A DNA stretch of 64,000 nt. Origin: a phage. The notes beneath the pieces were generated by a model. It saw only the letters and a program-made list of their open reading frames with translations. It was not told the DNA's origin and did no database searches. Position numbers and translations under genes: made by a program. The number at the start of each line of letters is the position of its first letter. The stretch's first letter is position 1. Shown here piece after piece: positions 1 through 64,000 of this stretch. The stretch is taken from the sequence record PV808484.1; one strand, 5' to 3'.

Positions 1-216
1 CCGCACACTGTTAAAAAATGCAAGTCAAGTTTTATTTTCAGATGACGAGTATTTCAACAAAGACATTACAGGCGTGAAAAATTTAAAAGACGTGAAGGAT
101 GTTATCGGTATCCGTGGATCTTTACGTAAAGGTGACATATACGGTAACAAGGTGCAATATAAACTGTCAAAAGATTATGATTTTACTTTGACAATTATCA
201 ATTAAGGGATCACAAA

Positions 217-375
217 ATGAAAACTTGCCAATGTGGTAAAAAGTCTATCTCTGGTTTAAAACGTGGCGTTGCTCTTTGTCAATATCACTATAACGCTCAA
301 ACGTGGGGTAAGCAGTGGGCGGATCAGATGGAAGAGGCAAAGAAAGAAAATATAAAAGTAGTTGCAAAGAAATAA
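217..375 (+). CDS. small Cys-rich protein (52 aa), possible zinc-binding
   Basis: ATG 217, stop 373-375; CQCG...CQYH spacing; below the 60 aa ORF-track cutoff. Confidence 0.35.
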   Translation: MKTCQCGKKSISGLKRGVALCQYHYNAQTWGKQWADQMEEAKKENIKVVAKK

Positions 376-400
376 AAATAAAGTAAACTGTATTCATCAA

Positions 401-422
401 GGCGGTGGAATAGCCCACCGCC
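401..422 (+). promoter_or_regulatory. GC-rich leader hairpin (GGCGGTGG-loop-CCACCGCC) just upstream of the start codon at 447
   Basis: 8 bp perfect stem read directly; same position as the conserved leader hairpins further downstream. Confidence 0.4.
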
Positions 423-446
423 TAACAAAGAGAAGAGGAAAACATC

Positions 447-617
447 ATGATCACTTTCGCTACCCGTGAAGCCGCTCGCAACGTTGCACGTAAAGTTAAC
501 GCCGCCAACCTGGGCGCTACGTTTAAAGCCCCGGTGAAAGATGAGTCAGGAAAATGGATCTTCCCTGGTCTGCGTCACGCTGATAAGCTGGGAACATTAA
601 CGTTAAAAAATAAATAA
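447..617 (+). CDS. hypothetical protein (56 aa)
   Basis: ATG 447 preceded by AGAAGAGGAA RBS-like purine run; stop 615-617. Confidence 0.35.
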   Translation: MITFATREAARNVARKVNAANLGATFKAPVKDESGKWIFPGLRHADKLGTLTLKNK

Positions 618-624
618 GATCCGC

Positions 625-683
625 TTGACAGTAGCATGATTTATAAGTAAAGTAACAACAACGGCGGGAAATGGTTTCCCGCC
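625..683 (+). promoter_or_regulatory. TTGACA-type promoter plus conserved leader hairpin GGCGGGA-AATGGTT-TCCCGCC (663-683)
   Basis: TTGACA at 625-630; identical 21 nt hairpin recurs at 2973, 4856 and 5715; followed by conserved ATCAATAAAGAGATAAG and ATG 704. Confidence 0.5.
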
Positions 684-703
684 ATCAATAAAGAGATAAG
701 ATT

Positions 704-1063
704 ATGAAATCAGTAAAAGCAATCAAAACTTACATTGTATCGGCTATTTCTTTTGAAGGTACTACAACCGAAAAAGAAAAAATCACCGAACTGATGCGCC
801 GTTTTAATTCTGAATACTGGTATCCCGATAATCAAAAACGTTACAATTATAACGTGATCAAGGCGATAGCCTCATGGTTACAAGGTTTACCGTCAGACAT
901 TAACATCGCCTTTGATTATAACGAGATCGATCACTTGTTAATTGAATGGAAGTACATAAAAGAAACAAGCAAAGAAACAACCGTTACCCGTGAGCGGGAA
1001 AATTATTGGTTATATATTGCAAGCATGATCGTAATCCTGGCAAAACAGCATAACGTGGCGTAA
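704..1063 (+). CDS. hypothetical protein
   Basis: ORF track; start directly after conserved leader. Confidence 0.5.
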   Translation: MKSVKAIKTYIVSAISFEGTTTEKEKITELMRRFNSEYWYPDNQKRYNYNVIKAIASWLQGLPSDINIAFDYNEIDHLLIEWKYIKETSKETTVTRERENYWLYIASMIVILAKQHNVA

Positions 1064-1078
1064 TTAAGAGGAAGAAAC

Positions 1079-1216
1079 ATGAACGCATCACAGCAGATCG
1101 AAAAATTCAACCGCAGCAAGGCGCGTAAAGATTGGAACGAAGAGATCACCAAAAAAGGCGACAAGCGGAACAAAACAAAAAGAGATCGCAGCACAAAAAG
1201 ACACTGGAACGAATAA
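1079..1216 (+). CDS. small basic protein (45 aa)
   Basis: AAGAGG RBS, ATG 1079; Lys/Arg-rich; followed by terminator. Confidence 0.35.
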   Translation: MNASQQIEKFNRSKARKDWNEEITKKGDKRNKTKRDRSTKRHWNE

Positions 1217-1223
1217 CAAAAAA

Positions 1224-1244
1224 GGGCGCAATAAGCGCCCTTTT
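1224..1244 (+). terminator. intrinsic terminator hairpin GGGCGC-AATAA-GCGCCC plus T-run
   Basis: read directly. Confidence 0.6.
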
Positions 1245-1334
1245 AGCTTATATAGAGGCTTGTTACCCATAGGCAATGGTAACGCCAGGGCAAGCCTATA
1301 AACAACGTTAGACGGCTTTACAGGAGCTTTAAAA

Positions 1335-1517
1335 ATGAGATTAGAAGAAATAAGCAAGGCACTAGCCCAGGGGCAAAGGTTATGCGCCAGATATCGTGAT
1401 CAATATGGCTTCATAACTAGCGGCGTGATCCTGGGGATTGAAGGCAATAAGATTTTTATTGACACGTTGAAAAACGTTGTATATAGTGACAATATAATCT
1501 CAATAAAACATATATGA
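1335..1517 (+). CDS. hypothetical protein
   Basis: ORF track. Confidence 0.4.
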   Translation: MRLEEISKALAQGQRLCARYRDQYGFITSGVILGIEGNKIFIDTLKNVVYSDNIISIKHI

Positions 1518-1525
1518 GGCAAGAA

Positions 1526-1927
1526 ATGAAAAACTTATTGATCGCTGGTTTACTCTCTTTTGGTATGGTTGGAACATCTAGCGCGGCGATATCCTCCACA
1601 GTAGCAGAATTAAGCGCCGTTGATGCAATGGAAAACGTCATGCTTATTAATAATGCGATCCCCGATGAAATCATGGAGGATTCACACATGATCGCTTATG
1701 GTGCTGTTACACAACTAACGGCAAAAATAGATAAATCTATTGTTAATGGCTTAAATGAAGATGTACCATGTGAAATTATTACCAGTGTGCTTACTACTCA
1801 AAATTTTACGCCGTGGTTAAAAAGTATTCAAAAAGTACACAGTACAGCCGCAGATCGTAGCAATGAAAAACTAGTGTCAGCACTTGCAACGTATACCCTA
1901 GCAAAATGCACCGAGATAAAAGATTGA
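1526..1927 (+). CDS. hypothetical secreted protein (N-terminal signal-peptide-like segment)
   Basis: start moved to the ATG at 1526 (MKNLLIAGLLSFGMVGTSSAA hydrophobic leader). Confidence 0.45.
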   Translation: MKNLLIAGLLSFGMVGTSSAAISSTVAELSAVDAMENVMLINNAIPDEIMEDSHMIAYGAVTQLTAKIDKSIVNGLNEDVPCEIITSVLTTQNFTPWLKSIQKVHSTAADRSNEKLVSALATYTLAKCTEIKD

Positions 1928-1974
1928 CAACATAGAAAGCACGTTATAAGATACACACAACAAAGGAGAACTAC

Positions 1975-2277
1975 ATGAACGGCATAGCTAAAACGTTTTT
2001 TCTTTTTTCTGGTGTAAATGATCCATCAATAAAAGTCGATAGTGTAAAAGAAAACAATACTATCACCGCTAAATTGTTTCAAGATGAAACAAATAACGTG
2101 CTAATCATTAATCTTAAAGAAATAACTAAAGGTTATTATACTATTGCTTACCATGCAATCTATCATGCTGGTACTAGTGAGGAAGTGCAAACAAGCAACA
2201 ACGAAAGCGCGGCGCTACCTGGTGATCTGGTGCTGGGCGTTATCAGTTTAATTGTCAATGATTTTTTTAAGGAGTAA
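1975..2277 (+). CDS. hypothetical protein
   Basis: ORF track; AAAGGAG RBS. Confidence 0.45.
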   Translation: MNGIAKTFFLFSGVNDPSIKVDSVKENNTITAKLFQDETNNVLIINLKEITKGYYTIAYHAIYHAGTSEEVQTSNNESAALPGDLVLGVISLIVNDFFKE

Positions 2278-2606
2278 AACCATGCCCTATTTACATTTAT
2301 TTTTCGGTATCTTATTGACAGGATCTTTTTTCTTCTGTATGCTTGTTTCTATTGTAAACCACGTTTTAAGACATTAAGGAAACAGCATGAAAATTATTCC
2401 CGTACAATATAGCGTAATAAATCCAGCATACGAGGAAGGAAGGAAAACAAGCATGGCTTTATGTTGTATTGCTACTATAGCCATGTTGTTATGCATTGTG
2501 TTTTAATAGGTTTTATAGTTGTACGCTTTAAAGGCTTGACAATTTTTTGTTATGCTTTAAACTATATCTTGAAAACGGCAAAGGCCGCAAACAAAAGGGT
2601 AAAATT

Positions 2607-2930
2607 ATGAAATCTGTGATCGGTGTTTATTTGGATAACTCTGATTTTTTCTATCATCGCGCTCGTTTCCTTGATGCGATTGAAATGATAGAATCAGGCT
2701 TTAAAGAGTATCGCCTTGCACATGATGACCTGGAAGCATTACAGGGCAATAGTGTTTTTACATTGCAAGCTAAAGCACTATGCAAAAGCCGGATCGACAT
2801 TGCGAGCAAAAAGATAGAACGCGGCATGTCCTGGTTGCGCACCGCAGAAATCAACATGGGGCAATGGTACGGCGAAAACTTAGAAAATAAACATGCTTTT
2901 GTCAATGTAGAAAATATTGAAGATTATTGA
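2607..2930 (+). CDS. hypothetical protein
   Basis: start at internal ATG 2607 after promoter-like TTGACA at 2536. Confidence 0.45.
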   Translation: MKSVIGVYLDNSDFFYHRARFLDAIEMIESGFKEYRLAHDDLEALQGNSVFTLQAKALCKSRIDIASKKIERGMSWLRTAEINMGQWYGENLENKHAFVNVENIEDY

Positions 2931-2993
2931 TTGACAGCACACCTAACGGGTAGTATATTGTATCTCATAGAGCGGGGAAATGGTTTCCCCGCC
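2931..2993 (+). promoter_or_regulatory. promoter TTGACA-17-TATATT plus conserved leader hairpin GCGGGGA-AATGGTT-TCCCCGC (2973-2993)
   Basis: read directly; followed by ATCAATAAAGAGATAAG and ATG 3013. Confidence 0.55.
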
Positions 2994-3012
2994 ATCAATA
3001 AAGAGATAAGCT

Positions 3013-3297
3013 ATGAAGATCACAAAAGCACTTTCCAACTATGCAGCACGTCGCGGATTATGTTTAACCGTTGAAAATTTAGGGAAAGAAGATTTTTTGT
3101 GCTTTTGGGAGCTTGAGAATGATAATGAGTGGATCTTCTCTTATTCTATCTGCGAAGATCAAAACGGTTGTTTATTAACCTGGCGCGGTAATATCTATCT
3201 ACCGGAAGAAATCAAAGAAGAATTACCAGGCACGATCATGACTGAGAAACAGCTTAAGGAAGTGATCAATTTTGTAGGGCAAAACATTAAAAAATAA
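3013..3297 (+). CDS. hypothetical protein
   Basis: ORF track. Confidence 0.5.
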   Translation: MKITKALSNYAARRGLCLTVENLGKEDFLCFWELENDNEWIFSYSICEDQNGCLLTWRGNIYLPEEIKEELPGTIMTEKQLKEVINFVGQNIKK

Positions 3298-3355
3298 TTT
3301 GACAGCAGAAAAACAACGTAGTAAAGTTTATCACATAGGGCGGCAATAGTGCCGC
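3298..3355 (+). promoter_or_regulatory. TTGACA promoter plus leader hairpin GCGGCA-ATAG-TGCCGC
   Basis: read directly; precedes ATG 3379. Confidence 0.45.
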
Positions 3356-3378
3356 TCATAACAGAAGAGAAACAAATC

Positions 3379-3549
3379 ATGATCCCGACTATGTTTTATG
3401 TATCGCGCAAAGGTCACAATATTTTTTGGTCTGAAGATTTAAATGAAGCCATGACGTTTGCCCGTGATCGTGTTGCTATCGGTGGCGTTAACATTACTGT
3501 AACCGATGAAAATGGCATTGAATACTATAACGGCGACGATGAAGAGTAA
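3379..3549 (+). CDS. hypothetical protein (56 aa)
   Basis: internal ATG of ORF 3349..3549, lying after the leader hairpin. Confidence 0.4.
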   Translation: MIPTMFYVSRKGHNIFWSEDLNEAMTFARDRVAIGGVNITVTDENGIEYYNGDDEE

Positions 3550-3556
3550 TTAACAA

Positions 3557-3575
3557 GGCGGGGAGTATTCCCGCC
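3557..3575 (+). promoter_or_regulatory. leader hairpin GGCGGG-GAGTATT-CCCGCC followed by GTCAATAAAGGATAA and ATG 3595
   Basis: read directly; variant of the conserved leader cassette. Confidence 0.45.
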
Positions 3576-3594
3576 GTCAATAAAGGATAATATC

Positions 3595-3732
3595 ATGAAA
3601 ACTTTCAACGCAACAGCATCAACAATTGGTTATATTATCACCGTGCAAGCTATTGATCTAGTAGCTGCAACAAACAAGATTAAAAACATGATCCCTGTAG
3701 GCAGTGATTTTTCCGTTTGGGAAGTAAAATAA
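3595..3732 (+). CDS. hypothetical protein (45 aa)
   Basis: ATG after leader cassette; below ORF-track cutoff. Confidence 0.35.
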   Translation: MKTFNATASTIGYIITVQAIDLVAATNKIKNMIPVGSDFSVWEVK

Positions 3733-3735
3733 ATC

Positions 3736-3797
3736 TTGACAGTGATTTGTTATTTGATAAGATGTACTACGTAGGGCGTGGCAATAAGGCAACGCCC
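3736..3797 (+). promoter_or_regulatory. TTGACA promoter plus leader hairpin GGGCGT...ACGCCC
   Basis: read directly; precedes ATG 3819. Confidence 0.45.
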
Positions 3798-3818
3798 CAC
3801 ATCAGAAAGGGAAAGATT

Positions 3819-4055
3819 ATGACTATAGCAACAGTATTAACCGCCGTTAAAACCGCCGAATCATCCGGCTTGCATGTTGAGATTATAGATCAACCAGGTG
3901 GCGATCTCCTTGTCCAGGTTTACCCGCCGAAAGTAGGGGATGATTATTATTGGTGCTATTCTGATACGTTCGAACAAGTAGACACGAAAGCGATCACGGC
4001 TTTTATTTTAAAAGCTATTGAAGAAAATAACTTTCATTATAACATCAATCAATAA
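3819..4055 (+). CDS. hypothetical protein
   Basis: internal ATG of ORF 3717..4055; the upstream part of that ORF overlaps the promoter. Confidence 0.45.
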   Translation: MTIATVLTAVKTAESSGLHVEIIDQPGGDLLVQVYPPKVGDDYYWCYSDTFEQVDTKAITAFILKAIEENNFHYNINQ

Positions 4056-4097
4056 ACCATAAGCGGGGCAGTAACGCCCACTAATGAGGGTAAAATC

Positions 4098-4202
4098 ATG
4101 TTAGAGAAAATTTTCACGGTTGTAGTAGTGGGCCTGGCGTTATCGGTTGGAGTGGTTGCAACTATGGCTAACATGATTCTATCTTCTCACGGTATTGGAT
4201 AA
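4098..4202 (+). CDS. small hydrophobic protein (34 aa)
   Basis: ATG 4098; predicted single transmembrane helix. Confidence 0.3.
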   Translation: MLEKIFTVVVVGLALSVGVVATMANMILSSHGIG

Positions 4203-4212
4203 GGTGAATCAA

Positions 4213-4428
4213 ATGATCACGAATAAGACAGGTAAAACAGAATTTTTACGCGGCTTGCAAATAGGTAAACCTGAGATCTGGCATTGCACTAAATCCGCGC
4301 ATAATGAAATGAAAGATTTTACCGCTACTTTACAACGTGTTAAAATATCTATCACACAGAAAAAAGCCTTGTTAGTAGTAGAAAACGAGATCCCGCAAAC
4401 TATTATTATTGTCGAGCGTACAGCATGA
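4213..4428 (+). CDS. hypothetical protein
   Basis: ORF track, start at internal ATG 4213. Confidence 0.4.
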   Translation: MITNKTGKTEFLRGLQIGKPEIWHCTKSAHNEMKDFTATLQRVKISITQKKALLVVENEIPQTIIIVERTA

Positions 4429-4811
4429 AAACAGAAATCATTATTGAAATCATCAACGGTTATAAAGAAGCCTTTATTTTTGCTGAATCCGCCAGGGATC
4501 ATGAAGGTAATTTTATTGATAACTTGACTGATTATGATTTTTCAGATCAAGCCCATCAGCGGATCATTCATGACGTAGCGGCTTATTGTGATGCCAATGA
4601 TGCCGCTATCTCTGAGGCAATGAGCGACGGCGCAACAGCCAACCAGATCGGGAATGATTTACATTTTACCCGTAATAGTCACGGCGTAGGCTTTTGGGAT
4701 CGCCCTGAAATATACACTACTAACACCGCCAACCGCTTAACTAATGCAGCTAAATTGATGCCATCGGTGCATGCTTACATTGGTGAAGATAATTTGATTT
4801 ATATTGAATAA
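4425..4811 (+). CDS. hypothetical protein
   Basis: ORF track; ATGA stop-start overlap with upstream gene. Confidence 0.5.
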   Translation: MKTEIIIEIINGYKEAFIFAESARDHEGNFIDNLTDYDFSDQAHQRIIHDVAAYCDANDAAISEAMSDGATANQIGNDLHFTRNSHGVGFWDRPEIYTTNTANRLTNAAKLMPSVHAYIGEDNLIYIE

Positions 4812-4817
4812 AAAGTA

Positions 4818-4876
4818 TTGACACCGATCCCCAATATGGTACTATTTACCACGTAGGCGGGAAATGGTTTCCCGCC
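4818..4876 (+). promoter_or_regulatory. promoter TTGACA-17-TACTAT plus conserved leader hairpin GGCGGGA-AATGGTT-TCCCGCC (4856-4876)
   Basis: read directly. Confidence 0.55.
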
Positions 4877-4899
4877 AGGTAATCAAAAAGGTAAATACT

Positions 4900-5289
4900 A
4901 TGCGCAACCTGGTTTCTGTTTCTAACGTTGAAAAATTTCAATCTTTACAGGGTATCGTTAACAACGTAGCGCCTTTTTTAGTCAACGGCTTGATTGCAAA
5001 GATGAAAAATAAACATCATGCGGCATGGTCTGCTTACTGCTTTGATAATGATGAAAAAGCGGCTGAAATGATGTTAAATATGCTGTTAGACAGTGTAGAA
5101 TCATCTTTACCGGAAAACATCGCAGAAGAGATCACCTATCGTTATAATATGGCGATCACTTACCAGGAGGTTGCGCAATTTAATATGATGGACGATGACG
5201 AACAACAGGATCAGGAAATTTTCTGGGAGTATGCAGATCGTCAATCGGCTTTTGATGAAAAGTTAGCGATGTATTATAACGAATATTAA
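4900..5289 (+). CDS. hypothetical protein
   Basis: start moved to ATG 4900; the ORF-track start at 4864 lies inside the leader hairpin. Confidence 0.45.
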   Translation: MRNLVSVSNVEKFQSLQGIVNNVAPFLVNGLIAKMKNKHHAAWSAYCFDNDEKAAEMMLNMLLDSVESSLPENIAEEITYRYNMAITYQEVAQFNMMDDDEQQDQEIFWEYADRQSAFDEKLAMYYNEY

Positions 5290-5306
5290 TACACGGTAAA
5301 AGAAAG

Positions 5307-5329
5307 GGGCGCACTAAGCGCCCTTTTTT
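5307..5329 (+). terminator. intrinsic terminator GGGCGC-ACTAA-GCGCCC plus T-run
   Basis: read directly. Confidence 0.6.
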
Positions 5330-5675
5330 GTATTCTTTTTTCACAATGGAAGCGACACGTAAAGAATAGGCGTAAAAGGTGGCGTAAAACCATCTAAAAC
5401 CGACTGTAACCGCTTAAACAAGGCAGGGATGATTAATCCCCTTACCAGGATGAAAAAGCTGTTAGAGAGCTATTCATAGCGTTTAAAGCACATAGGAAAT
5501 AATTTGCTTTTTATCTTGCCTTTTATCCTGCTTTTGATTATTATTATGGAACGGGCGGCACCTGGGGACAGGGGAAGATAATCACCGGAAGATCCCGCTA
5601 TATATTGATAGCTAATACCTATTAAACAACAAAACATCAAAGGGATAAACTATCAAATCTTTACAATCCTACCTA

Positions 5676-5735
5676 TTGACACACGATCACCCTTATACTA
5701 ATATGTATCCCGTAGGCGGGAAATGGTTTCCCGCT
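5676..5735 (+). promoter_or_regulatory. TTGACA promoter plus conserved leader hairpin (5715-5735)
   Basis: read directly; precedes ATG 5754. Confidence 0.5.
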
Positions 5736-5753
5736 TGATATAGGAATCATACC

Positions 5754-5984
5754 ATGATCGAACAAATTAAAAGCACTCAAAATGTTAACGGCAATGTGTT
5801 CCACTTTATCGGCAATAAAGGAAAAGGCGTACCCTACGCCGCCGTAACCGTGCAACCTAATGGCGATTATTGGTTTACCGTGTACGGATCATACTCTTTC
5901 GGACGCCCGGCACATGATAAGATCTTGCAAGCGGTTAAACCTGCGGGGAAGAATATTACAGCAGAAAAATTTTATAAAAAATAG
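5754..5984 (+). CDS. hypothetical protein
   Basis: ORF track. Confidence 0.5.
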   Translation: MIEQIKSTQNVNGNVFHFIGNKGKGVPYAAVTVQPNGDYWFTVYGSYSFGRPAHDKILQAVKPAGKNITAEKFYKK

Positions 5985-6059
5985 CTTGCTTTATTTCTTC
6001 TGTTAACTTATAGTTATCGCGTAGGGCAAACAATTTTAAACGGTAGACGAGGAATCACC

Positions 6060-6443
6060 ATGAGCAATATCATCAACCTGGCAGCGACTGTAAACGGTAA
6101 AGACTTTAACGGCGCTGTAGACCGTGATCCTATGTGGTGCTTATCAGTGTTTAAAGGCGATCTGGTTGAAGTTAGAACAACCGAAGGGTATAGCGATGAT
6201 TATAAATGCGAGATCCATTTACATAACTGGTACACGGGGAAAACTTATGCGCTGAATCACGCGTTTATCGGGAAAATTGAATATCGCGAGATGATCGACG
6301 ATGAAACGGGGCAAGATTTTAGTGATTATGTTTATATTCGTTCAGAAACATTAGCCGAACGTTTGATCGAGAAAATGAAAGCAAAAAATAAAATTAATTT
6401 AGCTCATTGGCTTGATATAACAAATGATCCGGCTTACAAGTAA
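6060..6443 (+). CDS. hypothetical protein
   Basis: ORF track; GAGGAA RBS. Confidence 0.5.
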   Translation: MSNIINLAATVNGKDFNGAVDRDPMWCLSVFKGDLVEVRTTEGYSDDYKCEIHLHNWYTGKTYALNHAFIGKIEYREMIDDETGQDFSDYVYIRSETLAERLIEKMKAKNKINLAHWLDITNDPAYK

Positions 6444-6459
6444 ATAACATTTCATACCA

Positions 6460-6485
6460 GGGCGCACAAAGCGCCCTTTCTTTTT
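6460..6485 (+). terminator. intrinsic terminator GGGCGC-ACAAA-GCGCCC plus T-run
   Basis: read directly. Confidence 0.6.
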
Positions 6486-6742
6486 ACCTAAATAAAGATG
6501 ATAGCTTTTACCTATCAAAAACATTCACCGAAAAAAGTGAATAGATCGCGGTATCGAGCTAATCAAGGAGCAGATGAACAACCATACCATGAAGATCATA
6601 AGGCGCTTACAACGTGTTTTAAACCGCTTATTTTTAATTTCTCCATGTAACTATCTGGCAAAAACAGCCTTTTTCGTGTCTTTCCTCTTAAGTGATAATC
6701 ATTCTTATTTATAGCTGATTATTTATGCAATAAACTGCATAA

Positions 6743-6762
6743 TGCAATAATGATAATCATTC
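6743..6762. repeat. Fur-box-like iteron (AATGCAATAATGATAATCATT)
   Basis: shares the ATGATAATCATT core with the copies at 7629 and 7817; a shorter copy lies at 6694-6704. Confidence 0.45.
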
Positions 6763-7176
6763 TTAACTTATGACCATCTAACCTATAAAATAATAAGTTA
6801 TCTAACTAAATTAAAGCTAATTATTTCACCTTTATTTATAACTTACTGTTACTATCTCATTGATAACCTTATATTAAACAACAATAACTAATATAAATCA
6901 TTACTAAGCTAAATATAATCTATCTAACCTTTAAAACTATAACTATAATCTATCGAATTGTTGCACAAAGTAACTATTAAATTGTTAGTAACATTACTAA
7001 ATAATTCATATCCTATCTATTTATGATCTAATCTTTACTTTCCTATCTATTACCTAAATAATCCTATCATACAGTTACCATTTCATGTAATAATCATTTC
7101 ATACAATAACTATAACAAGAAATATAATTCGCAAGCGTATCATTAGCAGCCTATGCCGGACACATAGGCGGCTAAT

Positions 7177-7312
7177 AATAACGCAACTACACACCCCACA
7201 TAATAACCATCACCGATAGTTATTATTTGTGCTTATGTAGCTTGCAACAATTGCAAGCGCAACAATATACATGGTATATTGTATCCCTTACATTGTTGCG
7301 GTGCGTTATTAT
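7177..7312. repeat. long-range inverted repeat (GCTAATAATAACGCAAC / GTTGCGGTGCGTTATTATTAGC) enclosing palindromes
   Basis: read directly; inner palindromes GCCTATG-N7-CATAGGC and GCTTGCAA-CAA-TTGCAAGC. Confidence 0.4.
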
Positions 7313-7628
7313 TAGCTAATGTTTGGAACATTGGCTATAATATAAGCTAAATAATAAGCTATTCAATAATAAACATAATGAATAATGACACTGATGATCA
7401 TAATGCGCCACCTTCCAGGGGGCGCTATGTGAACACAAAGAAATCTTTCTTGTCAAGAAAAATATTAACACTATTGCGCAAAATTATTTATGTCTGAATA
7501 GATGATTTTTCATACTATTGTTATTATTTATCGGCCCTAACTATTGCCTATTTGTTGAGCCTACTTTCTTAAAAGCGCAATAAATCAGAATTATCTTGAT
7601 TTTTAGGGTGTTTTATAGTATAGAAAAT

Positions 7629-7649
7629 ATGCAAATGATAATCATTATC
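7629..7649. repeat. Fur-box-like iteron GCAAATGATAATCATTATC
   Basis: about 17 of 19 positions match the enterobacterial Fur box consensus GATAATGATAATCATTATC. Confidence 0.45.
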
Positions 7650-7816
7650 AGCTATCTTCCACGGGTGGCACTATTTCACGCAGGATCATTTCATTTGGCA
7701 AGGTGTATATAGATGTTTAGACTTGCCAAGCCATTGATTTACTTAGAATTTATCTGTTTTGTTGTGAGTAGTACCTTTCTTGCTCAGAAAATAATCAAAA
7801 GTCTTATAAGTCATTG

Positions 7817-7845
7817 AATGATAATGCAAATGATAATTATTCTCA
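7817..7845. repeat. Fur-box-like iteron pair GAATGATAATGCAAATGATAATTATTCTC
   Basis: read directly. Confidence 0.45.
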
Positions 7846-8206
7846 TTGATATTTGAGGGGGACGGTCGGCAGAAATCGGGGGGCGCTGAAAATCGCGTTA
7901 AGCACCTCTCGCAAGCGAGCAGTATTTTGCGGCAAGTTATTGATATTATTGGCTTTACGCTTATGGAAAGGGGGTGTGTCGAAATAAATCGGGTATACCG
8001 GAAAATTTTTGTGGCATAGATATTTATTTGTCTATATTATGTACAAAGGGGTGTGTTAAAAATATTAGGTATATATAGAATAATTGATAGGGAAATCCTA
8101 TACTAATTCCTCCATTAATGATGTTTCTATGTTGCTGTTCTTGTAACAGATGAAAAGACGCTGTATGATGTGTAGCATGAAACGTAAATTTATAAAGGAG
8201 TCTGAT

Positions 8207-8575
8207 ATGTGTGTTCCTCTTAGCAGTCCTCTGCTGTTAGAATTTTACAAAGCATGGATGGAAGATCATTCCTCAATGCATCGTGAGAATGTTGGTTTGT
8301 GTAATTGCCTTATGGATTACCTGGCAACCACTATGTCAAAGAAAAAGCCTACGGAAGAAGATATAGAATATTTCAAGATGGTTCGTAGCAAAACGCTGAA
8401 AGAGATGAAACTGCAATTCACGTGTGCTGGGCTATCCTCCTTCCTACCCTTTAATTATGATCTTCTATGTTATGAAGATGAAGGTAAGACACATTCTTGC
8501 CATACCAACCCAAAGAGATTGCAGTGGGTGAAAGATCGTATTGCCGATTCATGTTTGGTGTTAGGGGGGTGGTAA
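8207..8575 (+). CDS. hypothetical protein, paralog family A member 1 (Cys/His-rich)
   Basis: AAGGAG RBS; shared motifs FYKAW, GLCxCL, FTCAGL, LPFN, CHTN, LQWVKDRI with three other genes. Confidence 0.5.
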   Translation: MCVPLSSPLLLEFYKAWMEDHSSMHRENVGLCNCLMDYLATTMSKKKPTEEDIEYFKMVRSKTLKEMKLQFTCAGLSSFLPFNYDLLCYEDEGKTHSCHTNPKRLQWVKDRIADSCLVLGGW

Positions 8576-8943
8576 TGAAAAGTAATATTCCGTTGAGTAG
8601 TGCAGCTTTAATACGATTCTATAAAGCATGGATTGCCAACCATCCGGCAATGAATCGCACAACGAGTGGCTTGTGTGGTTGTCTGGTAGATTATGTAGAT
8701 GATTTTGTTGGCGAGGTAACTAGAGAAGAAGATAAAAGATGGCGTGATCGTTTGTTGGATAGTTTGAAATACGAAATGAGGAAACAATTTACATGTGCAG
8801 GACTGGACTACAATCTTCCGTTCAATGTAGATTGCATGGATTACCTTTCAGAGTGTATAGACTTGGCGTGTCATACCAACACGTTACGTCTTCAATGGGT
8901 GAAAGACAGAATCGAAGATGCAAATAATGCTTGCATTGAATAG
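8575..8943 (+). CDS. hypothetical protein, paralog family A member 2
   Basis: ATGA overlap start; same motif set as 8207..8575. Confidence 0.5.
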   Translation: MKSNIPLSSAALIRFYKAWIANHPAMNRTTSGLCGCLVDYVDDFVGEVTREEDKRWRDRLLDSLKYEMRKQFTCAGLDYNLPFNVDCMDYLSECIDLACHTNTLRLQWVKDRIEDANNACIE

Positions 8944-9014
8944 AAATGTCTGTACACTGTGTTCCATAAGATATGCAATATCGCGCATAACAAAACTACT
9001 AATGAGAGGTGTAA

Positions 9015-9473
9015 ATGAAAACTGTATCTTTGTATCTTGCTAACACGGAGCGTGTACATAATCTCGTAAAAGAATGCGGTGTGAGTGTTCAATTTAATAC
9101 AGGAAAGCCTTCCGTGGTGACAGGCAGTGAGATGTGTGTTATTGATTTCCTCAATGAATATTTTCGTGGAAAACCTATTGCTCGTCACTTCATTCAAGAA
9201 ATGCGAGATGTTCTACAGGATTATGAATTCTACCCAGAAGTTTGTGAACGCTATGAAACGATTCTTAGTTCTGTAGAAGATCCAGATACTAGTGAAACAG
9301 GTGCTTCCCACTTACTGTGGATGTTGAATGAAATTCAGGATGGGTGTAATGGTATGTCTGAAACCAAACGCCATCGTTGGCTAGGCTATATTCAGGGTGT
9401 TATGGTTATGAAAAACCTTATTACAGTGAACGATGAACGTAACGCTACACGCCCCGTCTTTAATGGAGCATAA
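9015..9473 (+). CDS. hypothetical protein
   Basis: ORF track; GAGAGG RBS. Confidence 0.5.
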   Translation: MKTVSLYLANTERVHNLVKECGVSVQFNTGKPSVVTGSEMCVIDFLNEYFRGKPIARHFIQEMRDVLQDYEFYPEVCERYETILSSVEDPDTSETGASHLLWMLNEIQDGCNGMSETKRHRWLGYIQGVMVMKNLITVNDERNATRPVFNGA

Positions 9474-9474
9474 C

Positions 9475-9690
9475 ATGAAAAGCATTAAGGTGTGTATTGA
9501 AAATAATTGTGGCTATCTGGGGTTGACACACGTTGCTTTCCCTCTTATATTGGATGCCGATATAGCTTACAGCGGAGTTGCTTATGTGTCATTCAAGACA
9601 ATGAGCCAAGTACCTGGCTGGAATTGGGAAGTAGTTGATGTTGTTGAAGGAGAAGACTATGTTTTCCTTCCACACGAATATACTGTTTAA
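9475..9690 (+). CDS. hypothetical protein
   Basis: internal ATG 9475 overlapping the upstream stop. Confidence 0.4.
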   Translation: MKSIKVCIENNCGYLGLTHVAFPLILDADIAYSGVAYVSFKTMSQVPGWNWEVVDVVEGEDYVFLPHEYTV

Positions 9691-9705
9691 AGAGAGGAAA
9701 AGAAG

Positions 9706-9882
9706 ATGGATAAACAAACTACTGTGTACTTAGTAACAAAGAATACCCCAGGCTGGAGCCAATGCAGCACTGTCCCTTACAAGATTTGTGCAACATTAGA
9801 ACTAGCACAACGCGCAGAAGCAGAAGTGGATGCCATGCAATACAGCTATGGTGAGATCATTCCTTTTACTCTTGAACAATAA
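9706..9882 (+). CDS. hypothetical protein (58 aa)
   Basis: GAGAGGAAAAGAAG RBS region, ATG 9706. Confidence 0.4.
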   Translation: MDKQTTVYLVTKNTPGWSQCSTVPYKICATLELAQRAEAEVDAMQYSYGEIIPFTLEQ

Positions 9883-9893
9883 GGAGTTGTGTA

Positions 9894-10346
9894 ATGTTTG
9901 AAATTGGTAAAGTGTATCGTTTTAAGAACGCATCTTATATCCGTAAGTTTGCTAATGTGTCTGAGTGCAATAGCAGGATTGCTTCTTTCTTAGGTGATTC
10001 CTGTTTTCGTGTATTAGATGTGGATGCCTGGTATGGTGTCACTTCTTTGCAATCCTTAGCAGGAGAGCAAGAAATTATCACTCAAAATGAAGGAGACTTT
10101 GTTCTGTGTTACACATTGCTTGCAGAAAGTGAGTTTGAGTATTTTGTAGAAGTATTAGAAGAAGCACCAAAAAGTAAACACGAAGAGAAATACCTGCTTG
10201 TAGTGGATGGAGTTCCGATCATGGAAACCACCTCCCGTGAGGAAGTTGAAAAAGAGGCAAAACGTTACAAGCTGGATCGTACACAGAGTGTAGTTGAAGT
10301 CTATTCTCTTGTTGGTGTTGCAGATGTTCATGTGAACATTGTATAA
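9894..10346 (+). CDS. hypothetical protein
   Basis: ORF track; AAGGAG RBS. Confidence 0.5.
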   Translation: MFEIGKVYRFKNASYIRKFANVSECNSRIASFLGDSCFRVLDVDAWYGVTSLQSLAGEQEIITQNEGDFVLCYTLLAESEFEYFVEVLEEAPKSKHEEKYLLVVDGVPIMETTSREEVEKEAKRYKLDRTQSVVEVYSLVGVADVHVNIV

Positions 10347-10349
10347 TAT

Positions 10350-10562
10350 ATGTGTAATGATAGATACATTCTTCGTGTATCTGATAAGTCTCCTATGTTT
10401 GACTGGCGGGGCTGGTGGCTACTAGCTCCGATGCAAGGTCTGACAGACGTGGAAAAGGAGGCTTATGTGTATACAAAAGAAGAGATAGAAGATAGCCTTT
10501 ATTTGACAGATAACATTAAGAATGGTATCTTTGAGTGTAAATTGAAAGGAGAGGAAGAATGA
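10350..10562 (+). CDS. hypothetical protein
   Basis: ORF track. Confidence 0.4.
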   Translation: MCNDRYILRVSDKSPMFDWRGWWLLAPMQGLTDVEKEAYVYTKEEIEDSLYLTDNIKNGIFECKLKGEEE

Positions 10563-10858
10563 CTATTACAGAAAAACTGCGCTGTATTGCAAAGCAAAGT
10601 GGAGAAGGTTTATGGTTTCCTATTGAGGAAATTATTCAGGACTGTTATGATCAGGCTAAGACTGGCAAATACTCCAAAGCATTTAAACCGTCTGTTTTCG
10701 GTTTGGATGACTATCCAAAAAATGAACAAGCAAAGAAACGACAAGTTGATTTGATTGATCTGGCTATGGAAGCACTACGAGAGCATGGACTTAGTAAGGT
10801 GTATGCTTTAAACACCAAAGAGGGCTTTGTAGATTCCGTGATCGTAGACTGGTATTAA
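10559..10858 (+). CDS. hypothetical protein
   Basis: ORF track; ATGA overlap. Confidence 0.45.
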   Translation: MTITEKLRCIAKQSGEGLWFPIEEIIQDCYDQAKTGKYSKAFKPSVFGLDDYPKNEQAKKRQVDLIDLAMEALREHGLSKVYALNTKEGFVDSVIVDWY

Positions 10859-10867
10859 GGAGAAGTC

Positions 10868-11236
10868 ATGCAAGAGAATAGTAAAGTGTGTAGCATGAAA
10901 AGCAGCCCCTATTTGCTACAATTTTATGAGTGGTGGTTAGAACAAGAAGATACAAACTTTAGCAAAAAACATTATGGTCTTTGCACGTGTCTTGTAGACT
11001 TCTTGTACAATATTGCTTTGATAAAAGATGTTGAGAATGTAGCAAAGCTCCAATCCTCTGTACGAGAGGAAATGAAGGAACAATTTAAGAAAGCGGGTTT
11101 GAACCATTTACATCCGTTTAATACGGATTTCTCGCACTACTTTACGGAAACAGAGCTAGGCATTGCACACCTTAATAAAGAACGTGTACAATGGGTGATT
11201 GATCGTATTCGTGATATGGAGGAATACAATGGTTAA
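10868..11236 (+). CDS. hypothetical protein, paralog family A member 3
   Basis: AAGGAG RBS; motifs FYEWW, GLCTCL, HPFN, VQWVIDRI. Confidence 0.5.
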   Translation: MQENSKVCSMKSSPYLLQFYEWWLEQEDTNFSKKHYGLCTCLVDFLYNIALIKDVENVAKLQSSVREEMKEQFKKAGLNHLHPFNTDFSHYFTETELGIAHLNKERVQWVIDRIRDMEEYNG

Positions 11237-11438
11237 GTTTAAAACTTTCTGTGCAATCACTGTTTGTCTTATTCTTGCATACGTGTTATTCTCTGGTATC
11301 GTTCGTTTAGGTGAGTATATGGCAAGAGAAGCTCGTGAAAGTGCAGCTAAAAAAGAACAGTGTATTGTGTTCAAGCATCAAAGAGATGCTGAAAAGTTTC
11401 TTGAACAGGATTGTGGGCGCTATGTGAATTATAATTAG
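11229..11438 (+). CDS. small membrane protein, paralog of 16226..16450
   Basis: GGAGG RBS, ATG 11229; transmembrane helix then C.I.KH...AE.FL...C..Y..Y pattern shared with 16226..16450. Confidence 0.45.
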   Translation: MVKFKTFCAITVCLILAYVLFSGIVRLGEYMAREARESAAKKEQCIVFKHQRDAEKFLEQDCGRYVNYN

Positions 11439-11447
11439 GAGGGAAGT

Positions 11448-11696
11448 ATGTTAGATATTTTTACCTTTGATCGTGTTGGTACACCGATTACCGAAGAAGA
11501 ACGTACCAAAATTGAACAAGAATTGGATGCTTTACGTGCGTCTCTTACAGACACAGCCTCACTACAACGTGAAGCTGCACATCTCACAGAGATCACTGGT
11601 ATTCAGTGGAACACGGAGTGGGTTGTAATTACAATTGAAGCGGATATTTGGGGACATGAAGAGACGCTACGTACCGGAGTAGTAACGGTTTGGTGA
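11448..11696 (+). CDS. hypothetical protein
   Basis: ORF track; AGGAGGG RBS. Confidence 0.5.
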   Translation: MLDIFTFDRVGTPITEEERTKIEQELDALRASLTDTASLQREAAHLTEITGIQWNTEWVVITIEADIWGHEETLRTGVVTVW

Positions 11697-11742
11697 TAGA
11701 TGTTATTCTTTTGTGTTTCTTGATATATAAATAGGAGGGTTT

Positions 11743-11967
11743 ATGGTAAAACGTCTGGAATGGGATGCGTGTACTGCTCACGCTTGTCACTGTGATATTG
11801 TTGAAGATCCTAATGGAGAGATGGTGTATTATGAGGATTACGAAGCATTGCACAATGCTGTGATTGCTTTACTGGATGATATTAGCTCACGCTATCCAGG
11901 ACAACAATTCACGTGTCCACATATCCAACTATTAGCCGAACTTACGGAGTATCCAAGTGTTCCATAA
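11743..11967 (+). CDS. hypothetical protein, paralog of 17102..17374
   Basis: AGGAGGG RBS; shared CDIVxDPxG...DY motif. Confidence 0.45.
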   Translation: MVKRLEWDACTAHACHCDIVEDPNGEMVYYEDYEALHNAVIALLDDISSRYPGQQFTCPHIQLLAELTEYPSVP

Positions 11968-11968
11968 T

Positions 11969-12136
11969 ATGGGTGTCCCTGAACAACTGCTCTTTATTGT
12001 AGGATTAGTAGGCTTATTGGCGGCTGGCGCTAAAGCCGCTTCTCACACGCATCACATAATGTTAAGATTTCTGTTCCTACTCCCTTCTATCCTTGTATTA
12101 TTAGTCATATTGATTGATAACATTTTTCACAATTAA
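11969..12136 (+). CDS. small hydrophobic protein (55 aa)
   Basis: ATG overlapping upstream stop; two predicted transmembrane segments. Confidence 0.3.
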   Translation: MGVPEQLLFIVGLVGLLAAGAKAASHTHHIMLRFLFLLPSILVLLVILIDNIFHN

Positions 12137-12145
12137 GGAGAGGTT

Positions 12146-12730
12146 ATGAGTAAAATTATACCAAGCAGTTATGAATTATTGCAGTTTTATGTATATTACT
12201 TAGACTGGGTTAATAGATCGAATGTTAAAGACAATGCGATGTTTAGTAAAAACATCTGTTTAACAGAAAGTATCTTCCGTTATTGGCACACAGGCAGAAA
12301 GTGTACACACAGTGAAGCTATGCGCATTGTAGGTGAATACCTGGAGCAATTGCAAAAAGCAGAACTTCCTGTCCTTCACCCATTCAACGAATCTAAAGAA
12401 GAATTAGAACAAGAGTGTAGAGAAGGTAAGTGCCATTTAAATGAAAAACGTATCGAATGGGTGAGGCAACGTTTAGCCGATGCAGGGAATCCTCCTAGTG
12501 ACTCTGACTATACGTGGTATGATGTAGAGGGTTTAGTTCAAGGTTTTGAGGCTTGTGCTATAGGTAATACCAACTTTGCCAAAGTTTTATGCGAGGTTTA
12601 TGATCTGGCAGATAAAATCCGAAATCACGGATGGAAACAAGAGCATAAAGAATCATATGAACGCCTTGACAAGATTTTCAAACAGATCTATTCTAACCAC
12701 AAAGAGATGTTCCAAATGGAGGATGTGTAA
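12146..12730 (+). CDS. hypothetical protein, paralog family A member 4 (C-terminally extended)
   Basis: AAGGAGAGG RBS; motifs LQFY, HPFN, CHLN, IEWVRQRLAD. Confidence 0.5.
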   Translation: MSKIIPSSYELLQFYVYYLDWVNRSNVKDNAMFSKNICLTESIFRYWHTGRKCTHSEAMRIVGEYLEQLQKAELPVLHPFNESKEELEQECREGKCHLNEKRIEWVRQRLADAGNPPSDSDYTWYDVEGLVQGFEACAIGNTNFAKVLCEVYDLADKIRNHGWKQEHKESYERLDKIFKQIYSNHKEMFQMEDV

Positions 12731-13416
12731 TGAAAGAGATTATGTTTGAAGGGCATCGTTACGAAGTTCCAGACAATGCAAATTTCATGGCTCGTGATAT
12801 CACTGGAGATGTGTTCTGGTTTGAAGATGAACCTGTGTTTTCTTCGAACAAACACTGGTTTTCACAACAATCTTCTTCGGAAAATATGACTTTTGGCTAC
12901 GTAGAGCCTAAAGTGCGCTGCAAAGCAGCTTCTTCTTTGGTAAAAATTTCCCAAGATGATCAAGAAAATACTCCAGATGTTGTTAGTGCACTACTGAAGT
13001 ACATTGCAGAACTTGAGAAGAAAATTAAAGAAGCAGAAACTAAGGTGAAAGCACGATCAGCCATCATTGAAGCTATGTCTGAACGTATCTTAGAGCTAGA
13101 AGATTTGTGTGGAGAGGCTTATCAAGTGGTTGGTGCGCTGGCTTGTGAAGCACAAATGTTTGAAACTTCAGAACAAGTTTCACATATGTTAGATAATTTG
13201 AGTGAATGTAAAATGATTCATGATGATGTATTGCCATTTTGTTGCAATGTTAACAAAACAGAGCAAACACAAGATTCAGAAACAGTTTATGTTCCGCTAA
13301 TGTGTGTTCCAGATCATCTAAAAGGTGTATTCTCTTGTAAATGGTCGCTGTTGAGCGTTACTAATTGTGGTGAAAACTATTCTGCCAACATTGAATTGCT
13401 AAAACACGTTAAATAA
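12730..13416 (+). CDS. hypothetical protein with coiled-coil-like central segment
   Basis: ORF track; ATGA overlap. Confidence 0.5.
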   Translation: MKEIMFEGHRYEVPDNANFMARDITGDVFWFEDEPVFSSNKHWFSQQSSSENMTFGYVEPKVRCKAASSLVKISQDDQENTPDVVSALLKYIAELEKKIKEAETKVKARSAIIEAMSERILELEDLCGEAYQVVGALACEAQMFETSEQVSHMLDNLSECKMIHDDVLPFCCNVNKTEQTQDSETVYVPLMCVPDHLKGVFSCKWSLLSVTNCGENYSANIELLKHVK

Positions 13417-13426
13417 GGAGAGTAAT

Positions 13427-13831
13427 ATGTGGTCTGTTAAAATCAAATATAATGCGCAGTATTATGGTGGAAAGCCTTACGAAGTTGTTATTTGTGACTG
13501 TATCTCTAAAGAAGTTGCACAGCTTTGTGGTGCTGGTGTTAGTGAAGCTATGAACAAAATGCATAACTCGACTGTGCGTTACCTGGATCAAGATATTCCA
13601 GAAGATGTAAATGACTATGCTTACGAAGTTATTTACAGTGAAGGTAAGAAGCTCTCTATTGAAGATGCACTTAAAGCACTACCTGCTATGTGCAGCCCAA
13701 CACCAGAAGCAGTTAAAGAGATTTTACCAGAATCCAACCCCGATGAATATGCCTCTATGGTTGCTTCAGATATGTGGAATCTCTGTCGAGAAACTATGAT
13801 TAAAAATCTTGTGGAAATGGCGCATGAGTAA
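13427..13831 (+). CDS. hypothetical protein
   Basis: ORF track; AAGGAG RBS. Confidence 0.5.
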   Translation: MWSVKIKYNAQYYGGKPYEVVICDCISKEVAQLCGAGVSEAMNKMHNSTVRYLDQDIPEDVNDYAYEVIYSEGKKLSIEDALKALPAMCSPTPEAVKEILPESNPDEYASMVASDMWNLCRETMIKNLVEMAHE

Positions 13832-14042
13832 AACACACTTTATACATCCGTTTGATCCAAAGAACAAGGCGGTTATACACCGCCGTTGGACTGAAACGCG
13901 CATTACAAAATGTCCTGTGCCAGCAGCACAGGAATATAACAAAACATATAAAGCAGAATTTGTGGAGTACACCTTTGTAAATAACAAAGGGAAGGAGGTT
14001 TATGTTCCAGAATACTGCCTTTGGATAAAATGGGAGGAATAA
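13824..14042 (+). CDS. hypothetical protein
   Basis: internal ATG (MSKTHF...) of ORF 13809..14042. Confidence 0.4.
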   Translation: MSKTHFIHPFDPKNKAVIHRRWTETRITKCPVPAAQEYNKTYKAEFVEYTFVNNKGKEVYVPEYCLWIKWEE

Positions 14043-14209
14043 TGCAAACATTTTTTATCGACAAGTTCAATAAAAGTATGAACACGTGGATGGCAACATT
14101 CACTATGCAATTTGCGTCATTTAAAGAAGCTCAAGAATGGTGCGATCAACACAAGGATTTTGATTTTTACTATCAAATTAATACAAATCTTTCTCCAGAG
14201 GATAAATAA
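14042..14209 (+). CDS. hypothetical protein
   Basis: GGGAGG RBS, ATG 14042. Confidence 0.4.
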   Translation: MQTFFIDKFNKSMNTWMATFTMQFASFKEAQEWCDQHKDFDFYYQINTNLSPEDK

Positions 14210-14210
14210 T

Positions 14211-14555
14211 ATGTTGGCTGATATTGAAATCCTTATGTACCGCCAAGGTATGATCAAAATGTGGCTGGATTCTTTTAGCAACATATACTGCACAGTGCGA
14301 TCAGCAGAGGAGCGTAAAACGCTTATTTTATCTGCTATTGTTGATAAACAACGTTTCTTCAAAGAAGTTTTGCAAACAGGCTTCTCCGATGCAGGAGTAG
14401 AGATTGCAACTCTTAGTCTTGGGGTGCTGTCTTACTTGGAGTCCGTTGTTTTATATGTCTTCTCTTTAGAAGAACACTTGCAATTTGAAGCATTAAAACT
14501 TATCTTAGATGCTGCAATTGACATAGAACAAAATCGAATTGATTCTTTTGAATAA
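14211..14555 (+). CDS. hypothetical protein
   Basis: internal ATG of ORF 14112..14555 directly after the upstream stop. Confidence 0.45.
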   Translation: MLADIEILMYRQGMIKMWLDSFSNIYCTVRSAEERKTLILSAIVDKQRFFKEVLQTGFSDAGVEIATLSLGVLSYLESVVLYVFSLEEHLQFEALKLILDAAIDIEQNRIDSFE

Positions 14556-14570
14556 AATAAGGAGAAAACT

Positions 14571-15029
14571 ATGCAAGAGGTTAAACATTATCCACATGGT
14601 CGTAGTTTTGTAGCTGTATGGCATGTTCCTGCTCGTAATGAACTGTTTTGTGCATCTTTTCATTACAAAGATGGACAATATTTCACCTATGATGAGACGA
14701 TGGATGATTTTATCCCAGAGTGCGATCATGGGTATACACCAATGTTCTTTAAACGTATGAAAGCTCGTTTCTTCGTTACAGATGTTGATGGTGAACCTAC
14801 TTGGCACATCGAAGAAGATTGGCAAGATTCTGTGGATATTAAAGAAGCCCCAGAATGGGCTACACTACTGGTACACGTGAAAACCCCTACCCTTGACATT
14901 ATGGCGTGGGTTAATCATGATGATACCCATTACCAATACATAAACAGTAGCACAGAGATTTCTGGTGAGATTATTGGTCGTTGGAAGCCTACGAATCAGG
15001 TTGCTATTGTCGGATATAAGACAGTATAA
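14571..15029 (+). CDS. hypothetical protein
   Basis: ORF track; AAGGAG RBS. Confidence 0.5.
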   Translation: MQEVKHYPHGRSFVAVWHVPARNELFCASFHYKDGQYFTYDETMDDFIPECDHGYTPMFFKRMKARFFVTDVDGEPTWHIEEDWQDSVDIKEAPEWATLLVHVKTPTLDIMAWVNHDDTHYQYINSSTEISGEIIGRWKPTNQVAIVGYKTV

Positions 15030-15030
15030 T

Positions 15031-15225
15031 ATGAAAAGTAGCGTAGATTGGGATGATTTATCCGCTTTTGAAAAATGGTTCTTAGGTAGTGGTTGTTATG
15101 CAGATGGGGATCTCGAAAGAGATCCTTCTGGAAACTACATTATGCCATTAACCCAAGGTTTTTATGAGTGCTGGTGCGCAGCACAAAACAACGTACTGAA
15201 TAAGGAGACAACACAATGCAATTAA
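15031..15225 (+). CDS. hypothetical protein
   Basis: internal ATG of ORF 14965..15225. Confidence 0.4.
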   Translation: MKSSVDWDDLSAFEKWFLGSGCYADGDLERDPSGNYIMPLTQGFYECWCAAQNNVLNKETTQCN

Positions 15226-15455
15226 ACATCGGACAACCCATTTTTGATGCAGATACTGGTCAATATGCAGTGATTGTTGCTCGTATGAGCGGTGATGACT
15301 TTATTGTTTCAGAACTACTCGGATCAGATCCGCAACTGCGAGTAGTATGTGACCTATATCTTCGAGACGAAAGTGATCGCATTGCACTGAAAGAAGATGG
15401 TATGCTTTACTACACCTGGACTAGAGATCCTGGTGTAAAGGAGGTAGAGGTATAA
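15216..15455 (+). CDS. hypothetical protein
   Basis: ORF track; AAGGAG RBS. Confidence 0.45.
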   Translation: MQLNIGQPIFDADTGQYAVIVARMSGDDFIVSELLGSDPQLRVVCDLYLRDESDRIALKEDGMLYYTWTRDPGVKEVEV

Positions 15456-15754
15456 TGGTAAGGAATAGGGGTTTACATAAAAGAAGACACCTTACTTACT
15501 GGCATCGCAAAGTACATGAACCTGTATCAAAGAAAGAATGGCAATACCTTCCTTATGGAAAGGAGCGAAGGAAGTATTTGTTAGCTCATTTAAGGGTACA
15601 TGGTTCGCTTCCTGTTAACAGTAAGTGGCAATTGCAAACAGCTTATGACGAAGATATGAAATATCTGTTAAAGAGAGGCATTATTTGCCTTGTTAAGATA
15701 GGACGATGGAAATCTCGTCAATCTTATATCGTACTTAAACAGGAGAAACCATGA
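15455..15754 (+). CDS. hypothetical basic protein
   Basis: ORF track; Lys/Arg/His-rich N-terminal half. Confidence 0.45.
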   Translation: MVRNRGLHKRRHLTYWHRKVHEPVSKKEWQYLPYGKERRKYLLAHLRVHGSLPVNSKWQLQTAYDEDMKYLLKRGIICLVKIGRWKSRQSYIVLKQEKP

Positions 15755-16002
15755 ATATCAAAGATGTTGTAGCATATGTAGAAGATGAAGTTAAAAACCA
15801 TACAAGTTTACTGAAAGTAATGGTTGTGGTTAAAAATGGCATTGGACAAGTAAACGTACAACATGTCTTATCTGATACTGTATATAATGTGTTTGAATGT
15901 AAAGACACACCTCATGGAGTACGTGTGGTGTATATTGATAACAATTTCAAAGAGTGTGTGAGACATACCTTAGAAAATGAGCTAAGGATCACAATCTTAT
16001 GA
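15751..16002 (+). CDS. hypothetical protein
   Basis: ORF track. Confidence 0.45.
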   Translation: MNIKDVVAYVEDEVKNHTSLLKVMVVVKNGIGQVNVQHVLSDTVYNVFECKDTPHGVRVVYIDNNFKECVRHTLENELRITIL

Positions 16003-16172
16003 GTTATTATGTTGTACCCTATGCCAATAAGTGGAGAGTAAGAGAAACTTGTTTTCTATTCTCCTGGTGGGCTACGTTCGGAGATGGTTGTGGAAATGAT
16101 ACAGGGAAGCCTGTAGAGTATGACACAAAAGAAGAATGTGAACAGTGGATAAAATTAACACAAAGATGTTGA
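15999..16172 (+). CDS. hypothetical Cys-containing protein (57 aa)
   Basis: ATGA overlap start at 15999. Confidence 0.3.
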   Translation: MSYYVVPYANKWRVRETCFLFSWWATFGDGCGNDTGKPVEYDTKEECEQWIKLTQRC

Positions 16173-16225
16173 CACGATCTTAACTTCTTGTTAGTATCAA
16201 TATGTACTAACGATAAGGAGGGTTT

Positions 16226-16450
16226 ATGAAGTCTGTAAACAAGTTGCAACAATTTTTGTTATCAACAGCAATCTTTTTGCTTTTGTTAATTGGTATTCTG
16301 TATGGTGCATCTAACTTATACAATCTACACAACAATGTAGAACATAATATAGAGAAGTGCACCATCCTAAAACACAATAAACAAGCAGAAGATTTCTTAA
16401 AGAACAAGTGTTACAACTACATTGATTATGAGGAGACAAACAATGATTAA
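16226..16450 (+). CDS. small membrane protein, paralog of 11229..11438
   Basis: AAGGAGGG RBS; promoter-like TTGACA at 16169. Confidence 0.45.
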   Translation: MKSVNKLQQFLLSTAIFLLLLIGILYGASNLYNLHNNVEHNIEKCTILKHNKQAEDFLKNKCYNYIDYEETNND

Positions 16451-16685
16451 AGAATTAGGTATGCGAGTATACAGTGAGTGGACTCCAAGCAATGGCCCAG
16501 GAGTTGTTGCAGCTAAATGTATCAATGGTCGTATTGAGTACCTAGAAGGGTATGAAGATAATGAAGAGTTAGTAGATTATGCTAAATCTTTTATTGAAGA
16601 TGATACAGACTTTATTGTATTATATGATACAGGAGAGTTAGAGTATGGATATGATGGAGATGGGGATATCTTTGAACTTCAATAA
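16443..16685 (+). CDS. hypothetical acidic protein
   Basis: internal ATG of ORF 16422..16685. Confidence 0.4.
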   Translation: MIKELGMRVYSEWTPSNGPGVVAAKCINGRIEYLEGYEDNEELVDYAKSFIEDDTDFIVLYDTGELEYGYDGDGDIFELQ

Positions 16686-16892
16686 GAGTAGTAAGTAAGG
16701 TATAAAGAGTATATAGTTAGTTATAGAGTTAGTAACATTACATATACTCTTCCCATGTATAACATGGAATATTCTCTACCTCGCTATCGCTCGGTATATA
16801 AGATTAGGGTAGCATGTTTTTTACGAAAAGTAAAACTGTTTATACCGATTGATAGCAGGTTTTTAATAGATTCTATCTATGAGGAGTAGAAA

Positions 16893-17111
16893 GTGTACAA
16901 ATTATATAAAGGAAAAGATAAGTTTACGGGTAATACATCTGGTTTCTATGTAACACCACGTGGCGTTGCTGTATTTGATTGGATTCCTGGTACTCCAGAT
17001 CGTGAAATGATCTCTCTTGTAAAACTGTCGGAACAAGAGTACACTTACGGTGACATTACAACATTCTATTCTCGTGCAGAAAATCCAAAACTGATCGCGG
17101 AGTGGGAATAA
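16893..17111 (+). CDS. hypothetical protein
   Basis: ORF track; GAGGAG RBS. Confidence 0.5.
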   Translation: MYKLYKGKDKFTGNTSGFYVTPRGVAVFDWIPGTPDREMISLVKLSEQEYTYGDITTFYSRAENPKLIAEWE

Positions 17112-17374
17112 TGGTTACACGATATGATTTAGAGGTGTACAGCCAAGGTGCTGCTGGTCAATGTGATATTGTACCAGATCCAGAAGGAGACTATGTTCTT
17201 CTTGCTGATTACAACAAGCTAGAAGAAAGACTTCTGGCTGTGTATGCTAAAGAGAACAAAACAATCTGTCCTTATTGCAATGGAATGGGTTGGGTGGTTG
17301 CAGATGTTGGACAAATGTATGAATGTGTACCTTGTAAAACCACAGGCTTTATTGAAAAGGATACTGACAAATGA
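17102..17374 (+). CDS. hypothetical protein with C-terminal CxxC...CxxC, paralog of 11743..11967
   Basis: ORF track; shared CDIVPDPEG motif. Confidence 0.45.
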   Translation: MGIMVTRYDLEVYSQGAAGQCDIVPDPEGDYVLLADYNKLEERLLAVYAKENKTICPYCNGMGWVVADVGQMYECVPCKTTGFIEKDTDK

Positions 17375-17619
17375 CTGTAGCAGATAAAATGAGAGAAATG
17401 GCAGAAAACGCAGAACTTAACAAAGCAAAGGAGAGTTTACAAAACATCTACGCGTATATTGAAAGAGCAGCTAAAGATGGAGACAGAGAAGCTGCCATAT
17501 ACACGCTTTATCCAACTTTTGTAAAAGTTAGTTTGGATGCTGAAGGTTTTTCAACTTTTATTGATACAGAAACATCTCATTACGATGAAAATTTTACTCG
17601 AATAGTTATTCGATGGTAA
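17371..17619 (+). CDS. hypothetical protein
   Basis: ORF track. Confidence 0.45.
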   Translation: MTVADKMREMAENAELNKAKESLQNIYAYIERAAKDGDREAAIYTLYPTFVKVSLDAEGFSTFIDTETSHYDENFTRIVIRW

Positions 17620-17635
17620 ATTTCTGATATTTATG

Positions 17636-17700
17636 CGCCCTGGCTACCTGGGCGTAATAAATTCAGCTTATATTTGATCCGCGCCTTCGGCGCTTAGGCA
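17636..17700 (+). terminator. tandem GC-rich hairpins (GCGCCTTCGGCGC and upstream stem)
   Basis: read directly in intergenic gap. Confidence 0.4.
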
Positions 17701-17724
17701 AAGCCACGCCACACAGGAGAGTTT

Positions 17725-18135
17725 ATGTTCAAATGGTTAAAAGAGTTTCTAACATCTTTGGCAGAACCTAAGCAAGATGTTATTAAAAGCTCTATCACAG
17801 GAAAACCGCTTGTTATAGTTACAGGCGGCTTTGGTCATGGGTTTTCTCTTAAACAAACAGATATAGGTTTACAGGGATCTTTGATTAGTTTTAGAATCAC
17901 TCAATTAGGAGATAATAGACAAACAATCTTAGACCTTTTCAATGGGGAATTTGATGATTATTTATCCAAGAGTGGTAAAGAACGTCTGATCGAGCATATA
18001 AAACACCGCTATGAGCATGGTGGTTACTACTTAGATACAAAACGTAATGCACAAGGTGATCTTGACATAGTTCGTATAGCGTGGGATAATGAATTTAAAA
18101 CTAAACTTGGTAAACTTCTGGAGGAGTTATGGTAA
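17725..18135 (+). CDS. hypothetical protein
   Basis: ORF track; AGGAGAG RBS. Confidence 0.5.
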   Translation: MFKWLKEFLTSLAEPKQDVIKSSITGKPLVIVTGGFGHGFSLKQTDIGLQGSLISFRITQLGDNRQTILDLFNGEFDDYLSKSGKERLIEHIKHRYEHGGYYLDTKRNAQGDLDIVRIAWDNEFKTKLGKLLEELW

Positions 18136-18311
18136 ATATTAAAACAGGTGATATTGTACGTCTTGCTAGTGAAGAAATGTTAATGACTGTAATGGTATCT
18201 ACCTACGATACTTGCGAAGTGGTGTGGTTTGATGTTAATGAACAACTACAGAAAGCTACATTTGATAAACGTATGCTTCGTAAAGTTGAAGAAGTGAAGG
18301 AGGAAGAATAA
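18129..18311 (+). CDS. hypothetical protein
   Basis: ORF track. Confidence 0.45.
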   Translation: MVNIKTGDIVRLASEEMLMTVMVSTYDTCEVVWFDVNEQLQKATFDKRMLRKVEEVKEEE

Positions 18312-18312
18312 T

Positions 18313-18525
18313 ATGACAATGTTGCTTCGTATGTTTGTGTTTCTTATGTTCTGGATTATCGTTGGTAACGGTATTGTGTTTTTGATTTTTCCTGAAGTAA
18401 TGACAGGTAATGAAAATAAGGCAGTGCCTTACATTATGCTTATCGGTTACGGTATTGGTACACTCGGATTACTGTTTGCTGACTGGTTAGTCAATACTTT
18501 GTTCTCTAAGTACAGGAACAACTAA
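18313..18525 (+). CDS. small membrane protein (two predicted TM helices)
   Basis: ORF track; hydrophobic. Confidence 0.5.
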   Translation: MTMLLRMFVFLMFWIIVGNGIVFLIFPEVMTGNENKAVPYIMLIGYGIGTLGLLFADWLVNTLFSKYRNN

Positions 18526-18526
18526 T

Positions 18527-18799
18527 ATGTCGGAAAAATTACCTAATGTTTTCTTTTGTTTTGTAGATTGTGTTACACAAGAAATTATAGTTGACGAAGA
18601 AGGTATGTTTACTTATTTTGCATCTGAAGAAGAGGTAAAACTGTCAGCTATGAAATGTATAAGCCAATTGTCAGTACCTGCTGTCAACAGGTTCGGTATT
18701 GCACAGGTGTATAAAACAGTAACAGAGTTTACACCAGATCGAAAACTAACTTTTCTTAACGTTCACTTTGTTTGTAAGTTTAGTGAACTACGACATTAA
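18527..18799 (+). CDS. hypothetical protein
   Basis: ORF track. Confidence 0.45.
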   Translation: MSEKLPNVFFCFVDCVTQEIIVDEEGMFTYFASEEEVKLSAMKCISQLSVPAVNRFGIAQVYKTVTEFTPDRKLTFLNVHFVCKFSELRH

Positions 18800-18812
18800 A
18801 TCAGGAGTGAAA

Positions 18813-19412
18813 ATGAAAGAATATTGGAGTGGTGAGAAGGGCTTACTAAAGCCAGGAATGCTTTTGCGAGTGAAGAACATGTTGATCACACAAGATTACA
18901 TAATGCCTAATCCTGGAGCATTAGTAGAATTCCTTACTGCGCGAGATCAACCTGGGGTTGGTGAAATGTGGATTGTAACGTGGATATCTCTCGATGGTAA
19001 ATTGCGCGTTGCTCCTATTGACCCAAAACACCTAGAATCTCCTTACGCCAGTATTGATCCTCGGATCATAGATTTGGCTAGAGTTTATAAAGCTCGTACT
19101 GGTGTAGAATTAAATGTGGAAATTTTAAATCAATGTATTGACTTCTTACCGGAAAAAGTGCATAATGCACAACAAGAAGGTAACGGTTTAGAAGTTGTTC
19201 TTCTTAATGATGGGATGTTCTCTGGTTTGGCATCCGTAGATTTTCCAATAACATTAAGATTGTTACCTGGAGAATATGTACTGGATGAAGATACTATTGC
19301 TATATCCTCTAAAATTTTAGAACTCATTCCAGGTGCAAGGTGTGTTGGTGATACATCTTCCTTGCTGTTTACTCTGAATGAAGAAGCCATTATAGTTAAA
19401 AAGGAGAAGTAA
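18813..19412 (+). CDS. hypothetical protein
   Basis: internal ATG 18813 with CAGGAG RBS. Confidence 0.5.
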   Translation: MKEYWSGEKGLLKPGMLLRVKNMLITQDYIMPNPGALVEFLTARDQPGVGEMWIVTWISLDGKLRVAPIDPKHLESPYASIDPRIIDLARVYKARTGVELNVEILNQCIDFLPEKVHNAQQEGNGLEVVLLNDGMFSGLASVDFPITLRLLPGEYVLDEDTIAISSKILELIPGARCVGDTSSLLFTLNEEAIIVKKEK

Positions 19413-19517
19413 ATGATGACGTTTATTGTTGGTGTTATTGTTGGTTATTTTGGTCACAAGTACCAGGATGTTATCATCGCTAAAGTTGACGAAGTAATCG
19501 AAAAATTTAAACACTAA
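19413..19517 (+). CDS. small hydrophobic protein (34 aa)
   Basis: ATG directly after upstream stop. Confidence 0.3.
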   Translation: MMTFIVGVIVGYFGHKYQDVIIAKVDEVIEKFKH

Positions 19518-19568
19518 TTTTTTAAAAGGCTGTACTGCTGTGCAGCCTATCTTTCAAAGGAGAGTAAA

Positions 19569-19742
19569 ATGTTCAAAGATACCAATTATAAATGTGTACA
19601 TTGCGGTAAATCTTTTGGTGATCACAAAGCTAAAACATTCAATTGTCCACGAAAAGGGCGGGGTAGCTTTAAAGGTTTTAATCCATCCCACGTTTACTCT
19701 CCCAACTACGACAAACCAGAAGAAGAAAAATTTGTAATCTGA
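19569..19742 (+). CDS. small zinc-finger-like protein (CxxC...H...C, 57 aa)
   Basis: AAAGGAG RBS 7 nt upstream of ATG 19569; preferred over the ORF-track frame 19540..19737. Confidence 0.4.
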   Translation: MFKDTNYKCVHCGKSFGDHKAKTFNCPRKGRGSFKGFNPSHVYSPNYDKPEEEKFVI

Positions 19743-19751
19743 GGAGGCAAT

Positions 19752-20039
19752 ATGGAACTAGTGCAAGAAGTTTATGAAAAACTGAAAGAAGAGAATCTTG
19801 ATTGGCCTGAACATGCTCTTATTGTCGTCAAAGATACTAATGGTGAAATAAAATTCTCAAGTGTAAGTGAAGATGATGTTGTTTTAAGTCCTACAGGGTA
19901 TTATATGAGAGGTGTTACGTGTCTATTCAACACCAAAGTGTATCCTGAAATTAAACTTAGTTACGGTGAACCTGATCATCCAGAAATCGTTACACGTAAT
20001 GAATATGAAAATTATTATTTTGCTCGTGAAAGCAAATAA
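19752..20039 (+). CDS. hypothetical protein
   Basis: ORF track; GAGGAGG RBS. Confidence 0.5.
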   Translation: MELVQEVYEKLKEENLDWPEHALIVVKDTNGEIKFSSVSEDDVVLSPTGYYMRGVTCLFNTKVYPEIKLSYGEPDHPEIVTRNEYENYYFARESK

Positions 20040-20047
20040 GGAAAACT

Positions 20048-20371
20048 ATGCAAAAAATAAACACTGGTTCTCGTCCTAAACAGAAGCAAACAAAAGCAAG
20101 GGTATCTTATGTTGACAACTCTTGTTATAATTTCAAAAATGTTAAAGAAGTTATCATTGATGAAAAAGAAGGTTTGATTCACATTTCATCTGAACGTTTG
20201 AAAGGTAGTGTTACTCTTCGTGAGAATGTATCTATACCTATGAAAGTTGTGGCTACACTCTGTGTTGATAAGCCAGATGTTGTTAACTACTATGTGTTCC
20301 GTGATAGTTGTATTTCATTACATAATAAGATTTTTAAATCTTCGCACGTTAAAACAAAACACATTGTATAA
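20048..20371 (+). CDS. hypothetical protein
   Basis: ORF track. Confidence 0.5.
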   Translation: MQKINTGSRPKQKQTKARVSYVDNSCYNFKNVKEVIIDEKEGLIHISSERLKGSVTLRENVSIPMKVVATLCVDKPDVVNYYVFRDSCISLHNKIFKSSHVKTKHIV

Positions 20372-20377
20372 CACATA

Positions 20378-20400
20378 AACCCGCTTCGGCGGGTTTTCTT
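20378..20400 (+). terminator. intrinsic terminator AAACCCGC-TTCG-GCGGGTTT plus T-run
   Basis: read directly. Confidence 0.6.
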
Positions 20401-20456
20401 GTATATATGCTCTTTGTGTGTTTTTATTTGTCTTAGCCTAAACAGTAGGAGGTCTT

Positions 20457-20678
20457 ATGTCTGTAGTTGTAGAAGGTAGTATTGGTTTCTTAGTAGATAA
20501 CCCTCACCCTTTCGTGGTTAAGGTTCATATTCAAGAAAAGGTAAGCAACAATACGTGGTTGTGCTTGTTAGATAGTAAGATACACTCTTATACAGAGGTT
20601 TATCTTCACACTTGGCAAATTGGTACGATAACAGCAGAGGATGAATTGATAATTGAATTATATGAACGAGATCTATAG
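20457..20678 (+). CDS. hypothetical protein
   Basis: ORF track; AGGAGG RBS. Confidence 0.5.
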   Translation: MSVVVEGSIGFLVDNPHPFVVKVHIQEKVSNNTWLCLLDSKIHSYTEVYLHTWQIGTITAEDELIIELYERDL

Positions 20679-20757
20679 ATGACTTTACTAGAGAGTATCG
20701 TAGTGTTAATCATCTTTATCATTGTTGTCATAGGATATTTTACAGAAGACTAAAATA

Positions 20758-20790
20758 AAGCCCCTAGAATCGCTTCTAGGGGCTTTTGTT
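20758..20790. terminator. bidirectional terminator hairpin at the convergent strand switch
   Basis: AGCCCCTAGAA-TCGC-TTCTAGGGGCT flanked by A-run and T-run. Confidence 0.55.
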
Positions 20791-20853
20791 TGCATTAGAT
20801 AGGGAAACGTATTACTAAGATAAAAAGTGCGTTAGAATGCGTTACAGGAGGTT

Positions 20854-21111
20854 TTAGGAATGCATAAAATCTTCTTCAGGGCAGGTTGAAAGATAAGAGA
20901 TGCACGTTGGGACAACAACAACATTGTCTTTAAGGTTTGCAACCAAGCCTTTTGTAATTCCAGCCACTGCCCCGTTAATATCTGCTTGACGGATACCAAA
21001 ACCTTGTTGTGCGGATAGATAACAAAATCCCTCACCTTTCTGTTGATTATTATTGAAGTAATAAACGTAGTGCATCATAAAATGGTCTTTAACGATTTGT
21101 TCTGTGGTCAT
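20854..21111 (-). CDS. hypothetical protein
   Basis: ORF track. Confidence 0.4.
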   Translation of the reverse strand: MTTEQIVKDHFMMHYVYYFNNNQQKGEGFCYLSAQQGFGIRQADINGAVAGITKGLVANLKDNVVVVPTCISYLSTCPEEDFMHS

Positions 21112-21126
21112 AATATTCTCCTATAA

Positions 21127-21147
21127 GAAAAGGGGCTTTCGCCCCCT
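21127..21147 (-). terminator. terminator hairpin GGGGCTTTCGCCCC (recurrent element)
   Basis: same hairpin at 32417 and 45499. Confidence 0.5.
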
Positions 21148-21155
21148 TGGTCAAG

Positions 21156-21968
21156 TTACTTAGTCAAATGATCTTCTATCATTTTTATGAAAGCAGGATT
21201 GCTAAAAGCATCTGCTGCCTTTTCTCTATAAACAAAGACTCCTCTATCTTCGTAAAGAAGAGTTTCTTCGTAATTAATTCCTGGGTTAACAACAATCATT
21301 TTTGTACCCATATTAAGTGCAGGGAATAATTCCCAATTAAAATTGATAACTTGGTTTGAACATCCTACTACAACAACCAAATCTTGCATGGTCAAAGTAT
21401 CAAACAAGTGAGCCATATCTGCATACAAAGGTGCAGCCTCACCAAAAAATACAACATTAGGCTTCACCCAGTTATAATCATCTATGTTTATACTATTGTA
21501 ACCAATGTCTACCAGTGTTTTGTAATCTCCAGGATGCATACGGTAAACTACTTCAGGAAGATACCCGTGCACGTGAATAACAGAATCCCTGTCCACACCT
21601 GCTCGCTCTAGTAGATCATCAACGTTTGTTGTCAAGTTTACTACTTGGTTAGGATATTCCTTAAACCACTTTGCTATTTGAATATGTGCAGCATTAGGTT
21701 GTACATCTTTAAGCTCAACACGTCTTTTGTTATAAAATTCGTGTGTTTTGGCATACAAGTCCATACCGTTCTCGTCTACACCACCGACCACTGGAAGATC
21801 TGGAGATGTTCTCACACGATAACCTGCTTGGAAAGCTCCAATATCGCAGACCTCTTCTAAGTCATATTCTTCCCATAAGGCACGACCACTATCTGTGTCT
21901 GTTCGGAACGTTCGAATCCCACTGTCTGCACTTAAACCTGCGCCACTAACAAAAATTACTCTTCGCAT
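21156..21968 (-). CDS. sirtuin-like (Sir2/CobB family) NAD-dependent protein
   Basis: GAGLSADSGIRTFR, NVDDLLERAG, HVHGYL and VVFFGE match sirtuin signature blocks in order. Confidence 0.75.
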   Translation of the reverse strand: MRRVIFVSGAGLSADSGIRTFRTDTDSGRALWEEYDLEEVCDIGAFQAGYRVRTSPDLPVVGGVDENGMDLYAKTHEFYNKRRVELKDVQPNAAHIQIAKWFKEYPNQVVNLTTNVDDLLERAGVDRDSVIHVHGYLPEVVYRMHPGDYKTLVDIGYNSINIDDYNWVKPNVVFFGEAAPLYADMAHLFDTLTMQDLVVVVGCSNQVINFNWELFPALNMGTKMIVVNPGINYEETLLYEDRGVFVYREKAADAFSNPAFIKMIEDHLTK

Positions 21969-21979
21969 TCAATATCCTC

Positions 21980-22525
21980 TTAGTAATCATCATCCCAAGA
22001 AGATGCGTCGTAACGCTCTTCCTCTTCGAAATCCCAATTAATTTCTACTCCAAAATCTAAAAACAATTTAACAATGTTTTCTGTAGAGTAGTATTTATCA
22101 TAAGCATTAGCTAGTTCCCAATACTTGTCACTCAATTTTTTATATTTAGGATCATTATAGTCATAATCTACTTTATAACCATAATCATACATCTCTTGTT
22201 CAGCTTTAAGCATAGCTTCTGGTGTAAGAAGATTAGGGAACGGACGATTTCTTTCTTTTAACTTAGAAGCAATCCAGTTTGCAACATTCGCCACTTCACC
22301 ATCTCGATTATCACCTAAACAACTTGCATAATCTCCATCTTCGTAAGTGCCTAAATCCCCACTAACTTCATGTACAATAGACGAATACGATCCACACGTT
22401 TCACAATCTGAAAAAGTGTCTACTGTTGTAATATCAATAGATAAAACTGGTAAAGCCATAGCTTCTTTCACACAAGCCTCCTCATATAATAACATGTCAT
22501 CAAAACCCATATATCCTCCAGACAA
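21980..22525 (-). CDS. hypothetical acidic protein
   Basis: ORF track. Confidence 0.45.
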   Translation of the reverse strand: MSGGYMGFDDMLLYEEACVKEAMALPVLSIDITTVDTFSDCETCGSYSSIVHEVSGDLGTYEDGDYASCLGDNRDGEVANVANWIASKLKERNRPFPNLLTPEAMLKAEQEMYDYGYKVDYDYNDPKYKKLSDKYWELANAYDKYYSTENIVKLFLDFGVEINWDFEEEERYDASSWDDDY

Positions 22526-22564
22526 ATAAAGCCCCTGTTTGGGGCTTTGGTTAAGTTTTACGGA

Positions 22565-23176
22565 TTATACCAGACTTTTAAGGTACTTGTCAAGGGCTTC
22601 TTGATCACCTTGACAAACATAGCAACGGAAGTCTTGAGCAGAAGGTTCTTTGTCCTCGTCCCAATCCCAATAGACAGTACCTTTATAGCGTGAGCCTGGG
22701 AACTCGAAGTATGCCACATGAGTAATATGGTGTGGGCCACCCCAAAATTCTGTAAAAGTAAATTGAGGATACGCTGCTTTAACTGTATTTTCAAACCAAG
22801 TTTTACGATCTAATGCTTCGTTTATAAAATAAGCATGGCGTTCCATTTCATCCCAATCTTTCCAAACGCATTTTTCATCCAGAGAAAAAACAAAATCTTC
22901 ACTGTTAAAATCGTCTGTATCTGATTCCAAAATATCATAATCATGTGCACTAGGTATCCACCATCCAGCTTCTAATAGTGCTTTTGCAGGTACAAAACCT
23001 TTTTCAGCATATTGATCAAATTCTTTTACTCTACGTACAGTGCAGTATTCATCTTCACCACCAATGTCCAGTAGACAAGCACCTTTGCGTCTTGCTGCAA
23101 GACCATGTGTATCAAAAACTACAACACTACCTTCACCGTCTTCACGATCTACTTGATATGCAACTTTTTGAGTCAT
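22565..23176 (-). CDS. hypothetical protein
   Basis: ORF track. Confidence 0.45.
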   Translation of the reverse strand: MTQKVAYQVDREDGEGSVVVFDTHGLAARRKGACLLDIGGEDEYCTVRRVKEFDQYAEKGFVPAKALLEAGWWIPSAHDYDILESDTDDFNSEDFVFSLDEKCVWKDWDEMERHAYFINEALDRKTWFENTVKAAYPQFTFTEFWGGPHHITHVAYFEFPGSRYKGTVYWDWDEDKEPSAQDFRCYVCQGDQEALDKYLKSLV

Positions 23177-23299
23177 ATTACCCCCAATGTATATGGGAAA
23201 TTAACCAAAAGATAAATTCCCAAAAACACCAACCAAGAAAAGTTAATGGAATTATAAAGGCTATCAGAGCAGTCTTCCAGCCTTTCCACAATGTTTCCA

Positions 23300-24289
23300 C
23301 TATTCCTCCATACATTTAAGAATATGTGCAATGACAGGTATAGTCCAACCGTTACCTAACATCTTATATGCTTGTGTGTTACTACTCACTTTAAAGTAAT
23401 CATCTGGCACACCTTGCAAGCGGCAACACTCTTTAACCGTTAACTTTCTATAATGTACGCCTTCACTCAATTTTTCAAAGGCATCTAGATATCTTCCAGG
23501 TGGAATGTAGGCTAATAGTACGTCTTTAGGCACAGTCGTGAGGCAACGAGTTTTTTCACTGTCCTGAACTTCCAAACAATGTACCAAACGATCAGTTTTA
23601 GATGTACTACGTTTGCCATTTTCATTAATTCTACGCCCATATATTGCTGCCGGATAAAAAACCAGTTGTCTGCGACTCTTTTCAAAATACTGTTCTATAT
23701 TACCACCTTTGGCATAATTTGCATCTATGCAATAAGCCTTATCTCTGTCTACAATACTATCATCTTCAATGATATCTTGCAACACTTCATTGGTAATCTC
23801 CCAGGGTTTTATTTCCCAGTTGCACCAGTATAAACGTTGTCTATTCTGTGCCGTGAAATCTGCGGAGTTAATGAATACGGGATCAACACCTAAGTAACTT
23901 GTGATCACGTTTTCCCACTCCACTTTCATCTTAACGTTTTCAAGCATGAACTTAACATTAGGATTAAACTTTTTAATATGTTCAAGAATTTCAACATATT
24001 CGAAGAATAGCTTAGATCGCGGATCTTGAAAGTTCAAACCCTTACCAGAAGAAGAGAAGCCTTGACACGGACTACCACCTAACAAAAGATCAATTTCTCC
24101 CCACGGGATATCCCATTCTCTCCATTTTGTAACATCACCTAACTGAATAATATCTGGAAAATTTGCTTGGCTTTCAGCTACGGCAAATTTGTCTAATTCT
24201 GAAGCGTAATATGTATCTACTTCAATACCTGCACTTTTTAGCGCAAGCATTCCTCCTGACATACCATCAAAAAGACTTAAAACTTTCAT
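23300..24289 (-). CDS. dcm: DNA (cytosine-5)-methyltransferase
   Basis: LFDGMSGG (motif I), GGSPCQGFS (motif IV), ENV (motif VI). Confidence 0.85.
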   Translation of the reverse strand: MKVLSLFDGMSGGMLALKSAGIEVDTYYASELDKFAVAESQANFPDIIQLGDVTKWREWDIPWGEIDLLLGGSPCQGFSSSGKGLNFQDPRSKLFFEYVEILEHIKKFNPNVKFMLENVKMKVEWENVITSYLGVDPVFINSADFTAQNRQRLYWCNWEIKPWEITNEVLQDIIEDDSIVDRDKAYCIDANYAKGGNIEQYFEKSRRQLVFYPAAIYGRRINENGKRSTSKTDRLVHCLEVQDSEKTRCLTTVPKDVLLAYIPPGRYLDAFEKLSEGVHYRKLTVKECCRLQGVPDDYFKVSSNTQAYKMLGNGWTIPVIAHILKCMEE

Positions 24290-24291
24290 TA

Positions 24292-24702
24292 TTACTTCTT
24301 CTCCTTAACACTAGCTGGTAATTCTGCCTTGAGGCAGAAGTTTAAACGGTAAGCCTCATTCTCATTTAAAAGTACAGATTCACACGATAACCAGAACAAG
24401 AGATCCTCAATACCAGGACTGTTAAGCCAACAGTGCAGAAGAGAATGTTGTTCTATATCAATGTAATTTAGTAACAAGGCTTGTAAGGCGTAACTAGTTC
24501 CTGTCGTTTTTGCTTTTTCAAGGATGATATTGTGTTTACTAACAACTTTCTTCCTAAGACCAAACCATTTATTAACAACAACAGTCTCTTCTTGTAGTTG
24601 TTTTCTTATTTTCTCACATTCTTTAACTACAATCTGCATCTTATCCACTGCTGATTGAAGTTGTTCTTTTGTTGGGTTTACAAAATAATCACTATAATAC
24701 AT
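24292..24702 (-). CDS. hypothetical protein
   Basis: ORF track. Confidence 0.45.
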   Translation of the reverse strand: MYYSDYFVNPTKEQLQSAVDKMQIVVKECEKIRKQLQEETVVVNKWFGLRKKVVSKHNIILEKAKTTGTSYALQALLLNYIDIEQHSLLHCWLNSPGIEDLLFWLSCESVLLNENEAYRLNFCLKAELPASVKEKK

Positions 24703-24784
24703 GCTAAACTCCTCTTCTGTTTTTCTGTAGTCTATTCGAAAAAACTGGTGTTGTCAACAAAAAACCCGCCGAAGCGGGTTTATA

Positions 24785-25042
24785 TTATTCTACAGGAACT
24801 TCTTCACCAAGAGAAACTTCTAAACGGAATGCTTTACTTTCAATACATTCACTACCTTTTAAGAAATCGAATTGCACTATAGACTGACTTAATAGAATAG
24901 ATAGAATCACATCGCAATCTTCACTAGGGGCTAGATGTTTGTATTCTTCCTTCAAGGTAACATCATAAAAACATAAGTCCCCTACTCCTAGTTCATCCCA
25001 TCCTTCCCATGCATCTACAAAGTTAAATTCTAAACCTTTCAT
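24785..25042 (-). CDS. hypothetical protein
   Basis: ORF track. Confidence 0.4.
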   Translation of the reverse strand: MKGLEFNFVDAWEGWDELGVGDLCFYDVTLKEEYKHLAPSEDCDVILSILLSQSIVQFDFLKGSECIESKAFRLEVSLGEEVPVE

Positions 25043-25563
25043 ACAACCTCCTCGTAATCGTTATTGTGTTTTACTGTCTCAACATACAATAAAGATTCCA
25101 TCTGTAATACATTACCAGAAAGAATAAACCCATAAGCCATTTCAGATGTGTCTATATCATATGCCCCGTCTTCCGGTTTAGCAAAGTGTAAAACTATTTC
25201 ATCTGGGTTTTCTGCATCCCATAGTTTAGAAATTTTCCGAACCAGAATGTTAGCTAAAATAGTTGACATTCGGGATAAAGCTGTATCCTCATATCTTTTA
25301 AAACCTAGCCAATAGAGGTTAAGAATTTCTACTTCTTCTTGTGTTAAGTTTTTGTCTAAAGTAATCAGATCTGTAGAGCACGGCGTTTTTGTTGAACCTA
25401 CTGTTACAAAACCTGGAGTGTTATGAAAAACAATCTTAACTTTATCACGTATAAAGTTTAAACCTTGTGCCTCAACTATATATTGTATTGTAGGTACAAT
25501 ATCGTTTGTTACATCAATAAAACTATCTTTAATGACGCTTATATTATTTCTGGACAAGACCAT
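25039..25563 (-). CDS. hypothetical protein
   Basis: ORF track. Confidence 0.45.
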   Translation of the reverse strand: MVLSRNNISVIKDSFIDVTNDIVPTIQYIVEAQGLNFIRDKVKIVFHNTPGFVTVGSTKTPCSTDLITLDKNLTQEEVEILNLYWLGFKRYEDTALSRMSTILANILVRKISKLWDAENPDEIVLHFAKPEDGAYDIDTSEMAYGFILSGNVLQMESLLYVETVKHNNDYEEVV

Positions 25564-26122
25564 TCTCCTCTAAAATAGGCTTAATAAATTCGAAAATTTG
25601 TTTTTTACTTTTACCTCGAATATTAAAACAAGGAACATTAAACTTTTTAGCCAACATCCAAGCTGTTCTTGTACCACCTAAAGGATCTCCATTTTTATCT
25701 GTATTTGCACAAGCTAAAAGAAAACAAGATGGTTTTGGATTCTCAAGATCTCTTCCAAGAACTTGGTGGATATTTCTTTGATGTAATTTTTTAGCACCTT
25801 GAGATAATCTGTCCCAAGCTGGATGCAATTCTTTTGCATATTGCAAGGTTAGAGCATAGTTTACACTATCTGGTCTGTCAAGAACAATAACCTCTCCCTC
25901 TATTTCATTACCTTTAAACGAGAGCCAAGGGATGTATATTTCTTTCTTTGTATTGTTCCCACTATCATATACCCCGCATTCAAATGCGGAATCTGCACCT
26001 TCTGCTTTACCGGATCGCAAAATGAACCATGTAGATAACCATTTTGCAACAGATACCATAGTATCCCATTCTTCGTCTGTAATATCTCTGCTACCAACAC
26101 CTGTGTAGAATAAATCGCTCAT
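25544..26122 (-). CDS. Rossmann-fold nucleotide-binding protein, possibly SLOG/DprA-like
   Basis: start moved to ATG 26122 (AAGGAG RBS); YTGVGSRDIT and GKAEGADSAFECG glycine-rich loops; family assignment tentative. Confidence 0.35.
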   Translation of the reverse strand: MSDLFYTGVGSRDITDEEWDTMVSVAKWLSTWFILRSGKAEGADSAFECGVYDSGNNTKKEIYIPWLSFKGNEIEGEVIVLDRPDSVNYALTLQYAKELHPAWDRLSQGAKKLHQRNIHQVLGRDLENPKPSCFLLACANTDKNGDPLGGTRTAWMLAKKFNVPCFNIRGKSKKQIFEFIKPILEENGLVQK

Positions 26123-26132
26123 GGTTTTCTCC

Positions 26133-26453
26133 TTAACAAGTAATATTGGGAGTAACAATTGGATTAACAATTGGAGTAATAGGGTACGTAAACCAAGGGC
26201 TTCCAATTTCCCAAGGATAATAAGGTCTACGAGGATCGTATGGAGGAGTTACTTCAGGCTTTTTCCAAATCTCCGCTAATTGTTTCTTCCATTTATCCCT
26301 TGCTGTCTCATTATCTTCATCCAACTGTTCATCATTATCTTTTATTTCTGGTTTTGGAAATAAAAGCTCTTTGACTAATTCAACATCTTCCGTCTCAATA
26401 GTAGTTTCTTTCGTAAGTTCTCCTACTGTTTCTTTAATTGTGATTTTATACAT
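26133..26453 (-). CDS. hypothetical Pro-rich protein
   Basis: ORF track. Confidence 0.4.
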   Translation of the reverse strand: MYKITIKETVGELTKETTIETEDVELVKELLFPKPEIKDNDEQLDEDNETARDKWKKQLAEIWKKPEVTPPYDPRRPYYPWEIGSPWFTYPITPIVNPIVTPNITC

Positions 26454-27199
26454 TAGTCCTCCTCTAAAGTAGAATAAAATTGTAACGTATTTGAATCATC
26501 AAAATATGCAAAGGTTAAATTACCATTGAAGCAAGATCCTGTGTCCATATATACCCTATTACTGCTAATCACAGGTTTAGGAACATAAGAATGCCCGTGA
26601 AATACATAATCTACTCCTGAAACCCTAGGAAGAAGAATTCCTTCAAGTGCGCAATCTATCATATCACGATCCCACATTAAAGATTCTGTGAATCGAGAAA
26701 CTTGCTCTTTATTCATATTCAAACAAAATGGCAAAACTTCTGTCACTGGCAAATGTTCCAAAACTGAAGGATACCCACCGTGAATAAAGCCTAGTTTCAT
26801 ATTACGATAATTGACAACAAGTACAACAGGTAAATCTTCTAGCATCAAAGCAAGAGCAGTTGCACCCTCTTCTCCACACTCGTCTAGAACTGTATGGCCT
26901 CCGTTCTGAAACCAACATTCGTAATATCGTCTATCACCTTCTAGCAACCCTTTAATCATCATATCTTCATGGTTCCCACGAATAGCATAACGATTTAGCT
27001 TTCTGGTGAATTCAACAACACAACGAAAATTCTGCTTGCCGCGATCTGTAAGATCTCCTAAAGATACAACAACATCTTGATCTCGGATACCTAAAGTATT
27101 AACACCTTTCTGGTACAAATCAAAGCAACCATGTAAATCACCAATAATAAACAGGTCTTGATCATCTTTTACACTAATTTCTTGATATACTAACATCAA
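26453..27199 (-). CDS. PPP-family Ser/Thr protein phosphatase (lambda-phosphatase-like)
   Basis: GDLHG, GDLTDRG and GNHE metallophosphoesterase motifs in canonical order. Confidence 0.85.
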   Translation of the reverse strand: MMLVYQEISVKDDQDLFIIGDLHGCFDLYQKGVNTLGIRDQDVVVSLGDLTDRGKQNFRCVVEFTRKLNRYAIRGNHEDMMIKGLLEGDRRYYECWFQNGGHTVLDECGEEGATALALMLEDLPVVLVVNYRNMKLGFIHGGYPSVLEHLPVTEVLPFCLNMNKEQVSRFTESLMWDRDMIDCALEGILLPRVSGVDYVFHGHSYVPKPVISSNRVYMDTGSCFNGNLTFAYFDDSNTLQFYSTLEED

Positions 27200-27522
27200 C
27201 TCTCCTCAAAATCCATAAGTATAAAGATATTAACTTTACCTTCTATATTATGTTCTACAACAAGATCTGCAAATTCTTTGTAGGCTTTTTCTTCTATTTG
27301 TTCAATGTGAGACGCTACATCTTTGTATATAGCGTCACCATCTACTTTAACAAGGAGGAATAGAGATCTTACTTCAATCTCTTTATTTTTACGGGGTAGA
27401 AAATCGACGGCTTCTTGTATACGCCAGCCGAGATACCCTGGAGTCCTTTGAATATCCTCCAAATGACTTTCTAAGATTTCCCTTCCTTTGTCTATTAAAG
27501 CCTGTTCTGTCGTTATTTTCAT
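27196..27522 (-). CDS. hypothetical protein
   Basis: ORF track. Confidence 0.45.
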   Translation of the reverse strand: MKITTEQALIDKGREILESHLEDIQRTPGYLGWRIQEAVDFLPRKNKEIEVRSLFLLVKVDGDAIYKDVASHIEQIEEKAYKEFADLVVEHNIEGKVNIFILMDFEES

Positions 27523-27532
27523 CCCCTTCTCC

Positions 27533-28105
27533 TTAATGTGTTAATGAAACTGCGTAGCTAAACACAGGTTCAGATATTACATCGGCTACAGTAATAAAAA
27601 CGTCTTCGTCTTGAGTTGTTTCTACACGACATACAGTTACACCATTCACCACGAATTCAACGCAATGTGGAATATTTTCACAAACGAAGGTAGTGTAAGT
27701 AACACCCAAAGCATCATACAAAGATTTAACAGTGTTTGCAAGTGCCGCAGTTTCTTCTTTTTCTGAGACAATGAATGCTGTAACAACAAGATTGTTTGCA
27801 TAGTTTAGACTGTCCTCTATAGCCAATGATTTACAAGGTAGTAATGCAAAATATTTACCTGGTTTAATCAGACCTGCTTCCCATTGATTCAAAATTGCCT
27901 GGGATGGTTTAGTAATATAAAACAGATTTTCACTTGGGTTATCAATATTACTTCTGGCGATACAACGTGAAGGATTATTAATATCAAACACATGATCAAA
28001 ATCTACACAAACAGGTAAACTGAAAGGTGTGAATTTTTTACCTAATAATCCTATGGCTGATAATATGTTTGCTGTGCTTATCTTCCCGTTAAAAGCTAAA
28101 CGCAT
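27533..28105 (-). CDS. hypothetical protein
   Basis: ORF track. Confidence 0.45.
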   Translation of the reverse strand: MRLAFNGKISTANILSAIGLLGKKFTPFSLPVCVDFDHVFDINNPSRCIARSNIDNPSENLFYITKPSQAILNQWEAGLIKPGKYFALLPCKSLAIEDSLNYANNLVVTAFIVSEKEETAALANTVKSLYDALGVTYTTFVCENIPHCVEFVVNGVTVCRVETTQDEDVFITVADVISEPVFSYAVSLTH

Positions 28106-28116
28106 ATTTAACTCCT

Positions 28117-28320
28117 TTAACTAGCAACCGTAACTTCCGAACTTTCTTCTTTCGTACTGTCTACGATATGCCTGGTGGCAATATACGAGACTTGCCAGTT
28201 ACCATCTGGTGTAGTCTCAATAAGTACCCTATCTACTTCGAGAAAATGCAAAAATTCAACCATCGCTCGCTTCGATAGGAATTGTTTTTTAACAGTCTCC
28301 TCAAAAGATTGAACTGCCAT
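28117..28320 (-). CDS. hypothetical protein
   Basis: ORF track. Confidence 0.4.
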   Translation of the reverse strand: MAVQSFEETVKKQFLSKRAMVEFLHFLEVDRVLIETTPDGNWQVSYIATRHIVDSTKEESSEVTVAS

Positions 28321-28329
28321 GTTTCCTCC

Positions 28330-28992
28330 TTATTTAATATTCAATTTTGCACAAAGACGTTGTACCGCTTTGGCATCGAACAAACTCCCACGAATAGTTC
28401 TCTTTCCTGATTCATTCAGATGCTTTGCAATCGTCATATATGGCGTTTTACAAGCTCTGTATGCAACTAAAGAATCTTTTAAAGAAAGCGCAAACTCTCT
28501 TGAGCGTTTTGCTTCTTCCGTTTTCGTATAATCTGTTCTTTTGTATTTAGGGTTTGCTGCACCAAGAAGCGTTCCCTTCGCTTTTGCTACCTTAAGGCTC
28601 TTCTTAACACGATCAGATATTGCACGAGCCTCTTCTTCTGCCAGAACTGCTAAAATATTTATTATCATATTTTCAGCGGAGGGCATAGTTGCTATTCGTA
28701 CATTAATCATCTCTAACAAGGTTGCAACAGAAGCTGTGTTACGTCCAAGACGGTCAACCTTAGCAACAACAAGTGTAGCACCTGTTTCTTTGCAAAGATT
28801 AACAGCTTTTACAAGCTCTCTACGTTGCTTCCAATCGCCTTTACCCGAATAAAACTCTGCAAAGCTACCTACAATAGTATAATTTTCTTGTGAATCCAGG
28901 AAGCGTTGAATATCTGCTTCCTGTGATTCTATACCATACTGGTTGCCTTGTTGTTTCTTCTTAGAAAGTCGATGATATAGTACAAACTTCAT
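28330..28992 (-). CDS. serine recombinase (resolvase/invertase family)
   Basis: N-terminal YHRLSKKKQ (catalytic Ser), VVAKVDRLGRN, SDRVKKSLKVAKAKG; C-terminal HTH-like tail. Confidence 0.75.
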   Translation of the reverse strand: MKFVLYHRLSKKKQQGNQYGIESQEADIQRFLDSQENYTIVGSFAEFYSGKGDWKQRRELVKAVNLCKETGATLVVAKVDRLGRNTASVATLLEMINVRIATMPSAENMIINILAVLAEEEARAISDRVKKSLKVAKAKGTLLGAANPKYKRTDYTKTEEAKRSREFALSLKDSLVAYRACKTPYMTIAKHLNESGKRTIRGSLFDAKAVQRLCAKLNIK

Positions 28993-29049
28993 AATACCCT
29001 CCTGTTCTGTTACAGGAAGTATGCACTACCTTAATGTTAAAGTCAACAG

Positions 29050-29253
29050 TTAAGTAGTGGTAATATCATCCTCTTGAATACCAGGGTCAACTTCTGCAAA
29101 GATAGCCTCTACAGGAATTTCTTCACCTGCTATTCTAGAAAGAAGCACTGAACCAATAGCTTTTGCGTGTTCTTCGGATTCCGCATAAACATTAGTTCCT
29201 GTGTCTTTTTTCTTAGTTTCGTTAAAATATACCAGATAGTAATTGTATGCCAT
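29050..29253 (-). CDS. hypothetical protein
   Basis: ORF track. Confidence 0.4.
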   Translation of the reverse strand: MAYNYYLVYFNETKKKDTGTNVYAESEEHAKAIGSVLLSRIAGEEIPVEAIFAEVDPGIQEDDITTT

Positions 29254-29504
29254 TATTCATCCCAATCGTTGTTACGAGCACTTTCAAGAACCTTGACAAC
29301 TTCTGCATACTCTACAGCTAAACCAGCACACACTTCAGCTTGTTTTGCAATTGCTTGTTTAAAGAACATAGCGATTGCAACACTCTGTGTTGTGTGAATG
29401 TTATCTGCTTTAGTTGATACATGAAGATCAAAATCTTCTTCATCAAAGGTGAGTTCCATAGTAACAATAAATTTCTCGGTCATAAAAATGCTCCTCTTAA
29501 ACAA
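29253..29504 (-). CDS. hypothetical protein
   Basis: ORF track. Confidence 0.4.
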   Translation of the reverse strand: MFKRSIFMTEKFIVTMELTFDEEDFDLHVSTKADNIHTTQSVAIAMFFKQAIAKQAEVCAGLAVEYAEVVKVLESARNNDWDE

Positions 29505-30006
29505 AATAGAAAGGTTGAGTTAAACCCAGCCTGTTTTTTGGGTCGTAGACGTACCAAGCATATGCTGTCTTATCAGTACCACCTGCAACAAAAGATGGTC
29601 GTTCAGAAAGAACAATCAAATTTGTTGGTGGATTCTGTTTATGGAATTCCCTTCGTTTAATAGACTCTAGGAACCCAAGACGCAACAAGTATATGCAAAC
29701 GTCTGCTTCTTTTAAGCTCTTTTGCAAGAACTCAAGTGCAAGTTTGAATGGGGGATTTGTGATTATAATATCCGGCTTAGTATGCCATTCGTGGTTAAAA
29801 TAATCTTTCCCTTCTTCTAACTCACAATATTCTGATCCTTCTGGAAAATGTTGATAAATTGCAGCAGCAGCGCCTTTACACGGTTCTGCAAAAATAAAAC
29901 CTTCTTCTTTAAGGTTATTAAAATCTATTACACTAAATAATGCATTTATACATTTTTGTGGAGTAGGATAGTAATCAGTTGGTGGACGATCATACTTATT
30001 TGCCAC
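29497..30006 (-). CDS. DNA N6-adenine methyltransferase (small phage Dam-like)
   Basis: YPTP, EPCKGAAA (AdoMet loop) and IITNPPF motifs. Confidence 0.6.
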   Translation of the reverse strand: MANKYDRPPTDYYPTPQKCINALFSVIDFNNLKEEGFIFAEPCKGAAAAIYQHFPEGSEYCELEEGKDYFNHEWHTKPDIIITNPPFKLALEFLQKSLKEADVCIYLLRLGFLESIKRREFHKQNPPTNLIVLSERPSFVAGGTDKTAYAWYVYDPKNRLGLTQPFYFV

Positions 30007-30424
30007 TACTTAAAATCTCCTCTTTTGTGATTTCAGGGTCTTCTTCAAAAACCATAATATCTCTTAAGAACGTTAATTCTTCCATAGATACTGGTATTGT
30101 ATCTTCTTCTGTTTTTCGTTTACATAAATCGTCAAGAAAGTTTTTAAAGTTTTCTGACAAGTCGTAAAATTTCAACAGTTGATAATCACAGGAGGAGATC
30201 CTATCTAGTTCTAACATTCTTTCTAAGATATTTTCTGTGTTGCCGTACAACACACGAACTTCTCCGAAAGGGTTGACTAAATATTGTGAAGTTCTGAACC
30301 ATCCCTTTTTAGATACAGTGTAACGCTGTTCTGCTAAACTTTCAATAAAATTTTTAGCTCTTTTACAGTTTTGTTCTAAAGAGTAGTAGGCTTTTTCTAC
30401 AAAGTTTACAGGTACTGGTAACAT
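29996..30424 (-). CDS. hypothetical protein
   Basis: ORF track. Confidence 0.45.
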   Translation of the reverse strand: MLPVPVNFVEKAYYSLEQNCKRAKNFIESLAEQRYTVSKKGWFRTSQYLVNPFGEVRVLYGNTENILERMLELDRISSCDYQLLKFYDLSENFKNFLDDLCKRKTEEDTIPVSMEELTFLRDIMVFEEDPEITKEEILSSGK

Positions 30425-30429
30425 ATCTC

Positions 30430-30458
30430 CTCCTAATAACCCCCCTTGAGGGGGTTTA
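30430..30458 (-). terminator. terminator hairpin CCCCCCTTGAGGGGG
   Basis: read directly. Confidence 0.5.
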
Positions 30459-30465
30459 TACTAGA

Positions 30466-31119
30466 TTAATTATCAGAGGACACTTTATCAAGTTTTTCAG
30501 AGACTGTCAATACTTTTTCTTGTGATTCTTTCATTTCTGCTAAAATACTTTCAGCTTCATCACTATCAGGATCACCAGTCAACAGCATACTAATTAGTTG
30601 CTCCTTGCTGAAGTTCAGAATATCTTCCGCTGTTAACTCCAGTTGTTCTTCGATCTCTTCGATAAAAGTTTCACCGCCTGAAAAAGCATCTCGCAGTTTT
30701 GCAACTTCCATCGCTTCTTCTGGGGTTGCCCCAGCGTCTAAAGCTGCTAAAGCAAAATCTGCCCCACTACCCACAGCATAATAATCTTCAGTTAAAGGAT
30801 ATGCTCGCGTTGGATTATTACCCTCGTGCATATAAATTTTACCGTCTGGGTGAACAACCAATGCCACAAACTCTTCATCTTCTTTATCAGGATCTGACTG
30901 GATCACCAAACCTGGGATTGTCTCTTGTGCTGCTTGGCATTGTAAGTTTTGTTCGAACCAAGAAAAGAAAGTCAGGATAGAAGACAGACGTCCTGCACCA
31001 CCAACAAGGTAATCCCCAATTTTACGCACTTTCTTGAAATTTAAAGTGTCTACACGACTACCTACTGTTACCTTACCGTCAGACAGAATTTTGTTACGTG
31101 TTGCAATAATTGTTGTCAT
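30466..31119 (-). CDS. HslV/proteasome beta-subunit-like N-terminal-nucleophile peptidase with acidic C-terminal extension
   Basis: MTTIIATR (Thr2), KKVRKIGDYLVGGAG and YAVGSGADFALAA align with the HslV N-terminus, Gly-rich loop and GSG block. Confidence 0.6.
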   Translation of the reverse strand: MTTIIATRNKILSDGKVTVGSRVDTLNFKKVRKIGDYLVGGAGRLSSILTFFSWFEQNLQCQAAQETIPGLVIQSDPDKEDEEFVALVVHPDGKIYMHEGNNPTRAYPLTEDYYAVGSGADFALAALDAGATPEEAMEVAKLRDAFSGGETFIEEIEEQLELTAEDILNFSKEQLISMLLTGDPDSDEAESILAEMKESQEKVLTVSEKLDKVSSDN

Positions 31120-31610
31120 TATACTTCCTCCTGTAGTGTTTTAAGGACTGCTTTACCACCGCTTACATATTTACGGAGGTAATCAATAGCTCTTAGTGTT
31201 TCTTTATCCACAAGAATTTTATTAGTTCTTGTTAGTGGATGATTTAGTAAATCACTGCAATTTCTTACTAACATAGATTTCTTGTGAAAGATACTGCTAA
31301 GAAAAAGAAGTTTAGAATCTTCTTCATCAATCAGGAGTAATTCTGAATTAGACCCAGCTATATTTATTATACACTCAAACAAGCCTTCTTGACTATCAGA
31401 TAATTCCTGGTAATATTTAGTTAGCCAATCCTCGCCTTTTAACCAACTAAAAAACATCTGAACTTTTTGCAAAGTTGTCATGTTCTCTAAACGAAGAGAT
31501 ATTTCTTTTTCAATCTTGTCAATATAAATCTGTCTAAACTCATTCGGCTTAACTAAGCCAGCTTGATAGCATTCATCAATACCATTGCGATCAATCTCAA
31601 TTAGCGTCAT
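31119..31610 (-). CDS. hypothetical protein
   Basis: ORF track. Confidence 0.45.
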   Translation of the reverse strand: MTLIEIDRNGIDECYQAGLVKPNEFRQIYIDKIEKEISLRLENMTTLQKVQMFFSWLKGEDWLTKYYQELSDSQEGLFECIINIAGSNSELLLIDEEDSKLLFLSSIFHKKSMLVRNCSDLLNHPLTRTNKILVDKETLRAIDYLRKYVSGGKAVLKTLQEEV

Positions 31611-31646
31611 TTAACCTCCATAACAGGCATCCTTGCCTTGTAATTA

Positions 31647-32399
31647 TTAATATACTTCCGTGATGAACTGAGACAAACGGGAACGTTGGTTATCAGCAGT
31701 TGTCATTTCAACATAACCAATAAAATCCACAATAGCTTCCCTTTCTCCTTCTTCGTTAATAGGAACAACACGATCTAACAAATCACCTAACCCGTTAGCT
31801 CTTCGTTTAATTGCATATGTTTGATTAACATCGCCCATAATGACAATACGTGTATTAAGACCTGCTCGCTCAAGGAGAAGTTTTACTGTATTTGGTGACA
31901 TAAGTTGAACTTCATCAATAAGAATAATGCTGTTATCCCACGTAGCACCTAGTGCATAGTTTGGAATATTAAGTTCAATTTTGCCACTTGCAATATCGTT
32001 TTCCAATTTATTTGCAGTCATAAACTGTTGGAAAATTCTTTTAGTTGATTCGTAGTGTGCTGCTAGTTTATCAGTTTTATCTCCAGATAAGAAACCAATT
32101 TGATCATCACCTACTTCTGTCGGGTTTTTAAGGAAAATCAACTTTCTGAAATCACCAGCTTTAAGCATTTGCAATGCTTTCCATAGTGCTGTTGTCGTTT
32201 TTCCTGTTCCTGCTGGGGCATTAACAATGGTTAAATCATTCCAAACCATGCTTCTTACAATAGCTTCTTGATTCCCAATAGGGGTAAATTCATCAAGACG
32301 GTAATCATCATTTCCTACTGCTTTAGCCGCATAACGACTGGCACGTTTGTCATCATTGGCTGCTGATTGACGACGAGCCTTTGCGGTTTTATTTCCCAT
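31647..32399 (-). CDS. phoH: PhoH-like ATPase
   Basis: Walker A GTGKTTTAL and overall PhoH-like layout. Confidence 0.8.
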   Translation of the reverse strand: MGNKTAKARRQSAANDDKRASRYAAKAVGNDDYRLDEFTPIGNQEAIVRSMVWNDLTIVNAPAGTGKTTTALWKALQMLKAGDFRKLIFLKNPTEVGDDQIGFLSGDKTDKLAAHYESTKRIFQQFMTANKLENDIASGKIELNIPNYALGATWDNSIILIDEVQLMSPNTVKLLLERAGLNTRIVIMGDVNQTYAIKRRANGLGDLLDRVVPINEEGEREAIVDFIGYVEMTTADNQRSRLSQFITEVY

Positions 32400-32416
32400 G
32401 TTTGCACTCCTTATAA

Positions 32417-32434
32417 AAGGGGCTTTCGCCCCTT
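32417..32434 (-). terminator. terminator hairpin GGGGCTTTCGCCCC
   Basis: recurrent element. Confidence 0.5.
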
Positions 32435-32437
32435 TGT

Positions 32438-32938
32438 TTAGTTATAAGCGTCTAATGTTCCAGTTTTAAGTACCTGAATTACACGCTCTGCGCGATTAGG
32501 CGTTTGGCGATACCATTTACTTTTACGTAAATTTATAGAGGCTTGAGTATAATATGAATTACTCACTAAAGTCAAGCTATTTTTGAAAGATTCTGCACCT
32601 TTCAATCCCATTTGAAATACCATATTAATAATAGCCATTTTACGATTAGGACTTACTTTATCGTAAATAGGAGATAATATGGTACTTGAATGGATTTGTT
32701 GTATCGCTTTCTTTACGTCACTCTCAAAGATTTTTCTAGCTTCCGCTTCAGTAATAACTCCATTGGTTTTTCTACCTACTAAGTTATCAAGAATGCGTAT
32801 AGCTTCTGCTTTATCTTTGCGTTTTGTCAGAAGGTGTCCAATACCAACTGTCCAATACCCTTCGGTATCAGGATATACAGTTAGCTTTAGTCCTTCATCA
32901 AAACGTAACATATCAAACACATCAACTACCTTAGCCAT
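32438..32938 (-). CDS. T4-type lysozyme (endolysin)
   Basis: N-terminus MLRFDEGLKLTVYPDTEGYWTVGIGHLLT matches the T4 lysozyme catalytic Glu/Asp/Thr block; C-terminal KSKWYRQTPNRAERV. Confidence 0.9.
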   Translation of the reverse strand: MAKVVDVFDMLRFDEGLKLTVYPDTEGYWTVGIGHLLTKRKDKAEAIRILDNLVGRKTNGVITEAEARKIFESDVKKAIQQIHSSTILSPIYDKVSPNRKMAIINMVFQMGLKGAESFKNSLTLVSNSYYTQASINLRKSKWYRQTPNRAERVIQVLKTGTLDAYN

Positions 32939-32950
32939 GTTTTCCTTATA

Positions 32951-33094
32951 TCAGTCGCCCTCCCCATGATCTAGCTCTTGAAACAGTAGGTGTTCAGGAG
33001 ACATTTCACGTTTAGGCTTCGTCTTTTTAGTTTGGGACTTAAGCTCTGTTGCCAAAGCACGAGAAAAGATCTTACGTTTCTGTTTACCTTTCAT
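32951..33094 (-). CDS. small basic protein (47 aa)
   Basis: ATG 33094 to stop 32951; Lys/Arg-rich; below ORF-track cutoff. Confidence 0.25.
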   Translation of the reverse strand: MKGKQKRKIFSRALATELKSQTKKTKPKREMSPEHLLFQELDHGEGD

Positions 33095-33098
33095 ATTG

Positions 33099-33365
33099 TT
33101 ACTCCGCAATCTGAGCCATGAATTCACGTAGTTCAGAAAAACCTCCTACGTGGGTTAGCTGTTCACCATCTTCCACAAAAATCTGAGGAAATGTGCGTGG
33201 TAGAACACCTGTTTTCTCTAAAACCAGATTCTGAATCTGATCTAAAGAATAGTCTTCATCTAAGGTAAGGTATTTAAAATCCTGTTCACGCTGTTCTAGT
33301 AGAATCTTAGCGTTAGTGCAGAAAGGACAATTTGGTTTACCGTAGATAATAAAATTCATTTTCAC
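33099..33365 (-). CDS. glutaredoxin/NrdH-like redoxin
   Basis: N-terminal IYGKPNCPFC active site; next to the nrd genes. Confidence 0.8.
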   Translation of the reverse strand: MKMNFIIYGKPNCPFCTNAKILLEQREQDFKYLTLDEDYSLDQIQNLVLEKTGVLPRTFPQIFVEDGEQLTHVGGFSELREFMAQIAE

Positions 33366-34192
33366 TCCTTGTTTAAAAGTATAGTTAAAGTTCTTACAAT
33401 ACCGCTATCAACACTTCGCGGATTTAAAGTAGGATCTGTTTTTAAATAAGATGTTGCTGGTCTGACTGCTTTGGAATTATAGGTTGAAGCAGACACAGGA
33501 TTAACTGTAACAGATAAATCTATAACAAGAAATATCTTTCGTGCAAAATCATACCAAGAAATATAATCTGCACCTGCATAGTGTACAATTTTACTATTTA
33601 CACCATCTTTTACAAGTTTAAAAATTGTTTCTGCAAGATCAGGTGCATAAGTAGGACATGATAAATGATCACATACTACATTAAATTCTTTTTGACCACC
33701 GTTGTAGCGTTCCAACATAGTTTTCAAAAAGTTATGTCCAAATTCACTATAAACAGAAGCTGTTCTGATAATAAGTGCTGTAGGACAAACTGTTTGTACT
33801 AAAGTTTCACCTAATTGTTTACTGTAACCGTAGGTGTTCAAGGGGTTTGTTTTACTATCTTCTGTGCCAGCAACATGCCCATCAAAAACATAGTCTGTTG
33901 AAATATGTACAAACTGTATCAGTAAATCATTACATGCTTTGGCAATGTTTGTTGCACCGTATGCATTAACATTTATACAGGTGTTAACATCTTCTTCAGC
34001 TTTATCTACTGCCGTGTAAGCCGCACAATTCACAACAACATCAGGCACATGCTGTACAAGACTATTCATAACATCTTTAAAGTTGGTAATGTCTATATCA
34101 CTTGCTTCAATCAAAACAACATCTTCTGGTGCAACTTTTGCCAAAGATTGTCCTAATTGACCTTTTGATCCAAAGACTAAAAATTTTGTCAA
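33362..34192 (-). CDS. rmlD: dTDP-4-dehydrorhamnose reductase
   Basis: VFGSKGQLGQSL N-terminal Rossmann motif, VNCAAYTAVDKAEED, STDYVF, YGYSK; last gene of the rml operon. Confidence 0.85.
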   Translation of the reverse strand: MTKFLVFGSKGQLGQSLAKVAPEDVVLIEASDIDITNFKDVMNSLVQHVPDVVVNCAAYTAVDKAEEDVNTCINVNAYGATNIAKACNDLLIQFVHISTDYVFDGHVAGTEDSKTNPLNTYGYSKQLGETLVQTVCPTALIIRTASVYSEFGHNFLKTMLERYNGGQKEFNVVCDHLSCPTYAPDLAETIFKLVKDGVNSKIVHYAGADYISWYDFARKIFLVIDLSVTVNPVSASTYNSKAVRPATSYLKTDPTLNPRSVDSGIVRTLTILLNKE

Positions 34193-34743
34193 AGTATGAT
34201 CTCCTTTAGTGTTTTTGCTTCCTGATCTTTTTGTGACAAGATAGGTTTAAAATTAATATCATTAAAGATTAAATCAAAACCCCAATCTATATTGATATCT
34301 GGATCATTCCACGCAAGACTACATTCTGAAGTCGGATCGTAATATTCTGTACATTTATATTCAAAATCAGCAATATCGCTAATCACAACAAAGCCATGAG
34401 CGAAACCAGGAGGAATCCAAAATTGTGTTTTATTCTTTTCAGATAAGAGAACACCTACCCATTCTCCAAATGTTGGACTACCAACCCTAATATCTACAGC
34501 AACATCATAAACTTCACCACGAACACAGCGTACTAACTTCCCTTGTGGGTTTTTCTTTTGAAAATGAAGCCCACGTAGAACTCCTCGGATAGAACGTGAA
34601 TGGTTATCTTGGACAAAGTTTTGTTTACCTATGTATTGATCATATAAAGCCTGATTAAAACTTTCTAAGAAAAAGCCACGTTCATCTCCGTAAACGTCAG
34701 GTTGAATGATCAACAAATCTTCGATTTTTGTTGCTTGAATCAT
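34189..34743 (-). CDS. rmlC: dTDP-4-dehydrorhamnose 3,5-epimerase
   Basis: DERGFFLESF, RGLHFQ and WIPPGFAHGF cupin motifs. Confidence 0.85.
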   Translation of the reverse strand: MIQATKIEDLLIIQPDVYGDERGFFLESFNQALYDQYIGKQNFVQDNHSRSIRGVLRGLHFQKKNPQGKLVRCVRGEVYDVAVDIRVGSPTFGEWVGVLLSEKNKTQFWIPPGFAHGFVVISDIADFEYKCTEYYDPTSECSLAWNDPDINIDWGFDLIFNDINFKPILSQKDQEAKTLKEIIL

Positions 34744-34755
34744 TTAATTCCCCTT

Positions 34756-35625
34756 TTATTTTAATTTAAGTAAATACTTACCGTAGTCTGTTTTACTTAA
34801 AACCTCTCCAGAACTTTTTACAGAGTCTAAAGTAATCCATTCATTTTTAAAAGCAATCTCTTCCAGGCATGCAACCTTCATACCTTGTTGCTTCTCTATT
34901 GCATGAACAAATTGAGATGCTTCCATAAGACTTTCATGTGTTCCTGTATCCAGCCAAGTGAAACCTCTTCCTAGCTTACAGACACGTAAAGCCTTTTCTT
35001 TCCAGTACATCTCATTTATATCTGTGATCTCTAACTCCCCTCTAGCAGAAGGCTTAACGCTTTTAGCTTTCTGTATAACAGAATTATCGTAAAAGTACAA
35101 GCCTGTAATTGCATAGTTGCTTTTTGGTGCTTTTGGTTTTTCTTCAATACTTACTACTGTACCTTCAGAATCAAACTCAACAACACCAAATCTTTCAGGA
35201 TCATTTACGTGATACCCAAAAATATTAGCTCCACCATTCTTTTCAATATGTTCTCTAGCAGAATCTAAAATGCTACCAAAACTCTGACCAAAGAATAAAT
35301 TATCACCTAGAACAAGTGCTACAGAATCTTCACCAATAAAGCTCTCACCAATAATAAACGCTTCTGCTAAACCTTTTGGGCTGTCCTGTATTGCATACTG
35401 TAGGGAAACACCAAAAGAAGAACCATCACCTAGAAGATTTACAAAATTAATTTGATCTTCTGGTGTTGTAATTATTAGTATTTCCCTAATTCCAGAAAGC
35501 ATTAGGACAGAGAGTGGATAATAAATCATAGGTTTATCGTAAATTGGTAATAGTTGTTTACTAACCCCTTTAGTAACTGGGTAAAGTCTTGTCCCACTAC
35601 CACCCGCTAAGATAATACCTTTCAT
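34756..35625 (-). CDS. rmlA: glucose-1-phosphate thymidylyltransferase
   Basis: [39 protein letters not shown] is close to the enterobacterial RfbA N-terminus. Confidence 0.95.
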
Positions 35626-35633
35626 ACTCCTCC

Positions 35634-36623
35634 TTAAACTTTATTTTCCCACCACTCTTTGTTATCTACATACCAATCAATGGTTGAATAAAGTTTTTCT
35701 TCAAATGTGCCTTTAGCTTTCCACCCTAATTCCTTTTCAATCTTATAAGGATTCACTTCATATCTTAAATCATGCCCAGGTCTATCTGTAACCATCTCAA
35801 TGAGGCTACAAGCATCTGTTTCAGATGGATATACCGCATCCATATAATCACAAATCATATAGATTACATCAATATTAGTTCTAGGGTTTCTGCTCCCAAT
35901 ATTATATGTCTCTCCAGATTTGCCTTTAGTTACTACCAGGTGTAATGCTTCTGCGTGATCATCAACGTATAGCCAATCTCTTACTTGAAGACCATCGCCA
36001 TAAACAGGGATTGGTTTATTCATTAAGATATTTGTTATCGTCTTAGGTATTAGTTTTTCTGGATGATGATATGCTCCAAAATTATTTGAACAATTTGTTA
36101 TAACTGTCGGAATACCATAAGTACGATGCCACGCTCTTACCAAATGATCGCTTGCAGCTTTAGATGCAGCATATGGACTACTTGGTTTATAAGGATTCTG
36201 TTCTGTAAACGGATAATCCCCTTCTTCCATATCACCATACACTTCATCTGTTGAAATATGATGGAACATTTTAAGATTTGATTTATCTCCCATTAAACGA
36301 ACAGCTTCTAGAAGATTAAATGTTCCAACAATATTTGAATTTATAAAAACACTCGGTGATGCTATTGAATTATCTACGTGACTCTCTGCTGCAAGATGCA
36401 TTATATAATCTGGATTAACATCTGCCACAATCTTAGCAGTTAACTGCGCATTTGTCAAGTCAACACGACAAAACTTTACATTAGGTGTTTCTGATAAATT
36501 TCTAGGGTCTGAAGCGTAACCCCATTTATCTATAACGTAAATATCATTCTTAGTATTTTTAGCTAGGAAACGAACTACCGCACTTCCAATAAAGCCTAAA
36601 CCACCTGTTACTAAGTATTTCAT
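35634..36623 (-). CDS. rmlB: dTDP-glucose 4,6-dehydratase
   Basis: [19 protein letters not shown], catalytic [11 protein letters not shown] (YxxxK), ISTDEVYG. Confidence 0.9.
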
Positions 36624-36817
36624 TTAGTCTCCTTCCAATTATTACCTTCAGTAAAAATAATACCTTCATAAAACAACCATCTGGAACCTTTTTCAACAGG
36701 AACAGGAAGCTCTTCTTCAGTAAAGTTATAAACCTCTCTAGCATCTTCTAAAAGTGATGCAAATGTTTTTGGACTTACTGTTACGCGAGGAGCATTGATC
36801 AATTGATCTAGCATCAT
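36620..36817 (-). CDS. hypothetical protein
   Basis: start moved to internal Met with AAGGAGG RBS at 36821-36830. Confidence 0.4.
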   Translation of the reverse strand: MMLDQLINAPRVTVSPKTFASLLEDAREVYNFTEEELPVPVEKGSRWLFYEGIIFTEGNNWKETK

Positions 36818-36830
36818 TCTACTATCCTCC

Positions 36831-37157
36831 TTACCAAACGTGTTGAGAAATAATAGTTTCCGTTTCAATGTTATATTTTTCAAGAAGTTGTGCATAGGCT
36901 TCTTTTGCATTTTTATTTAGTTGCTCAAGATCTACAGCTACACTTCCTTCGCCACCTTCTAAATAAATGCCATATATGCAATAAGATTCATCAGCGTCAT
37001 AGAAAGGTGAGATACGGCTTAAATCAAGACCTTCTTGTAAGAACCAATTAAAATCTCCATCAAATTCTTCTTCAATTCTAGGATCTTCTCCTACAGCCTC
37101 TTCCCATTTATTAAAAGGTGCACCCTGTAACATACGCCATTCAGTGTCAACTCCCAT
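36831..37157 (-). CDS. hypothetical acidic protein
   Basis: ORF track. Confidence 0.45.
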   Translation of the reverse strand: MGVDTEWRMLQGAPFNKWEEAVGEDPRIEEEFDGDFNWFLQEGLDLSRISPFYDADESYCIYGIYLEGGEGSVAVDLEQLNKNAKEAYAQLLEKYNIETETIISQHVW

Positions 37158-37297
37158 TATCTTCCTCTTCTTCTTCCGTGTGAACGAAGCCTAAACCGTT
37201 ACAATTCCAACACGGAATAAATTGTTCCATACTAACAATAAAATTCCCAGTACCACCGCAGATAGGACAAATACTTACATCATCCATTATTAAAGCT
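37157..37297 (-). CDS. small zinc-ribbon protein (CPICGG...CWNC, 46 aa)
   Basis: manual translation; two CxxC pairs; below ORF-track cutoff. Confidence 0.3.
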
Positions 37298-37496
37298 CCT
37301 CAATCTTTTCTAACATCTGTTTTAACTCATTCTCTGTTAACAGAATTTCTGTGATACCATCATAAGTTTCTACCATCAGAGTAAAACATTTTTCTCCATC
37401 TGAACACACAAAAGCACCACCTTCATCTTCTGTTAAGTCAGAATTAATATCCACATCAACAAAATCAATCATCTTTTTCTCCTTTGATAATTTCAA
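37290..37496 (-). CDS. hypothetical protein
   Basis: ORF track. Confidence 0.4.
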   Translation of the reverse strand: MKLSKEKKMIDFVDVDINSDLTEDEGGAFVCSDGEKCFTLMVETYDGITEILLTENELKQMLEKIEEL

Positions 37497-37683
37497 ACTT
37501 GGCTACACCATTAACTATAATGTGACCGCAAGACATAACCCCTAGCCAATGATCACCATTCTTTTTTAAACGTTTACCGTAAACATCACAGAAACCATTC
37601 TGTAATTCGGAAGCCTCATAAGAGGCTCCCTTTTCGAAAACGTCTTTGAAGTCAGAAATTAATCCAACACAAAGTAGTTTCAT
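37465..37683 (-). CDS. hypothetical protein
   Basis: ORF track. Confidence 0.4.
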   Translation of the reverse strand: MKLLCVGLISDFKDVFEKGASYEASELQNGFCDVYGKRLKKNGDHWLGVMSCGHIIVNGVAKFEIIKGEKDD

Positions 37684-38768
37684 TAAAAGTCTAACTCCTC
37701 GTCATCACTTACATCTTTATTTGCTGAATTCAGTTTGTAAGCTGTAATTTGGATCTCCTGTGCTGCTGCTTGAATTTGATCTGGATTTAACCAAACATCC
37801 ATCCAAGGCAGTGGACTTTTCTTCGGTGCACGGAATTTGTGTTTCATTTTCAGTCTGCGATAGATAGGCGCGGCATTGAAGTAAACCCAAAGTTTGAACA
37901 ACTCTGCGTTACCACCAACGATAACCCTTCCTTCACTAAACAGATAGTCACACCAATCTTCCTCTTGTCCAACTACCGTATCAAGAATTTCTGTCAGAAC
38001 GTCGATATTGTCTTCGTATACTTTTCTCCAGACAGGATCTTTCAGCAGTGCATCAATAATAGCATAATCCATTTTAACGTGCAATAGTTCATCCAACATA
38101 ATTTTTTGAATGAGTTTAGCTGCACCTACAAACAGTTGCTGCTCTGCTAAGGCAAATGTTGCAGCAAAAGATGATATGAATTGAATGCCTTCCAGACCGA
38201 TAAGTGCAATCATTCCTTTCAGAATCAGTAGACGAAGGTTATCATCCTTCTCAATCAGACCTAGAGCATATTTATGTCCTGCCTCTGCCAGATCACTCAT
38301 TATCTCTTCAACTATACCCATCCTCTGGAAGATTCTTTCGTTCTCCATAATCTGATCGATAACTTCATTTGGATTAGGGATACACTGACGAATAATTTCA
38401 GAATATGTCAAAGCGTGTAAAACTTCCATTTCTGATTGCTTCATCATCATTGCACATGCTTCGTTGTTGCTTAAAAATGGTGCAAACAAAGTGATGATTG
38501 ATTTAGCAAGTGAATCATTTTCCCATTGGAAGGATAGGTTTTTGATCATAACATCATAGTTGCTTTTAGAACAAGCTACGAAATCTTTTCGTGTCTGATC
38601 TAAGTTTACTTCGTTTTCATCCCAATCTTGCTGTTTTTGTAGTTTGTACAGACGATGCATTTCTGGGTATGTTACATTAATAGAATCAAAAATACCTAAC
38701 TGTTCTCCCAAAAATACAGGGTAGAAACCTTCTTTGTAAGTGTCGTTGTATAAGTTAATTGCTGCCAT
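37683..38768 (-). CDS. nrdB: ribonucleotide reductase class Ia beta subunit
   Basis: length and conserved-block layout of the R2 subunit; adjacent to nrdA. Confidence 0.85.
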   Translation of the reverse strand: MAAINLYNDTYKEGFYPVFLGEQLGIFDSINVTYPEMHRLYKLQKQQDWDENEVNLDQTRKDFVACSKSNYDVMIKNLSFQWENDSLAKSIITLFAPFLSNNEACAMMMKQSEMEVLHALTYSEIIRQCIPNPNEVIDQIMENERIFQRMGIVEEIMSDLAEAGHKYALGLIEKDDNLRLLILKGMIALIGLEGIQFISSFAATFALAEQQLFVGAAKLIQKIMLDELLHVKMDYAIIDALLKDPVWRKVYEDNIDVLTEILDTVVGQEEDWCDYLFSEGRVIVGGNAELFKLWVYFNAAPIYRRLKMKHKFRAPKKSPLPWMDVWLNPDQIQAAAQEIQITAYKLNSANKDVSDDEELDF

Positions 38769-39090
38769 TTAAATCCTCCACAATATCACACATTGCTTTT
38801 ATTGTATCAATGTGTTCTCTCTCCATACCATCCTCTAGGTAAGCCTTCTCTAATGCGTCCCATACACTCTTTGTGAGTAGTATAGTAACCTCTCCCTCAT
38901 ACCTTGCTCTGGTTAAAGCATACCAGGTAGCTATGGGATCATTGGAAGCCCATATTTCAACACTGGAAAATTGAAAACCTGCAATATAATGACAACACCA
39001 ATCGAATGTAAAATCTTTACTATCTACCAGTGTATAATTTCCCCAGCGTCTTTGTGGTGTTGCCCCAGGTAATACAACTAATGTAGGCAT
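38755..39090 (-). CDS. hypothetical protein
   Basis: start moved to internal Met with AAGGAGGAAT RBS; the ORF-track N-terminus would overlap nrdA. Confidence 0.4.
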   Translation of the reverse strand: MPTLVVLPGATPQRRWGNYTLVDSKDFTFDWCCHYIAGFQFSSVEIWASNDPIATWYALTRARYEGEVTILLTKSVWDALEKAYLEDGMEREHIDTIKAMCDIVEDLNGSN

Positions 39091-39104
39091 ATTCCTCCTT
39101 AAGA

Positions 39105-39125
39105 AAGGGGGACAAAGCCCCCTAG
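39105..39125 (-). terminator. terminator hairpin GGGGGACAAAGCCCCC
   Basis: read directly downstream of nrdA. Confidence 0.5.
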
Positions 39126-39130
39126 TTTCA

Positions 39131-41392
39131 TTACATCTTACAAGCCTCACAACCGGATTCTTCATCCTCTTGAGCGAGTGAGGTTGCCGATTTTGTTCTG
39201 CTATTTAGATAGTACAAAGATTTACCACCAAGTTTTGCAAACTGAAGAATATATTGCATTTCTGATTTAATGGATAAACGACCACCTTCCATCTTAGAAT
39301 AGTCAATCCACTTATCACATGATGCACCTTGATCTAAGAATTTAGTCAATAGTCCATATGCTTCAGCCATATCTTTATCTGGCGTATCCCAAGCCGATTG
39401 GTAAATATCTTTTAGTTTATCGTAATCTGGCACAATAAACAGAACATTACCTTTTTGGCTTTGTTTATAAACTATAGTATCACGTACAGGATACACAGAG
39501 TTAGTCGTATTACTTACAAGACTACTGGACTCATTCGGAGCAATAGCTGCTAATACACTATTTCGGATACCGCCTTGTGCAATGATATCTTGTCGTAAAC
39601 CTTCCCAATCCATTTTAAGTTTAAAATTGCCAATATCATCTACAGCTTTAGCGTAGGTGTCAATAGGCAACCATCCTTCAGGCCATTTGGTTTTATGCAT
39701 CCATTCTGCATTACCTTTCTCTTTTGCCAAACGAAGAGAAGCTCTTGCTAACCAATAATAATGTCTTTCTGCTAATTCGTGAATTAGTTTTTTGCCGTAA
39801 GGATCTGAATAAGTAACAAAATTACTTGCCAGATAATGTGCAAGGTTTGTAATACCTACACCGATAGACCTACGTGCTTTAGCAGTGATTTCGTTATGTT
39901 TAAACGGATACTGCATTGTTTCAATCACATTATCAATAGTTAGAACGGTATAATATGCAACATCTTCATATTCTTCTGGTGTAACACGACCAGCTACAAT
40001 AGAAGACAAGAAGCATAATGCCAATTCTTGATCTTCTGTGTTCTCACCTGTGAAAAGATCCGTCATACTGTGAAATGCTTTCGTAGGTAAGAAAATTTCT
40101 TGGCACAAGTTTGACTGATAAATAACATCCTTAAACGGAGTATGCTTATTAGCATTATCCGCAAAGAACATATAAATACGTCCTGTCTCTGCTCTTTGTG
40201 TAATAATTTCTGCCAGAAGATCTCGTGCTTTTACAAACTTCTTCTTAATTCGTTTGCGACTAACTTTTTCATATACTTCTTCAAACTCTTCCTCGCTTTT
40301 ATAAAGCGCCTCATAGAGTTCTGGTGCTTCGTCATAACTGACTAGCATCCAATCTTTGCCTTTTGCTGCACGGCGCAGGAAAGCATTGTTTACTACAATA
40401 GAGTAATCAAGTTTATCTACTCGTTTTTCACTAACAGTAGTTGGGTTTTTCAAACGTACCAGATCTTCAAAATCAGGTTCTAGTATTGTAAACGTTACTG
40501 TTGCACTTCCACCACGACTTGCTTGTTTTGATGCTCCAACACTTGTTTCCATCCATTTCAGATATGGTAAAAGACCACCGTGAACGATACGGTTGTTCTT
40601 AACACCTTGTCCTGTAGCACGGGTTTGGAGGTTAACACCAATACCTGCATTATTCAATGTATATTCATGAGCAAGATAGTTAGCAATTGCTAAAGATTCT
40701 GCTGTATCGTCTGCTCTAAACAGACAACAAGAAGCACTACCTTTAATCTTAGTACGCAAAGTTGTTAAATAAGGTGATGGTAAATTAATCTTAAGATCAC
40801 TTACGTAGGTATATAGACGTTTAATGTCTTCTACTCTGCGATCTTTTGGTTGGATTTCCATTACCTTCATTGCTACACCAATGAATAAAAATTGTGGTGA
40901 TTCAAAAACCACATCATTGATCGCATCTTTCACAAGATACTTATCAACCATCTGGCGCAGTACGGAATAACCATAAGTTAGGTTTTTATCATGATTGATA
41001 ATTTTACCAATCTCAATAATTTCTTCTTCTGTATAATCCATTTTCCCCCAATAGCCTTTACTTACAGACATATTGTAGAAATCCAGGAGGGAGGGGATAT
41101 TGTGATATCCCCCATGAGCCTGTTTATAGATCATACCAAGAAGTAACCGACCTGCCATATCACTATATGCCTGATCTTTCTTATCAATACATGCTGCTAT
41201 CATAGCTTTATGTAAATCACGAGTAGGCACACCGTCGTAACAACGTTTAACAGCTTCGAGTTCAATTTCAGACCAATTTAATTTACCAGCAGCAAACTCT
41301 GACCATTTACGAAGTTTTTCTGGATTAAATTCTTCTTTCTTGCCGTTTGTTTTTGTTACATAACGGATAGATTTGCTTAGATACTGAGTCAC
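39131..41392 (-). CDS. nrdA: ribonucleotide reductase class Ia alpha subunit
   Basis: 753 aa; SNLCQEIFLPTK, STGRIYM blocks and C-terminal ESGCEACKM tail characteristic of NrdA. Confidence 0.95.
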   Translation of the reverse strand: MTQYLSKSIRYVTKTNGKKEEFNPEKLRKWSEFAAGKLNWSEIELEAVKRCYDGVPTRDLHKAMIAACIDKKDQAYSDMAGRLLLGMIYKQAHGGYHNIPSLLDFYNMSVSKGYWGKMDYTEEEIIEIGKIINHDKNLTYGYSVLRQMVDKYLVKDAINDVVFESPQFLFIGVAMKVMEIQPKDRRVEDIKRLYTYVSDLKINLPSPYLTTLRTKIKGSASCCLFRADDTAESLAIANYLAHEYTLNNAGIGVNLQTRATGQGVKNNRIVHGGLLPYLKWMETSVGASKQASRGGSATVTFTILEPDFEDLVRLKNPTTVSEKRVDKLDYSIVVNNAFLRRAAKGKDWMLVSYDEAPELYEALYKSEEEFEEVYEKVSRKRIKKKFVKARDLLAEIITQRAETGRIYMFFADNANKHTPFKDVIYQSNLCQEIFLPTKAFHSMTDLFTGENTEDQELALCFLSSIVAGRVTPEEYEDVAYYTVLTIDNVIETMQYPFKHNEITAKARRSIGVGITNLAHYLASNFVTYSDPYGKKLIHELAERHYYWLARASLRLAKEKGNAEWMHKTKWPEGWLPIDTYAKAVDDIGNFKLKMDWEGLRQDIIAQGGIRNSVLAAIAPNESSSLVSNTTNSVYPVRDTIVYKQSQKGNVLFIVPDYDKLKDIYQSAWDTPDKDMAEAYGLLTKFLDQGASCDKWIDYSKMEGGRLSIKSEMQYILQFAKLGGKSLYYLNSRTKSATSLAQEDEESGCEACKM

Positions 41393-41403
41393 TTCCTCTC
41401 CTA

Positions 41404-41664
41404 TTAATTGTGCATGTTTAGAACATCTACATCATAACCGCCACGCATCTCATTATATAAGCCATTTGCGTATAGAAAACCTTCAAAATGATCTATACCT
41501 TCAAAACCTTTTGCCTTTGCTTTGCGGTCTGCTTCTTGTCTTTTTGGGGATAATCTTTTAGATGTATCAAGGATAACTGTTACATTGCAACCTAATGTTT
41601 CATCAAAATAGACTTCAATTTCACAGCCTTCATATTTATTACTTTCTGTCATTTGGCCTCTCAA
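41404..41664 (-). CDS. hypothetical protein
   Basis: ORF track. Confidence 0.45.
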   Translation of the reverse strand: MRGQMTESNKYEGCEIEVYFDETLGCNVTVILDTSKRLSPKRQEADRKAKAKGFEGIDHFEGFLYANGLYNEMRGGYDVDVLNMHN

Positions 41665-42075
41665 TTAGAATTCAGAATCATCATCTCGTGATGGATCATG
41701 TTCATTTCCGAAGTCTTCCATTTTGATATGAGAGCTACCCCAACCTGTAAAATCTTCTTCTCCAAAGTGCAAAATATCTACACCTTGATAGATTCGCTTA
41801 TATTTATAGTCTTGTCGAACTGGGAAAGTATACAATGTAGTATTTGCAAACACCACACGTCGATTGTTGTTACTACGAATATTAACACCACGTTCTACTG
41901 TATAATGTCCATCGGTAGACATACCAAGCATTACTAATGCTGCTCGCAATGTAGTGTTATGATATTCGTGAGGAATTTTTCCTCCGTGCTTTTTAGCCAT
42001 TTCTTTCCAGATCGGTGTAGCCTTAATGGTAGACATACTTACGGTCGCCCAAATGGTTGTATTAATTAGTGACAT
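41665..42075 (-). CDS. hypothetical protein
   Basis: ORF track. Confidence 0.45.
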   Translation of the reverse strand: MSLINTTIWATVSMSTIKATPIWKEMAKKHGGKIPHEYHNTTLRAALVMLGMSTDGHYTVERGVNIRSNNNRRVVFANTTLYTFPVRQDYKYKRIYQGVDILHFGEEDFTGWGSSHIKMEDFGNEHDPSRDDDSEF

Positions 42076-42172
42076 AAATTCTCCTTCTCTCTTTTAAGGA
42101 GAGCATAGCTCTCCTAACGTTAGCCTATACTACACGAATCTCAATTAAAAGTCAACTATAATTTTAAGTTGA

Positions 42173-43144
42173 TCACCATTTTGTATGGTTAGTCAAAAGT
42201 TGACGATGTTGAATCCAACCACAGAAGTTTCCACTCCACAAACGATGTTTACGATCCATATGTGTAATACCTTCTTCCCAAGAGGAAGGGAACGGAGGAA
42301 TATTAATACCACCTTTCTGTTGTTTTAATCCTGACAAATCCATTTCTTTCATTGGCGTTGCCTGGTGTTCAAACGGAGATGCATGTACCTTTTGTCCAGA
42401 CAGCAAACGAGAATAGATATCCAATGCTTTATCTTTAGTATCATTCAACTTACGATAACTTACCTGAGCGCAACAAGAAGCTGAAATAGCTTTTGCTTCA
42501 TCTTCTGTCAACATTTTCTCGTTGGAGAAGGTTTCACCCAAGAAATAACGGATCATACCAGTTTCTGGATCTCGATCACGATTAACGTAAGGTGTATGCC
42601 ACTCCCCTGGGAAAAGAAGATATGGTTCAGAAGATTCATACAGTTTTTTAATTTCTTTAGCAAGAGCCTCAATAGTAGGATCTGCATCAGCATCTACGCG
42701 CAACCACAAGAAGTTTTCTAACTCTGTAGTGGTTACTACAGTCTTCATACGCTGGAATGGTTCTAGTAGTCGGTTTGCAACCTGTTTATGATAACCAGCA
42801 AGAGCAAACTCTTCTGCAAAACGTGCAGCACTTAGCGCAGCCAAGTCCCACCATTCTTTTGCAGTGTAACCTGCATCAATCAGGGCATCGTGATCTGTGC
42901 CTTTATCTTGCATACCTGGTTGGTTAGCACCAAAACGATAAGGACGTGCTGGAGATTGCCGTACCATTTCAATTAGAGTTTTAACAGGGATAGCTCGACT
43001 TGATGCGGCATTACGAGAAAACAAACGATGCGTCATCAATTCAGAGTGAATGATTCGAGGATATTCAAGTTCAAAGGTAACAATATCCTTACCTTCAGAT
43101 GTTTGAGAGTGTGCAATAATTTTTGCTGAAATAGAATCTGTCAT
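42173..43144 (-). CDS. thyX: ThyX-like flavin-dependent thymidylate synthase (extended, 323 aa)
   Basis: HRLFSRNAASSRAIP resembles the ThyX RHRxxxxxS motif (first Arg replaced by Thr); C-terminal HASPFEH block. Confidence 0.6.
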   Translation of the reverse strand: MTDSISAKIIAHSQTSEGKDIVTFELEYPRIIHSELMTHRLFSRNAASSRAIPVKTLIEMVRQSPARPYRFGANQPGMQDKGTDHDALIDAGYTAKEWWDLAALSAARFAEEFALAGYHKQVANRLLEPFQRMKTVVTTTELENFLWLRVDADADPTIEALAKEIKKLYESSEPYLLFPGEWHTPYVNRDRDPETGMIRYFLGETFSNEKMLTEDEAKAISASCCAQVSYRKLNDTKDKALDIYSRLLSGQKVHASPFEHQATPMKEMDLSGLKQQKGGINIPPFPSSWEEGITHMDRKHRLWSGNFCGWIQHRQLLTNHTKW

Positions 43145-43153
43145 TATTTCTCC

Positions 43154-43744
43154 TTAAGGTAGTAAAATACTTTCAATTTCTTCCCACTGATTATCTAAAC
43201 CAGTGATAATTACATTAGGAAGTTTCTTTAACTCTTCCAAGTATGGATCTTCATAAATAGTGTTGAAATATATTTTCAACGTTTCATCTGGAAACAGGAC
43301 AAGATTTTCAGCCCTATCATCAATAGTTACGTCGCAAGGTAATAAGTATTTTTCTTTTGTTGCGAAAAAACCATTACCAGATGTTCTACTAAAATCCACT
43401 TTATCTAAAGACCGTGTTACGTGTCTATATTTAGAACTAAGGTGTCCACCCTTAGTGTGGCTTGCTATAGATATATTAGCTCCATTTGCAATTATACGAT
43501 GAACAACATCTGTACTATTAGGTACTACGCCCATAGTATCATATAGATGTTGGTTATCCCAAAAAGAGTAAGGATCTACACCAAATTGCTTTTTAAAATC
43601 AGGGAAATATTTCGTAATATCATAATGCACAGTTTTATGTGTCTTATCAAATTTGATATTAGATCTACTTACCGCATTTAACCAATTTAACCATTCTATA
43701 TCCGCAGGAGCTATTACTAAATCCCAATCACATACTAGACGCAT
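43154..43744 (-). CDS. HAD-superfamily phosphatase, possible 5'-deoxynucleotidase
   Basis: start moved to Met with AGGAG RBS; N-terminal DWD (DxD motif I) and distal IDDR. Confidence 0.4.
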   Translation of the reverse strand: MRLVCDWDLVIAPADIEWLNWLNAVSRSNIKFDKTHKTVHYDITKYFPDFKKQFGVDPYSFWDNQHLYDTMGVVPNSTDVVHRIIANGANISIASHTKGGHLSSKYRHVTRSLDKVDFSRTSGNGFFATKEKYLLPCDVTIDDRAENLVLFPDETLKIYFNTIYEDPYLEELKKLPNVIITGLDNQWEEIESILLP

Positions 43745-44291
43745 TATTTCTCCTGTTATAACATTTTCTACACATTGTTTCGTAAATGTCTTCTCCCCCA
43801 ATAACAATCTGTTCTTTAGAGTCGATAAGTCTAGCATTGAAAATAGCTTTTCTTCCACATTTACAAATGCTTTTCAATTCTGTAATTGAATCTGCTATAG
43901 CTAATAACCGTTCAGAACCTTCAAACAATTCTGTAGCAAAATCTGTTTTAAGTCCATAGCAGAATACAGGAATATCGTAATTATCTACCACATCTCCAAG
44001 AATGTCAACCATATCTTTAGTTAGGAATTGTGATTCATCTACAAATACTGCATCTACTGGATTTTCTTTAAGCTGTGTATAAATTTCCAGCATATCTTCT
44101 TTTGTTTTAACTGGTTTTGCTTCCTCTTTAATACCTATCCTAGAAGCAATAGCACAACCAGATCTGGTATCTAAAGCTGAAGTTAAAAGAAGAACTTTCA
44201 TATTTCTTTCTTTATAGTTCCAAGCTGTTTGTAGAAGATGTGTGCTTTTACCACTGTTCATCGGACTATATCGGAAATAAAGTTTAGCCAT
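43728..44291 (-). CDS. tdk: thymidine kinase
   Basis: FRYSPMNSGKSTHLLQ P-loop; C-terminal CRKCYNRR zinc-binding tail. Confidence 0.9.
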   Translation of the reverse strand: MAKLYFRYSPMNSGKSTHLLQTAWNYKERNMKVLLLTSALDTRSGCAIASRIGIKEEAKPVKTKEDMLEIYTQLKENPVDAVFVDESQFLTKDMVDILGDVVDNYDIPVFCYGLKTDFATELFEGSERLLAIADSITELKSICKCGRKAIFNARLIDSKEQIVIGGEDIYETMCRKCYNRRNNASSM

Positions 44292-44336
44292 ATTTTCTCC
44301 TCTAACGCTCCCGTTTGTGGGAGCGATAATACTTTA

Positions 44337-44912
44337 TTATTTCTCTTCGTCAAGAAGAATTTTTACTATTTGTTTTCTTCGCTTACTTACTGTACTTTCT
44401 GGTGAAATTCCGCGCTTCGTTAGCCAATTTTTATCCTTTTTAGACTGGCATAAAGCTATCGCTTCCTTCTCCGCTTTTGCTTCCCTGAATGTCATATCGT
44501 GCTTGTCAGCATAAGCCAGGATAGCGTTACACTGCTTACAAACTACACGCAGGTCGTCTTCTGTTACATACAATAGGCGTAAAACAAAACTTGGGATATC
44601 TTCATAACAGGTTAATGTACCTGCTGCATTGATATGGTCTACTTGAAAGTCTTTCATACCTCCTGTGTGTCCACACAATTCACACTTACAATTCCAAACC
44701 TGTTTCGGTTTGCCTGTTTTCTTATCTAAAACTACATTGCCATCTTTGTCCAACCTATCGGCTTTAAATCGTACAGATTGGATCTTTTTTATCTTATTTG
44801 GGTGTCTCACCCATGCTTTCCTTAAGCAACCCCTTAAATATGTATAAAAGGCTGCTTGAGTTTTCCAAGGTGTTCCATCTCCCCAAATAACTTTAGGTTC
44901 TTTATTTTCCAA
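44337..44912 (-). CDS. HNH-type endonuclease-like protein
   Basis: CELCGHTGG...DHINAAG...CKQCN metal-binding pattern; assignment tentative. Confidence 0.4.
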   Translation of the reverse strand: MENKEPKVIWGDGTPWKTQAAFYTYLRGCLRKAWVRHPNKIKKIQSVRFKADRLDKDGNVVLDKKTGKPKQVWNCKCELCGHTGGMKDFQVDHINAAGTLTCYEDIPSFVLRLLYVTEDDLRVVCKQCNAILAYADKHDMTFREAKAEKEAIALCQSKKDKNWLTKRGISPESTVSKRRKQIVKILLDEEK

Positions 44913-45096
44913 TAGTGCTCACCTTTTTAGCTACATAATCTCCAGGTGGGATGTTATATTTAAAGAAAAGCATACGGTCTAAACCAGCCTTACACATGTT
45001 TTCTGGGATTGTGATTGTATATAGGAGTTTATCTCCACGCTTATTGTATATTTTATATACTTCACCCTCTCCGTATTGTTTACCGTGAGAAGCCAT
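44902..45096 (-). CDS. hypothetical protein
   Basis: ORF track. Confidence 0.4.
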   Translation of the reverse strand: MASHGKQYGEGEVYKIYNKRGDKLLYTITIPENMCKAGLDRMLFFKYNIPPGDYVAKKVSTIGK

Positions 45097-45481
45097 CTAC
45101 ACTCTCCTTCAATTGTTCAATAGCATCTGCTGCTTCAATGTACTTACCTTTATACATTGCTTTTAAAGCCTTACGAACAAGATCATCGTCTGTGTATAAA
45201 TCAATTAGCTGATTAGCTAACTCAATTTTTACAGGGTTTTTTAGATTAGGGTAGGCTTCATACAACATATTGTAATACTTATCACTCAATTCTTTTTCAA
45301 TATGAATAACGTGAATCGCTTTGTTTAGGTTGATCACACGATCACCTTTGTTTCGACAAGCATACTTAGCTAACTTAGTGAAACAAGGAGTTGCACCAAT
45401 TAGATATGCAAGTTCCAAAGGTTGCATACGCATACGTTTGTAGTGATCACCATCAATTTGAATATCCAGTGCTGTAGTCAT
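45080..45481 (-). CDS. hypothetical protein, DUF3310-like
   Basis: IDGDHYK...MQPLELAYLIGATPCF pattern recalled from phage DUF3310 proteins; tentative. Confidence 0.35.
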   Translation of the reverse strand: MTTALDIQIDGDHYKRMRMQPLELAYLIGATPCFTKLAKYACRNKGDRVINLNKAIHVIHIEKELSDKYYNMLYEAYPNLKNPVKIELANQLIDLYTDDDLVRKALKAMYKGKYIEAADAIEQLKESVDGFSR

Positions 45482-45498
45482 AAATCCTCCAAAAATAA

Positions 45499-45516
45499 AG
45501 GGGCTTTCGCCCCTTT
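45499..45516 (-). terminator. terminator hairpin GGGGCTTTCGCCCC
   Basis: recurrent element. Confidence 0.5.
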
Positions 45517-45519
45517 TTA

Positions 45520-46482
45520 TTAAATTCCAATAACAGTGTTTACACGCTTCTCTTTGCTACGCAAATTAACACGTCCACGAGACAGGCTATTACATGATGT
45601 GCATCTTAGCACTTGGAATGTACTAACCGCTGTTGTGTAAACCTTACCAGGAACAACTTCAAGGTGCTCTTTACCGCAACGAGGACAACGAAGTTTTTCA
45701 TCGTCATAGAATGCAGATACGTTAGGATGCTGTGGAATCCACGCACGAAGTTTGATGTAAAGATCTCTAAGAGAAACAACATCACCATCGTTGTATGTTT
45801 GCATACGGAAGAAGGCGTGTCTGTCTCCTTCACAACATGCTTTCCACAAAGGAAAACCTTCATTGTCAAGTTTAAAGTTTTCTGTATCAAAATACAAACA
45901 CATTTCTTTAAGCGCATTAGAAGGTAGTGCAAACTGCTTCTTAGCTGCCTTGAGTGTATCAATCACAACATAGTGTGATGGTGGCTCCATACCGTGAAAA
46001 GCAAAACGTTGGTTAATATAAGCCTTATCAAACTTAATACCGTTATGCGCGATCACAATATCTGCATCGTCAAGCAAGTGCCACAGATCTTGACATAATT
46101 CCCAATCATCGGTATGATCTATGTCAAACAGAGGGTAATTGCTAAGGTTCTTACCTTCTACTTCTCCTGTTTCTAAGTCAGCAGATGAATAGGAAAGCAA
46201 GTAACCTCGACGAATAACTTGTTCAGGTGAAATAAAGGCTTTGAAACGTGAGAAGCTATACACAATCTCCGGTGCTGTCTCTACGTCAATAATTTTAATT
46301 ACTGGCCCACCTTTGTCTTGCGGAGCACCGCGATGTGGTGAATTTACACGAGCTAAGTAATCATTTACTGTGCTCTTCTTAGTAGAACTTCCCAACACCT
46401 CTTGTGCAATCTTACGCGAAGAGTAACCTTGTGCTTTCATAGATACAATCAAGGCTTTCTGTTCGTCTGTTAATTTACTCAA
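45520..46482 (-). CDS. DEDD-family 3'-5' exonuclease with N-terminal HTH-like and C-terminal zinc-ribbon segments
   Basis: IIDVETAPE and HNGIKFDKAYI exonuclease motifs; CPRCGK...CTSCNS. Confidence 0.65.
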   Translation of the reverse strand: MSKLTDEQKALIVSMKAQGYSSRKIAQEVLGSSTKKSTVNDYLARVNSPHRGAPQDKGGPVIKIIDVETAPEIVYSFSRFKAFISPEQVIRRGYLLSYSSADLETGEVEGKNLSNYPLFDIDHTDDWELCQDLWHLLDDADIVIAHNGIKFDKAYINQRFAFHGMEPPSHYVVIDTLKAAKKQFALPSNALKEMCLYFDTENFKLDNEGFPLWKACCEGDRHAFFRMQTYNDGDVVSLRDLYIKLRAWIPQHPNVSAFYDDEKLRCPRCGKEHLEVVPGKVYTTAVSTFQVLRCTSCNSLSRGRVNLRSKEKRVNTVIGI

Positions 46483-47513
46483 TGTTCCTCCTGCTCTGAA
46501 ATATATGCTTGTAGCATACTTTCAAAAGTTGTTTCATCATTCGCCCAACGTTTCATATATACCAACTGAAAAATTGTCTCTATCCATTCGTCAGTTGTCA
46601 TCTCTACTTCTTCACCATCCCAAGAAGTAAATTTAACGCCATCTGGGAACCATTCATAATACTGATCTTTAACTGTCTGAAAAAGTTCAGCCTGTGTTTT
46701 ACATTTGGAAATAAGATTAAAGCAAGTAATATCTCCAAACTTAACATCGAAATCTTGGTAAGGTCGAATACTATCTGTCTTATCGCCCATTAGCATTTGA
46801 TAAGCTAACCAGTAACTACCCCAGCCCTTAATTTCTTTTTTCTTACCTTTTTCTACGATCCAGATATCACCGATAGATTCATCAATCAAAATAATACAAG
46901 GGTTTTTATAAACACCATCCTCTTTATAAAAGTTAAAGAGTAAACTTGGTGTGTGTAAGCTATCTTTGTCGATAGATGCTACAATATGAGAAAACTTACC
47001 AGTTTCCTTGTAGGCTTTATACCCTGCATATCCATAGATTTCTAAAGCATCATCTGCCTCAATACCAGTAACAACGTCACCGTTATGTTTTTCAACTAGA
47101 TAATCTTTAGTATCTGATAAATGGATTGGTCTTAAATCTGATCGTTCTGATTTATATTCTTTTGGCATTTTGAAAGAATGCCGGAAGGTTTTTCCTACCC
47201 CGATGACACCGCAATACTTTTGAAGTTTTAGGTGATCCATCATCTGGGTTATTTTTGTCTTTGCAGCTTGAAACGTAAAAGAAATATTATCTGGGACTAT
47301 TTGAACATCTTTTATTTCAAAATCTTCTCTAGAGAACAACTTTTTACCAGCAGCTTCGCGTTGCGCGTTAAGTGCTCCTAGCCATCCTCCAATATTTTTT
47401 GAAGACTTACCCCAAAAATCTGTTCTTGTTTCAAACTCTTTTACATTACCGGAAGCCTTGTGTACAGCGTGGATTTTTCTTTGTTCTAAAGCTGAAGACG
47501 CTTGGAACGCCAC
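46479..47513 (-). CDS. 5'-3' exonuclease / flap endonuclease
   Basis: GIEADDALEIYG, SIDKDSLHT and MGDKTDSIRP match FEN acidic clusters and H3TH region. Confidence 0.7.
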   Translation of the reverse strand: MAFQASSALEQRKIHAVHKASGNVKEFETRTDFWGKSSKNIGGWLGALNAQREAAGKKLFSREDFEIKDVQIVPDNISFTFQAAKTKITQMMDHLKLQKYCGVIGVGKTFRHSFKMPKEYKSERSDLRPIHLSDTKDYLVEKHNGDVVTGIEADDALEIYGYAGYKAYKETGKFSHIVASIDKDSLHTPSLLFNFYKEDGVYKNPCIILIDESIGDIWIVEKGKKKEIKGWGSYWLAYQMLMGDKTDSIRPYQDFDVKFGDITCFNLISKCKTQAELFQTVKDQYYEWFPDGVKFTSWDGEEVEMTTDEWIETIFQLVYMKRWANDETTFESMLQAYISEQEEH

Positions 47514-47605
47514 TTGATCGTAGTCTATTGCAAGAATTGTGTTCTCGTCAACATATTTGTGCAGGTCTTCCGGTTGGATTAAAATGTAACCGCTAATATT
47601 ACCTC

Positions 47606-47818
47606 CTATTCATCATCTGAACTCTCTGTTGAGAATGTTCGTGTGTAGGGACACTGACGACTTGCAGAAACCTCTATAACCTTGTCGTACATACCGTTAG
47701 AGTAAAAACAGTATTTTGTACTTCCAGAAACTTGTTCTCCAGAATTAATTAAAGTTATTTGACCAGCATAAGAATAAGAACTGATTACTAAAAGTAAACC
47801 GACAAGAAGTTTTTTCAT
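47606..47818 (-). CDS. small secreted protein (signal peptide)
   Basis: MKKLLVGLLLVISSYSYAGQ signal-peptide-like N-terminus. Confidence 0.5.
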   Translation of the reverse strand: MKKLLVGLLLVISSYSYAGQITLINSGEQVSGSTKYCFYSNGMYDKVIEVSASRQCPYTRTFSTESSDDE

Positions 47819-47893
47819 TGGTGTGTCTCCTTAAAAGCCCACCTAACTAAGTAGGTAGGCATATTAACACATATTAAATTAGTAAGTCAAGTA

Positions 47894-48778
47894 TTATTTT
47901 TGAATAGTTGACTTGATAAGGTCTTGCATAATACCACGGATTTCATTAAAGCACAGAAGGACAGATGCTTCAAAAGATCCTTCTTCATCGTTAAAGTATT
48001 TAGGGAATTTAATACCACTCAACTTAAATTCTTTATCGACAATAAAGTTAACGAAACCGTCATATTCCAGGCCAATGGCAACAACGTGCTTACCATCTTC
48101 CATAAGTTCTACTGCACGAGATTCATAAAGGGACTCTTTACTCCATACAACCACACCTTCAGAATCTTCAAGTTTAATATAATTACCCAGGGTAAGTCGT
48201 TCAGCCTCATGTTCTTCTAAGATGGTATCAAAACCTTTAATAATGGCTTCTTCGTGTACACTAAACGGCAGAACTGGGAAAGTACCCAACACCTCACGAA
48301 GAAATACAGCAATATCTTCACTAATTTTCTTAGAACCATTAAGAACATAGGTAATACTGTTTTCAGTGTCTACAACAACATAGTTGTAGAAATCATCTGC
48401 CTCTGTTTCTGGAAGCAGAGAAAACACGATATCAGCCTCAATTGCTTTTTTACTTTCTTTATCCAAGAAGAATTCTTTAGTAGGATTTGCAGCAATAAAT
48501 TCTTGTTCCATCTCCTGGAGTTTTTCATTAAGAATGCGTTTAACTTTCTTCTTGTTAACTTTCTTAACAGACTGCCCTACTTTAATAACCTCTAAACCAG
48601 AGAACACTTTTACATAGGAACCATCATCTTCAAAACGAACAAGACCAATGGTATGTGCTTGTTGCCCCTGTGCCACAACAAAATCCAGCGGTTTGTCTGT
48701 TACTGTGTCCAGTGCTGAAATAGACAGACCATCACCAGAAATCAGGGTTACGCAAGATTTGAAATTTTTAGCAAACAT
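47894..48778 (-). CDS. RdgC-like recombination-associated protein
   Basis: start moved to Met with GAGGAG RBS; length and LGTFPVLPFS block resemble RdgC. Confidence 0.5.
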   Translation of the reverse strand: MFAKNFKSCVTLISGDGLSISALDTVTDKPLDFVVAQGQQAHTIGLVRFEDDGSYVKVFSGLEVIKVGQSVKKVNKKKVKRILNEKLQEMEQEFIAANPTKEFFLDKESKKAIEADIVFSLLPETEADDFYNYVVVDTENSITYVLNGSKKISEDIAVFLREVLGTFPVLPFSVHEEAIIKGFDTILEEHEAERLTLGNYIKLEDSEGVVVWSKESLYESRAVELMEDGKHVVAIGLEYDGFVNFIVDKEFKLSGIKFPKYFNDEEGSFEASVLLCFNEIRGIMQDLIKSTIQK

Positions 48779-48788
48779 AGTTTTCTCC

Positions 48789-49067
48789 TCAAATAACAAC
48801 TACAAAATATTTTACACCATCATATTCTACAATATGATCAGGATATTTAAATCCTTTATAAGATTTACCAAACAGACTAACAGCCTCATTAGCTTTGTTT
48901 TGCGGATTACTCAACCACTGTTCTTCTGTGTAAAACTTAAATTCTGTTCTCTTACCTTCTTTTTCTAAACCAACAATTTCCTGTGTGATATCTTCAATAC
49001 CTGCATTCTTCAAGGATTTGATCACCTGACGCAAACCGTGTTTAAAGATATCTTCTGCTGTTAACAT
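48789..49067 (-). CDS. hypothetical protein
   Basis: ORF track. Confidence 0.45.
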   Translation of the reverse strand: MLTAEDIFKHGLRQVIKSLKNAGIEDITQEIVGLEKEGKRTEFKFYTEEQWLSNPQNKANEAVSLFGKSYKGFKYPDHIVEYDGVKYFVVVI

Positions 49068-49079
49068 AATACCTCCAAT

Positions 49080-49097
49080 AAGCCCCCGAAGGGGCTT
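49080..49097 (-). terminator. terminator hairpin AGCCCCCGAAGGGGCT
   Basis: read directly. Confidence 0.5.
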
Positions 49098-49103
49098 TAT
49101 TTC

Positions 49104-49826
49104 TTAAGCAATGATTGCTGCGATATTAGGTTTAACAAAGGTAGATGGTTTCATAATTTTACCTTTGTCATCAAAGAATACATACACCTTTTGAACTTCG
49201 TTATATACAGCGTGTACCCCAGTATAAGAACCTTCTGCACGATCTTTGCTTCGCATCTCTATAGCATCACATTCTTTTTCAAGAGCTTCAATAATATCCT
49301 TAGTTTCCCAAATAGCCAGGAGTTGCTTCTTGGTAGGATATTTGGACTCATTGCTATTCAACACTTCACGCATAACCTTCTTCTCGTTATAAACAGAACG
49401 TACCAAAGTATCTCGTGCCATACGTGTAAGTGTAAGAGACATTAGGGCAAATTGCAAGTCATTTTCTACCATTTTATCAAATTCAATGATAACATCGTAA
49501 ATGTTTTCTGCCAGAACATCTCCTGTCGGCATTTCCAGAGCTTTATCAACACCTTCTTTACCAAAGAACATAAACGCCAGGTAGGATGCTACCACAAAAA
49601 TATCTGCTGCTGCATCAAGTAATTCAACGTGATCATTTTCCTGTGCTGCTGCTTGGAACTCTTTAAGTTCTTCTCGTACAAAAGAAAGTTGAGCTTCAAA
49701 CATCTCTTGAGTAAACTCTGGAGTTACTCCACCACGTGCCTTAGCATTCCAAGCAACAATCTGATCGGCAGCTTTGATAAAGAAGCTATTGTCCACTTTT
49801 ACTTGTTTGAAAAAATTCTCGATCAT
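49104..49826 (-). CDS. MazG-like nucleotide pyrophosphohydrolase (tentative)
   Basis: EELKEF and ELLDAAADIF acidic helices typical of all-alpha NTP pyrophosphatases. Confidence 0.4.
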   Translation of the reverse strand: MIENFFKQVKVDNSFFIKAADQIVAWNAKARGGVTPEFTQEMFEAQLSFVREELKEFQAAAQENDHVELLDAAADIFVVASYLAFMFFGKEGVDKALEMPTGDVLAENIYDVIIEFDKMVENDLQFALMSLTLTRMARDTLVRSVYNEKKVMREVLNSNESKYPTKKQLLAIWETKDIIEALEKECDAIEMRSKDRAEGSYTGVHAVYNEVQKVYVFFDDKGKIMKPSTFVKPNIAAIIA

Positions 49827-49835
49827 TGTTTCTCC

Positions 49836-50042
49836 TTATTTAAAATATTGTTCTAACAAAACACTAATGCGAACTACCGATTCGCCCATATACGCCCCAG
49901 CACAGAGGAAAACAACAAATCTACAAAAATTGCAGTACCATTTGTCAACTGGAAACGAGGCTAACATTATAATTGCAATAGCAATTAACATCATAAGAAC
50001 TGTTGCTAATACCATACTACCTCTTACTCTGCTGGTTCCCAA
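49836..50042 (-). CDS. small membrane protein
   Basis: hydrophobic core VLATVLMMLIAIAIIMLASF. Confidence 0.45.
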   Translation of the reverse strand: MGTSRVRGSMVLATVLMMLIAIAIIMLASFPVDKWYCNFCRFVVFLCAGAYMGESVVRISVLLEQYFK

Positions 50043-51139
50043 GTACCTGGAATCATCTTACGTACACGTACCCCAACAGGTTTAGTAGGAATACCTTCGT
50101 CTGAAAATTCTTCGTACTCAATTTCAACAAATTGACCAATAAGTGTCAAAGCATTTTCTTCTTTACGATAGTTAATGGTTTCATCTGAATCCTTACGCAT
50201 CAGGAATTCGACTACTTTACCATTTTCCATCTCGCCTGTCAATACCCCGTCACCATTTTTATCACGTTTTGCACTGACTACCTTAACTTCAAGAGTCTGC
50301 CGTGGTTTACGTTTAATAACATCATAAGAACGTTTATCAAACTCGTAAACACCTTGTGCGTTACGATACACAACACCTTCCGCTTTCTCATGCAGAGCTT
50401 TTGCATAGAAAGCATCAAACTGCTCTTGGTTTTCAATGTATTCTGTATGTACTACACAAATGAGTTCATCTAAACCTTTATCTTCAACAACTTCTTTTAG
50501 AGCAGCTAAAACTTGAACCCTCTTCTCAAATGGTACAGATGGCACAGGAACATCATATACATAGTATTTAAGAAGCGGAGTGTTAGCATTATGCTTTTTC
50601 CACGCACTATTAATTTGTTGAAGGCTAAGGACACCCAAACCAGCAAAAACTTCACCGTCAAGAGGATGACCAACTACTTCTTTAATGAAGGTTGGAATTT
50701 CTTTCCAGTGAGGTGGAAGTTTATATACCTCCCCAGCTTTAGATAAACATTCACCTTGCATGTTAATCATTGAACGTAGACCATTCAATTTATATTGTGC
50801 ATAACCTGGGAACAAAACACGATCAGCATAATCTTTATAATCCTGACATTTCATGGGTGTGGAAGGAACATGGTTTTCAGCTTCCTCTTTTGTTTTATAA
50901 TACCCACTCTTAAGTTGCTTTGTCCATTTGGCAAGAGCTTCTATTTCAGCTTGTTCTTCTGCTGTTGTTTCATTTGAGCGACCAATATTTTTAGGTTCTG
51001 CTGTATAAGATTTGCTAGTAATCTTTCCACCTAATTGACCATGAGCAACAGTTACAACACTACCTTCGGTATAGACTGACCACTGTTTAATTTTACCTGT
51101 AGAAGTTTTACCATATAATGTAGGATTAGTTTGTTTCAT
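50024..51139 (-). CDS. ATP-dependent DNA ligase-like nucleotidyltransferase
   Basis: start moved to Met with GGAGG RBS; motif I YKLNGLR (N where D is canonical), motif III HPLDGEV, motif IV EGVVYR, motif V DVIKRK. Confidence 0.7.
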   Translation of the reverse strand: MKQTNPTLYGKTSTGKIKQWSVYTEGSVVTVAHGQLGGKITSKSYTAEPKNIGRSNETTAEEQAEIEALAKWTKQLKSGYYKTKEEAENHVPSTPMKCQDYKDYADRVLFPGYAQYKLNGLRSMINMQGECLSKAGEVYKLPPHWKEIPTFIKEVVGHPLDGEVFAGLGVLSLQQINSAWKKHNANTPLLKYYVYDVPVPSVPFEKRVQVLAALKEVVEDKGLDELICVVHTEYIENQEQFDAFYAKALHEKAEGVVYRNAQGVYEFDKRSYDVIKRKPRQTLEVKVVSAKRDKNGDGVLTGEMENGKVVEFLMRKDSDETINYRKEENALTLIGQFVEIEYEEFSDEGIPTKPVGVRVRKMIPGTWEPAE

Positions 51140-51329
51140 CTTTAACCTCCAGTTGCGAAAGAACCCATTTAGCCATTTCAATTTCACCGTGTAGTCTGCC
51201 TAGTTCATAGGCATCATCAATATTACCACCAGTGTAATCATCCACCATAAAGTAAGGATCTTCGCTACTGTTAGGTGCGTTTGCAATTCTCGTTAGTTCT
51301 TCAATAAATGTCATAGTCACCCTTACCAA
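51126..51329 (-). CDS. hypothetical protein
   Basis: ORF track. Confidence 0.4.
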   Translation of the reverse strand: MVRVTMTFIEELTRIANAPNSSEDPYFMVDDYTGGNIDDAYELGRLHGEIEMAKWVLSQLEVKDETN

Positions 51330-51547
51330 TTATACACAAGAGTTTGAATTTCTTCCATTAAGTCTTCAAGATCTGTATCAACGTATTCAGAAGATGTTGC
51401 CATAAAGTATGTAATCATTGTGAACCCTTCTGAAGAAAGGGCATCAAGGATATCATTAAACATATCTTCCATTTCAGTATTCTCACCAAATGAGAATAAC
51501 ATTTGTTGATCTTCGCTTACACCTTTAACATAGATAGCTGTACTCAT
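51323..51547 (-). CDS. hypothetical acidic protein
   Basis: ORF track. Confidence 0.4.
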   Translation of the reverse strand: MSTAIYVKGVSEDQQMLFSFGENTEMEDMFNDILDALSSEGFTMITYFMATSSEYVDTDLEDLMEEIQTLVYNW

Positions 51548-51550
51548 ATA

Positions 51551-51871
51551 TTAATCCTTAAGACGTTCATTTAAATCTGCAATAACATCACCTAAATCTT
51601 CACATTCCAGTGTTAATTCTGAAACTTGTCCACTCAAATAACAAACTTCTTCATTTAGATCTGAAATAATGTTTTCTAATGAATCTACTTGGTCATCATA
51701 TGAACGTTTTGTTTCTTCAAGTTCTTCCGTAAGATCATTAATCAAATGGAGCAAAGATAAGATATAACCGTCTCCTGTCGCGTTCCTCCACTCACTTCCG
51801 TAGCGATAAATAATAATTTCACCATTATCGACTACTGTAAAATACTTACCTTCACCAGAATAAATTTCCAT
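51551..51871 (-). CDS. hypothetical protein with coiled-coil-like C-terminus
   Basis: ORF track. Confidence 0.45.
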   Translation of the reverse strand: MEIYSGEGKYFTVVDNGEIIIYRYGSEWRNATGDGYILSLLHLINDLTEELEETKRSYDDQVDSLENIISDLNEEVCYLSGQVSELTLECEDLGDVIADLNERLKD

Positions 51872-51880
51872 ACGCTCTCC

Positions 51881-52285
51881 TTATTGTAGCTTAAGTGAAC
51901 TGCGAAGACGTTTCTCTTGCTGATCACGAATATGTTGTGGAACCTCATGAATTGAGTCGTTACCGTGCCTATTTTCAACAACTAAAGAGATAACTTGATA
52001 ACCAAACTCTTCAGCAAGAGTAAAATAAGGTTTAAGTTCTTTCTCTGTGGTTGAAGTGTTAGAGACAATAATCTTTTTAATATTAGACTGCATAGCATCA
52101 CGAACAATGACTCGACACCATGCGTGTGCTTTACCTACATTCTCTGGCTTCCAATCGTAAACACCACTTTCTGTGTAATGATATTGATCTGCCTCACAGA
52201 TAGGCCAATAACCTTCAGAAATAATTTCTGCTACTGTAGATTTACCTGCACCTGAAACACCACGTAAAATGATAAGTTGTTTCAT
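51881..52285 (-). CDS. P-loop polynucleotide kinase-like protein
   Basis: ILRGVSGAGKST Walker A; short kinase-only protein. Confidence 0.6.
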   Translation of the reverse strand: MKQLIILRGVSGAGKSTVAEIISEGYWPICEADQYHYTESGVYDWKPENVGKAHAWCRVIVRDAMQSNIKKIIVSNTSTTEKELKPYFTLAEEFGYQVISLVVENRHGNDSIHEVPQHIRDQQEKRLRSSLKLQ

Positions 52286-53218
52286 TTAGCCTCCAAAGAA
52301 GTTTTCTATTTCTTTACGTCGCTCTTGTGGATCTAGAGCAGCCCATTGAACCTTCGTAAAATTATTTCGAAGCCATTCTAGCAAAGTATAATATTCTTCG
52401 TCAACAATTTGTTTAGCATTTTTTGGGTTGTCCCAAATCATATCCCACTTCTTATTGCCACCACGCATAAGGAATTTCTTAGCAAGATAGTATGGTGACT
52501 TAATCTTTAAAAGTAAGTTAAACGGATAGTTTGTTTCACGAACAACAAAGCCTTCGTGTCTACAATGTTTAGACATTTCAACAACATCTGAAAATTTAAT
52601 CATTGGATAAACTTCAGGACGTTTAAACTTTGTAATAGATGCAATCCCATCAAGAACACCTTCAGGTAACATGAAACTTGTCCCATCAAGATTTTGAATT
52701 CTTGCTCCAATTAAGTATGCGCCTGGTTCTTCTTCGACAATATGTGGATCAGAAGGATCACAGATTTCAAAAAGGAAAGTTGCTTTTGCACTTTCTGTCC
52801 ACTTAATGAAATACTCTATGTCGTCACACTCGGAAACAATACGGTTCTTTGCCATAATTGCAAAATCTGATTCTAGGCTCCCTGTTGTTGATACAACAAG
52901 TTTCCCTTTGTACACACCTACAGATGCCATAAAACCGTTTACTTTACGGACAGCATCTACAAGCTGGTCTGCTGGAAGATCTGTACCATTCTCAAAACGA
53001 TTAAAGATTTTAGTAAAAGGCCAAATAACAACATTGTCTTCTGAGTCAACAACCAACCCACGACAATATAGAAGCCGTTTGTCAACGTTCCACAAATTAT
53101 CCCAGAATACATTGTTTTTGTATTTAAGTACAGCAAGACCAGCATACTCTCCAGATTTAACTTCTTTTTTATGCACTAAACCTTTTGCAATCAGGTCATC
53201 ACAATTGAACTTAGCCAC
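52286..53218 (-). CDS. RNA ligase-like nucleotidyltransferase
   Basis: motif I KVNGF, motif IV EGFVVR, motif V KIKSPYY. Confidence 0.6.
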   Translation of the reverse strand: MAKFNCDDLIAKGLVHKKEVKSGEYAGLAVLKYKNNVFWDNLWNVDKRLLYCRGLVVDSEDNVVIWPFTKIFNRFENGTDLPADQLVDAVRKVNGFMASVGVYKGKLVVSTTGSLESDFAIMAKNRIVSECDDIEYFIKWTESAKATFLFEICDPSDPHIVEEEPGAYLIGARIQNLDGTSFMLPEGVLDGIASITKFKRPEVYPMIKFSDVVEMSKHCRHEGFVVRETNYPFNLLLKIKSPYYLAKKFLMRGGNKKWDMIWDNPKNAKQIVDEEYYTLLEWLRNNFTKVQWAALDPQERRKEIENFFGG

Positions 53219-53219
53219 C

Positions 53220-53771
53220 TTAATCTCCTTTGATTATCTTATGATGGTCTACAACAACAATATCACGCTTATCCATAATAGAGATGATTTCGTCAAAATG
53301 CAAGATTTTCCCGTGTGCATCCCAACCAACATCCAACATCTTCCCATACAAATGATCAGGGAATGATCCGTGAGAGTGTCCGTGTAGCATGATTGATCCA
53401 TGCCCTTGTTTATTCCAGGCAGCCATAGGGTAATGGCTTAAGACGAAAAACAGCTTCTGATATTTCACTTCGTCATAATAAACCACTTCTCCATACTCTG
53501 CAAGCACTTTTCTGTGTTTACTGTAATCATGGTTCCCAACACAGTAAGTAATATCCCCTTGGAGACGGGAAGCAATCTTACGGGTATCTTCTTCAGTCCC
53601 GAAACAGAAGTCCCCAAGATGGTACATCTTTACTCCTGGTGTTGTGGCACATTTATTCCATGCTTCGATCAGTGCTTCTGTCATATGCTCCATATCTTCC
53701 CACGGGCGATATTCAGGAGCAAACTCTCGGATACGTTTGTGCATAAAATGCAAATCACTTGTAATAAACAT
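53220..53771 (-). CDS. calcineurin-like metallophosphoesterase
   Basis: SDLHFMH, HLGDF and GNHDY motifs. Confidence 0.7.
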   Translation of the reverse strand: MFITSDLHFMHKRIREFAPEYRPWEDMEHMTEALIEAWNKCATTPGVKMYHLGDFCFGTEEDTRKIASRLQGDITYCVGNHDYSKHRKVLAEYGEVVYYDEVKYQKLFFVLSHYPMAAWNKQGHGSIMLHGHSHGSFPDHLYGKMLDVGWDAHGKILHFDEIISIMDKRDIVVVDHHKIIKGD

Positions 53772-54133
53772 TAGTATAATCCCTCGCTGAATAGTTCACT
53801 GTCGTGACCATTTCTTTCATAGTTAATTTGTTTGGCGTTATCTGCAATGATATAAGCATCTTTGCGACTCCACCAATTATAATACTGATCAATAAACCCT
53901 TGATTATCAGGTAAGCAAAACAGTTTATCGATCAATCCTGCATCTTTTAAAACATTAAGTTGTGCAGATAGTACAGGATTTGCATGCCTAACACAAGGAA
54001 TAATTAACTCTTCGCCATTGTTGAGAATATACTTATTCGCAGCGCAGACTATAACACGTTGAGCATAGTGATCCTCACCAATCCAAGTAAGAGGTTGGTA
54101 ACAAATATCATGTTGATTAGTAGCGCACATCAA
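53771..54133 (-). CDS. hypothetical protein
   Basis: ORF track. Confidence 0.45.
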   Translation of the reverse strand: MMCATNQHDICYQPLTWIGEDHYAQRVIVCAANKYILNNGEELIIPCVRHANPVLSAQLNVLKDAGLIDKLFCLPDNQGFIDQYYNWWSRKDAYIIADNAKQINYERNGHDSELFSEGLY

Positions 54134-54288
54134 TTTTCTCCATACTCTTTTAATTTATCAGCGAAAAAACTGTAGTCAGGAAGTAAAAGATCATTACTAG
54201 TATCGCTCCAGTTTTCTTCCTCTCTATAGATAAAATGCCCTTCATCCTCTTCTTGCTCTGACCAAACTGAATAATGCATAATACCTAC

Positions 54289-54663
54289 TTAATAGTTAAC
54301 ACGTTTAATTTCAACACCATAGGATGAAATAAAATTTTCCTTAGCTAACATATATTTACCAGCAGCAGAAGGATTTGATGTATGAACATAGATAGTTTTA
54401 AGAGCATCCCATTCACCCGCGTACAACATACATTCTACATCCAAGAACGCATGATATCCTTCTTGATCTTCTCCAAGATCATTGTCGAAGTGTATCTCTG
54501 AGATAGTATTGAAATTATCTTCATCTGAAACAAAAGCTAACCAATCCTCAAAAGATTTTAACCAAATGGCATCCTCATAACCATAATCTTTAGGATTTCT
54601 TAAATCGTCTAACCAAAGAATTTTAGCCACTATCAACCCCCTGCCTGTTTCTCTTCTTTCCAA
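54289..54663 (-). CDS. hypothetical protein
   Basis: ORF track. Confidence 0.45.
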   Translation of the reverse strand: MERRETGRGLIVAKILWLDDLRNPKDYGYEDAIWLKSFEDWLAFVSDEDNFNTISEIHFDNDLGEDQEGYHAFLDVECMLYAGEWDALKTIYVHTSNPSAAGKYMLAKENFISSYGVEIKRVNY

Positions 54664-54824
54664 GTTTTACCTTTATCTACCAATTTCTTAGAAACAGCAA
54701 ATCTTTCCCCATTGATATAAAACAAATAAAGAATAAAGGATTTTCCTATAGTTACAGTATCTACTACTTCTACACGCTTCACACCTTGCATGTATTTGGC
54801 TTTACCTGAATAAATAAGAAACAT
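54633..54824 (-). CDS. hypothetical protein
   Basis: ORF track. Confidence 0.35.
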   Translation of the reverse strand: MFLIYSGKAKYMQGVKRVEVVDTVTIGKSFILYLFYINGERFAVSKKLVDKGKTWKEEKQAGG

Positions 54825-55102
54825 TACTTATTCCTTTTGTTGTTGATCACATCTAAAGCTGTGTAAGGCTTGTTTGTACCGCTGTATTCAAGAATAATTG
54901 GTACATATTCATAAACCAACTCAAAAGTGCCATACACAGAATCTGCAACTGAAATAAGCATTTCAGTGCCTTCGTCGTTCTTAATTAATGAAAATCTTGC
55001 CCCTGGTTTATTGAGCACTTCATATTTCTTACCTGCTGTCAGCAAACCTGAATACCATTCGTTTTGCACAACAGACAAACACTTCAGATAAGTTTTTCTC
55101 AT
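54824..55102 (-). CDS. hypothetical protein
   Basis: ORF track. Confidence 0.45.
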   Translation of the reverse strand: MRKTYLKCLSVVQNEWYSGLLTAGKKYEVLNKPGARFSLIKNDEGTEMLISVADSVYGTFELVYEYVPIILEYSGTNKPYTALDVINNKRNK

Positions 55103-55440
55103 TTCTTTTTGCTCCTTCTTTTAGGCTTCTCGTATAAACCTAACACAGCCGATTCTTTTGCACAAATAGGAACTGACTTCATTCCTCGTTTTTTAGCTTC
55201 TGGTAGATTCAAAACCCACCAGCCAAACCAGTACAATTCATCTTCTGTGAAAGGATCTGCCATAGGATCTGCATCACGTGCTTCAAATTTAGCAAGAGCT
55301 TCTTCTATCTTTTCTATTGGAGTATCAAAGACAAAAGCCTCTGTGTCAAATTTTTGTTTCTTAGGAGCGGCTTTTGCCGCCCCATCTTTAGATGCGCGCT
55401 TTGTTACGGATCGCTTCTTCGGTGTTTTCGCCATCAACAA
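55099..55440 (-). CDS. hypothetical basic protein (Lys-rich termini)
   Basis: ORF track. Confidence 0.45.
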   Translation of the reverse strand: MLMAKTPKKRSVTKRASKDGAAKAAPKKQKFDTEAFVFDTPIEKIEEALAKFEARDADPMADPFTEDELYWFGWWVLNLPEAKKRGMKSVPICAKESAVLGLYEKPKRRSKKK

Positions 55441-55627
55441 CCTCCATGCGGTGTAAGAAATCTTGCTGGAATCGCCAATACTGTTGACCAGTCCTTACAT
55501 CTTCGTAGATCACAACAGGATCAAATACTTTAGATACACCCGCTGGTTTAGGAAAACCAACTACACGATATAAACCGCCTTTGCTAATACAAGAATATGT
55601 TACATCAGTTAAAATTTCTTTTTTCAT
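55388..55627 (-). CDS. hypothetical protein
   Basis: ORF track. Confidence 0.4.
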   Translation of the reverse strand: MKKEILTDVTYSCISKGGLYRVVGFPKPAGVSKVFDPVVIYEDVRTGQQYWRFQQDFLHRMEVVDGENTEEAIRNKARI

Positions 55628-55821
55628 TTCTTAATAAACTCCAATACAGGTACGTGATCAGCAGTTAAAGTTACACAATTGTAACTCACCTTTTCAACTT
55701 CAGAGAATGCTTCAACCCATAGCAAGAAATTCTCTTTAGCTTCTTCATAATTCAATGTTGACTTAACAACATGGAACTCGCCAAGGATTACTCTATAGAT
55801 TGTTTGCATAGTTTGATTCAT
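55624..55821 (-). CDS. hypothetical protein
   Basis: ORF track. Confidence 0.4.
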   Translation of the reverse strand: MNQTMQTIYRVILGEFHVVKSTLNYEEAKENFLLWVEAFSEVEKVSYNCVTLTADHVPVLEFIKK

Positions 55822-55887
55822 TTATTTTTCCTTTGTTTAAAATGTGTTAAACAATCGCAAATGCTTGTGACGCACTTTGTGATTCCA

Positions 55888-56256
55888 CTAATTAATGTCA
55901 GCACTATGATTGTTGAGAGTATAGGATACTCCATCGCCCAAGTCAACATGAATCTCAACTCCTAACTGTCTTTCTAATGGTAAACGTTTTGAGAATTGAT
56001 AATTACAAAGTTTACAGTCTAAGTCAAGCAATTCATGTTTGCTTAAACCTGCAACGATAACTTTGCTTCCCACTGTCCACTCAATACCTTCAAAGTTATC
56101 TCTTCTTTTCAAAATGTCAAGTAAGAAGATGATTTGTTGCCATTCCGTAGACAAGTCTTCTTCATAGAAGGCAGAACAAAAAGTTTTATCATCGTAGAAA
56201 GCATACATTATGCCTCCATCTATTGTTTCACTTCTAACGTAACGTGTGACCCTCAT
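55888..56256 (-). CDS. hypothetical protein
   Basis: ORF track. Confidence 0.45.
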   Translation of the reverse strand: MRVTRYVRSETIDGGIMYAFYDDKTFCSAFYEEDLSTEWQQIIFLLDILKRRDNFEGIEWTVGSKVIVAGLSKHELLDLDCKLCNYQFSKRLPLERQLGVEIHVDLGDGVSYTLNNHSADIN

Positions 56257-56387
56257 TATTCCCTCCTGTATGGCTCTGTAACGAGCTAATAGCCTCTAAG
56301 ATATGCAATCACCTTACCTCACAGTAAAACTCGTTACAATCGTTTTTAGGAGGTTTAGGTTGTACTTAAAAATAATCTAAAAAGGTG

Positions 56388-56416
56388 TTGACAAACGCAA
56401 AAAAGTATGCTACCCT
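56388..56416 (+). promoter_or_regulatory. TTGACA-type promoter in the divergent AT-rich region
   Basis: TTGACA 56388-56393 with TACCCT about 17 bp downstream. Confidence 0.35.
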
Positions 56417-56677
56417 AACCCCCGAAAAACGCCGAGCGCAGCGAGGGGGTGTTATCTAATCTTGTGATACATGATCTAACAGACAACTGAGTAGTCTACA
56501 TATAGCACTATGTTATGTCTATAATACTAACATACATACTCTATACTAACAATAGATTCTTTATTAATTTTATTATTAATTAAATAATAAATTAAATAAT
56601 AAATATCTATTGACTTTAGATCTATCTGGAGGTAGAGTAGAGAACATAAAGTCCTAACTCAACTAAGGAGATAAAGA

Positions 56678-57571
56678 ATGAAAGTTAGTATTCTACATGG
56701 TGTTGACTGTTATGTTACTGATGTAGACGTTAAAGTGTTTACATTCTCTGGTGGAGAACAACATGTTCAATTAGATACGAACCTGTCAGGTTTCAATCAT
56801 GCTACAGACAGAATCTTACTCACATTAGAAGTAAGATCTGCTAAAGACTTGATGACTTTGGTTATGACTAAGAATGCATTGGACAATATGCTATATCATA
56901 AACCATATTGTGTTGATTTACTCATGTTGTATGTACCGTATGCACGACAAGACAGAGTGTGTGAGCCTGGGGAAGCATTTGGAGTTAAAGCATTTGCTTC
57001 TATAATTAACTCATTAAATTTCTCACGTGTTATCGTTGCTGATCCACACAGTGATGTTACTCCAGCAGTGTTTGACAGACTCTGTGTAATACCTCAAGAA
57101 GAGATTGCTTACGAAACTTTAAAATGGAAGTTACGTATGGAGAATTTTGCTCTTGTTAGTCCTGATGGTGGTGCTCTTAAGAAAATATTTAAATTATCTA
57201 AGAAAATGTCTTTAGATGTGTTCTGTGCAGAGAAGGTTAGAGATACCGCAACAGGTGCTATTGTTCGTACAGACATTTCTGTACAGGATTTCAATAAGCG
57301 TAACCTGATGATCGTAGACGATATCTGTGATGGTGGTAGAACTTTTATCGAATTGGCTAAAGTGCTACGTGCTCGTAACGCAGGTAAGATTGAGCTATAT
57401 GTTACACACGGTATCTTTTCTAAAGGTCTTAAAGAGTTAAGTGAGCACTTTGACTGCATTCATTCTCTTAATATATGGGAAGATAACATCCAAGAAGATT
57501 CCGGTGTTCTTGTTAAGAATCAGTCAGATTTGCAACAACAAATTGTATCTCCATACGTGTGGAATTTTTAA
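56678..57571 (+). CDS. prs: ribose-phosphate pyrophosphokinase (Prs)-like enzyme; candidate ADP-ribose pyrophosphokinase
   Basis: YVPYARQDR, VIVADPHSD and MIVDDICDGGRTF phosphoribosyltransferase-type blocks aligned to Prs. Confidence 0.8.
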   Translation: MKVSILHGVDCYVTDVDVKVFTFSGGEQHVQLDTNLSGFNHATDRILLTLEVRSAKDLMTLVMTKNALDNMLYHKPYCVDLLMLYVPYARQDRVCEPGEAFGVKAFASIINSLNFSRVIVADPHSDVTPAVFDRLCVIPQEEIAYETLKWKLRMENFALVSPDGGALKKIFKLSKKMSLDVFCAEKVRDTATGAIVRTDISVQDFNKRNLMIVDDICDGGRTFIELAKVLRARNAGKIELYVTHGIFSKGLKELSEHFDCIHSLNIWEDNIQEDSGVLVKNQSDLQQQIVSPYVWNF

Positions 57572-57581
57572 ATAATAAGTG

Positions 57582-57625
57582 TTGACAATAGGGAGTATGC
57601 TTAGTAAGATACTCCCACACTAACA
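57582..57625 (+). promoter_or_regulatory. TTGACA promoter plus leader hairpin GGGAGTAT-N-ATACTCCC
   Basis: read directly upstream of ATG 57643. Confidence 0.45.
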
Positions 57626-57642
57626 AACAAGGAGACATAACT

Positions 57643-59376
57643 ATGAATATTTTTGCACCTTTTGCTACTGATTGGTATAAACCTGGTCACAAGCAGATGT
57701 ACAACCAAAATACAAAACTTATTTTCTCTAATTTAACTCCTCGTAATGATAAAAACTTTGCACACTATGCAGATCGTGAAGCACGTGGTGTCATTGTTTT
57801 AGGTATTCGTAGAGCAGTAACCGATGCTCTTGTAACTATGTGGGACGGCTTCTTTAAAATGTCTCGTAGTGCAGCAGTAAATAAATTTTATCGTATGTCT
57901 AAAAATGCATTAGGTGCTTCTGCTCCTTCTGCTGAATGTTGGGGAGAATTGCACGATTTAGGTTATCTTCCGCTGGAAGTTCGATCTCTGCCAGAAGGTG
58001 TTTTGTGTCCTATTGGTGTTCCTGTGTTTACTGTGCATAATACTTTAGAAAAATTCTTTTGGTTAACTAATTATGTGGAAACACTGTTGTCAGATGAAAC
58101 TTGGAAGACAATGACTAATGCCACAGCAGCTTTTCAGTATAAGCGTATCGCTATGGCATATGCGATGGCAACGTGTGATAATATTGATCACGTTAACTTC
58201 CAGTGTCATGACTTTAGCCTACGTGGTTTAAGTAATATCGAAGATGGTTATAAGAGTGGTATCGCTCATTTGGCATCGTTCACAGGAACAGATAATATTC
58301 TGGCTATTGAAACTGTACATGATTATTATGGTATTGATTATGATCAGTTTGTTGCAGGTTCTATTCCGGCTACAGAACATTCAGTAGCAACGACTAACAT
58401 TGGAGCTATTGTTGAAGATCTGAAGGAACATTTCCCACGTCTTAAAGATGATGTAGATTGGCTTCGTTATGTAGCAGAAAAAGAGTTTCTTCGTCGTTAT
58501 ATTGAAGAAATTGTTCCAGAAGGTTTTTGTTCATATGTAGCAGATTCTTATGATTACTGGGCTGTATTGACTAACATTCTGGTAGAGTTGAAAGATTCTA
58601 TTATGTCACGAAATGGTCGTCTTGTTATTCGTCCAGACTCAGGAGATCCGGTTAAAGTTGTTGCAGGATACAATATTGAATCTTTTGATAACTATGAAGA
58701 CCTTTTAAATAATGGTATTGCGACAGCCACTGAAGTAGTTCATTTGGCTGATGTTAATAAGTATTACAATGTTCTTCAGGATTGCAGTGTTGCTGACTGT
58801 ATTGATGAAACTTATGAAATTCCTTATTATGAAGCAGTAGGTTCTATTCAAATCCTTTGGGAAGTGTTTGGTGGTACTATCAACCGAAAAGGCTACAAGG
58901 TTCTTGATCAGCATATCGGTATGATTTATGGTGATTCTATTACTGTTGAACGAGAACACGAGATCTTACGCCGACTGAAGAAGAAAGGTTTTGCAGCTTC
59001 CAATATTGTATTTGGTGTTGGTAGTTATACTTATCAGTTCAATACACGAGATACTTTCGGTTTTGCTGTTAAAGCAACAGGTAGTATCATCGGTGAACAC
59101 GAAATTTTGGTAAGTAAGGAGCCTAAAACTGATCCTGGTAAACGCTCTGCAAAAGGCTTTATTAAGGTTGTTAAGGATACCAATGGTAATCTCTCTCTTG
59201 TAGATAATCTTTCTTTTAAAGATATCCAGGATGAAGACAATGAGTTACAAGTTATCTTCAAGAATGGTAAGGTTATTACACCACAAGTAGAAGGACGTGA
59301 TGAAACATTTACTGATATCCGCAACCGTGTTGACGTAGAGGTTCTTCGTACTATGGGAACCATCCAGGTTGACTAA
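57643..59376 (+). CDS. nadV: nicotinamide phosphoribosyltransferase (NAMPT/NadV)-like enzyme
   Basis: N-terminal FATDWYKPGHKQMY block typical of NAMPT; 577 aa with extensions. Confidence 0.85.
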   Translation: MNIFAPFATDWYKPGHKQMYNQNTKLIFSNLTPRNDKNFAHYADREARGVIVLGIRRAVTDALVTMWDGFFKMSRSAAVNKFYRMSKNALGASAPSAECWGELHDLGYLPLEVRSLPEGVLCPIGVPVFTVHNTLEKFFWLTNYVETLLSDETWKTMTNATAAFQYKRIAMAYAMATCDNIDHVNFQCHDFSLRGLSNIEDGYKSGIAHLASFTGTDNILAIETVHDYYGIDYDQFVAGSIPATEHSVATTNIGAIVEDLKEHFPRLKDDVDWLRYVAEKEFLRRYIEEIVPEGFCSYVADSYDYWAVLTNILVELKDSIMSRNGRLVIRPDSGDPVKVVAGYNIESFDNYEDLLNNGIATATEVVHLADVNKYYNVLQDCSVADCIDETYEIPYYEAVGSIQILWEVFGGTINRKGYKVLDQHIGMIYGDSITVEREHEILRRLKKKGFAASNIVFGVGSYTYQFNTRDTFGFAVKATGSIIGEHEILVSKEPKTDPGKRSAKGFIKVVKDTNGNLSLVDNLSFKDIQDEDNELQVIFKNGKVITPQVEGRDETFTDIRNRVDVEVLRTMGTIQVD

Positions 59377-59447
59377 ATAAAAACTTCGTGATAAGATTAA
59401 GGTAAGGAGAGCCTACAACTGCCCTGGATGGGCTTCACGAAGGATTT

Positions 59448-59669
59448 ATGAAACAACATAATTTTTATTTTCGTTGCCGAGCCTGTAACAGACACTTGAC
59501 TAATCATTCCCGTAGAGACAGGAATGGTAATATTCAAGAGTCGGATCTATGCTCGATTTGTACAAGTTTGGCATTCGACGACAGTCCCGAAAGGGTTTAT
59601 CAACATCAAAGTGTAACTGATCTTCTTCTAAATTACACAGCATCAGAGGAGGAATTAGATTTCACATAA
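59448..59669 (+). CDS. small zinc-finger-like protein
   Basis: CRACNRH...CSIC. Confidence 0.45.
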   Translation: MKQHNFYFRCRACNRHLTNHSRRDRNGNIQESDLCSICTSLAFDDSPERVYQHQSVTDLLLNYTASEEELDFT

Positions 59670-59682
59670 TTAAGGAAACAGT

Positions 59683-59796
59683 ATGTCTACAGAAATTATT
59701 TTTGGCTTATCTGTTTTTATTGCTATTGTATCCTTTGTATGCGGTTATACACTATTTTTATTGCTGTTGTATCTTTTGTATGCTGCTCTACACTAG
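59683..59796 (+). CDS. small hydrophobic protein (37 aa) containing a tandem 41 bp duplication
   Basis: ACAGTATG start; direct repeat 59716-59755 and 59757-59796. Confidence 0.3.
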   Translation: MSTEIIFGLSVFIAIVSFVCGYTLFLLLLYLLYAALH

Positions 59797-59830
59797 GTTA
59801 CAGATTAAGAAAAAATATTGTAAAAACTAG

Positions 59831-59860
59831 TTGACAACATAGCTAGTTATTTGCTAAGAT
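59831..59860 (+). promoter_or_regulatory. TTGACA-type promoter
   Basis: TTGACA 59831-59836, TAAGAT about 18 bp downstream. Confidence 0.4.
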
Positions 59861-59889
59861 AAGCACAAGTTAAACAAAAGGAGAAAACT

Positions 59890-60156
59890 ATGACAGAAAA
59901 GACTTATGGCAAAGAATTGATTGAGAAGCACGTATTGATTGATAATAAAGGTGGAGCAATCTTTATTTTTGATCCTGAATCAGTTCTTACTGAAAACGAA
60001 AATGGTAGCGTTAGCCTTAAAACAGAAAGTTTGGTAATTGACTTCCTTGCTCTTCTGGATGAAATGGGGCTTCCTCACGAAGAAGAAGCAGCTATTGCTT
60101 TGATTGCAGTTCTTCTGGAGAAACGCGAAGCTGGTGAAATGACCCAGTATGCTTAA
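59890..60156 (+). CDS. hypothetical protein
   Basis: ORF track; AAAGGAG RBS. Confidence 0.5.
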   Translation: MTEKTYGKELIEKHVLIDNKGGAIFIFDPESVLTENENGSVSLKTESLVIDFLALLDEMGLPHEEEAAIALIAVLLEKREAGEMTQYA

Positions 60157-60163
60157 TATTCAA

Positions 60164-60239
60164 GGTTCCATAGCTCACTGACGAGAGCGCACACCTCATA
60201 AGTGTCGAGGGCAGGGATTGTAACACTGGGGAACCACCA
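60164..60239 (+). tRNA. tRNA-like element, possible tRNA-Met (anticodon loop CTCATAA), atypical T-loop
   Basis: 6 bp acceptor pairing GGTTCC/GGAACC, ACCA 3' end, D-stem GCTC/GAGC; T-loop ATTGTAA non-canonical. Confidence 0.35.
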
Positions 60240-60270
60240 TTTAAAAGGAGGTGTTATGCATCTCCTATAT

Positions 60271-60356
60271 GCAAGTGTGGTGGAATTGGTGATACACATT
60301 GTGCTTAAAACGCAACGCTTAAATGATTGAGGGTTCGAATCCCTCCACTTGCACCA
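60271..60356 (+). tRNA. tRNA-Leu (anticodon TAA), class II
   Basis: acceptor GCAAGTG/CACTTGC, T-arm GAGGG-TTCGAAT-CCCTC, anticodon loop CTTAAAA, long variable arm, encoded CCA. Confidence 0.7.
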
Positions 60357-60358
60357 AC

Positions 60359-60464
60359 GCCTAGTAGGGTATTTGGTAATTCCGAGGCCATCAAAGCCTG
60401 AAAAATATGTTAGACCGCTTTGTCTAACTAAATACGAAATATGGTTCGATTCCATAACTAGGCT
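60359..60464 (+). tRNA. atypical 106 nt tRNA-like element
   Basis: perfect 7 bp acceptor GCCTAGT/ACTAGGC and canonical T-arm TATGG-TTCGATT-CCATA, but about 30 nt too long; candidate anticodon loop CATCAAA. Confidence 0.3.
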
Positions 60465-60497
60465 TCAATTTAAATAGTAATTTTAGTAAAAAATATC

Positions 60498-60526
60498 TTG
60501 ACATTTACTTAGTTTTTTGTTATAGT
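60498..60526 (+). promoter_or_regulatory. promoter TTGACA-17-TATAGT driving downstream tRNAs
   Basis: read directly; ideal 17 bp spacing. Confidence 0.55.
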
Positions 60527-60537
60527 CGTTATGAAAA

Positions 60538-60619
60538 CGGGGTGTATCTCACCTGACTTCTAATCAGGCGTTAACCGAGTAATTGGAGTATGCAGGTTCG
60601 AATCCTGTCACCCCGGCCA
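60538..60619 (+). tRNA. tRNA-like element, possible tRNA-Arg (anticodon loop CTTCTAA) with irregular D region
   Basis: perfect acceptor CGGGGTG/CACCCCG, T-arm GCAGG-TTCGAAT-CCTGT, CCA; perfect stem-loop CCTGA-CTTCTAA-TCAGG; cloverleaf not resolved. Confidence 0.4.
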
Positions 60620-60682
60620 AAAAGTTTTAAAAACTACTTGACAAGCAAGATAGTTTTATGTTAGATTTAAAGTATGATAACT

Positions 60683-60772
60683 GGAAGGTAGGGCGCAGCG
60701 GTGCGCAACCAGGTTTGAACCCTGGCCCATTGTAGCGATACGGTGATGGTTCGACTCCATTATCTTCCTCCA
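60683..60772 (+). tRNA. tRNA-Ser (anticodon TGA), class II
   Basis: acceptor GGAAGGT/ATCTTCC, D-arm GCGC-AGCGGT-GCGC, anticodon arm CCAGG-TTTGAAC-CCTGG, 19 nt variable arm, T-arm GATGG-TTCGACT-CCATT, CCA. Confidence 0.8.
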
Positions 60773-60790
60773 AATTCAATGAGTGATTTT

Positions 60791-60943
60791 ATGAATTATA
60801 AAACTATTGGACAGGTTGTTACCGGAGTTAAGATTGTAAATAATAAAGTTGTTTATGAGTATTCTAATCTTCAACAATCTGAAGATGGTAAGAATATTCG
60901 TATGGTAAAAGCAGAACAAAAAGATTCCGGTTGTTTTGAATAA
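60791..60943 (+). CDS. hypothetical protein (50 aa)
   Basis: internal ATG of ORF 60743..60943; the upstream part overlaps tRNA-Ser. Confidence 0.35.
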   Translation: MNYKTIGQVVTGVKIVNNKVVYEYSNLQQSEDGKNIRMVKAEQKDSGCFE

Positions 60944-60951
60944 TTAAGAAC

Positions 60952-61037
60952 GGTAGATTGGTGAAATGGTAGCCACAACAGTTTGCTAAACTGTCGTCGG
61001 AAACGGCGTGTAGGTTCAAGTCCTACATCTACCGCCA
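60952..61037 (+). tRNA. tRNA-Ser (anticodon GCT), class II
   Basis: acceptor GGTAGAT/ATCTACC, anticodon arm ACAGT-TTGCTAA-ACTGT, variable hairpin CGTCGGAAACGGCG, T-arm GTAGG-TTCAAGT-CCTAC, CCA. Confidence 0.8.
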
Positions 61038-61172
61038 AGTTATCTTTAATGTAGCTTGTAATCTTACTTTAGCAGAGTAAATCTTCGGCAAGTGGCGGTA
61101 ACCACTTTACCGATACCCCAATACTTCATAGCTAAGTGCCGCAAACACTGGCTATTTTAAAGATAATTTTAT

Positions 61173-61247
61173 ACATCGTTAGCCAAGCGGTAAGGCACTT
61201 GACTTTTAATCAAGGGAGCGAAGGTTCGAATCCTTCACGATGTACCA
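61173..61247 (+). tRNA. tRNA-Lys (anticodon TTT)
   Basis: acceptor ACATCGT/ACGATGT, anticodon arm CTTGA-CTTTTAA-TCAAG, T-arm GAAGG-TTCGAAT-CCTTC, CCA. Confidence 0.85.
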
Positions 61248-61252
61248 AACAC

Positions 61253-61339
61253 GTAGGTATCGCATAGCGGCAATTGCTGGAGACTGTAAATCTCCTGCCC
61301 TTCGGGGCTTCGTTGGTTCGAGTCCAACTACCTGCACCA
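61253..61339 (+). tRNA. tRNA-Tyr (anticodon GTA), class II
   Basis: acceptor GTAGGTA/TACCTGC (one G-U), anticodon arm GGAGA-CTGTAAA-TCTCC, variable hairpin, T-arm GTTGG-TTCGAGT-CCAAC, CCA. Confidence 0.8.
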
Positions 61340-61346
61340 AATTAAA

Positions 61347-61431
61347 GATGGATTGGCCTAGTGGTTGGGCGACGGACTGTTAATCCGTGAACGAAAGTTC
61401 TAGCAAGGTTCAAATCCTTGATCCATCGCCA
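61347..61431 (+). tRNA. tRNA with Asn anticodon (GTT) on a class II (long variable arm) scaffold
   Basis: acceptor GATGGAT/ATCCATC, 3 bp D-stem GCC/GGC, anticodon arm ACGGA-CTGTTAA-TCCGT, 15 nt extra arm GAACGAAAGTTCTAG, T-arm CAAGG-TTCAAAT-CCTTG, G73, CCA. Confidence 0.65.
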
Positions 61432-61435
61432 AATA

Positions 61436-61504
61436 GTGCTTGTAGAGTTAATAGAAACCTCTAGAATTTTCTAGAATTGTAGGTATCAAATCCTACCAAG
61501 CAAA
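61436..61504 (+). tRNA. tRNA-like element, no encoded CCA, irregular anticodon region
   Basis: 6 bp acceptor pairing, T-arm GTAGG...CCTAC with 8 nt loop; region contains TCTAGA-ATTTTC-TAGA palindrome. Confidence 0.25.
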
Positions 61505-61510
61505 TATTTT

Positions 61511-61585
61511 GCTCCTATCGTATAACGGCTATTACGGTTGCCTTGTAAGCAACTTATCAGGGTTCGAGTCCTTGTGGGAGCACCA
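61511..61585 (+). tRNA. tRNA-Thr (anticodon TGT)
   Basis: acceptor GCTCCTA/TGGGAGC (one G-U), anticodon arm GTTGC-CTTGTAA-GCAAC, T-arm CAGGG-TTCGAGT-CCTTG, CCA. Confidence 0.8.
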
Positions 61586-61607
61586 ATTTAACTCTAAAGG
61601 AGTGTAT

Positions 61608-61931
61608 GTGACAGAAAAAGAGTTAGAGAAATATTTTAATATCAATGTTTTCGATGGTTTTGATGATATTGAAGATGTTGAAAGATACTATGAAGTAGAG
61701 TTAGATAAGGATAACATTGTAATTCTTTCTGCCACTTATGATTGTGCATATTATGAAGGCGAATCTCACGTTTATTTCTATGATATGAAAACATCTTTGT
61801 TTTATGAAGTACACGCATATCATTGTTCTTGTTATGGCTTAGAAGGTCAGTGGGAACCTGAAGAAATAGGTGATTTGAGCTTTACGGTTGCATATCTAAA
61901 CAGACGTGGTGCATCTACTATTTTAAAATAA
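61608..61931 (+). CDS. hypothetical protein
   Basis: GTG start 5 nt after AAAGGAG RBS; the ORF-track N-terminus overlaps tRNA-Thr. Confidence 0.45.
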   Translation: MTEKELEKYFNINVFDGFDDIEDVERYYEVELDKDNIVILSATYDCAYYEGESHVYFYDMKTSLFYEVHAYHCSCYGLEGQWEPEEIGDLSFTVAYLNRRGASTILK

Positions 61932-61945
61932 ATATTAAAAGCCTC

Positions 61946-61975
61946 TTGACAAAGGGGCTAATAATATGTTAGAGT
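61946..61975 (+). promoter_or_regulatory. TTGACA-type promoter upstream of tRNA-Gly
   Basis: TTGACA 61946-61951. Confidence 0.45.
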
Positions 61976-61986
61976 AATATTGTTAA

Positions 61987-62061
61987 GCGGGTATAGTGTT
62001 AATGGTAGCATATGAGGTTTCCACCCTCCAGGTGCAGGTTCAAGTCCTGTTACTCGCTCCA
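61987..62061 (+). tRNA. tRNA-Gly (anticodon TCC)
   Basis: acceptor GCGGGTA/TACTCGC, anticodon loop TTTCCAC, T-arm GCAGG-TTCAAGT-CCTGT, CCA. Confidence 0.7.
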
Positions 62062-62160
62062 AGATTATTTAAATGGAATCGCTAGAGAAAATTTCTCTTT
62101 TCGCTCATGGTTTTCTCCTTCAAACTCTAGCGGTTCTTTTTAAGTGATTTTTAGTTTTAT

Positions 62161-62235
62161 TGGAGATTAGCCTAGTGGGAAGGCAACGGCCTTTGAAGTC
62201 GTGATGACTAGGTTCGATTCCTAGATCTCCAGCCA
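62161..62235 (+). tRNA. tRNA-Gln (anticodon TTG)
   Basis: U1-A72 acceptor TGGAGAT/ATCTCCA, anticodon arm ACGGC-CTTTGAA-GTCGT, T-arm CTAGG-TTCGATT-CCTAG, CCA. Confidence 0.85.
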
Positions 62236-62242
62236 ATATTTA

Positions 62243-62318
62243 CAGTGCGTAGCGCAGTTGGTAGCGTGGGAGCTTTGGATGCTTCGGGTCGCAGGTTCGA
62301 GTCCTGCCGCACTGACCA
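62243..62318 (+). tRNA. tRNA-Pro (anticodon TGG)
   Basis: acceptor CAGTGCG/CGCACTG, D-arm GCGC-AGTTGGTA-GCGT, anticodon arm GGAGC-TTTGGAT-GCTTC, T-arm GCAGG-TTCGAGT-CCTGC, CCA. Confidence 0.85.
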
Positions 62319-62323
62319 AATTT

Positions 62324-62398
62324 GCAGAGATAGCTGAGACGGATTAGTGCTACCCTGAAAAGGTAGAAAGGATGGATCGTTACCATCTCTCTGCACCA
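62324..62398 (+). tRNA. tRNA-Phe (anticodon GAA)
   Basis: acceptor GCAGAGA/TCTCTGC, anticodon arm CTACC-CTGAAAA-GGTAG, T-arm GATGG-ATCGTTA-CCATC, CCA. Confidence 0.8.
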
Positions 62399-62475
62399 AA
62401 TAACACCATCCAAGGAGTAGACTTGGTTAACTGTCAATAGCACATTGAGGCTTCTTACAGTGGTGCACTTATTAT

Positions 62476-62560
62476 GGCTAAGTGGTGGAATGGTATACAC
62501 GATACGCTTAGAACGTATTGCCCCAAGGGATTGTGAGTTCGAGTCTCACCTTAGCTACCA
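62476..62560 (+). tRNA. tRNA-Leu (anticodon TAG), class II
   Basis: acceptor GGCTAAG/CTTAGCT, anticodon arm ATACG-CTTAGAA-CGTAT, long variable arm, T-arm GTGAG-TTCGAGT-CTCAC, CCA. Confidence 0.8.
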
Positions 62561-62575
62561 AATTACTACAGATTG

Positions 62576-62654
62576 CGCGGGATAGAGGAGTCTGGTCGTC
62601 CTCGCCAGTTTCATATGCTGGAGATCATCGGTTCGAATCCGATTCCCGCCTCCA
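62576..62654 (+). tRNA. tRNA-Met (anticodon CAT; elongator, initiator or Ile2 not distinguishable)
   Basis: acceptor with one C-C mismatch at pair 1-72, D-arm GAGG...CCTC, anticodon arm CCAGT-TTCATAT-GCTGG, T-arm ATCGG-TTCGAAT-CCGAT, CCA. Confidence 0.7.
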
Positions 62655-62698
62655 ATAAATACTTCCCTTCTGGTGTAATGATTAAATTACATTGACAC

Positions 62699-62795
62699 TT
62701 CAAGGAACTCATAGCCGGGTAGATTTAAAAGAGTATGGTACTCAATATGGCTCCAAACCATAGATCAGGGGGTTCGATTCCTCACCTTGCTGCCA
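62699..62795 (+). tRNA. tRNA-like element with Trp anticodon loop (CTCCAAA) but unpaired or extended 5' region
   Basis: perfect anticodon arm TATGG-CTCCAAA-CCATA, T-arm GGGGG-TTCGATT-CCTCA, CCA; 5' acceptor partner only 5 bp and about 22 nt too far upstream. Confidence 0.35.
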
Positions 62796-62800
62796 ATTAT

Positions 62801-62876
62801 TGTGGTATCGTACAGATGGTTAGTACACTCGACCGATAATCGAGAAACAACGGTTCGACTCCGTTTACCACGACCA
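62801..62876 (+). tRNA. tRNA-Ile (anticodon GAT)
   Basis: acceptor TGTGGTA/TACCACG, D-arm GTAC...GTAC, anticodon arm CTCGA-CCGATAA-TCGAG, T-arm AACGG-TTCGACT-CCGTT, CCA. Confidence 0.85.
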
Positions 62877-62987
62877 AACTCCGTGCCAGCGGTGTCTTCG
62901 AAGAACAAGCCTAGTTCCTTCTGAGATGGAGGGGTGCGACTCCTTAACGCACAATATACTACTACTAAATACTTATCAGGAGATATC

Positions 62988-63257
62988 ATGTATACTTTAA
63001 AAGTAATTCGCAAGTTTCCTCAAGAAGAGGAAGTAAGAATTTATAACACTGTACCATTCGTAGTAAATGAAGAAGAATTCTTTTATTGCTTAGAAGATGA
63101 AGTAATTATTCAATATCATTGGGAAGGTTACGACAGACAAGATGGTGTTGTAGCTTCTGTGCTTGCTGGTGATAGAGTGTTATTCATTCACAAAACTGAA
63201 TCAGCATATTTAATGAATGATAAAGGACAAACTGTTAAAGTAATTAACAGACCATAA
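62988..63257 (+). CDS. hypothetical protein
   Basis: ATG 62988 after AGGAGA RBS; the ORF-track GTG start at 62934 lies in tRNA-like sequence. Confidence 0.45.
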   Translation: MYTLKVIRKFPQEEEVRIYNTVPFVVNEEEFFYCLEDEVIIQYHWEGYDRQDGVVASVLAGDRVLFIHKTESAYLMNDKGQTVKVINRP

Positions 63258-63270
63258 AGAATTTTATAAA

Positions 63271-63295
63271 AGCCTCCTTTTTGGAGGTTTTTTAT
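63271..63295 (+). terminator. intrinsic terminator AGCCTCC-TTTTT-GGAGGTT plus T-run
   Basis: read directly. Confidence 0.6.
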
Positions 63296-63363
63296 TATCT
63301 ATAAAATAAAGATCTTTACAAAACGTATAAAATATGTTATCCTTAAGTAAGGAGGTGCATATT

Positions 63364-63654
63364 ATGCCTAAATTGAAAAGAGGTCGAGGTAGACCTACAG
63401 CCGAAATGCAACAGATTTATGCTATGGATGCTGCACAGGCGCAAGTAAAAGAAATTTTTGCTGGTCGTTATTTAGATGCTATGCGTTACATTGCAGATCT
63501 TGTTGTAGATGAAAAGGCTTCTGCTAATATTAAGTTGACTGCTTCTAAGATCATCAAAGAACAAGTAGAAGAATGGCTGGAAGAACATTATGAATCTATG
63601 GAAGAAGAAGATATTCTTCCAGAAAATTCTCCCCCTCAAAAAATCGTTATCTAA
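63364..63654 (+). CDS. hypothetical protein
   Basis: ATG 63364 after AAGGAGG RBS. Confidence 0.5.
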   Translation: MPKLKRGRGRPTAEMQQIYAMDAAQAQVKEIFAGRYLDAMRYIADLVVDEKASANIKLTASKIIKEQVEEWLEEHYESMEEEDILPENSPPQKIVI

Positions 63655-63700
63655 TTCTCCTCTCTTGGGAACTTTGTTCCCCCTCTCCTTGTTAATTAAC

Positions 63701-63731
63701 ACCCCTTTCCGAAAGGTTAGGGGGTTTTTTA
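63701..63731 (+). terminator. GC-rich hairpin plus T-run
   Basis: CCCCTTTCCGAAAGG...GGGGG followed by TTTTTT. Confidence 0.45.
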
Positions 63732-63791
63732 TTTATACCTATTGCTTTTATATATGTTTTTATGATATGATTAATACAGGAGGATTATAAA

Positions 63792-63965
63792 ATGAGAAAC
63801 TATGTAGCTAAACACGATTTCAATAGGGCTTCTTATCACAGAGATAAGAAGAACAGTTATTCGCGTAAATGGGATCTGGAGGAAGAGTTAGACTATGATT
63901 ACAGAAGAACAATGGAAGGAGATTTTGGAGAATGCACAACCGATGGTAGTGAAGAAGATAGTTAA
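63792..63965 (+). CDS. hypothetical protein (57 aa)
   Basis: ACAGGAGG RBS, ATG 63792. Confidence 0.4.
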   Translation: MRNYVAKHDFNRASYHRDKKNSYSRKWDLEEELDYDYRRTMEGDFGECTTDGSEEDS

Positions 63966-64000
63966 TAATTCACCAAGTCTCCCTAAAGTAAAATTTAAAG

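What the first reader, a model, noticed from the sequence alone, without database searches (positions are those of the whole stretch)
28330..28992. Serine recombinase within the metabolism block of an apparently virulent phage
The 220 aa protein has the N-terminal catalytic signature YHRLSKKKQ, the VDRLGRN block and a C-terminal HTH-like tail. No integrase, repressor or attachment-site features are visible nearby. It could resolve concatemers, drive a DNA inversion switch located elsewhere, or mark a small acquired mobile cassette. The flanking small ORFs at 28117-28320 and 29050-29504 have no assignable function.
Basis: partly seen in the sequence, partly recalled or inferred. Interest (0 to 1): 0.45.

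Follow-up and report, generated by a model that had tools for sequence, protein, structure and literature searches.

The report
Phi92-type phage serine recombinase gene
This is a real, catalytically intact site-specific serine recombinase gene, already annotated in databases as phi92 gp053, that every phi92-like lytic coliphage keeps under purifying selection; I found no DNA-inversion switch or recently acquired cassette, and its DNA target is still unknown.

Summary
The ORF at 28330-28992 (-) exists exactly as described and encodes a 220-aa serine recombinase (Pfam Resolvase, 78 bits). The window is a phi92-like Justusliebigvirus and the gene is the phi92 gp053 orthologue, annotated since 2012 as a putative resolvase/invertase.

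- **Conservation:** it is 99-100% identical in all 56 close relatives and is kept across the subfamily (78% in KP13-26, about 57% in Phapecoctavirus). dN/dS is about 0.06.
- **Catalysis:** the catalytic residues hold down to about 30% identity.
- **Architecture:** the catalytic domain is followed by only the first half of the "Recombinase" domain of large serine recombinases. There is no HTH_7 and no zinc ribbon. The best structural neighbours are Bxb1, TP901-1 and SPbeta.
- **Invertase reading not supported:** I found no bounding inverted repeats. All assemblies are collinear over about 53 kb, including the tail-fibre cluster, and four whole genomes are collinear.
- **Recent-cassette reading not supported:** composition is normal, synteny with KP13-26 is conserved, and the gene is universally present.

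My best guess, which is inferred and not shown, is that an early-expressed enzyme carries out resolution- or cyclization-type recombination at a single unidentified site on the DTR-ended genome. The gene is ordinary and already known; only its function is open.

The parts
28330..28992 (-). Serine recombinase gene, 220 aa, orthologue of phi92 gp053 (YP_009012384.1)
   Evidence: ORF; Pfam and PHROG; 99.5% identical to phi92 gp053
28570..28983 (-). Catalytic domain plus long helix E (residues 4-141)
   Evidence: PF00239 match over residues 4-141. AF2 shows an alpha/beta fold with helix 108-138. Y6, R8 and S10 are nearly invariant (>=90%); Q24, D80, R81, R84, E121 and R128 are invariant in 29 homologues down to 31% identity
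28963..28965 (-). Codon of the presumed catalytic serine (S10, TCT)
   Evidence: Read from the sequence; it sits in the Y-x-R-x-S motif, conserved in at least 90% of A1 sequences
28345..28527 (-). C-terminal four-helix DNA-binding module (residues 156-216), equivalent to the first half of the large-serine-recombinase 'Recombinase' domain
   Evidence: AF2 helices. PF07508 matches in 21 of 29 homologues, covering profile positions about 4-51 of 102 at the extreme C-terminus, four of them above the gathering score. No HTH_7 hit
29018..29046 (-). Sigma-70-like promoter TTGACT-N17-CATACT directly upstream of the gene (activity inferred)
   Evidence: Scan hit with 9 of 12 matches. An equivalent TTGACA-N17/18 -10 element lies upstream of the orthologue in KP13-26, L017, phAPEC8, PsgM04F/phiWec181, Tr1 and a Vibrio phage

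Best explanation
SHOWN: the ORF encodes a catalytically competent small serine recombinase, the orthologue of phi92 gp053. It belongs to an almost exclusively viral clade with this architecture: catalytic domain, then helix E, then only the first (helix-turn-helix) half of the 'Recombinase' domain of large serine recombinases. It has no zinc-ribbon or coiled-coil domain and no HTH_7. It is a vertically inherited core gene of Stephanstirmvirinae under strong purifying selection. It is not associated with an invertible segment.

INFERRED: it is transcribed from its own host-type promoter in the early/middle DNA-metabolism cluster, about 20 kb from the left physical end of a genome that carries 343-bp direct terminal repeats.

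MOST LIKELY MECHANISM (inferred, no site found): dimers bind a short dyad site of roughly 26-30 bp that is present once per genome unit. They synapse two directly repeated copies, either in the two terminal repeats of incoming linear DNA or in neighbouring units of replicative multimers. They then carry out a deletion/resolution-type exchange through the usual phosphoserine double-strand-break and subunit-rotation chemistry, giving monomeric circles. This is a resolvase or Cre/lox-like cyclization role, not inversion or integration.

The confidence of 0.4 is for the whole statement. Identity and catalytic competence stand at about 0.95; the resolution/cyclization role at about 0.3.
For: Identity: Pfam 78 bits and PHROG 125. 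Catalytic set: Q24, D80, R81, R84, E121 and R128 are invariant and Y6, R8 and S10 nearly invariant (>=90%) across 29 homologues at 31-88% identity.

Core gene: 56 of 56 Justusliebigvirus records at 99-100% aa identity; 78% in KP13-26 with identical gene order; about 57% in Phapecoctavirus; 50% in Citrobacter phage Tr1. Selection: dN/dS 0.06 against KP13-26, and 5 synonymous to 1 non-synonymous change within the genus.

Own promoter conserved across lineages while the neighbouring genes are not. Distant viral homologues sit in replication/recombination modules: endonuclease VII x6, RecE-like x4, RusA x4, DprA-like.

The genome has defined ends. phi92 annotates a 343-bp DTR that maps to window 7558-7900. 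A single-site reaction needs no repeated site within one genome copy, which fits the lack of repeats.
Against: No cognate site was identified. The only dyad upstream of the gene (13 of 18 complementary) is not conserved in relatives at 87% and 78% protein identity. The dyads inside the DTR match the E. coli Fur-box consensus (17 of 19) and sit in operator position behind a promoter, so they are better explained as regulator sites.

From established knowledge, other phages with direct terminal repeats (T7, T5, N4, SPO1) need no site-specific recombinase. The promoter match is ordinary, and the region is not enriched for promoter-like sites over shuffles (54 against 44 +/- 6.6). No experimental data exist; the papers mention the gene only at annotation level.
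Confidence: 0.4

Rival explanations
1. DNA invertase (the RefSeq/PHROG label): it flips a phage segment bounded by inverted sites, for example a tail-fibre or promoter switch elsewhere in the genome.
For: PHROG 125 'DNA invertase' is the best PHROG. A weak, full-length match to the Mpi 'master invertase' model, an enzyme that acts in trans on distant sites. One 0.88-kb module is inverted in phage PD211 relative to three other genomes.
Against: There is no inverted-repeat pair beyond shared terminator hairpins in the window or in a complete genome. All of about 56 assemblies are collinear over the 25 kb around the gene, the 25-kb tail-fibre/tailspike/polymerase block and the terminal region; every record with two places is simply cut at a record end. 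Four complete genomes plus the window are collinear. The PD211 module has no bounding inverted repeats, is only 93% identical and lies in a mosaic region. There is no HTH_7 domain. The Mpi score is 32.6 against a cut-off of 272. 123 immediate neighbours (one on each side) of about 65 distant homologues include no tail-fibre genes, and those loci have no flanking inverted repeats.
Confidence: 0.07
2. The enzyme acts on host DNA, or on competing mobile elements, rather than on the phage genome. It could rearrange, excise or break a host locus as part of takeover or counter-defence.
For: It appears to be expressed early from a host-type promoter. No site is detectable in the phage genome. The gene is conserved without any conserved partner gene.
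Against: There is no hit to known defence or anti-defence families. Homologues occur in phages of very different hosts (Vibrio, Shewanella, Cellulophaga, Arthrobacter), so no common host target is evident. There is no precedent that I know of, and this could not be tested here.
Confidence: 0.15
3. A selfish or moron-like gene: an autonomous promoter-plus-gene unit that persists and occasionally relocates without contributing to phage replication.
For: It has its own promoter. The neighbouring genes are unrelated between genera. In Phapecoctavirus the gene sits in a different early cluster and in the opposite orientation relative to the nrd block.
Against: It is universally retained, with dN/dS of about 0.06 and conserved catalytic residues. 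It shows no terminal repeats, no target duplications and no compositional signal. Its position is fixed in all 56 close relatives and in KP13-26.
Confidence: 0.1
4. A domesticated DNA-binding protein, either a transcription regulator or an architectural factor, that no longer recombines DNA.
For: No recombination product of any kind is visible in comparative data. From established knowledge, resolvases commonly double as repressors.
Against: The full catalytic constellation (Y6, R8, S10, D80, R81, R84, E121, R128) is invariant or nearly invariant down to 31% identity, which would not be expected without catalysis. The upstream dyad that could have served as an operator is not conserved.
Confidence: 0.08
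5. An integrase that supports a cryptic temperate or plasmid-like lifestyle.
For: PHROG 95 'integrase' is the second-best PHROG. The structure is closest to large serine integrases.
Against: It is 220 aa and lacks the second half of the recombinase domain, the zinc ribbon and the coiled coil that define integrases. Only 21 distant loci (29-41% identity) exist in 185,579 species genomes, none of them enterobacterial, so there are no prophage copies. No repressor or partition genes lie nearby. One paper reports a related phage matching only phage genomes, with no prophage matches (PMC10282059).
Confidence: 0.02

Closest known systems
Large serine recombinases/integrases (Bxb1, TP901-1, SPbeta SprA, phiC31; CcrB)
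   Different: It is only 220 aa. It stops after about half of the recombinase domain and has no zinc-ribbon or coiled-coil domain, which is the part that, from established knowledge, selects att-site pairs and sets directionality. The CcrB score is 35.6 against a cut-off of 900. There is no attP/attB context and there are no prophage copies.
Small resolvases (gamma-delta/Tn3 resolvase, Sin)
   Same: Same size class, same catalytic fold and residues. Profile hits to Sin 3.4e-17, Tn3 7.5e-17 and gamma-delta 1e-15. The proposed reaction type, resolution between direct repeats, is the same.
   Different: There is no HTH_7 domain. No multi-subsite res region lies upstream: the intergenic gap is only 57 bp and its dyad is not conserved. 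The gene is not part of a transposon or plasmid.
DNA invertases (Hin, Gin, Cin, Pin) and the Bacteroides master invertase Mpi
   Same: The database label is 'DNA invertase'. The length is similar to Mpi, with a weak end-to-end match to the Mpi model. Like Mpi, it would have to act in trans at a distance.
   Different: There is no adjacent invertible segment, no inverted sites and no orientation isoforms in about 56 assemblies. The Gin match is weak (8e-4 for the single sequence). The Mpi score is far below the cut-off.
Cre/lox of phage P1 (functional analogy only; a tyrosine recombinase)
   Same: This is the proposed role: a phage-encoded site-specific recombinase that cyclizes terminally repeated incoming DNA and resolves multimers at a single site. 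It rests on established knowledge of P1 and was not tested here.
   Different: It belongs to a different enzyme superfamily. P1 is temperate and plasmid-borne. No lox-like site was found here.

Membership tests
Serine recombinase superfamily (PF00239) | Catalytic-domain profile match above the curated threshold | tested here: met
   78.3 bits against 23.3, residues 4-141; all 29 homologues match
Serine recombinase superfamily (PF00239) | Nucleophilic serine in the Y-x-R-x-S motif, plus the D-R-x-x-R and E/R helix-E residues | tested here: met
   Y6, R8, S10, D80, R81, R84, E121 and R128 are invariant or nearly invariant in A1
Serine recombinase superfamily (PF00239) | DNA cleavage and strand-exchange activity | not testable with these tools
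   Needs biochemistry; no published data were found
Small resolvase/invertase group (Tn3, gamma-delta, Hin, Gin) | C-terminal HTH_7-type (PF02796) DNA-binding domain | tested here: not met
   HTH_7 is not among the Pfam families listed for the window protein, for eight relatives shown individually, or in the top 25 families across all 29 homologues at E<=1; the tail matches PF07508 instead
Small resolvases (Tn3, gamma-delta, Sin) | Multi-subsite res region next to the gene | tested here: not met
   The upstream gap is only 57 bp. Its single dyad is absent in relatives at 87% and 78% identity, and PsgM04F/phiWec181 have a 10-bp gap
DNA invertases (Hin/Gin/Cin/Pin) | Invertible segment bounded by inverted crossover sites, usually next to the gene | tested here: not met
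   No such repeats in the window or a complete genome, nor around 80 distant homologues
DNA invertases (Hin/Gin/Cin/Pin) | Both orientations of a segment seen in populations or assemblies | tested here: not met
   About 56 assemblies are collinear over about 53 kb, and four whole genomes are collinear. The one inverted 0.88-kb module in PD211 lacks bounding repeats. Raw reads were not examined.
Mpi master invertase family (NF009949) | Score at or above the curated equivalog cut-off | tested here: not met
   32.6 bits against 272
Large serine recombinases/integrases | Full recombinase domain plus a zinc-ribbon domain with coiled coil; more than about 400 aa | tested here: not met
   220 aa. PF07508 is covered only over profile positions about 4-51 of 102. 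The model ends after four helices.
Large serine recombinases/integrases | LSR-type N-terminal motif and closest fold | tested here: met
   Insertion after S10; Bxb1, TP901-1 and SPbeta are the top structural hits
IS607-like serine transposases | MerR-like HTH placed N-terminal to the catalytic domain | tested here: not met
   The catalytic domain starts at residue 2-4 and the DNA-binding module is C-terminal

The most novel reading that the evidence does not exclude
A strictly virulent phage with direct terminal repeats uses a minimal 220-aa serine recombinase (catalytic domain plus half of a recombinase domain), made early from a host-type promoter. The enzyme would cyclize its incoming linear genome or reduce replicative multimers at one short site. 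That would be a Cre/lox-like step not described for lytic phages, carried out by the smallest LSR-derived architecture. Alternatively, the same enzyme could rearrange host DNA during takeover.
Probability: 0.2. Interest if true: 0.6.

Novelty: already known. Interest (0 to 1): 0.3.

Why it matters
There are three practical points.

1. **Phage-therapy screening.** Phi92-like and phAPEC8-like phages are being developed for therapy, and automated safety screens treat any recombinase as a lysogeny marker. The papers disagree: two ESCO5 papers report no specific recombinase genes in ESCO5/ESCO13 and in ESCO5/ESCO37 (PMC5374246, PMC10269720), while another calls the protein a concatemer 'resolvase' (PMC10282059). 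The data here show a non-integrase that is a core gene of a lytic lineage, with no prophage copies in 185,579 species genomes.

2. **An unexplained step in the infection cycle.** A catalytically intact recombinase kept under strong purifying selection in lytic phages implies some step in their infection cycle that has not been explained.

3. **Possible engineering interest.** The compact architecture, a catalytic domain with only the first half of a recombinase domain, may be useful as a minimal serine recombinase scaffold.

None of this makes the gene itself new.

Tried and rejected
1. **Upstream dyad as a res site or operator.** CACTACTTAA-N15-TTAAGGTAGTG lies over the -35 box (about 29024-29059) and is 13 of 18 complementary, p about 1e-4 per position. 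Rejected because the left arm is missing in KP13-26 and L017, while the promoter itself is conserved.

2. **SD-overlapping hairpin at 29000-17.** It is not conserved in relatives.

3. **The 0.88-kb segment inverted in PD211** (alia 74599-75474). It has no bounding inverted repeats, only an 8-bp direct TTGTAGAT. It is 93% identical and lies in a mosaic region where the adjacent gene has been replaced. I read it as module shuffling.

4. **Long inverted pairs in the complete genome.** All are shared rho-independent terminator hairpins or RBS/start regions. My reversed-sequence control was invalid, because reversal preserves inverted repeats, so that list was used only qualitatively.

5. **The 23-bp palindromes bracketing the terminal region as recombinase sites.** They match the Fur-box consensus and sit in operator position, and similar boxes occur in Phapecoctavirus. 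I read them as regulator sites, although recombinase binding is not formally excluded.

6. **A conserved partner gene.** The 67-70 aa upstream ORFs are not homologous across genera.

7. **The ~80-nt direct repeats as tRNA genes.** This was wrong: ARAGORN finds none. They are stem-loop/RBS cassettes in front of small ORFs.

8. The genome-contig scan with the 29-sequence alignment failed and was repeated with 7 sequences.

Full report
**1. Observation**

It matches the Pfam Resolvase N-terminal domain over residues 4-141 (78.3 bits against a cut-off of 23.3) and PHROG 125 'DNA invertase'. The small flanking ORFs match only PHROGs of unknown function. The stretch 29050-29504 is two ORFs.

**2. 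What the window is**

Six kilobases around the gene are 98-99.5% identical to 56 phage records. These are Escherichia phage phi92 and other Justusliebigvirus (subfamily Stephanstirmvirinae). The gene is the orthologue of phi92 gp053 (YP_009012384.1), annotated as 'putative recombinase, resolvase family protein / DNA invertase'. The feature is therefore already in the databases.

The literature I could search mentions it only at annotation level. One paper guesses it keeps 'concatemers as single genome'. Two others state that the related phages have no recombinase. I found no experiment.

**3. Is it a working enzyme?**

- In an alignment of 29 homologues at 31-88% identity, Q24, E46, G50, R57, D80, R81, R84, E121, R128 and G140 are invariant. 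Y6, R8 and S10 are nearly invariant.
- Against the Klebsiella phage KP13-26 orthologue, dN/dS is about 0.06. Within the genus I counted up to 5 synonymous changes against 1 non-synonymous change.
- The AlphaFold model is confident (pLDDT 89.4). It shows the alpha/beta catalytic fold, a long helix E (108-138) and a four-helix C-terminal module.

**4. What kind of serine recombinase?**

Single-sequence similarity to solved resolvases and invertases is weak: Sin 1e-5, Tn3 2e-5, Gin 8e-4. The N-terminus carries an insertion of about 13 residues after the serine, as in large serine recombinases.

No HTH_7 is detected. Instead, 21 of 29 homologues hit PF07508 'Recombinase', always over profile positions about 4-51 of 102 and at the very C-terminus, four of them above the gathering score.

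The protein is therefore a short form: a catalytic domain plus the first half of the large-serine-recombinase recombinase domain, without the zinc-ribbon and coiled-coil part.

**5. Distribution**

- The protein is 99-100% identical in all 56 Justusliebigvirus records.
- It is 78% identical in KP13-26, where the gene order is the same: HslV, gp057, methyltransferase, gp055, gp054, recombinase, gp052, gp051, phosphatase.
- It is about 57% identical in Phapecoctavirus, 50% in Citrobacter phage Tr1, and 33-38% in Vibrio myoviruses of about 128 kb.
- IMG/VR holds at least 591 relatives of the same size.
- A scan of 185,579 bacterial and archaeal species genomes gave only 21 distant loci, none enterobacterial.

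GC content at the gene (0.39) is within the local range. This is a vertically inherited core gene, not a recent cassette.

Between genera, however, the neighbours are unrelated. In Phapecoctavirus the gene lies in another early cluster and in the opposite orientation relative to the nrd block. So it has moved at least once.

What travels with it is a sigma-70-like promoter directly upstream. In the window this is TTGACT-N17-CATACT at 29018-29046, with equivalent TTGACA-N17/18 elements in six other lineages. The match itself is ordinary, so its activity is an inference from conservation.

**6. Inversion test**

- The window and a complete relative (Justusliebigvirus alia, 148,442 bp) contain no inverted-repeat pairs other than shared terminator hairpins and RBS/start regions.
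- As a proxy for inversion isoforms I compared independent assemblies. About 56 records are collinear over the 25 kb around the gene, the 25-kb tail-fibre/tailspike/polymerase block and the terminal region. Every record with two places is cut at a record end or at a terminal-repeat copy.
- Four complete genomes and the window are collinear throughout, with one exception. A 0.88-kb two-gene module with its divergent promoter is inverted in PD211. It has no bounding inverted repeats, is 93% identical, and lies in a mosaic region. I read it as module shuffling.
- Distant viral homologues have no flanking inverted repeats either. Their immediate neighbours are replication/recombination genes (endonuclease VII, RecE-like exonuclease, RusA, DprA-like), not tail fibres.

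The invertase label is thus not supported. Raw reads were not examined.

**7. Search for a site**

The upstream dyad that looked promising (13 of 18 complementary) is not conserved in close relatives, so I rejected it.

While looking for short dyads I found that window 6650-7900 is an ORF-free, AT-rich region. Its right-hand 343 bp (7558-7900) is the direct terminal repeat annotated in phi92. The phage therefore has defined linear ends, and the recombinase gene lies about 20 kb from the left end.

The terminal repeat and nearby intergenic DNA carry 23-bp palindromes. These match the E. coli Fur-box consensus at 17 of 19 positions, and there are 3 matches in the window against 0.07 expected. 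One sits just downstream of a promoter, in operator position. Similar boxes occur in a Phapecoctavirus. They are best read as regulator sites. Recombinase binding is not excluded, but nothing points to it.

**8. Mechanism**

Shown:
- an intact, selected serine recombinase of a phage-specific short clade;
- no inversion system;
- no integration module;
- defined terminal repeats on the genome.

Inferred:
- early expression from its own promoter;
- action on a single site per genome unit, giving resolution or cyclization between directly repeated copies. These copies could be the two terminal repeats or neighbouring units of multimers, analogous to P1 Cre/lox.

I give this role about 0.3. The rivals are a host-DNA target (0.15), a selfish moron-like gene (0.1), a non-catalytic DNA-binding role (0.08), an invertase (0.07) and an integrase (0.02).

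**9. Verdict**

The gene is already known and annotated. The only open question is what a conserved recombinase does in a lytic phage. Interest is modest at 0.3.

Noticed in passing
window 6650-7900 (DTR = 7558-7900): A ~1.2-kb ORF-free, AT-rich region with short iterated motifs (CCTATCTA and similar). Its right-hand 343 bp is 98% identical to the direct terminal repeat annotated in phi92, so the physical genome end lies inside the window at about 7900.
   Followed up: partly
window 6689-6711, 6746-6764, 7631-7654, 7827-7849; alia L005:30150-30312: Arrays of 23-bp palindromes that match the E. coli Fur-box consensus (best 17 of 19). There are 3 matches in the window against 0.07 expected by chance. 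One lies directly downstream of a promoter-like TTGATT-N17-TATAGA inside the DTR. At least five tandem copies occur in one intergenic region of a complete relative. This could mean iron/Fur control of early promoters, or Fur titration.
   Followed up: partly
L011:36102-36915 (PD211) vs L005:24599-25474 (alia); outside the window: A 0.88-kb module is inverted in phage PD211 relative to three other genomes. It holds two small genes, a divergent promoter and the 5' end of a third gene. It has no bounding inverted repeats, is 93% identical, and the adjacent gene has been replaced.
   Followed up: yes
window 663-717, 2974-3027, 4825-4876, 5684-5735: A repeated regulatory cassette sits directly before successive small + strand ORFs. 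It consists of the stem-loop GGCGGGAAA-TGG-TTTCCCGCC followed by CATCAATAAAGAGATAAG-ATG. There are 3 near-exact copies against 0 expected. It resembles the promoter/stem-loop cassettes linked to module shuffling in T4-type phages (that comparison is from memory). ARAGORN finds no tRNA genes in 1-9000.
   Followed up: partly
window 20375-20397, 24761-24783, 32416-32435, 22527-22549: Near-identical rho-independent terminator hairpins (AAACCCGC..GCGGGTTT and AAAGGGGCTTTCGCCCCTTT) are reused at many sites across the genome. They account for all long 'inverted repeat' hits.
   Followed up: yes
window 27533-28105 (-): gp051 carries the PHROG label 'histidyl tRNA synthetase' (phrog_4806). It is only 190 aa and has no Pfam hit, so the label looks unreliable.
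   Followed up: no
records MG065639, MG065645, MG065656, MG065689 (L013-L015): Four 'Campylobacter phage' records (marked UNVERIFIED) are about 98% identical to E. coli Justusliebigvirus genomes across their whole length. They are probably coliphage contaminants or mislabelled hosts.
   Followed up: no
L003:6716-9745; L100:2970-3702: In the Vibrio myoviruses the recombinase homologue lies just upstream of an ATPase annotated as histidine kinase/gyrase B-like (1.063.O and 277E43-1), which is followed by an annotated RIIB protein in 1.063.O. My reading of that ATPase as rIIA-like would place the gene in an early region there too.
   Followed up: no
window 29000-29017 (-): The hairpin TCCTGT-aacaga-ACAGGA overlaps the Shine-Dalgarno sequence of the recombinase gene. 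It is not conserved in KP13-26 or L017.
   Followed up: partly

Follow-up and report, generated by a model that had tools for sequence, protein, structure and literature searches.

The closest described counterpart of this locus is found in phage phi92, where gp064-gp067 are already annotated as putative RmlD/C/A/B; the same genes are annotated in dozens of other records. Olsen 2020 termed the pathway "peculiar" and put forward DNA glycosylation as its use, and Maffei 2021 described phi92-like phages as 'exceptionally susceptible' to restriction-modification systems, despite the rml pathway. Its presence in these phages is already known, annotated and discussed in print. The window, by which we mean the whole analysed stretch of 64,000 nucleotides (PV808484.1), belongs to a large phi92-like E. 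coli phage (Justusliebigvirus) with a nucleotide identity to phi92 of ca. 98.7%, the whole rml block included. Gene set, gene order and genomic slot of rml are the same as in phi92 and other Justusliebigvirus and Phapecoctavirus members, and from phi92 itself the phage differs in no substantive way, only in minor local features such as a gene between nrdB and nrdA. What we add here is a glycosyltransferase cassette that accompanies rml in relatives, an rmlC-rmlD core, and homologous cassettes in the head operons of small phages.

All four dTDP-L-rhamnose genes are present and adjacent on the minus strand (Table 1), as equivalog cut-offs, motifs and open reading frames confirm. The initial annotation had given them the range 33099-36623, which does span the rml genes but also takes in the glutaredoxin gene; the rml block itself runs from 33362 to 36623 and has a GC content of 34.9%. 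The glutaredoxin is a member of the ribonucleotide-reductase set and stands outside the rhamnose pathway; its gene predates the rml insertion, since the phi92 annotation records a similarity of gp063 to PVP-SE1 gp141. The placement of rml between glutaredoxin and nrdB/nrdA/thyX/tdk was correctly described, judging from the gene content of the window and the phi92 annotation.

Table 1. Genes of the rml block and its immediate neighbours (positions in the window).
Feature	Predicted product	Length	Position	Strand	Basis
rmlB	dTDP-glucose 4,6-dehydratase	329 aa	35634..36623	-	TIGR01181 equivalog, motifs
rmlA	glucose-1-phosphate thymidylyltransferase	289 aa	34756..35625	-	TIGR01207 equivalog, motifs
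rmlC	dTDP-4-dehydrorhamnose 3,5-epimerase	184 aa	34189..34743	-	TIGR01221 equivalog, PDB match
rmlD	dTDP-4-dehydrorhamnose reductase (TTG start)	276 aa	33362..34192	-	TIGR01214 equivalog, motifs
small ORF upstream of rmlB			36620..36910	-	ORF list; stop overlaps rmlB start
grx	glutaredoxin	86 aa from the ATG used in phi92	33099..33359	-	PF00462, E 9.4e-12

ATGA-type overlaps had been ascribed to the genes in general; a 4-base overlap occurs at two of the five junctions, as ATGA between the upstream small ORF and rmlB and as TTGA between rmlC and rmlD, and the other three junctions have none. The gaps between rmlB and rmlA (8 nt) and between rmlA and rmlC (12 nt) each contain a Shine-Dalgarno site, that of rmlA being GGAGGAG within the 8-nt gap behind rmlB, and rmlD and the glutaredoxin gene do not overlap if the latter starts at the ATG. 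The sequence AAGGAG lies 6 nt upstream of the rmlB ATG. The small upstream ORF, for which no Pfam match was obtained and which is annotated in phi92 in a shorter form (gp068, 65 aa), appears to be a neighbour translationally coupled to rmlB. It is one of several small ORFs that separate nrdB from rmlB and that have no PVP-SE1 counterpart in the annotation of phi92, whereas the flanking nrdB and glutaredoxin genes do have one.

The four proteins score above the cut-offs of the NCBIfam equivalog models: RmlB 444.5 bits against 365.1 (TIGR01181), RmlA 471.5 against 360.65 (TIGR01207), RmlC 259.8 against 155.75 (TIGR01221) and RmlD 253.5 against 224.05 (TIGR01214). The Pfam assignments are consistent with these. 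Motifs for catalysis and cofactor binding are conserved in RmlB (G7xxGxxG, T125-D-E and Y151xxxK155), RmlA (G8GSGTRL, E162KP and D226TG) and RmlD (G8xxGQxG, T99 and Y121xxxK125), and RmlC keeps His61, Lys69, Tyr129 and Lys172-Asp173. The top PDB match of RmlC is the Salmonella enzyme (1dzr, E 5.7e-64); those of RmlD are from B. anthracis (3sc6) and C. acetobutylicum (1vl0). RmlA-D thus form a complete predicted dTDP-L-rhamnose pathway, in which RmlA would convert glucose-1-phosphate and dTTP to dTDP-glucose, RmlB would dehydrate this to dTDP-4-keto-6-deoxyglucose, RmlC would epimerise the latter at C3 and C5, and RmlD would carry out the final reduction to dTDP-L-rhamnose. Compared with phi92, the rml genes carry 35 synonymous and 11 non-synonymous differences, with dN/dS values of 0.07 for rmlB, 0.09 for rmlA, 0.05 for rmlC and 0.14 for rmlD, and RmlB is 99.1% identical in amino acid sequence to gp067. 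All four genes are uninterrupted and under purifying selection. They are also intact in phi92, phAPEC8 and Tr1, as are rmlC and rmlD in KP13-26 and ESCO37.

In line with the initial annotation, a Pfam scan of the 53 window ORFs of at least 120 aa and of three of 106-108 aa detected no glycosyltransferase. The search beyond the window that it had proposed did yield candidates: Eryne, phi92 and phAPEC8 carry four adjacent glycosyltransferase genes, located in relatives about 70 kb from rml and outside the stretch corresponding to the window, and this alters the question of the acceptor. In phi92 the cassette consists of gp163-166, which encode a pair of GT-B paralogues along with two small GT-A enzymes with DxD motifs (the small enzymes GT3 and GT4 are discussed below). 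From 55 close relatives we infer that the genome studied here carries the cassette as well. RmlC is found in 55 records at 95% identity or higher and in 77 at 60-80%; in the same identity bands GT4 occurs in 55 and 77 records and GT3 in 56 and 71. Phages of the rV5/PVP-SE1 type are absent from the matches listed and from the organism tallies of the RmlC, GT3 and GT4 searches, and PVP-SE1, according to the phi92 notes, has the genes flanking both insertions and neither insertion. Phage KP13-26 has only GT4 and GT2 together with only rmlCD, and Tr1 has three glycosyltransferases and rmlBACD. The rml genes and the cassette therefore show the same phyletic distribution and parallel shrinkage; shared ancestry confounds such a match inside a single subfamily, and only the parallel reductions count as independent events. 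In one distant relative, a gene for an RmlB-like SDR protein is found inside the cassette.

Predicted models of GT3 and GT4 have confident GT-A folds (pLDDT 88 and 94) with invariant DxD motifs. The nearest solved folds include Listeria RmlT, a dTDP-rhamnose user, but these matches are generic for GT-A (TM 0.39-0.50) and silent on donor and acceptor. The cassette of phi92-like phages lies between primase/helicase and endolysin genes, among replication and lysis genes and outside the structural module.

Within the pathway, the second half is the conserved core: rmlB-rmlA have been lost in at least two phages, KP13-26 and ESCO37, both of which kept rmlC-rmlD, and subfamily records with RmlC are more numerous than those with RmlA. 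Because these two phages dropped rmlB-rmlA and retained rmlC-rmlD, it would be the rml product that matters, rather than the consumption of dTTP. The product of RmlB is made by every enterobacterial host for enterobacterial common antigen (ECA), via RffH/RffG, whereas RmlC and RmlD are present in some host serotypes only, which would make C and D the critical steps. Each of the 5,426 E. coli genomes searched matches the rml block in one or more places, a result compatible with universal RffG/RffH.

The reading that we tentatively prefer, while holding it to be somewhat short of an even chance, is that rml supplies rhamnose for a glycan built by the phage through the glycosyltransferase cassette, with virion proteins as the most likely acceptor. 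The operon would guarantee a rhamnosyl donor in whatever host is infected, the cassette (phi92 gp163-166) would use up this dTDP-L-rhamnose to make a short rhamnose-containing glycan, and the glycan would be attached, most probably, to at least one virion protein, forming a coat that may be likened to those of cluster-F mycobacteriophages and giant viruses. This reading draws on homologs of the cassette. In contigs of small HK97-like phages, the major capsid gene is followed on the same strand by a homologous GT3/GT-B/GT4 cassette and then by the head-completion gene, the order being portal, protease, capsid, glycosyltransferases and head-completion protein. Of 13 small-phage loci, 4 have a portal gene no more than 6 kb from the cassette, which is about chance level, so only the exact insertion site between capsid and head-completion genes carries information, and a single lineage may account for it. 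A weak homology also links GT3 to 66 mycobacteriophage records (25-27% identity, E-values of 1e-6 to 3e-8); the matches listed are annotated as glycosyltransferase genes, and the single one checked, from Bobi, belongs to a Cheoctovirus (cluster F1). Capsids of cluster F mycobacteriophages are described as glycosylated in work by Freeman 2023, as cited in PMC11256854, and giant viruses offer a precedent for virus-encoded rhamnose synthesis combined with capsid glycosylation (PMC9614988). The searchable literature holds no report of a deoxyhexose on a virion protein of a phi92-like phage, and a Ser/Thr-rich tail of the sheath protein did not follow the presence of the rml/GT system.

Two other uses of the sugar were considered, both of which we regard as unlikely. 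The first, proposed by Olsen 2020 and disfavoured by our analysis, is that a phage glycosyltransferase puts rhamnose on a modified DNA base, possibly only at the sites of a phage methyltransferase, and thereby evades nucleases. The position of rml in the nucleotide-metabolism block beside nrdAB, thyX and tdk is compatible with this, as is the C5-cytosine methylase encoded in the window, and a modification restricted to certain sequences would agree with sensitivity to most restriction enzymes. GT3 resembles the TET-associated and T-even beta-glucosyl-HMC alpha-glucosyltransferase families weakly: the match to Pfam TAGT (23.3 bits, E 6.8e-5) is below the cut-off of 27.5 and covers 60 residues only, and that to phrog_842, the T-even family, has an E-value of 5.2e-5. 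The window lacks, however, a ThyA-type dCMP/dUMP hydroxymethylase and a TET/JBP dioxygenase; PF00303 and Tet_JBP gave no match in the 53 ORFs of at least 120 aa and three shorter ones, a search that divergent enzymes could escape, and neither enzyme is annotated elsewhere in the genome of the close relative Eryne. The nearby gp171, with a faint cupin match, has no HxD motif. The susceptibility to restriction-modification seen by Maffei 2021 also argues against DNA modification, four glycosyltransferases exceed what base modification usually needs, and the neighbours of the homologous cassettes include no DNA-modification family. Nucleoside mass spectrometry of phi92-like virion DNA was not found in the literature. 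Similar to the system described here, T-even DNA glucosylation and the TET/TAGT phages have glycosyltransferases alongside nucleotide-metabolism genes, but in the phi92-like phages no hydroxymethylase or TET enzyme was found, the phages are restriction-sensitive, and the donor would be a dTDP- rather than a UDP-sugar.

The second use, to which we give an equally low chance, would be to change the surface glycans of the infected host or cut their supply, either by diverting dTDP-4-keto-6-deoxyglucose from the Fuc4NAc of ECA or by transferring rhamnose onto lipid-linked glycans, with receptor masking, a block of superinfection or progeny kept off debris as effects. RmlC and RmlD act on the ECA branch-point intermediate, and some members keep rmlCD alone. 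Furthermore, Maffei 2021 infers ECA as the primary receptor of the related Vequintavirinae from a shared receptor-binding-protein homolog and host range, with the phi92-like phages grouped with the Vequintavirinae. GT-B enzymes resembling the GT4 family often use lipid-linked acceptors, and some homologous cassettes are found in UViGs with IMG identifiers that resemble those of isolate-genome, possibly prophage, origin. Against this, the phages are strictly lytic with short cycles, so turnover of surface glycans may be too slow to matter, and no flippase, polymerase or membrane-anchored transferase was seen beside rml or the cassette. Diversion alone, moreover, explains neither the co-variation of four glycosyltransferases with rml nor the usual retention of the flux-raising rmlA and rmlB.

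Manipulation of the nucleotide pool with no glycosyl transfer at all is still less probable. Here dTDP-L-rhamnose would, for instance, act as a feedback inhibitor of host RmlA/RffH, so that dTTP is not drained into host glycans, or buffer thymidine nucleotides. dTDP-rhamnose is an established inhibitor of RmlA, and rml is located among dTTP-raising genes (nrdAB, thyX, tdk and deoxyribonucleotidase), but the phage RmlA and RmlB would themselves spend dTTP, it would be left unexplained why rml strictly co-occurs with the cassette and is reduced in parallel with it, and such a role has no known precedent.

The suggestion that the genes are host-like and were captured from an O-antigen locus is contradicted by DNA identity, gene order, enterobacteria-specific models and the affiliation of RmlD; the N-terminus of RmlA, taken as a sign of host origin, is a conserved motif universal in the family. 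None of the 5,426 E. coli genomes exceeded 65.6% DNA identity or 52% coverage of the rml block, the values of the best genome. The proteins are 56.8% (B), 64.7% (A), 55.3% (C) and 36.1% (D) identical to the E. coli Rfb proteins, less than to those of other phages of the subfamily. Models specific for the enterobacterial enzymes were missed by RmlA (PRK15480, RfbA: 441.8, cut-off 588), by RmlB (PRK10084 and PRK10217, RfbB/RffG: 418.1 against 649 and 407.1 against 698) and by RmlD (PRK09987, RfbD: 138.6, cut-off 308). A nearest-relative search, done for RmlD alone among the four, gave a series of phage proteins only, declining from 98% to 50% identity and encoded on contigs of 140-156 kb. Cellular proteins follow after a step in score from 274 to 206 bits, and of those with a named source Bacteroidota proteins come closest (40-45% identity). 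With 36% identity to E. coli RfbD and 55-62% to the other phage copies, RmlD sits in an old phage-only clade. The slot (nrdB, small ORFs, rml, grx, lysozyme, phoH) is shared by two genera and unclassified members, and the rml proteins of phages with this slot are 55-79% identical. These comparisons indicate that the operon entered the slot between nrdB and the glutaredoxin gene long ago and has been passed on vertically within the Stephanstirmvirinae, and that it is no recent host capture. That the genes are recent O-antigen passengers or morons without a role of their own is highly improbable: they do share the RmlA N-terminus and the overall family with enterobacterial RfbA and a GC content as low as in O-antigen loci, yet they also lack a close E. 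coli source, miss the enterobacterial models, group with phage copies in the case of RmlD, and are kept across genera in the same slot under purifying selection.

If the preferred reading of a virion glycan holds, the Stephanstirmvirinae (phi92-like and phAPEC8-like) might become the first phages of Gram-negative bacteria for which a rhamnose-containing glycan of their own making is shown on the virion, although we consider this stronger claim doubtful. The system would comprise two loci, an autonomous dTDP-L-rhamnose pathway with its rmlCD core and a modular cassette of two to four glycosyltransferases. Since homologs of the cassette are found in head operons of many small phages, virion glycosylation would then be a widespread phage trait and no peculiarity of actinobacteriophages. 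Compared with known systems, the bacterial rmlBDAC/rfbBDAC genes of E. coli and Salmonella O-antigen loci represent the same four families and chemistry, and the general equivalog models cover the phage proteins as well; the bacterial order is B-D-A-C, however, and that of the phage B-A-C-D, the proteins being 36-65% identical. Unlike the bacterial loci, phage rml has no adjacent wzx, wzy or O-unit transferase gene, is placed in a nucleotide-metabolism block and belongs to a distinct phage clade. Phages of the Che8/cluster-F type also encode glycosyltransferases, and GT3 is detectably homologous to those of Cheoctovirus, but the phi92-like phages are myoviruses of a Gram-negative host with the transferase genes away from the structural module. 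They additionally encode their own nucleotide-sugar pathway, and the glycan on their virions is a prediction. Chlorovirus and Mimivirus (PMC9614988), like the phages described here, encode both activated-rhamnose synthesis and transferases, which there serve capsid or fibril glycans; in the giant viruses the rhamnose is UDP- or GDP-linked and made by bifunctional enzymes of eukaryotic type, whereas the phi92-like phages encode the bacterial four-enzyme dTDP route.

The products of the dTDP-L-rhamnose pathway genes (rmlB-rmlA-rmlC-rmlD, in short rml) all score above the curated NCBIfam equivalog cut-offs, which were used as the threshold for family assignment, and their Pfam assignments are consistent with this. 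Residues required for function are kept in RmlB (GxxGxxG, T125-D-E and Y151xxxK155), RmlA (GGSGTRL, EKP and DTG), RmlC (H61, K69, Y129 and K172-D173) and RmlD (T99 and Y121xxxK125). The four-gene pathway recognized in the initial annotation is thus borne out, although the range assigned to it, 33099-36623, also takes in the adjoining glutaredoxin gene. The ATGA-type overlaps described for the operon occur at two of the five junctions (ATGA before rmlB, TTGA between rmlC and rmlD); elsewhere there are short gaps, each with its own Shine-Dalgarno site. As judged from its sequence, the rml operon is real, functional-looking and well conserved. The lysozyme and phoH genes are separated by a perfect, GC-rich palindrome, AAAGGGGC-TTTC-GCCCCTTT, which could be a bidirectional terminator ending the transcription unit that contains rml. 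A promoter and terminator scan of the 31.5-41.6 kb region gave the same counts as shuffled sequence and was uninformative on transcription units.

Positions of features in the window and in related sequences, with family scores of the Rml proteins
Feature	Sequence	Position	Strand	Remarks
rml block	window	33362-36623	minus	four uninterrupted ORFs of 329, 289, 184 and 276 codons
rmlB	window		minus	329 codons; TIGR01181, 444.5 bits (cut-off 365.1)
rmlA	window		minus	289 codons; TIGR01207, 471.5 bits (cut-off 360.65)
rmlC	window		minus	184 codons; TIGR01221, 259.8 bits (cut-off 155.75)
rmlD	window		minus	276 codons, TTG start; TIGR01214, 253.5 bits (cut-off 224.05)
Glutaredoxin gene	window	33099-33359		
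Palindrome	window	32416-32435		
ORF between nrdB and nrdA	window	38755-39165	minus	136 aa
C5-cytosine DNA methylase	window	23300-24289	minus	
Small methyltransferase	window	29497-30006	minus	
Sir2-family protein	window	21156-21968	minus	
cREC_REC protein	window	54289-54663	minus	124 aa; E 4e-14
PRPP-synthetase-like protein	window	56678-57571	plus	
NAPRTase/NadV-type phosphoribosyltransferase	window	57643-59376	plus	577 aa
tRNA cluster	window	60271-62876	plus	14 genes
Annotated DNA methyltransferases	Eryne	3848-4327; 34379-35110; 75424-75975		
Tail sheath	Eryne	9495-10901		11-residue tail
Tellurite-resistance-type genes	Eryne	50330-51433		
Tellurite-resistance-type genes	Logan SRR10097270 contig	1784-8914		
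RmlB-like SDR gene	IMG/VR UViG_3300031372_000212	6565-7629		30% identity

The genes had been described as host-like and probably captured from an O-antigen locus, a reading contradicted by several observations. The rml block is 98-99% identical to that of 50-odd Justusliebigvirus genomes (98.7% for phi92), whereas in a DNA search of 5,426 complete E. coli genomes no match exceeded 65.6% identity or covered more than 52% of the block. At the protein level, identities to an E. coli O-antigen locus are 56.8, 64.7, 55.3 and 36.1% for RmlB, A, C and D, lower than those to the copies of phage phAPEC8 (63, 72, 63 and 55%) and Citrobacter phage Tr1 (79, 77, 73 and 57%). The gene order differs as well (rfbB-D-A-C in E. 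coli, B-A-C-D in the phage), and none of the enterobacterial-specific NCBIfam models was reached by the Rml proteins, with wide margins. A database search with RmlD showed a phage-only clade: phage proteins, encoded on contigs of 140-156 kb, run without a break from 98 to 50% identity, beyond which the score drops from 274 to 206 bits and cellular proteins follow at 40-45% identity, the named ones from Bacteroidota. The RmlA N-terminus, taken as a sign of host origin, is the conserved nucleotide-binding motif of the family. The rml slot (nrdB, small ORFs, rml, glutaredoxin, lysozyme, phoH) is common to Justusliebigvirus, Phapecoctavirus and unclassified Stephanstirmvirinae, and the annotation notes of phi92 indicate that PVP-SE1 has the flanking genes without rml. 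The operon belongs to an old phage lineage, and the host-capture reading is wrong. Compared with phi92, the rml genes show 35 synonymous and 11 non-synonymous differences (dN/dS 0.05-0.14), and between genera the proteins are still 55-79% identical despite saturated synonymous sites; the operon is thus maintained by selection, and passive carriage of host genes is unlikely.

The position between nrdB and nrdA is occupied in the window by an ORF of 136 aa, 50% identical to its phAPEC8 counterpart, and in phi92 by an HNH endonuclease; this looks like a presence/absence polymorphism of a homing endonuclease. Five records named 'Campylobacter phage' with host C. jejuni (MG065639, MG065645, MG065656, MG065689 and MG065650) either match phi92-like phages of E. 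coli at about 98% identity or contain genes of the Phapecoctavirus type, and their host assignments are probably wrong. Elsewhere in the window there are a 'cyclic-phosphate processing receiver' (cREC_REC) protein and a tRNA cluster (Leu and Ser twice each; Lys, Tyr, Asn, Thr, Gly, Gln, Pro, Phe, Met and Ile). A PRPP-synthetase-like protein adjoins a NadV-type phosphoribosyltransferase, and a Sir2-family protein is encoded separately; the former two could form a NAD-salvage pair that counters NAD-depleting defence systems.

The rml gene set was already catalogued and finding it again adds nothing: the equivalent phi92 genes, gp064-gp067, are annotated as putative RmlD, C, A and B. Olsen et al. 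(2020) remarked on the 'peculiar' placement of these genes within the DNA-metabolism region and proposed rhamnosylation of hydroxymethylated nucleotides, Maffei et al. (2021) found such phages "exceptionally susceptible" to restriction-modification "despite a putative dTDP glycosylation machinery", and a 2024 paper restated the rhamnose-modification idea with the same caveat, so that the finding and the most exciting reading of it had both been published. The literature searched contained no experimental answer on the use of the sugar and no report of rhamnose on phage DNA or on virions of Gram-negative phages.

In a Pfam scan covering 53 ORFs of at least 120 aa and three shorter ones, no glycosyltransferase turned up in the window, in agreement with the initial annotation, and neither did a ThyA-type hydroxymethylase or a TET/JBP enzyme; the scan identified ThyX, a C5-cytosine methylase, and replication and nucleotide enzymes of the expected kinds. 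The proposed search beyond the window, made in close relatives, was productive. Phage Eryne carries a cassette of four adjacent annotated glycosyltransferases between primase/helicase and endolysin, with counterparts in phi92 (gp163-166) and phAPEC8 (gp071-074). Two members, about 315-337 aa long, are GT-B paralogues that belong to phrog_7162 and match Glyco_trans_1_2/1_4 weakly; one of them is termed GT2 here. The others, GT3 (228 aa) and GT4 (187 aa), are small GT-A enzymes with invariant DxD motifs and predicted GT-A folds (pLDDT 88 and 94). A sequence search of both against PDB chains gave no meaningful match, and in a fold search the nearest solved structures were generic GT-A enzymes, including the dTDP-rhamnose-dependent Listeria RmlT (TM 0.39-0.50); these model-based matches support the GT-A assignment, not a specificity. 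In relatives, the cassette has tellurite-resistance-type genes (TerC, TelA, TerD and vWA-TerF-like) within a few kb of it.

The cassette and rml have nearly the same distribution. In a phage genome collection, RmlC and GT4 each matched 55 records at ≥95% identity and 77 at 60-80%, and GT3 56 and 71, respectively; rV5- or PVP-SE1-type phages were absent from the matches listed and from the organism tallies of these searches. PVP-SE1 has homologues of the cassette-flanking genes but not of the cassette (phi92 annotation notes), so that rml and cassette both look like subfamily-specific insertions. Phi92 and phAPEC8 have four glycosyltransferases and four rml genes each, Tr1 has three with all four rml genes, and Klebsiella phage KP13-26 combines the 187-aa GT-A and a single GT-B with only rmlC-rmlD in the slot. 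Shared ancestry partly explains this co-occurrence, but the two loci also shrink together, and these parallel reductions are independent events. In a distant relative, an RmlB-like SDR dehydratase/epimerase gene lies between the GT4 and GT3 homologues, which physically joins a sugar-nucleotide enzyme to the cassette. The minimal set would be rmlCD, GT4 and GT2.

E. coli phage ESCO37 has likewise cleanly lost rmlB-rmlA and kept rmlC-rmlD, and records of the subfamily with RmlC outnumber those with RmlA. To our knowledge, all Enterobacterales make dTDP-4-keto-6-deoxyglucose via RffH/RffG for the enterobacterial common antigen (ECA), and the occurrence of host RmlC and RmlD is limited to serotypes that contain rhamnose. 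One or more matches to the rml block occur in every one of the 5,426 E. coli genomes, which would fit a universal RffG/RffH. Retention of rmlCD without rmlBA can be explained by this host supply of the intermediate and the patchy presence of host RmlC and RmlD. The phage enzymes would guarantee dTDP-L-rhamnose in any host, which suits the very broad host range reported for such phages by Maffei et al. (2021).

As acceptor of the rhamnose, virion proteins are favoured on circumstantial grounds. An IMG/VR scan gave 65 viral contigs with GT4 relatives, and in many unrelated smaller phages the GT4 relative travels with a homologue of the 228-aa GT-A and one GT-B. In HK97-like contigs this three-gene cassette is inserted between the major capsid and head-completion genes, on the same strand, after portal and prohead protease. 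GT3 also matches 66 mycobacteriophage records; those listed are annotated glycosyltransferases, and the record that was checked belongs to Cheoctovirus, a group for which capsid glycans are reported (Freeman 2023, as cited in PMC11256854). Against this, similarity to the mycobacteriophage enzymes is only 25-27%, the cassette of phi92-like genomes lies outside the structural module, GT3 weakly resembles DNA glycosyltransferases, and our literature search found no report of a glycan on phi92-like virions. Head genes do occur around the 13 distant cassettes compared, but a portal gene lies within 6 kb at only 4 of these loci, about what chance would give for 40-kb phages; enrichment was therefore discarded, and the exact insertion site alone was retained from these neighbourhoods. 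A Ser/Asn/Thr-rich 11-residue tail of the tail sheath, found in Justusliebigvirus and a Klebsiella relative (Vequintavirus FV3 has a different tail), was rejected as acceptor since Phapecoctavirus lacks it despite a full rml and glycosyltransferase set.

Remodelling or starvation of host envelope glycans would fit the retention of rmlCD and matches the ECA-based host recognition inferred by Maffei et al. (2021) for Vequintavirinae and relatives, but leaves unexplained the glycosyltransferases and the usual keeping of rmlA and rmlB. Hypermodification of DNA by rhamnose is weakened by the lack of a hydroxymethylase or TET enzyme among the scanned ORFs and by the published restriction sensitivity, although a sequence-specific modification may still occur. 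An ORF of 200 aa close to the cassette was considered as a TET-like enzyme for its faint match to cupin (E 0.0036) and rejected, as it has no HxD...H motif. The C5-cytosine methylase and the small methyltransferase of the window, and three more DNA methyltransferases annotated in Eryne, contrast with the strong restriction sensitivity reported. Finally, the retention of rmlCD argues that the product matters and not dTTP consumption, and pure pool manipulation is unlikely.

Phi92-like phages are strictly lytic, rank among the E. coli phages with the broadest host ranges and form part of collections used for therapy and biocontrol. Rhamnose on DNA would be a new base modification, and on the host envelope a new route of receptor manipulation for lytic phages. 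On virion proteins, the preferred acceptor, it would have consequences for the stability and pharmacokinetics of therapeutic phages and for their recognition by antibodies, of the kind reported for mycobacteriophages. The link between rml and cassette, with its small minimal set, narrows the acceptor question to a few knock-outs and mass spectrometry. A precedent for rhamnose synthesis and capsid glycosyltransferases in one virus is provided by the giant viruses (PMC9614988).

What the first reader, a model, noticed from the sequence alone, without database searches (positions are those of the whole stretch)
42173..44291. Thymidylate block with an extended ThyX-like protein, a HAD nucleotidase and thymidine kinase
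The ThyX-like protein is about 323 aa, roughly 80-100 aa longer than typical ThyX, and its signature reads THR...S rather than RHR...S. It is flanked by a HAD phosphatase with an N-terminal DWD motif and by thymidine kinase, and the rml operon needs dTTP. An altered ThyX-family enzyme could make a modified pyrimidine rather than dTMP.
Basis: inference. Interest (0 to 1): 0.4.

Follow-up and report, generated by a model that had tools for sequence, protein, structure and literature searches.

The report
Ordinary phage dTMP-supply genes, rearranged ThyX
These three genes are the normal thymidine-nucleotide supply module of a known phi92-like E. coli phage; the odd-looking ThyX belongs to a very large, rearranged ThyX subfamily that also sits among housekeeping genes in bacterial chromosomes, so it almost certainly makes ordinary dTMP.

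Summary
The interpretation that the enzyme makes a modified pyrimidine is not supported.

**What the window is.** It is 99.6% identical here to Escherichia phage JohannJBalmer (Bas62, Justusliebigvirus). GenBank already annotates these genes as thymidylate synthase and thymidine kinase.

**The 323-aa protein.**
- Its length and THR signature are hallmarks of a huge clade: about 5,000 clusters at 50% identity and 1,035 phage genomes, including N4, ICP1 and rV5.
- The clade is non-colinear with canonical ThyX. The N-terminal helical hairpin carrying H53/E58/H59 has moved to residues 220-261.
- Catalytic residues equivalent to H79, R80, S88, R90, R147 and R174 are kept. Those equivalent to R74, R78 and Y91 are replaced.
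- The same clade, always with THR, occupies a conserved housekeeping locus in many Eremiobacterota chromosomes.

**Evidence on the DNA.** Bas62 and its relatives are reported as exceptionally susceptible to restriction systems. PATM, 99.2% identical here, is strongly BREX-sensitive. No ThyA, DHFR or dUTPase homologue was detected in the phage.

**Most likely function.** A flavin-dependent dTMP synthase, co-transcribed with an NT5C-like dNMP phosphatase and a thymidine kinase. Interest is low. The undescribed topology of the clade is a modest side result.

The parts
42173..43144 (-). Long, rearranged ThyX-family protein (323 aa); predicted flavin-dependent thymidylate synthase. Block A (residues 21-174) corresponds to T. 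maritima ThyX 61-199 and carries the THR..S..S.R motif, R125 and R149. Block B (residues 220-261) corresponds to T. maritima 21-60 and carries H254-A-S-P-F-E259-H260. Clade-specific segments are residues 62-95, 175-219 (invariant H183, P185) and 262-323 (invariant R314).
   Evidence: The start is preceded by AAGGAGaaata.
43154..43744 (-). NT5C-like HAD phosphatase (196 aa), a predicted 5'(3')-deoxyribonucleotidase. Motif I is D6-W-D8-L-V and motif IV is I-D142-D143-R. Its start overlaps the thymidine kinase stop by 17 nt.
43728..44291 (-). Thymidine kinase (187 aa).
   Evidence: Pfam TK 1.2e-54; NCBIfam NF003300 above its cut-off; PHROG 592.
39131..41392 (-). Context: class I ribonucleotide reductase alpha subunit, downstream in the same terminator-bounded unit. 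NrdB lies at 37683-38768.
45497..45516 (-). Terminator-like hairpin (8 pairs plus a T run) upstream of the unit that includes the HNH gene, TK, HAD, ThyX, two small ORFs and NrdA. A second terminator-like site lies at 39108-39122, just after NrdA.
   Evidence: A terminator is annotated at the equivalent place in phage PATM.

Best explanation
The block is the dTTP-supply module of a phi92-like virulent phage. TK (thymidine to dTMP), an NT5C-like dNMP phosphatase and a ThyX-family thymidylate synthase are tightly packed and probably co-transcribed with class I RNR.

The 323-aa protein is most likely a genuine flavin-dependent thymidylate synthase: dUMP + CH2-THF + NAD(P)H gives dTMP + THF. That reaction needs no DHFR. 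The protein belongs to a very large divergent clade in which the order of two canonical ThyX blocks is swapped. The helical hairpin that supplies the His-x-Ser/Thr-Pro-x-Glu-His flavin/folate-site residues lies near the C-terminus instead of the N-terminus. The first Arg of the RHR motif is Thr.

Shown here: the fold, the non-colinear homology, conservation of most catalytic residues, the clade's distribution, and its chromosomal housekeeping context in bacteria.

Inferred: the actual product (dTMP), flavin use, and that new invariant basic residues (R30, R/K44, K120, R231, R314) take over the roles of the missing R74 and R78.

The phosphatase probably trims or balances the dUMP/dTMP pools. 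Its exact substrate is not determined.
For: - Identity. The region is 99.6% identical to Bas62, and the gene is annotated as thymidylate synthase in dozens of records.
- Non-colinear homology. Profile-profile comparison gives two significant hits: residues 21-174 to Tm 61-199 (E 1.3e-6) and residues 220-261 to Tm 21-60 (E 4e-8 to 6e-6). The real score was 47.0 against a maximum of 24.8 in 200 column shuffles.
- Catalytic residues. Across 121 representatives at or below about 63% identity (almost all ≤55%), the equivalents are: H79 121/121, R80 96/121, S83 109, N85 117, S88 120, R90 121, R147 120, N169 120, R174 121, H53 121, E58 114, H59 120.
- Inteins. In homologues, inteins interrupt exactly these motifs at 6 or more sites, as is typical of catalytic sites.
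- Cellular homologues. All keep THR..SRNAASSRAIP. They lie between msrA/glmU/gltX and an M48 peptidase gene: M48 is adjacent in 27 of 63 loci, GlmU in 17 and GltX in 15.
- Phage distribution. The clade is in 1,035 phage records, including N4 and ICP1.
- No alternative enzyme. No ThyA, canonical ThyX, Dut or FolA homologue was found in the whole Bas62 genome by tblastn or in its annotation.
- Restriction data. PMC8594841 and PMC8565348 report RM and BREX sensitivity.
- Operon structure. Strong Shine-Dalgarno sites, a 17-nt overlap and a 9-nt gap link the genes, and terminator-like sites bracket the unit.
Against: - Three residues that contact dUMP or flavin in solved ThyX enzymes are replaced family-wide: R74 by S/A, R78 by T, and the Tyr91 lid by Ala.
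- The protein scores 35.8 bits against a cut-off of 87.9 for the NCBIfam thyX equivalog. No PDB entry is a sequence relative.
- I found no biochemical or genetic test of any member of this clade in the searchable literature.
- I could not check that the bacterial genomes carrying it lack thyA or a canonical thyX.
- The restriction data are indirect and would not exclude a small, non-protective thymine modification.
Confidence: 0.85

Rival explanations
1. The remodelled active site (T for R78, A for Y91, S/A for R74) gives a different product or substrate. Examples would be 5-hydroxymethyl-dUMP, a dCMP or UMP methylase as in PolB, or a precursor later glycosylated using the phage's dTDP-rhamnose genes and glycosyltransferases.
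For: - Active-site substitutions are invariant in the clade, and in solved enzymes these residues contact dUMP and the flavin (PMC6514825).
- A ThyX homologue with altered specificity exists, and PolB is the second-best structural match.
- The phage carries rmlABCD and glycosyltransferase-like genes.
- A dNMP phosphatase sits next door.
Against: - The same signature occurs at a conserved housekeeping locus of bacterial chromosomes. It also occurs in more than 1,000 phages, including long-studied N4 and ICP1.
- Bas62 and its relatives are highly RM-sensitive, and PATM is BREX-sensitive rather than BrxU-sensitive.
- TK in the same operon makes dTMP.
- There is no other thymidylate synthase in the phage, so replication of a genome that is about 63% A+T would then rely on the host alone.
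- Phage M6's thymidylate synthase-like enzyme, the one I checked, is ThyA-family.
Confidence: 0.07
2. It is a true dTMP synthase but with a changed cofactor chemistry relative to canonical ThyX. It might bind FMN instead of FAD, or use a different reductant or oligomer, because the residue that bridges the FAD and dUMP (R78) is missing and the topology is rearranged.
For: - R78 contacts the isoalloxazine and dUMP in solved structures.
- The clade has its own invariant residues: K120, Q121, H183, P185, S229, R231 and R314.
- There is no structure for the clade.
Against: H79, R80, N85, N169 and the H53/E58/H59 equivalents, which line the FAD and folate site, are conserved. Nothing in the sequence points to a specific alternative cofactor.
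Confidence: 0.06
3. It is a catalytically dead ThyX-like protein with a regulatory or nucleotide-binding role.
For: It falls below the equivalog cut-off and lacks three canonical residues.
Against: There is very strong purifying selection on the remaining catalytic residues across thousands of clusters. Inteins are targeted to these motifs. It is the only TS-like gene in the phage.
Confidence: 0.02

Closest known systems
Canonical flavin-dependent thymidylate synthase ThyX (T. maritima TM0449, M. tuberculosis Rv2754c, PBCV-1 A674R; Pfam PF02511, TIGR02170)
   Different: - The order of two homologous blocks is swapped: Tm 21-60 lies after Tm 61-199.
- R78 is T, R74 is S/A, Y91 is A and E86 is A/S.
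- About 100 extra residues sit in three clade-specific segments.
- It scores below the TIGR02170 cut-off.
- No structure or assay was found for any member.
PolB, the ThyX-like UMP/dUMP C5-methylase of polyoxin biosynthesis (PDB 4p5a)
   Different: PolB is colinear with ThyX and lies in an antibiotic gene cluster. This protein is in a DNA-precursor operon and shares 18% identity with PolB over the aligned part.
ThyA-superfamily pyrimidine hydroxymethylases and methylases of phages with modified DNA (e.g. T4 gp42, SPO1 gp29, Pseudomonas phage M6 gp58)
   Same: They are phage-encoded C5-pyrimidine one-carbon transferases located near replication genes.
   Different: The fold and family are unrelated: M6 gp58 is PF00303, with no similarity to this protein. 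No ThyA-family gene is present in this phage. That T4 gp42 and SPO1 gp29 are ThyA-family is from my own knowledge.
Mitochondrial/cytosolic 5'(3')-deoxyribonucleotidase (NT5M/NT5C; Pfam PF06941; PDB 1mh9)
   Same: The neighbouring 196-aa protein has HAD motifs I and IV in the NT5C arrangement (D-x-D ... I-D-D-R). NT5C is the best Pfam family, matching 18 of 20 homologues with a best E of 8e-13, and the best PDB relative.
   Different: It is very distant: 23.2 bits against a cut-off of 24.8 for this sequence, and PDB E 0.3. The substrate is unknown.

Membership tests
ThyX / flavin-dependent thymidylate synthase (PF02511, TIGR02170) | ThyX fold | tested here: met
ThyX / flavin-dependent thymidylate synthase (PF02511, TIGR02170) | Signature motif R-H-R-x-x-S-x-x-x-x-S-x-R, complete | tested here: not met
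   The first Arg is Thr (T38), in 116 of 121 clade members. H39, R40, S43, S48 and R50 are present.
ThyX / flavin-dependent thymidylate synthase (PF02511, TIGR02170) | dUMP-binding arginines outside the motif (Tm R147, R174) and the Ser88/Arg90 pair | tested here: met
   R125 is present in 120/121, R149 in 121/121, S48 in 120/121 and R50 in 121/121.
ThyX / flavin-dependent thymidylate synthase (PF02511, TIGR02170) | Other dUMP/flavin contacts of solved enzymes (Tm R74, Tyr91 lid) | tested here: not met
   R74 is replaced by S/A34 and Y91 by A51, the latter in 121/121. Their roles are taken from PMC6514825.
ThyX / flavin-dependent thymidylate synthase (PF02511, TIGR02170) | His53/Glu58/His59 segment of the flavin/folate site | tested here: met
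   H254, E259 and H260 are conserved in 121, 114 and 120 of 121 members, but they lie C-terminal to the core, so the arrangement is non-colinear.
ThyX / flavin-dependent thymidylate synthase (PF02511, TIGR02170) | Full-length colinear match above the curated family cut-off | tested here: inconclusive
   Pfam Thy1 scores 37 bits, above its 24.8 cut-off, but covers profile positions 59-186 only. TIGR02170 scores 35.8 bits, below its 87.9 cut-off.
ThyX / flavin-dependent thymidylate synthase (PF02511, TIGR02170) | Bound FAD, NAD(P)H- and CH2-THF-dependent conversion of dUMP to dTMP; thyA complementation | not testable with these tools
   No assay of any clade member was found in the literature held. 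Liu & Yang 2004 (PMC515151) is not held.
Phage thymine-replacement / hypermodification pathway | ThyA-superfamily dUMP hydroxymethylase | tested here: not met
   There is no ThyA-family match in the window or in the Bas62 genome; the best E is 2.3-5.2.
Phage thymine-replacement / hypermodification pathway | DNA resistant to restriction or sensitive to modification-dependent nucleases | tested here: not met
   This rests on literature only. Bas60-62 are 'exceptionally susceptible' to RM. PATM is BREX-sensitive and not in the BrxU-sensitive group.
Phage thymine-replacement / hypermodification pathway | Non-canonical nucleoside in virion DNA | not testable with these tools
   I found no nucleoside analysis of a phi92-like phage. 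The Durham collection study does not include PATM.
HAD superfamily, NT5C-type 5'(3')-deoxyribonucleotidase (PF06941) | HAD motifs I (DxDx[TV]) and IV (DD), with motif II Ser/Thr and motif III Lys | tested here: met
   D6, D8, S95, K130/K132, D142 and D143 are invariant in 20 homologues.
HAD superfamily, NT5C-type 5'(3')-deoxyribonucleotidase (PF06941) | Score above the Pfam gathering cut-off | tested here: inconclusive
   This protein scores 23.2 bits against a cut-off of 24.8. Of 20 homologues, 18 match NT5C, with a best E of 8e-13. The best PDB relative is mdN 1mh9 at E 0.3.
Thymidine kinase (PF00265) | Full-length match above curated cut-offs | tested here: met
   Pfam scores 185 bits against a cut-off of 20.6. 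NF003300 scores 238.9 against 195.

The most novel reading that the evidence does not exclude
The rearranged THR-type ThyX clade lacks the R74, R78 and Tyr91 equivalents and has no solved structure or assay that I could find. It might differ in chemistry from canonical ThyX, in product, nucleotide substrate or cofactor. In phi92-like phages it might feed a thymine-derived DNA or nucleotide-sugar modification together with the rml and glycosyltransferase genes.

A weaker version is much more likely: the clade is a structurally undescribed, permuted lineage of ordinary thymidylate synthase.
Probability: 0.07. Interest if true: 0.65.

Novelty: already known. Interest (0 to 1): 0.2.

Why it matters
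For this window it matters little. The block is a routine, already annotated nucleotide-supply module of a known phage, and there is no sign of modified DNA.

The side result has modest value. A very large ThyX clade, about 5,000 clusters at 50% identity, combines:
- a swapped block order;
- a THR signature;
- replaced dUMP and flavin contacts;
- no experimental structure or assay that I could find.

It is nevertheless used by many model and therapeutic phages (N4, ICP1, rV5, PAK_P1, phi92) and apparently by a whole bacterial phylum. ThyX is an antibacterial drug target, so inhibitor and mechanism work based on canonical enzymes may not transfer to this clade.

Tried and rejected
- **Direct PDB sequence search with the protein:** no hit. 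A 20-sequence profile gave only E of about 1 to T. maritima ThyX.
- **Second, degenerate ThyX motif at the C-terminus** (G-W-I-Q-H-R314 against Tm Q-W-F-R-H-R80, a possible relic of a tandem duplication): hhalign picks this pairing, but at score 11 and P 0.25, so it is not significant and I dropped it. Residues 1-22 and 175-219 also have no detectable counterpart in canonical ThyX. I therefore describe a swapped block order and do not claim a clean circular permutation.
- **Genome scan with the diverse alignment A2:** I used A1 instead.
- **Naive longest-ORF gene calling in the high-GC bacterial loci:** too noisy. I replaced it with tblastn of Pfam-annotated L038 genes.
- **Whether a known hypermodifying phage uses this clade:** M6 gp58 is ThyA-family.
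- **Literature:**
  - Liu & Yang 2004, 'distinctive ThyX motifs', may already describe the clade's motifs, but it and the phi92 genome paper are not held.
  - The 2026 Durham modification paper does not cover the phi92-like phage PATM.
  - Searches for circular permutation, ThyX-like proteins or complementation found nothing on this clade.
- **Promoter scan:** not above chance, 22 found against 25 expected.
Full report
**Source and observation.** The window is a phi92-like myovirus. Region 41400-44950 is 99.6% identical to Escherichia phage JohannJBalmer (Bas62, Justusliebigvirus) and at least 98.8% identical to more than 50 other records. The Bas62 annotation lists thymidine kinase, a hypothetical protein and thymidylate synthase here. 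Two small ORFs and class I RNR lie downstream; an HNH endonuclease and exonucleases lie upstream.

The phosphatase starts at the ATG at 43744 (196 aa, MRLVCDWDLV...), not at the upstream GTG. Three things support this start: the site AGGAGaaataATG, the GenBank annotation, and all 19 aligned homologues beginning at that Met. ThyX has the same kind of ribosome-binding site, AAGGAGaaataATG. TK and the phosphatase overlap by 17 nt, and the phosphatase and ThyX are 9 nt apart. Terminator-like hairpins at 45516-45497 and 39122-39108 bracket a unit that runs from the HNH gene through TK, HAD, ThyX and two small ORFs to NrdA.

**The ThyX-like protein is ThyX-fold but not colinear with ThyX.**
- Pfam Thy1 matches only residues 22-170, to profile positions 59-186 of 191.
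- The NCBIfam thyX equivalog scores 35.8 bits against a cut-off of 87.9.
- No PDB sequence is detectably related to the single sequence.

I built two profiles: 121 diverse family representatives, and 119 canonical ThyX sequences anchored on T. maritima ThyX. hhalign returned two significant hits that are not colinear. Residues 21-174 match Tm 61-199 (probability 90.7%, E 1.3e-6). Residues 220-261 match Tm 21-60 (probability 85-95%, E 4e-8 to 6e-6). In 200 column shuffles of residues 205-270 the best score was 24.8, against 47.0 for the real segment.

So the helical hairpin that canonical ThyX places between its first strands has moved. That hairpin ends in G-H53-E-T-P-F-E58-H59; here it lies after the core, as K-V-H254-A-S-P-F-E259-H260. 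This relocation explains the truncated Pfam match and much of the 'extension'. The rest of the extra length is clade-specific:
- a loop at residues 62-95 with invariant G77 and M78;
- a beta-rich insert at 175-219 with invariant H183 and P185;
- a tail at 262-323 with invariant R314.

These segments have no detectable counterpart in canonical ThyX.

**Active-site bookkeeping.** Using the hhalign register, the equivalents of these T. maritima residues are kept in 121 representatives:

| Tm residue | Conserved in |
|---|---|
| H79 | 121/121 |
| R80 | 96/121 |
| S83 | 109/121 |
| N85 | 117/121 |
| S88 | 120/121 |
| R90 | 121/121 |
| R147 | 120/121 |
| N169 | 120/121 |
| R174 | 121/121 |
| H53 | 121/121 |
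| E58 | 114/121 |
| H59 | 120/121 |

Replaced family-wide are R78 by T38 (116/121), R74 by S/A34, Y91 by A51 (121/121) and E86 by A/S46. According to a review of solved enzymes, the first Arg of RHR hydrogen-bonds the isoalloxazine and dUMP. The R74 equivalent binds dUMP, and the Tyr forms a lid over the reacting atoms (PMC6514825). The site is therefore genuinely remodelled. The remodelling is ancient and fixed, and it comes with new invariant basic residues (R30, R/K44, K120, R231, R314) that could compensate. That compensation is inference.

**Distribution.**
- The word-indexed search found 7,473 or more relatives, the closest on phage contigs of about 140-160 kb.
- The exhaustive search found 4,968 clusters at 50% identity, 1,492 of them below E 1e-30.
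- In GenBank phages, 1,035 of 50,697 records encode it. These include N4, ICP1, rV5, PVP-SE1-like, phAPEC8, PAK_P1-like, phiCbK-like and N4-like roseophages, and it is usually annotated as (FAD-dependent) thymidylate synthase.
- In one-genome-per-species bacterial and archaeal assemblies, 63 loci were found.
- All twelve sequences in alignment A3 carry T-H-R...S-R-N-A-A-S-S-R-A-I-P.

In Candidatus Lustribacter (5.5-Mb chromosome OZ255842.1) the neighbours are methylmalonyl-CoA mutase, gltX, glmU, an MFS transporter and msrA upstream, and an M48 peptidase downstream. The M48 gene is adjacent in 27 of the 63 loci at only 36-97% identity, glmU in 17 and gltX in 15. This is a deeply conserved chromosomal position, not a prophage. 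A housekeeping ThyX homologue in cells with ordinary DNA is the strongest indirect evidence that the clade makes dTMP. I could not verify that these genomes lack thyA or canonical thyX.

**Inteins.** Homologues of 520-680 aa carry Intein_splicing/HNH or LAGLIDADG inserts. Six or more sites are used: after H33, after R40, before S43, before S49, after H151 and after H254. Inteins favour catalytic motifs. They mark both the THR motif and the relocated H254 segment as functional.

**Is the DNA modified?** Nothing points that way.
- The phage has no ThyA-family, canonical ThyX, dUTPase or DHFR homologue by tblastn or by annotation. This is its only thymidylate synthase. ThyX chemistry needs no DHFR.
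- Jumbo-phage comparative genomics also finds ThyA and ThyX anticorrelated, as expected for isofunctional enzymes (PMC7824862).
- The BASEL study, which isolated Bas62, reports that Vequintavirinae and phi92-like relatives are 'exceptionally susceptible' to RM systems. [quoted passage not shown]
- Phage PATM, 99.2% identical in this region, is restricted about seven orders of magnitude by BREX. It is not among the phages restricted by the modification-dependent enzyme BrxU (PMC8565348).
- The thymine-hypermodifying phage M6 uses a ThyA-family enzyme unrelated to this protein.
- A thymidine kinase in the same operon makes dTMP, the opposite of what thymine-excluding phages need.

**The neighbours.** TK is unambiguous. 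The 196-aa protein keeps HAD motifs I-IV (D6, D8, S95, K130/K132, D142, D143). Its homologues match Pfam NT5C (18 of 20, best E 8e-13), though this sequence scores 23.2 bits against a cut-off of 24.8. The nearest solved relative is human mitochondrial 5'(3')-deoxyribonucleotidase, at E 0.3 but aligned from motif I to motif IV. It is most likely a dNMP phosphatase. Whether it balances dUMP and dTMP pools or clears particular nucleotides is unknown.

**Verdict.** The 'modified pyrimidine' inference is not supported. The best reading (about 0.85) is an ordinary flavin-dependent thymidylate synthase of a divergent, rearranged clade, within a routine dTTP-supply operon of a known phage.

What is mildly noteworthy is the clade itself: swapped block order, THR signature, replaced contacts, and no structure or assay that I could find. 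A 2004 paper on a Trichodesmium ThyX with 'distinctive ThyX motifs' may already cover the motif differences, but it was not available.

Noticed in passing
homologues P0133, P0138, P0141, P0142, P0162, P0202, P0207, P0229, P0234, P0240, P0247, P0248, P0251, P0257, P0261: Relatives of the long ThyX, 520-680 aa in length, carry inteins (Intein_splicing+HNH or LAGLIDADG). At least six different insertion points are used. Four lie inside the 16-residue THR motif region (after H33, after R40, before S43, before S49), one after H151 and one after H254.
   Followed up: partly
L038:1-9848 and 26 other genome loci (L012-L061): In Eremiobacterota/Vulcanimicrobiota chromosomes the long ThyX sits at a conserved housekeeping locus (gltX, glmU, MFS, msrA | ThyX | M48 peptidase). 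M48 is adjacent in 27 of 63 loci. This suggests the clade is the cellular thymidylate synthase of a whole phylum.
   Followed up: partly
window 33099-36623 (-); L066:44550-47726: The phage encodes a complete rmlBACD-like dTDP-rhamnose operon next to a glutaredoxin. In the near-identical Bas62 genome, four glycosyltransferase or 'disaccharide synthase' genes lie beside the primase-helicase and DNA polymerase. Their target (DNA, virion or host envelope) is unknown. The BASEL paper notes the machinery but reports no restriction protection.
   Followed up: no
window about 56.7-59.4 kb (+); L068:37254-39952: PRPP synthetase and nicotinamide phosphoribosyltransferase genes form a phage NAD+ salvage pair. 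They lie just before a cluster of about 14 tRNA genes.
   Followed up: no
L067:6867-9082 (Bas62 56867-59082, outside the window): A second HAD-like protein lies next to a phosphoribosyltransferase and a macrodomain protein. Class III RNR and its activase are nearby, so the phage carries both aerobic and anaerobic RNRs.
   Followed up: no
window 44337-44912 (-): An HNH endonuclease (PHROG 1985, 9.5e-66) lies between the exonuclease genes and the TK-HAD-ThyX genes. It is probably a free-standing homing endonuclease.
   Followed up: no
one search hit list (e.g. MG065639.1 Campylobacter phage A150): Four records labelled Campylobacter phage, with host C. jejuni, are about 98.8% identical to E. coli phi92-like phages across this region. 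The host label looks doubtful.
   Followed up: no
window 42203-42220 (residues 309-314 of the ThyX-like protein): The C-terminal G-W-I-Q-H-R314 resembles the canonical Q-W-F-R-H-R80 of the ThyX motif. R314 is invariant (121/121) and Q312 is nearly so (117/121). The profile match is not significant (score 11), so a duplication origin is only a hint.
   Followed up: yes
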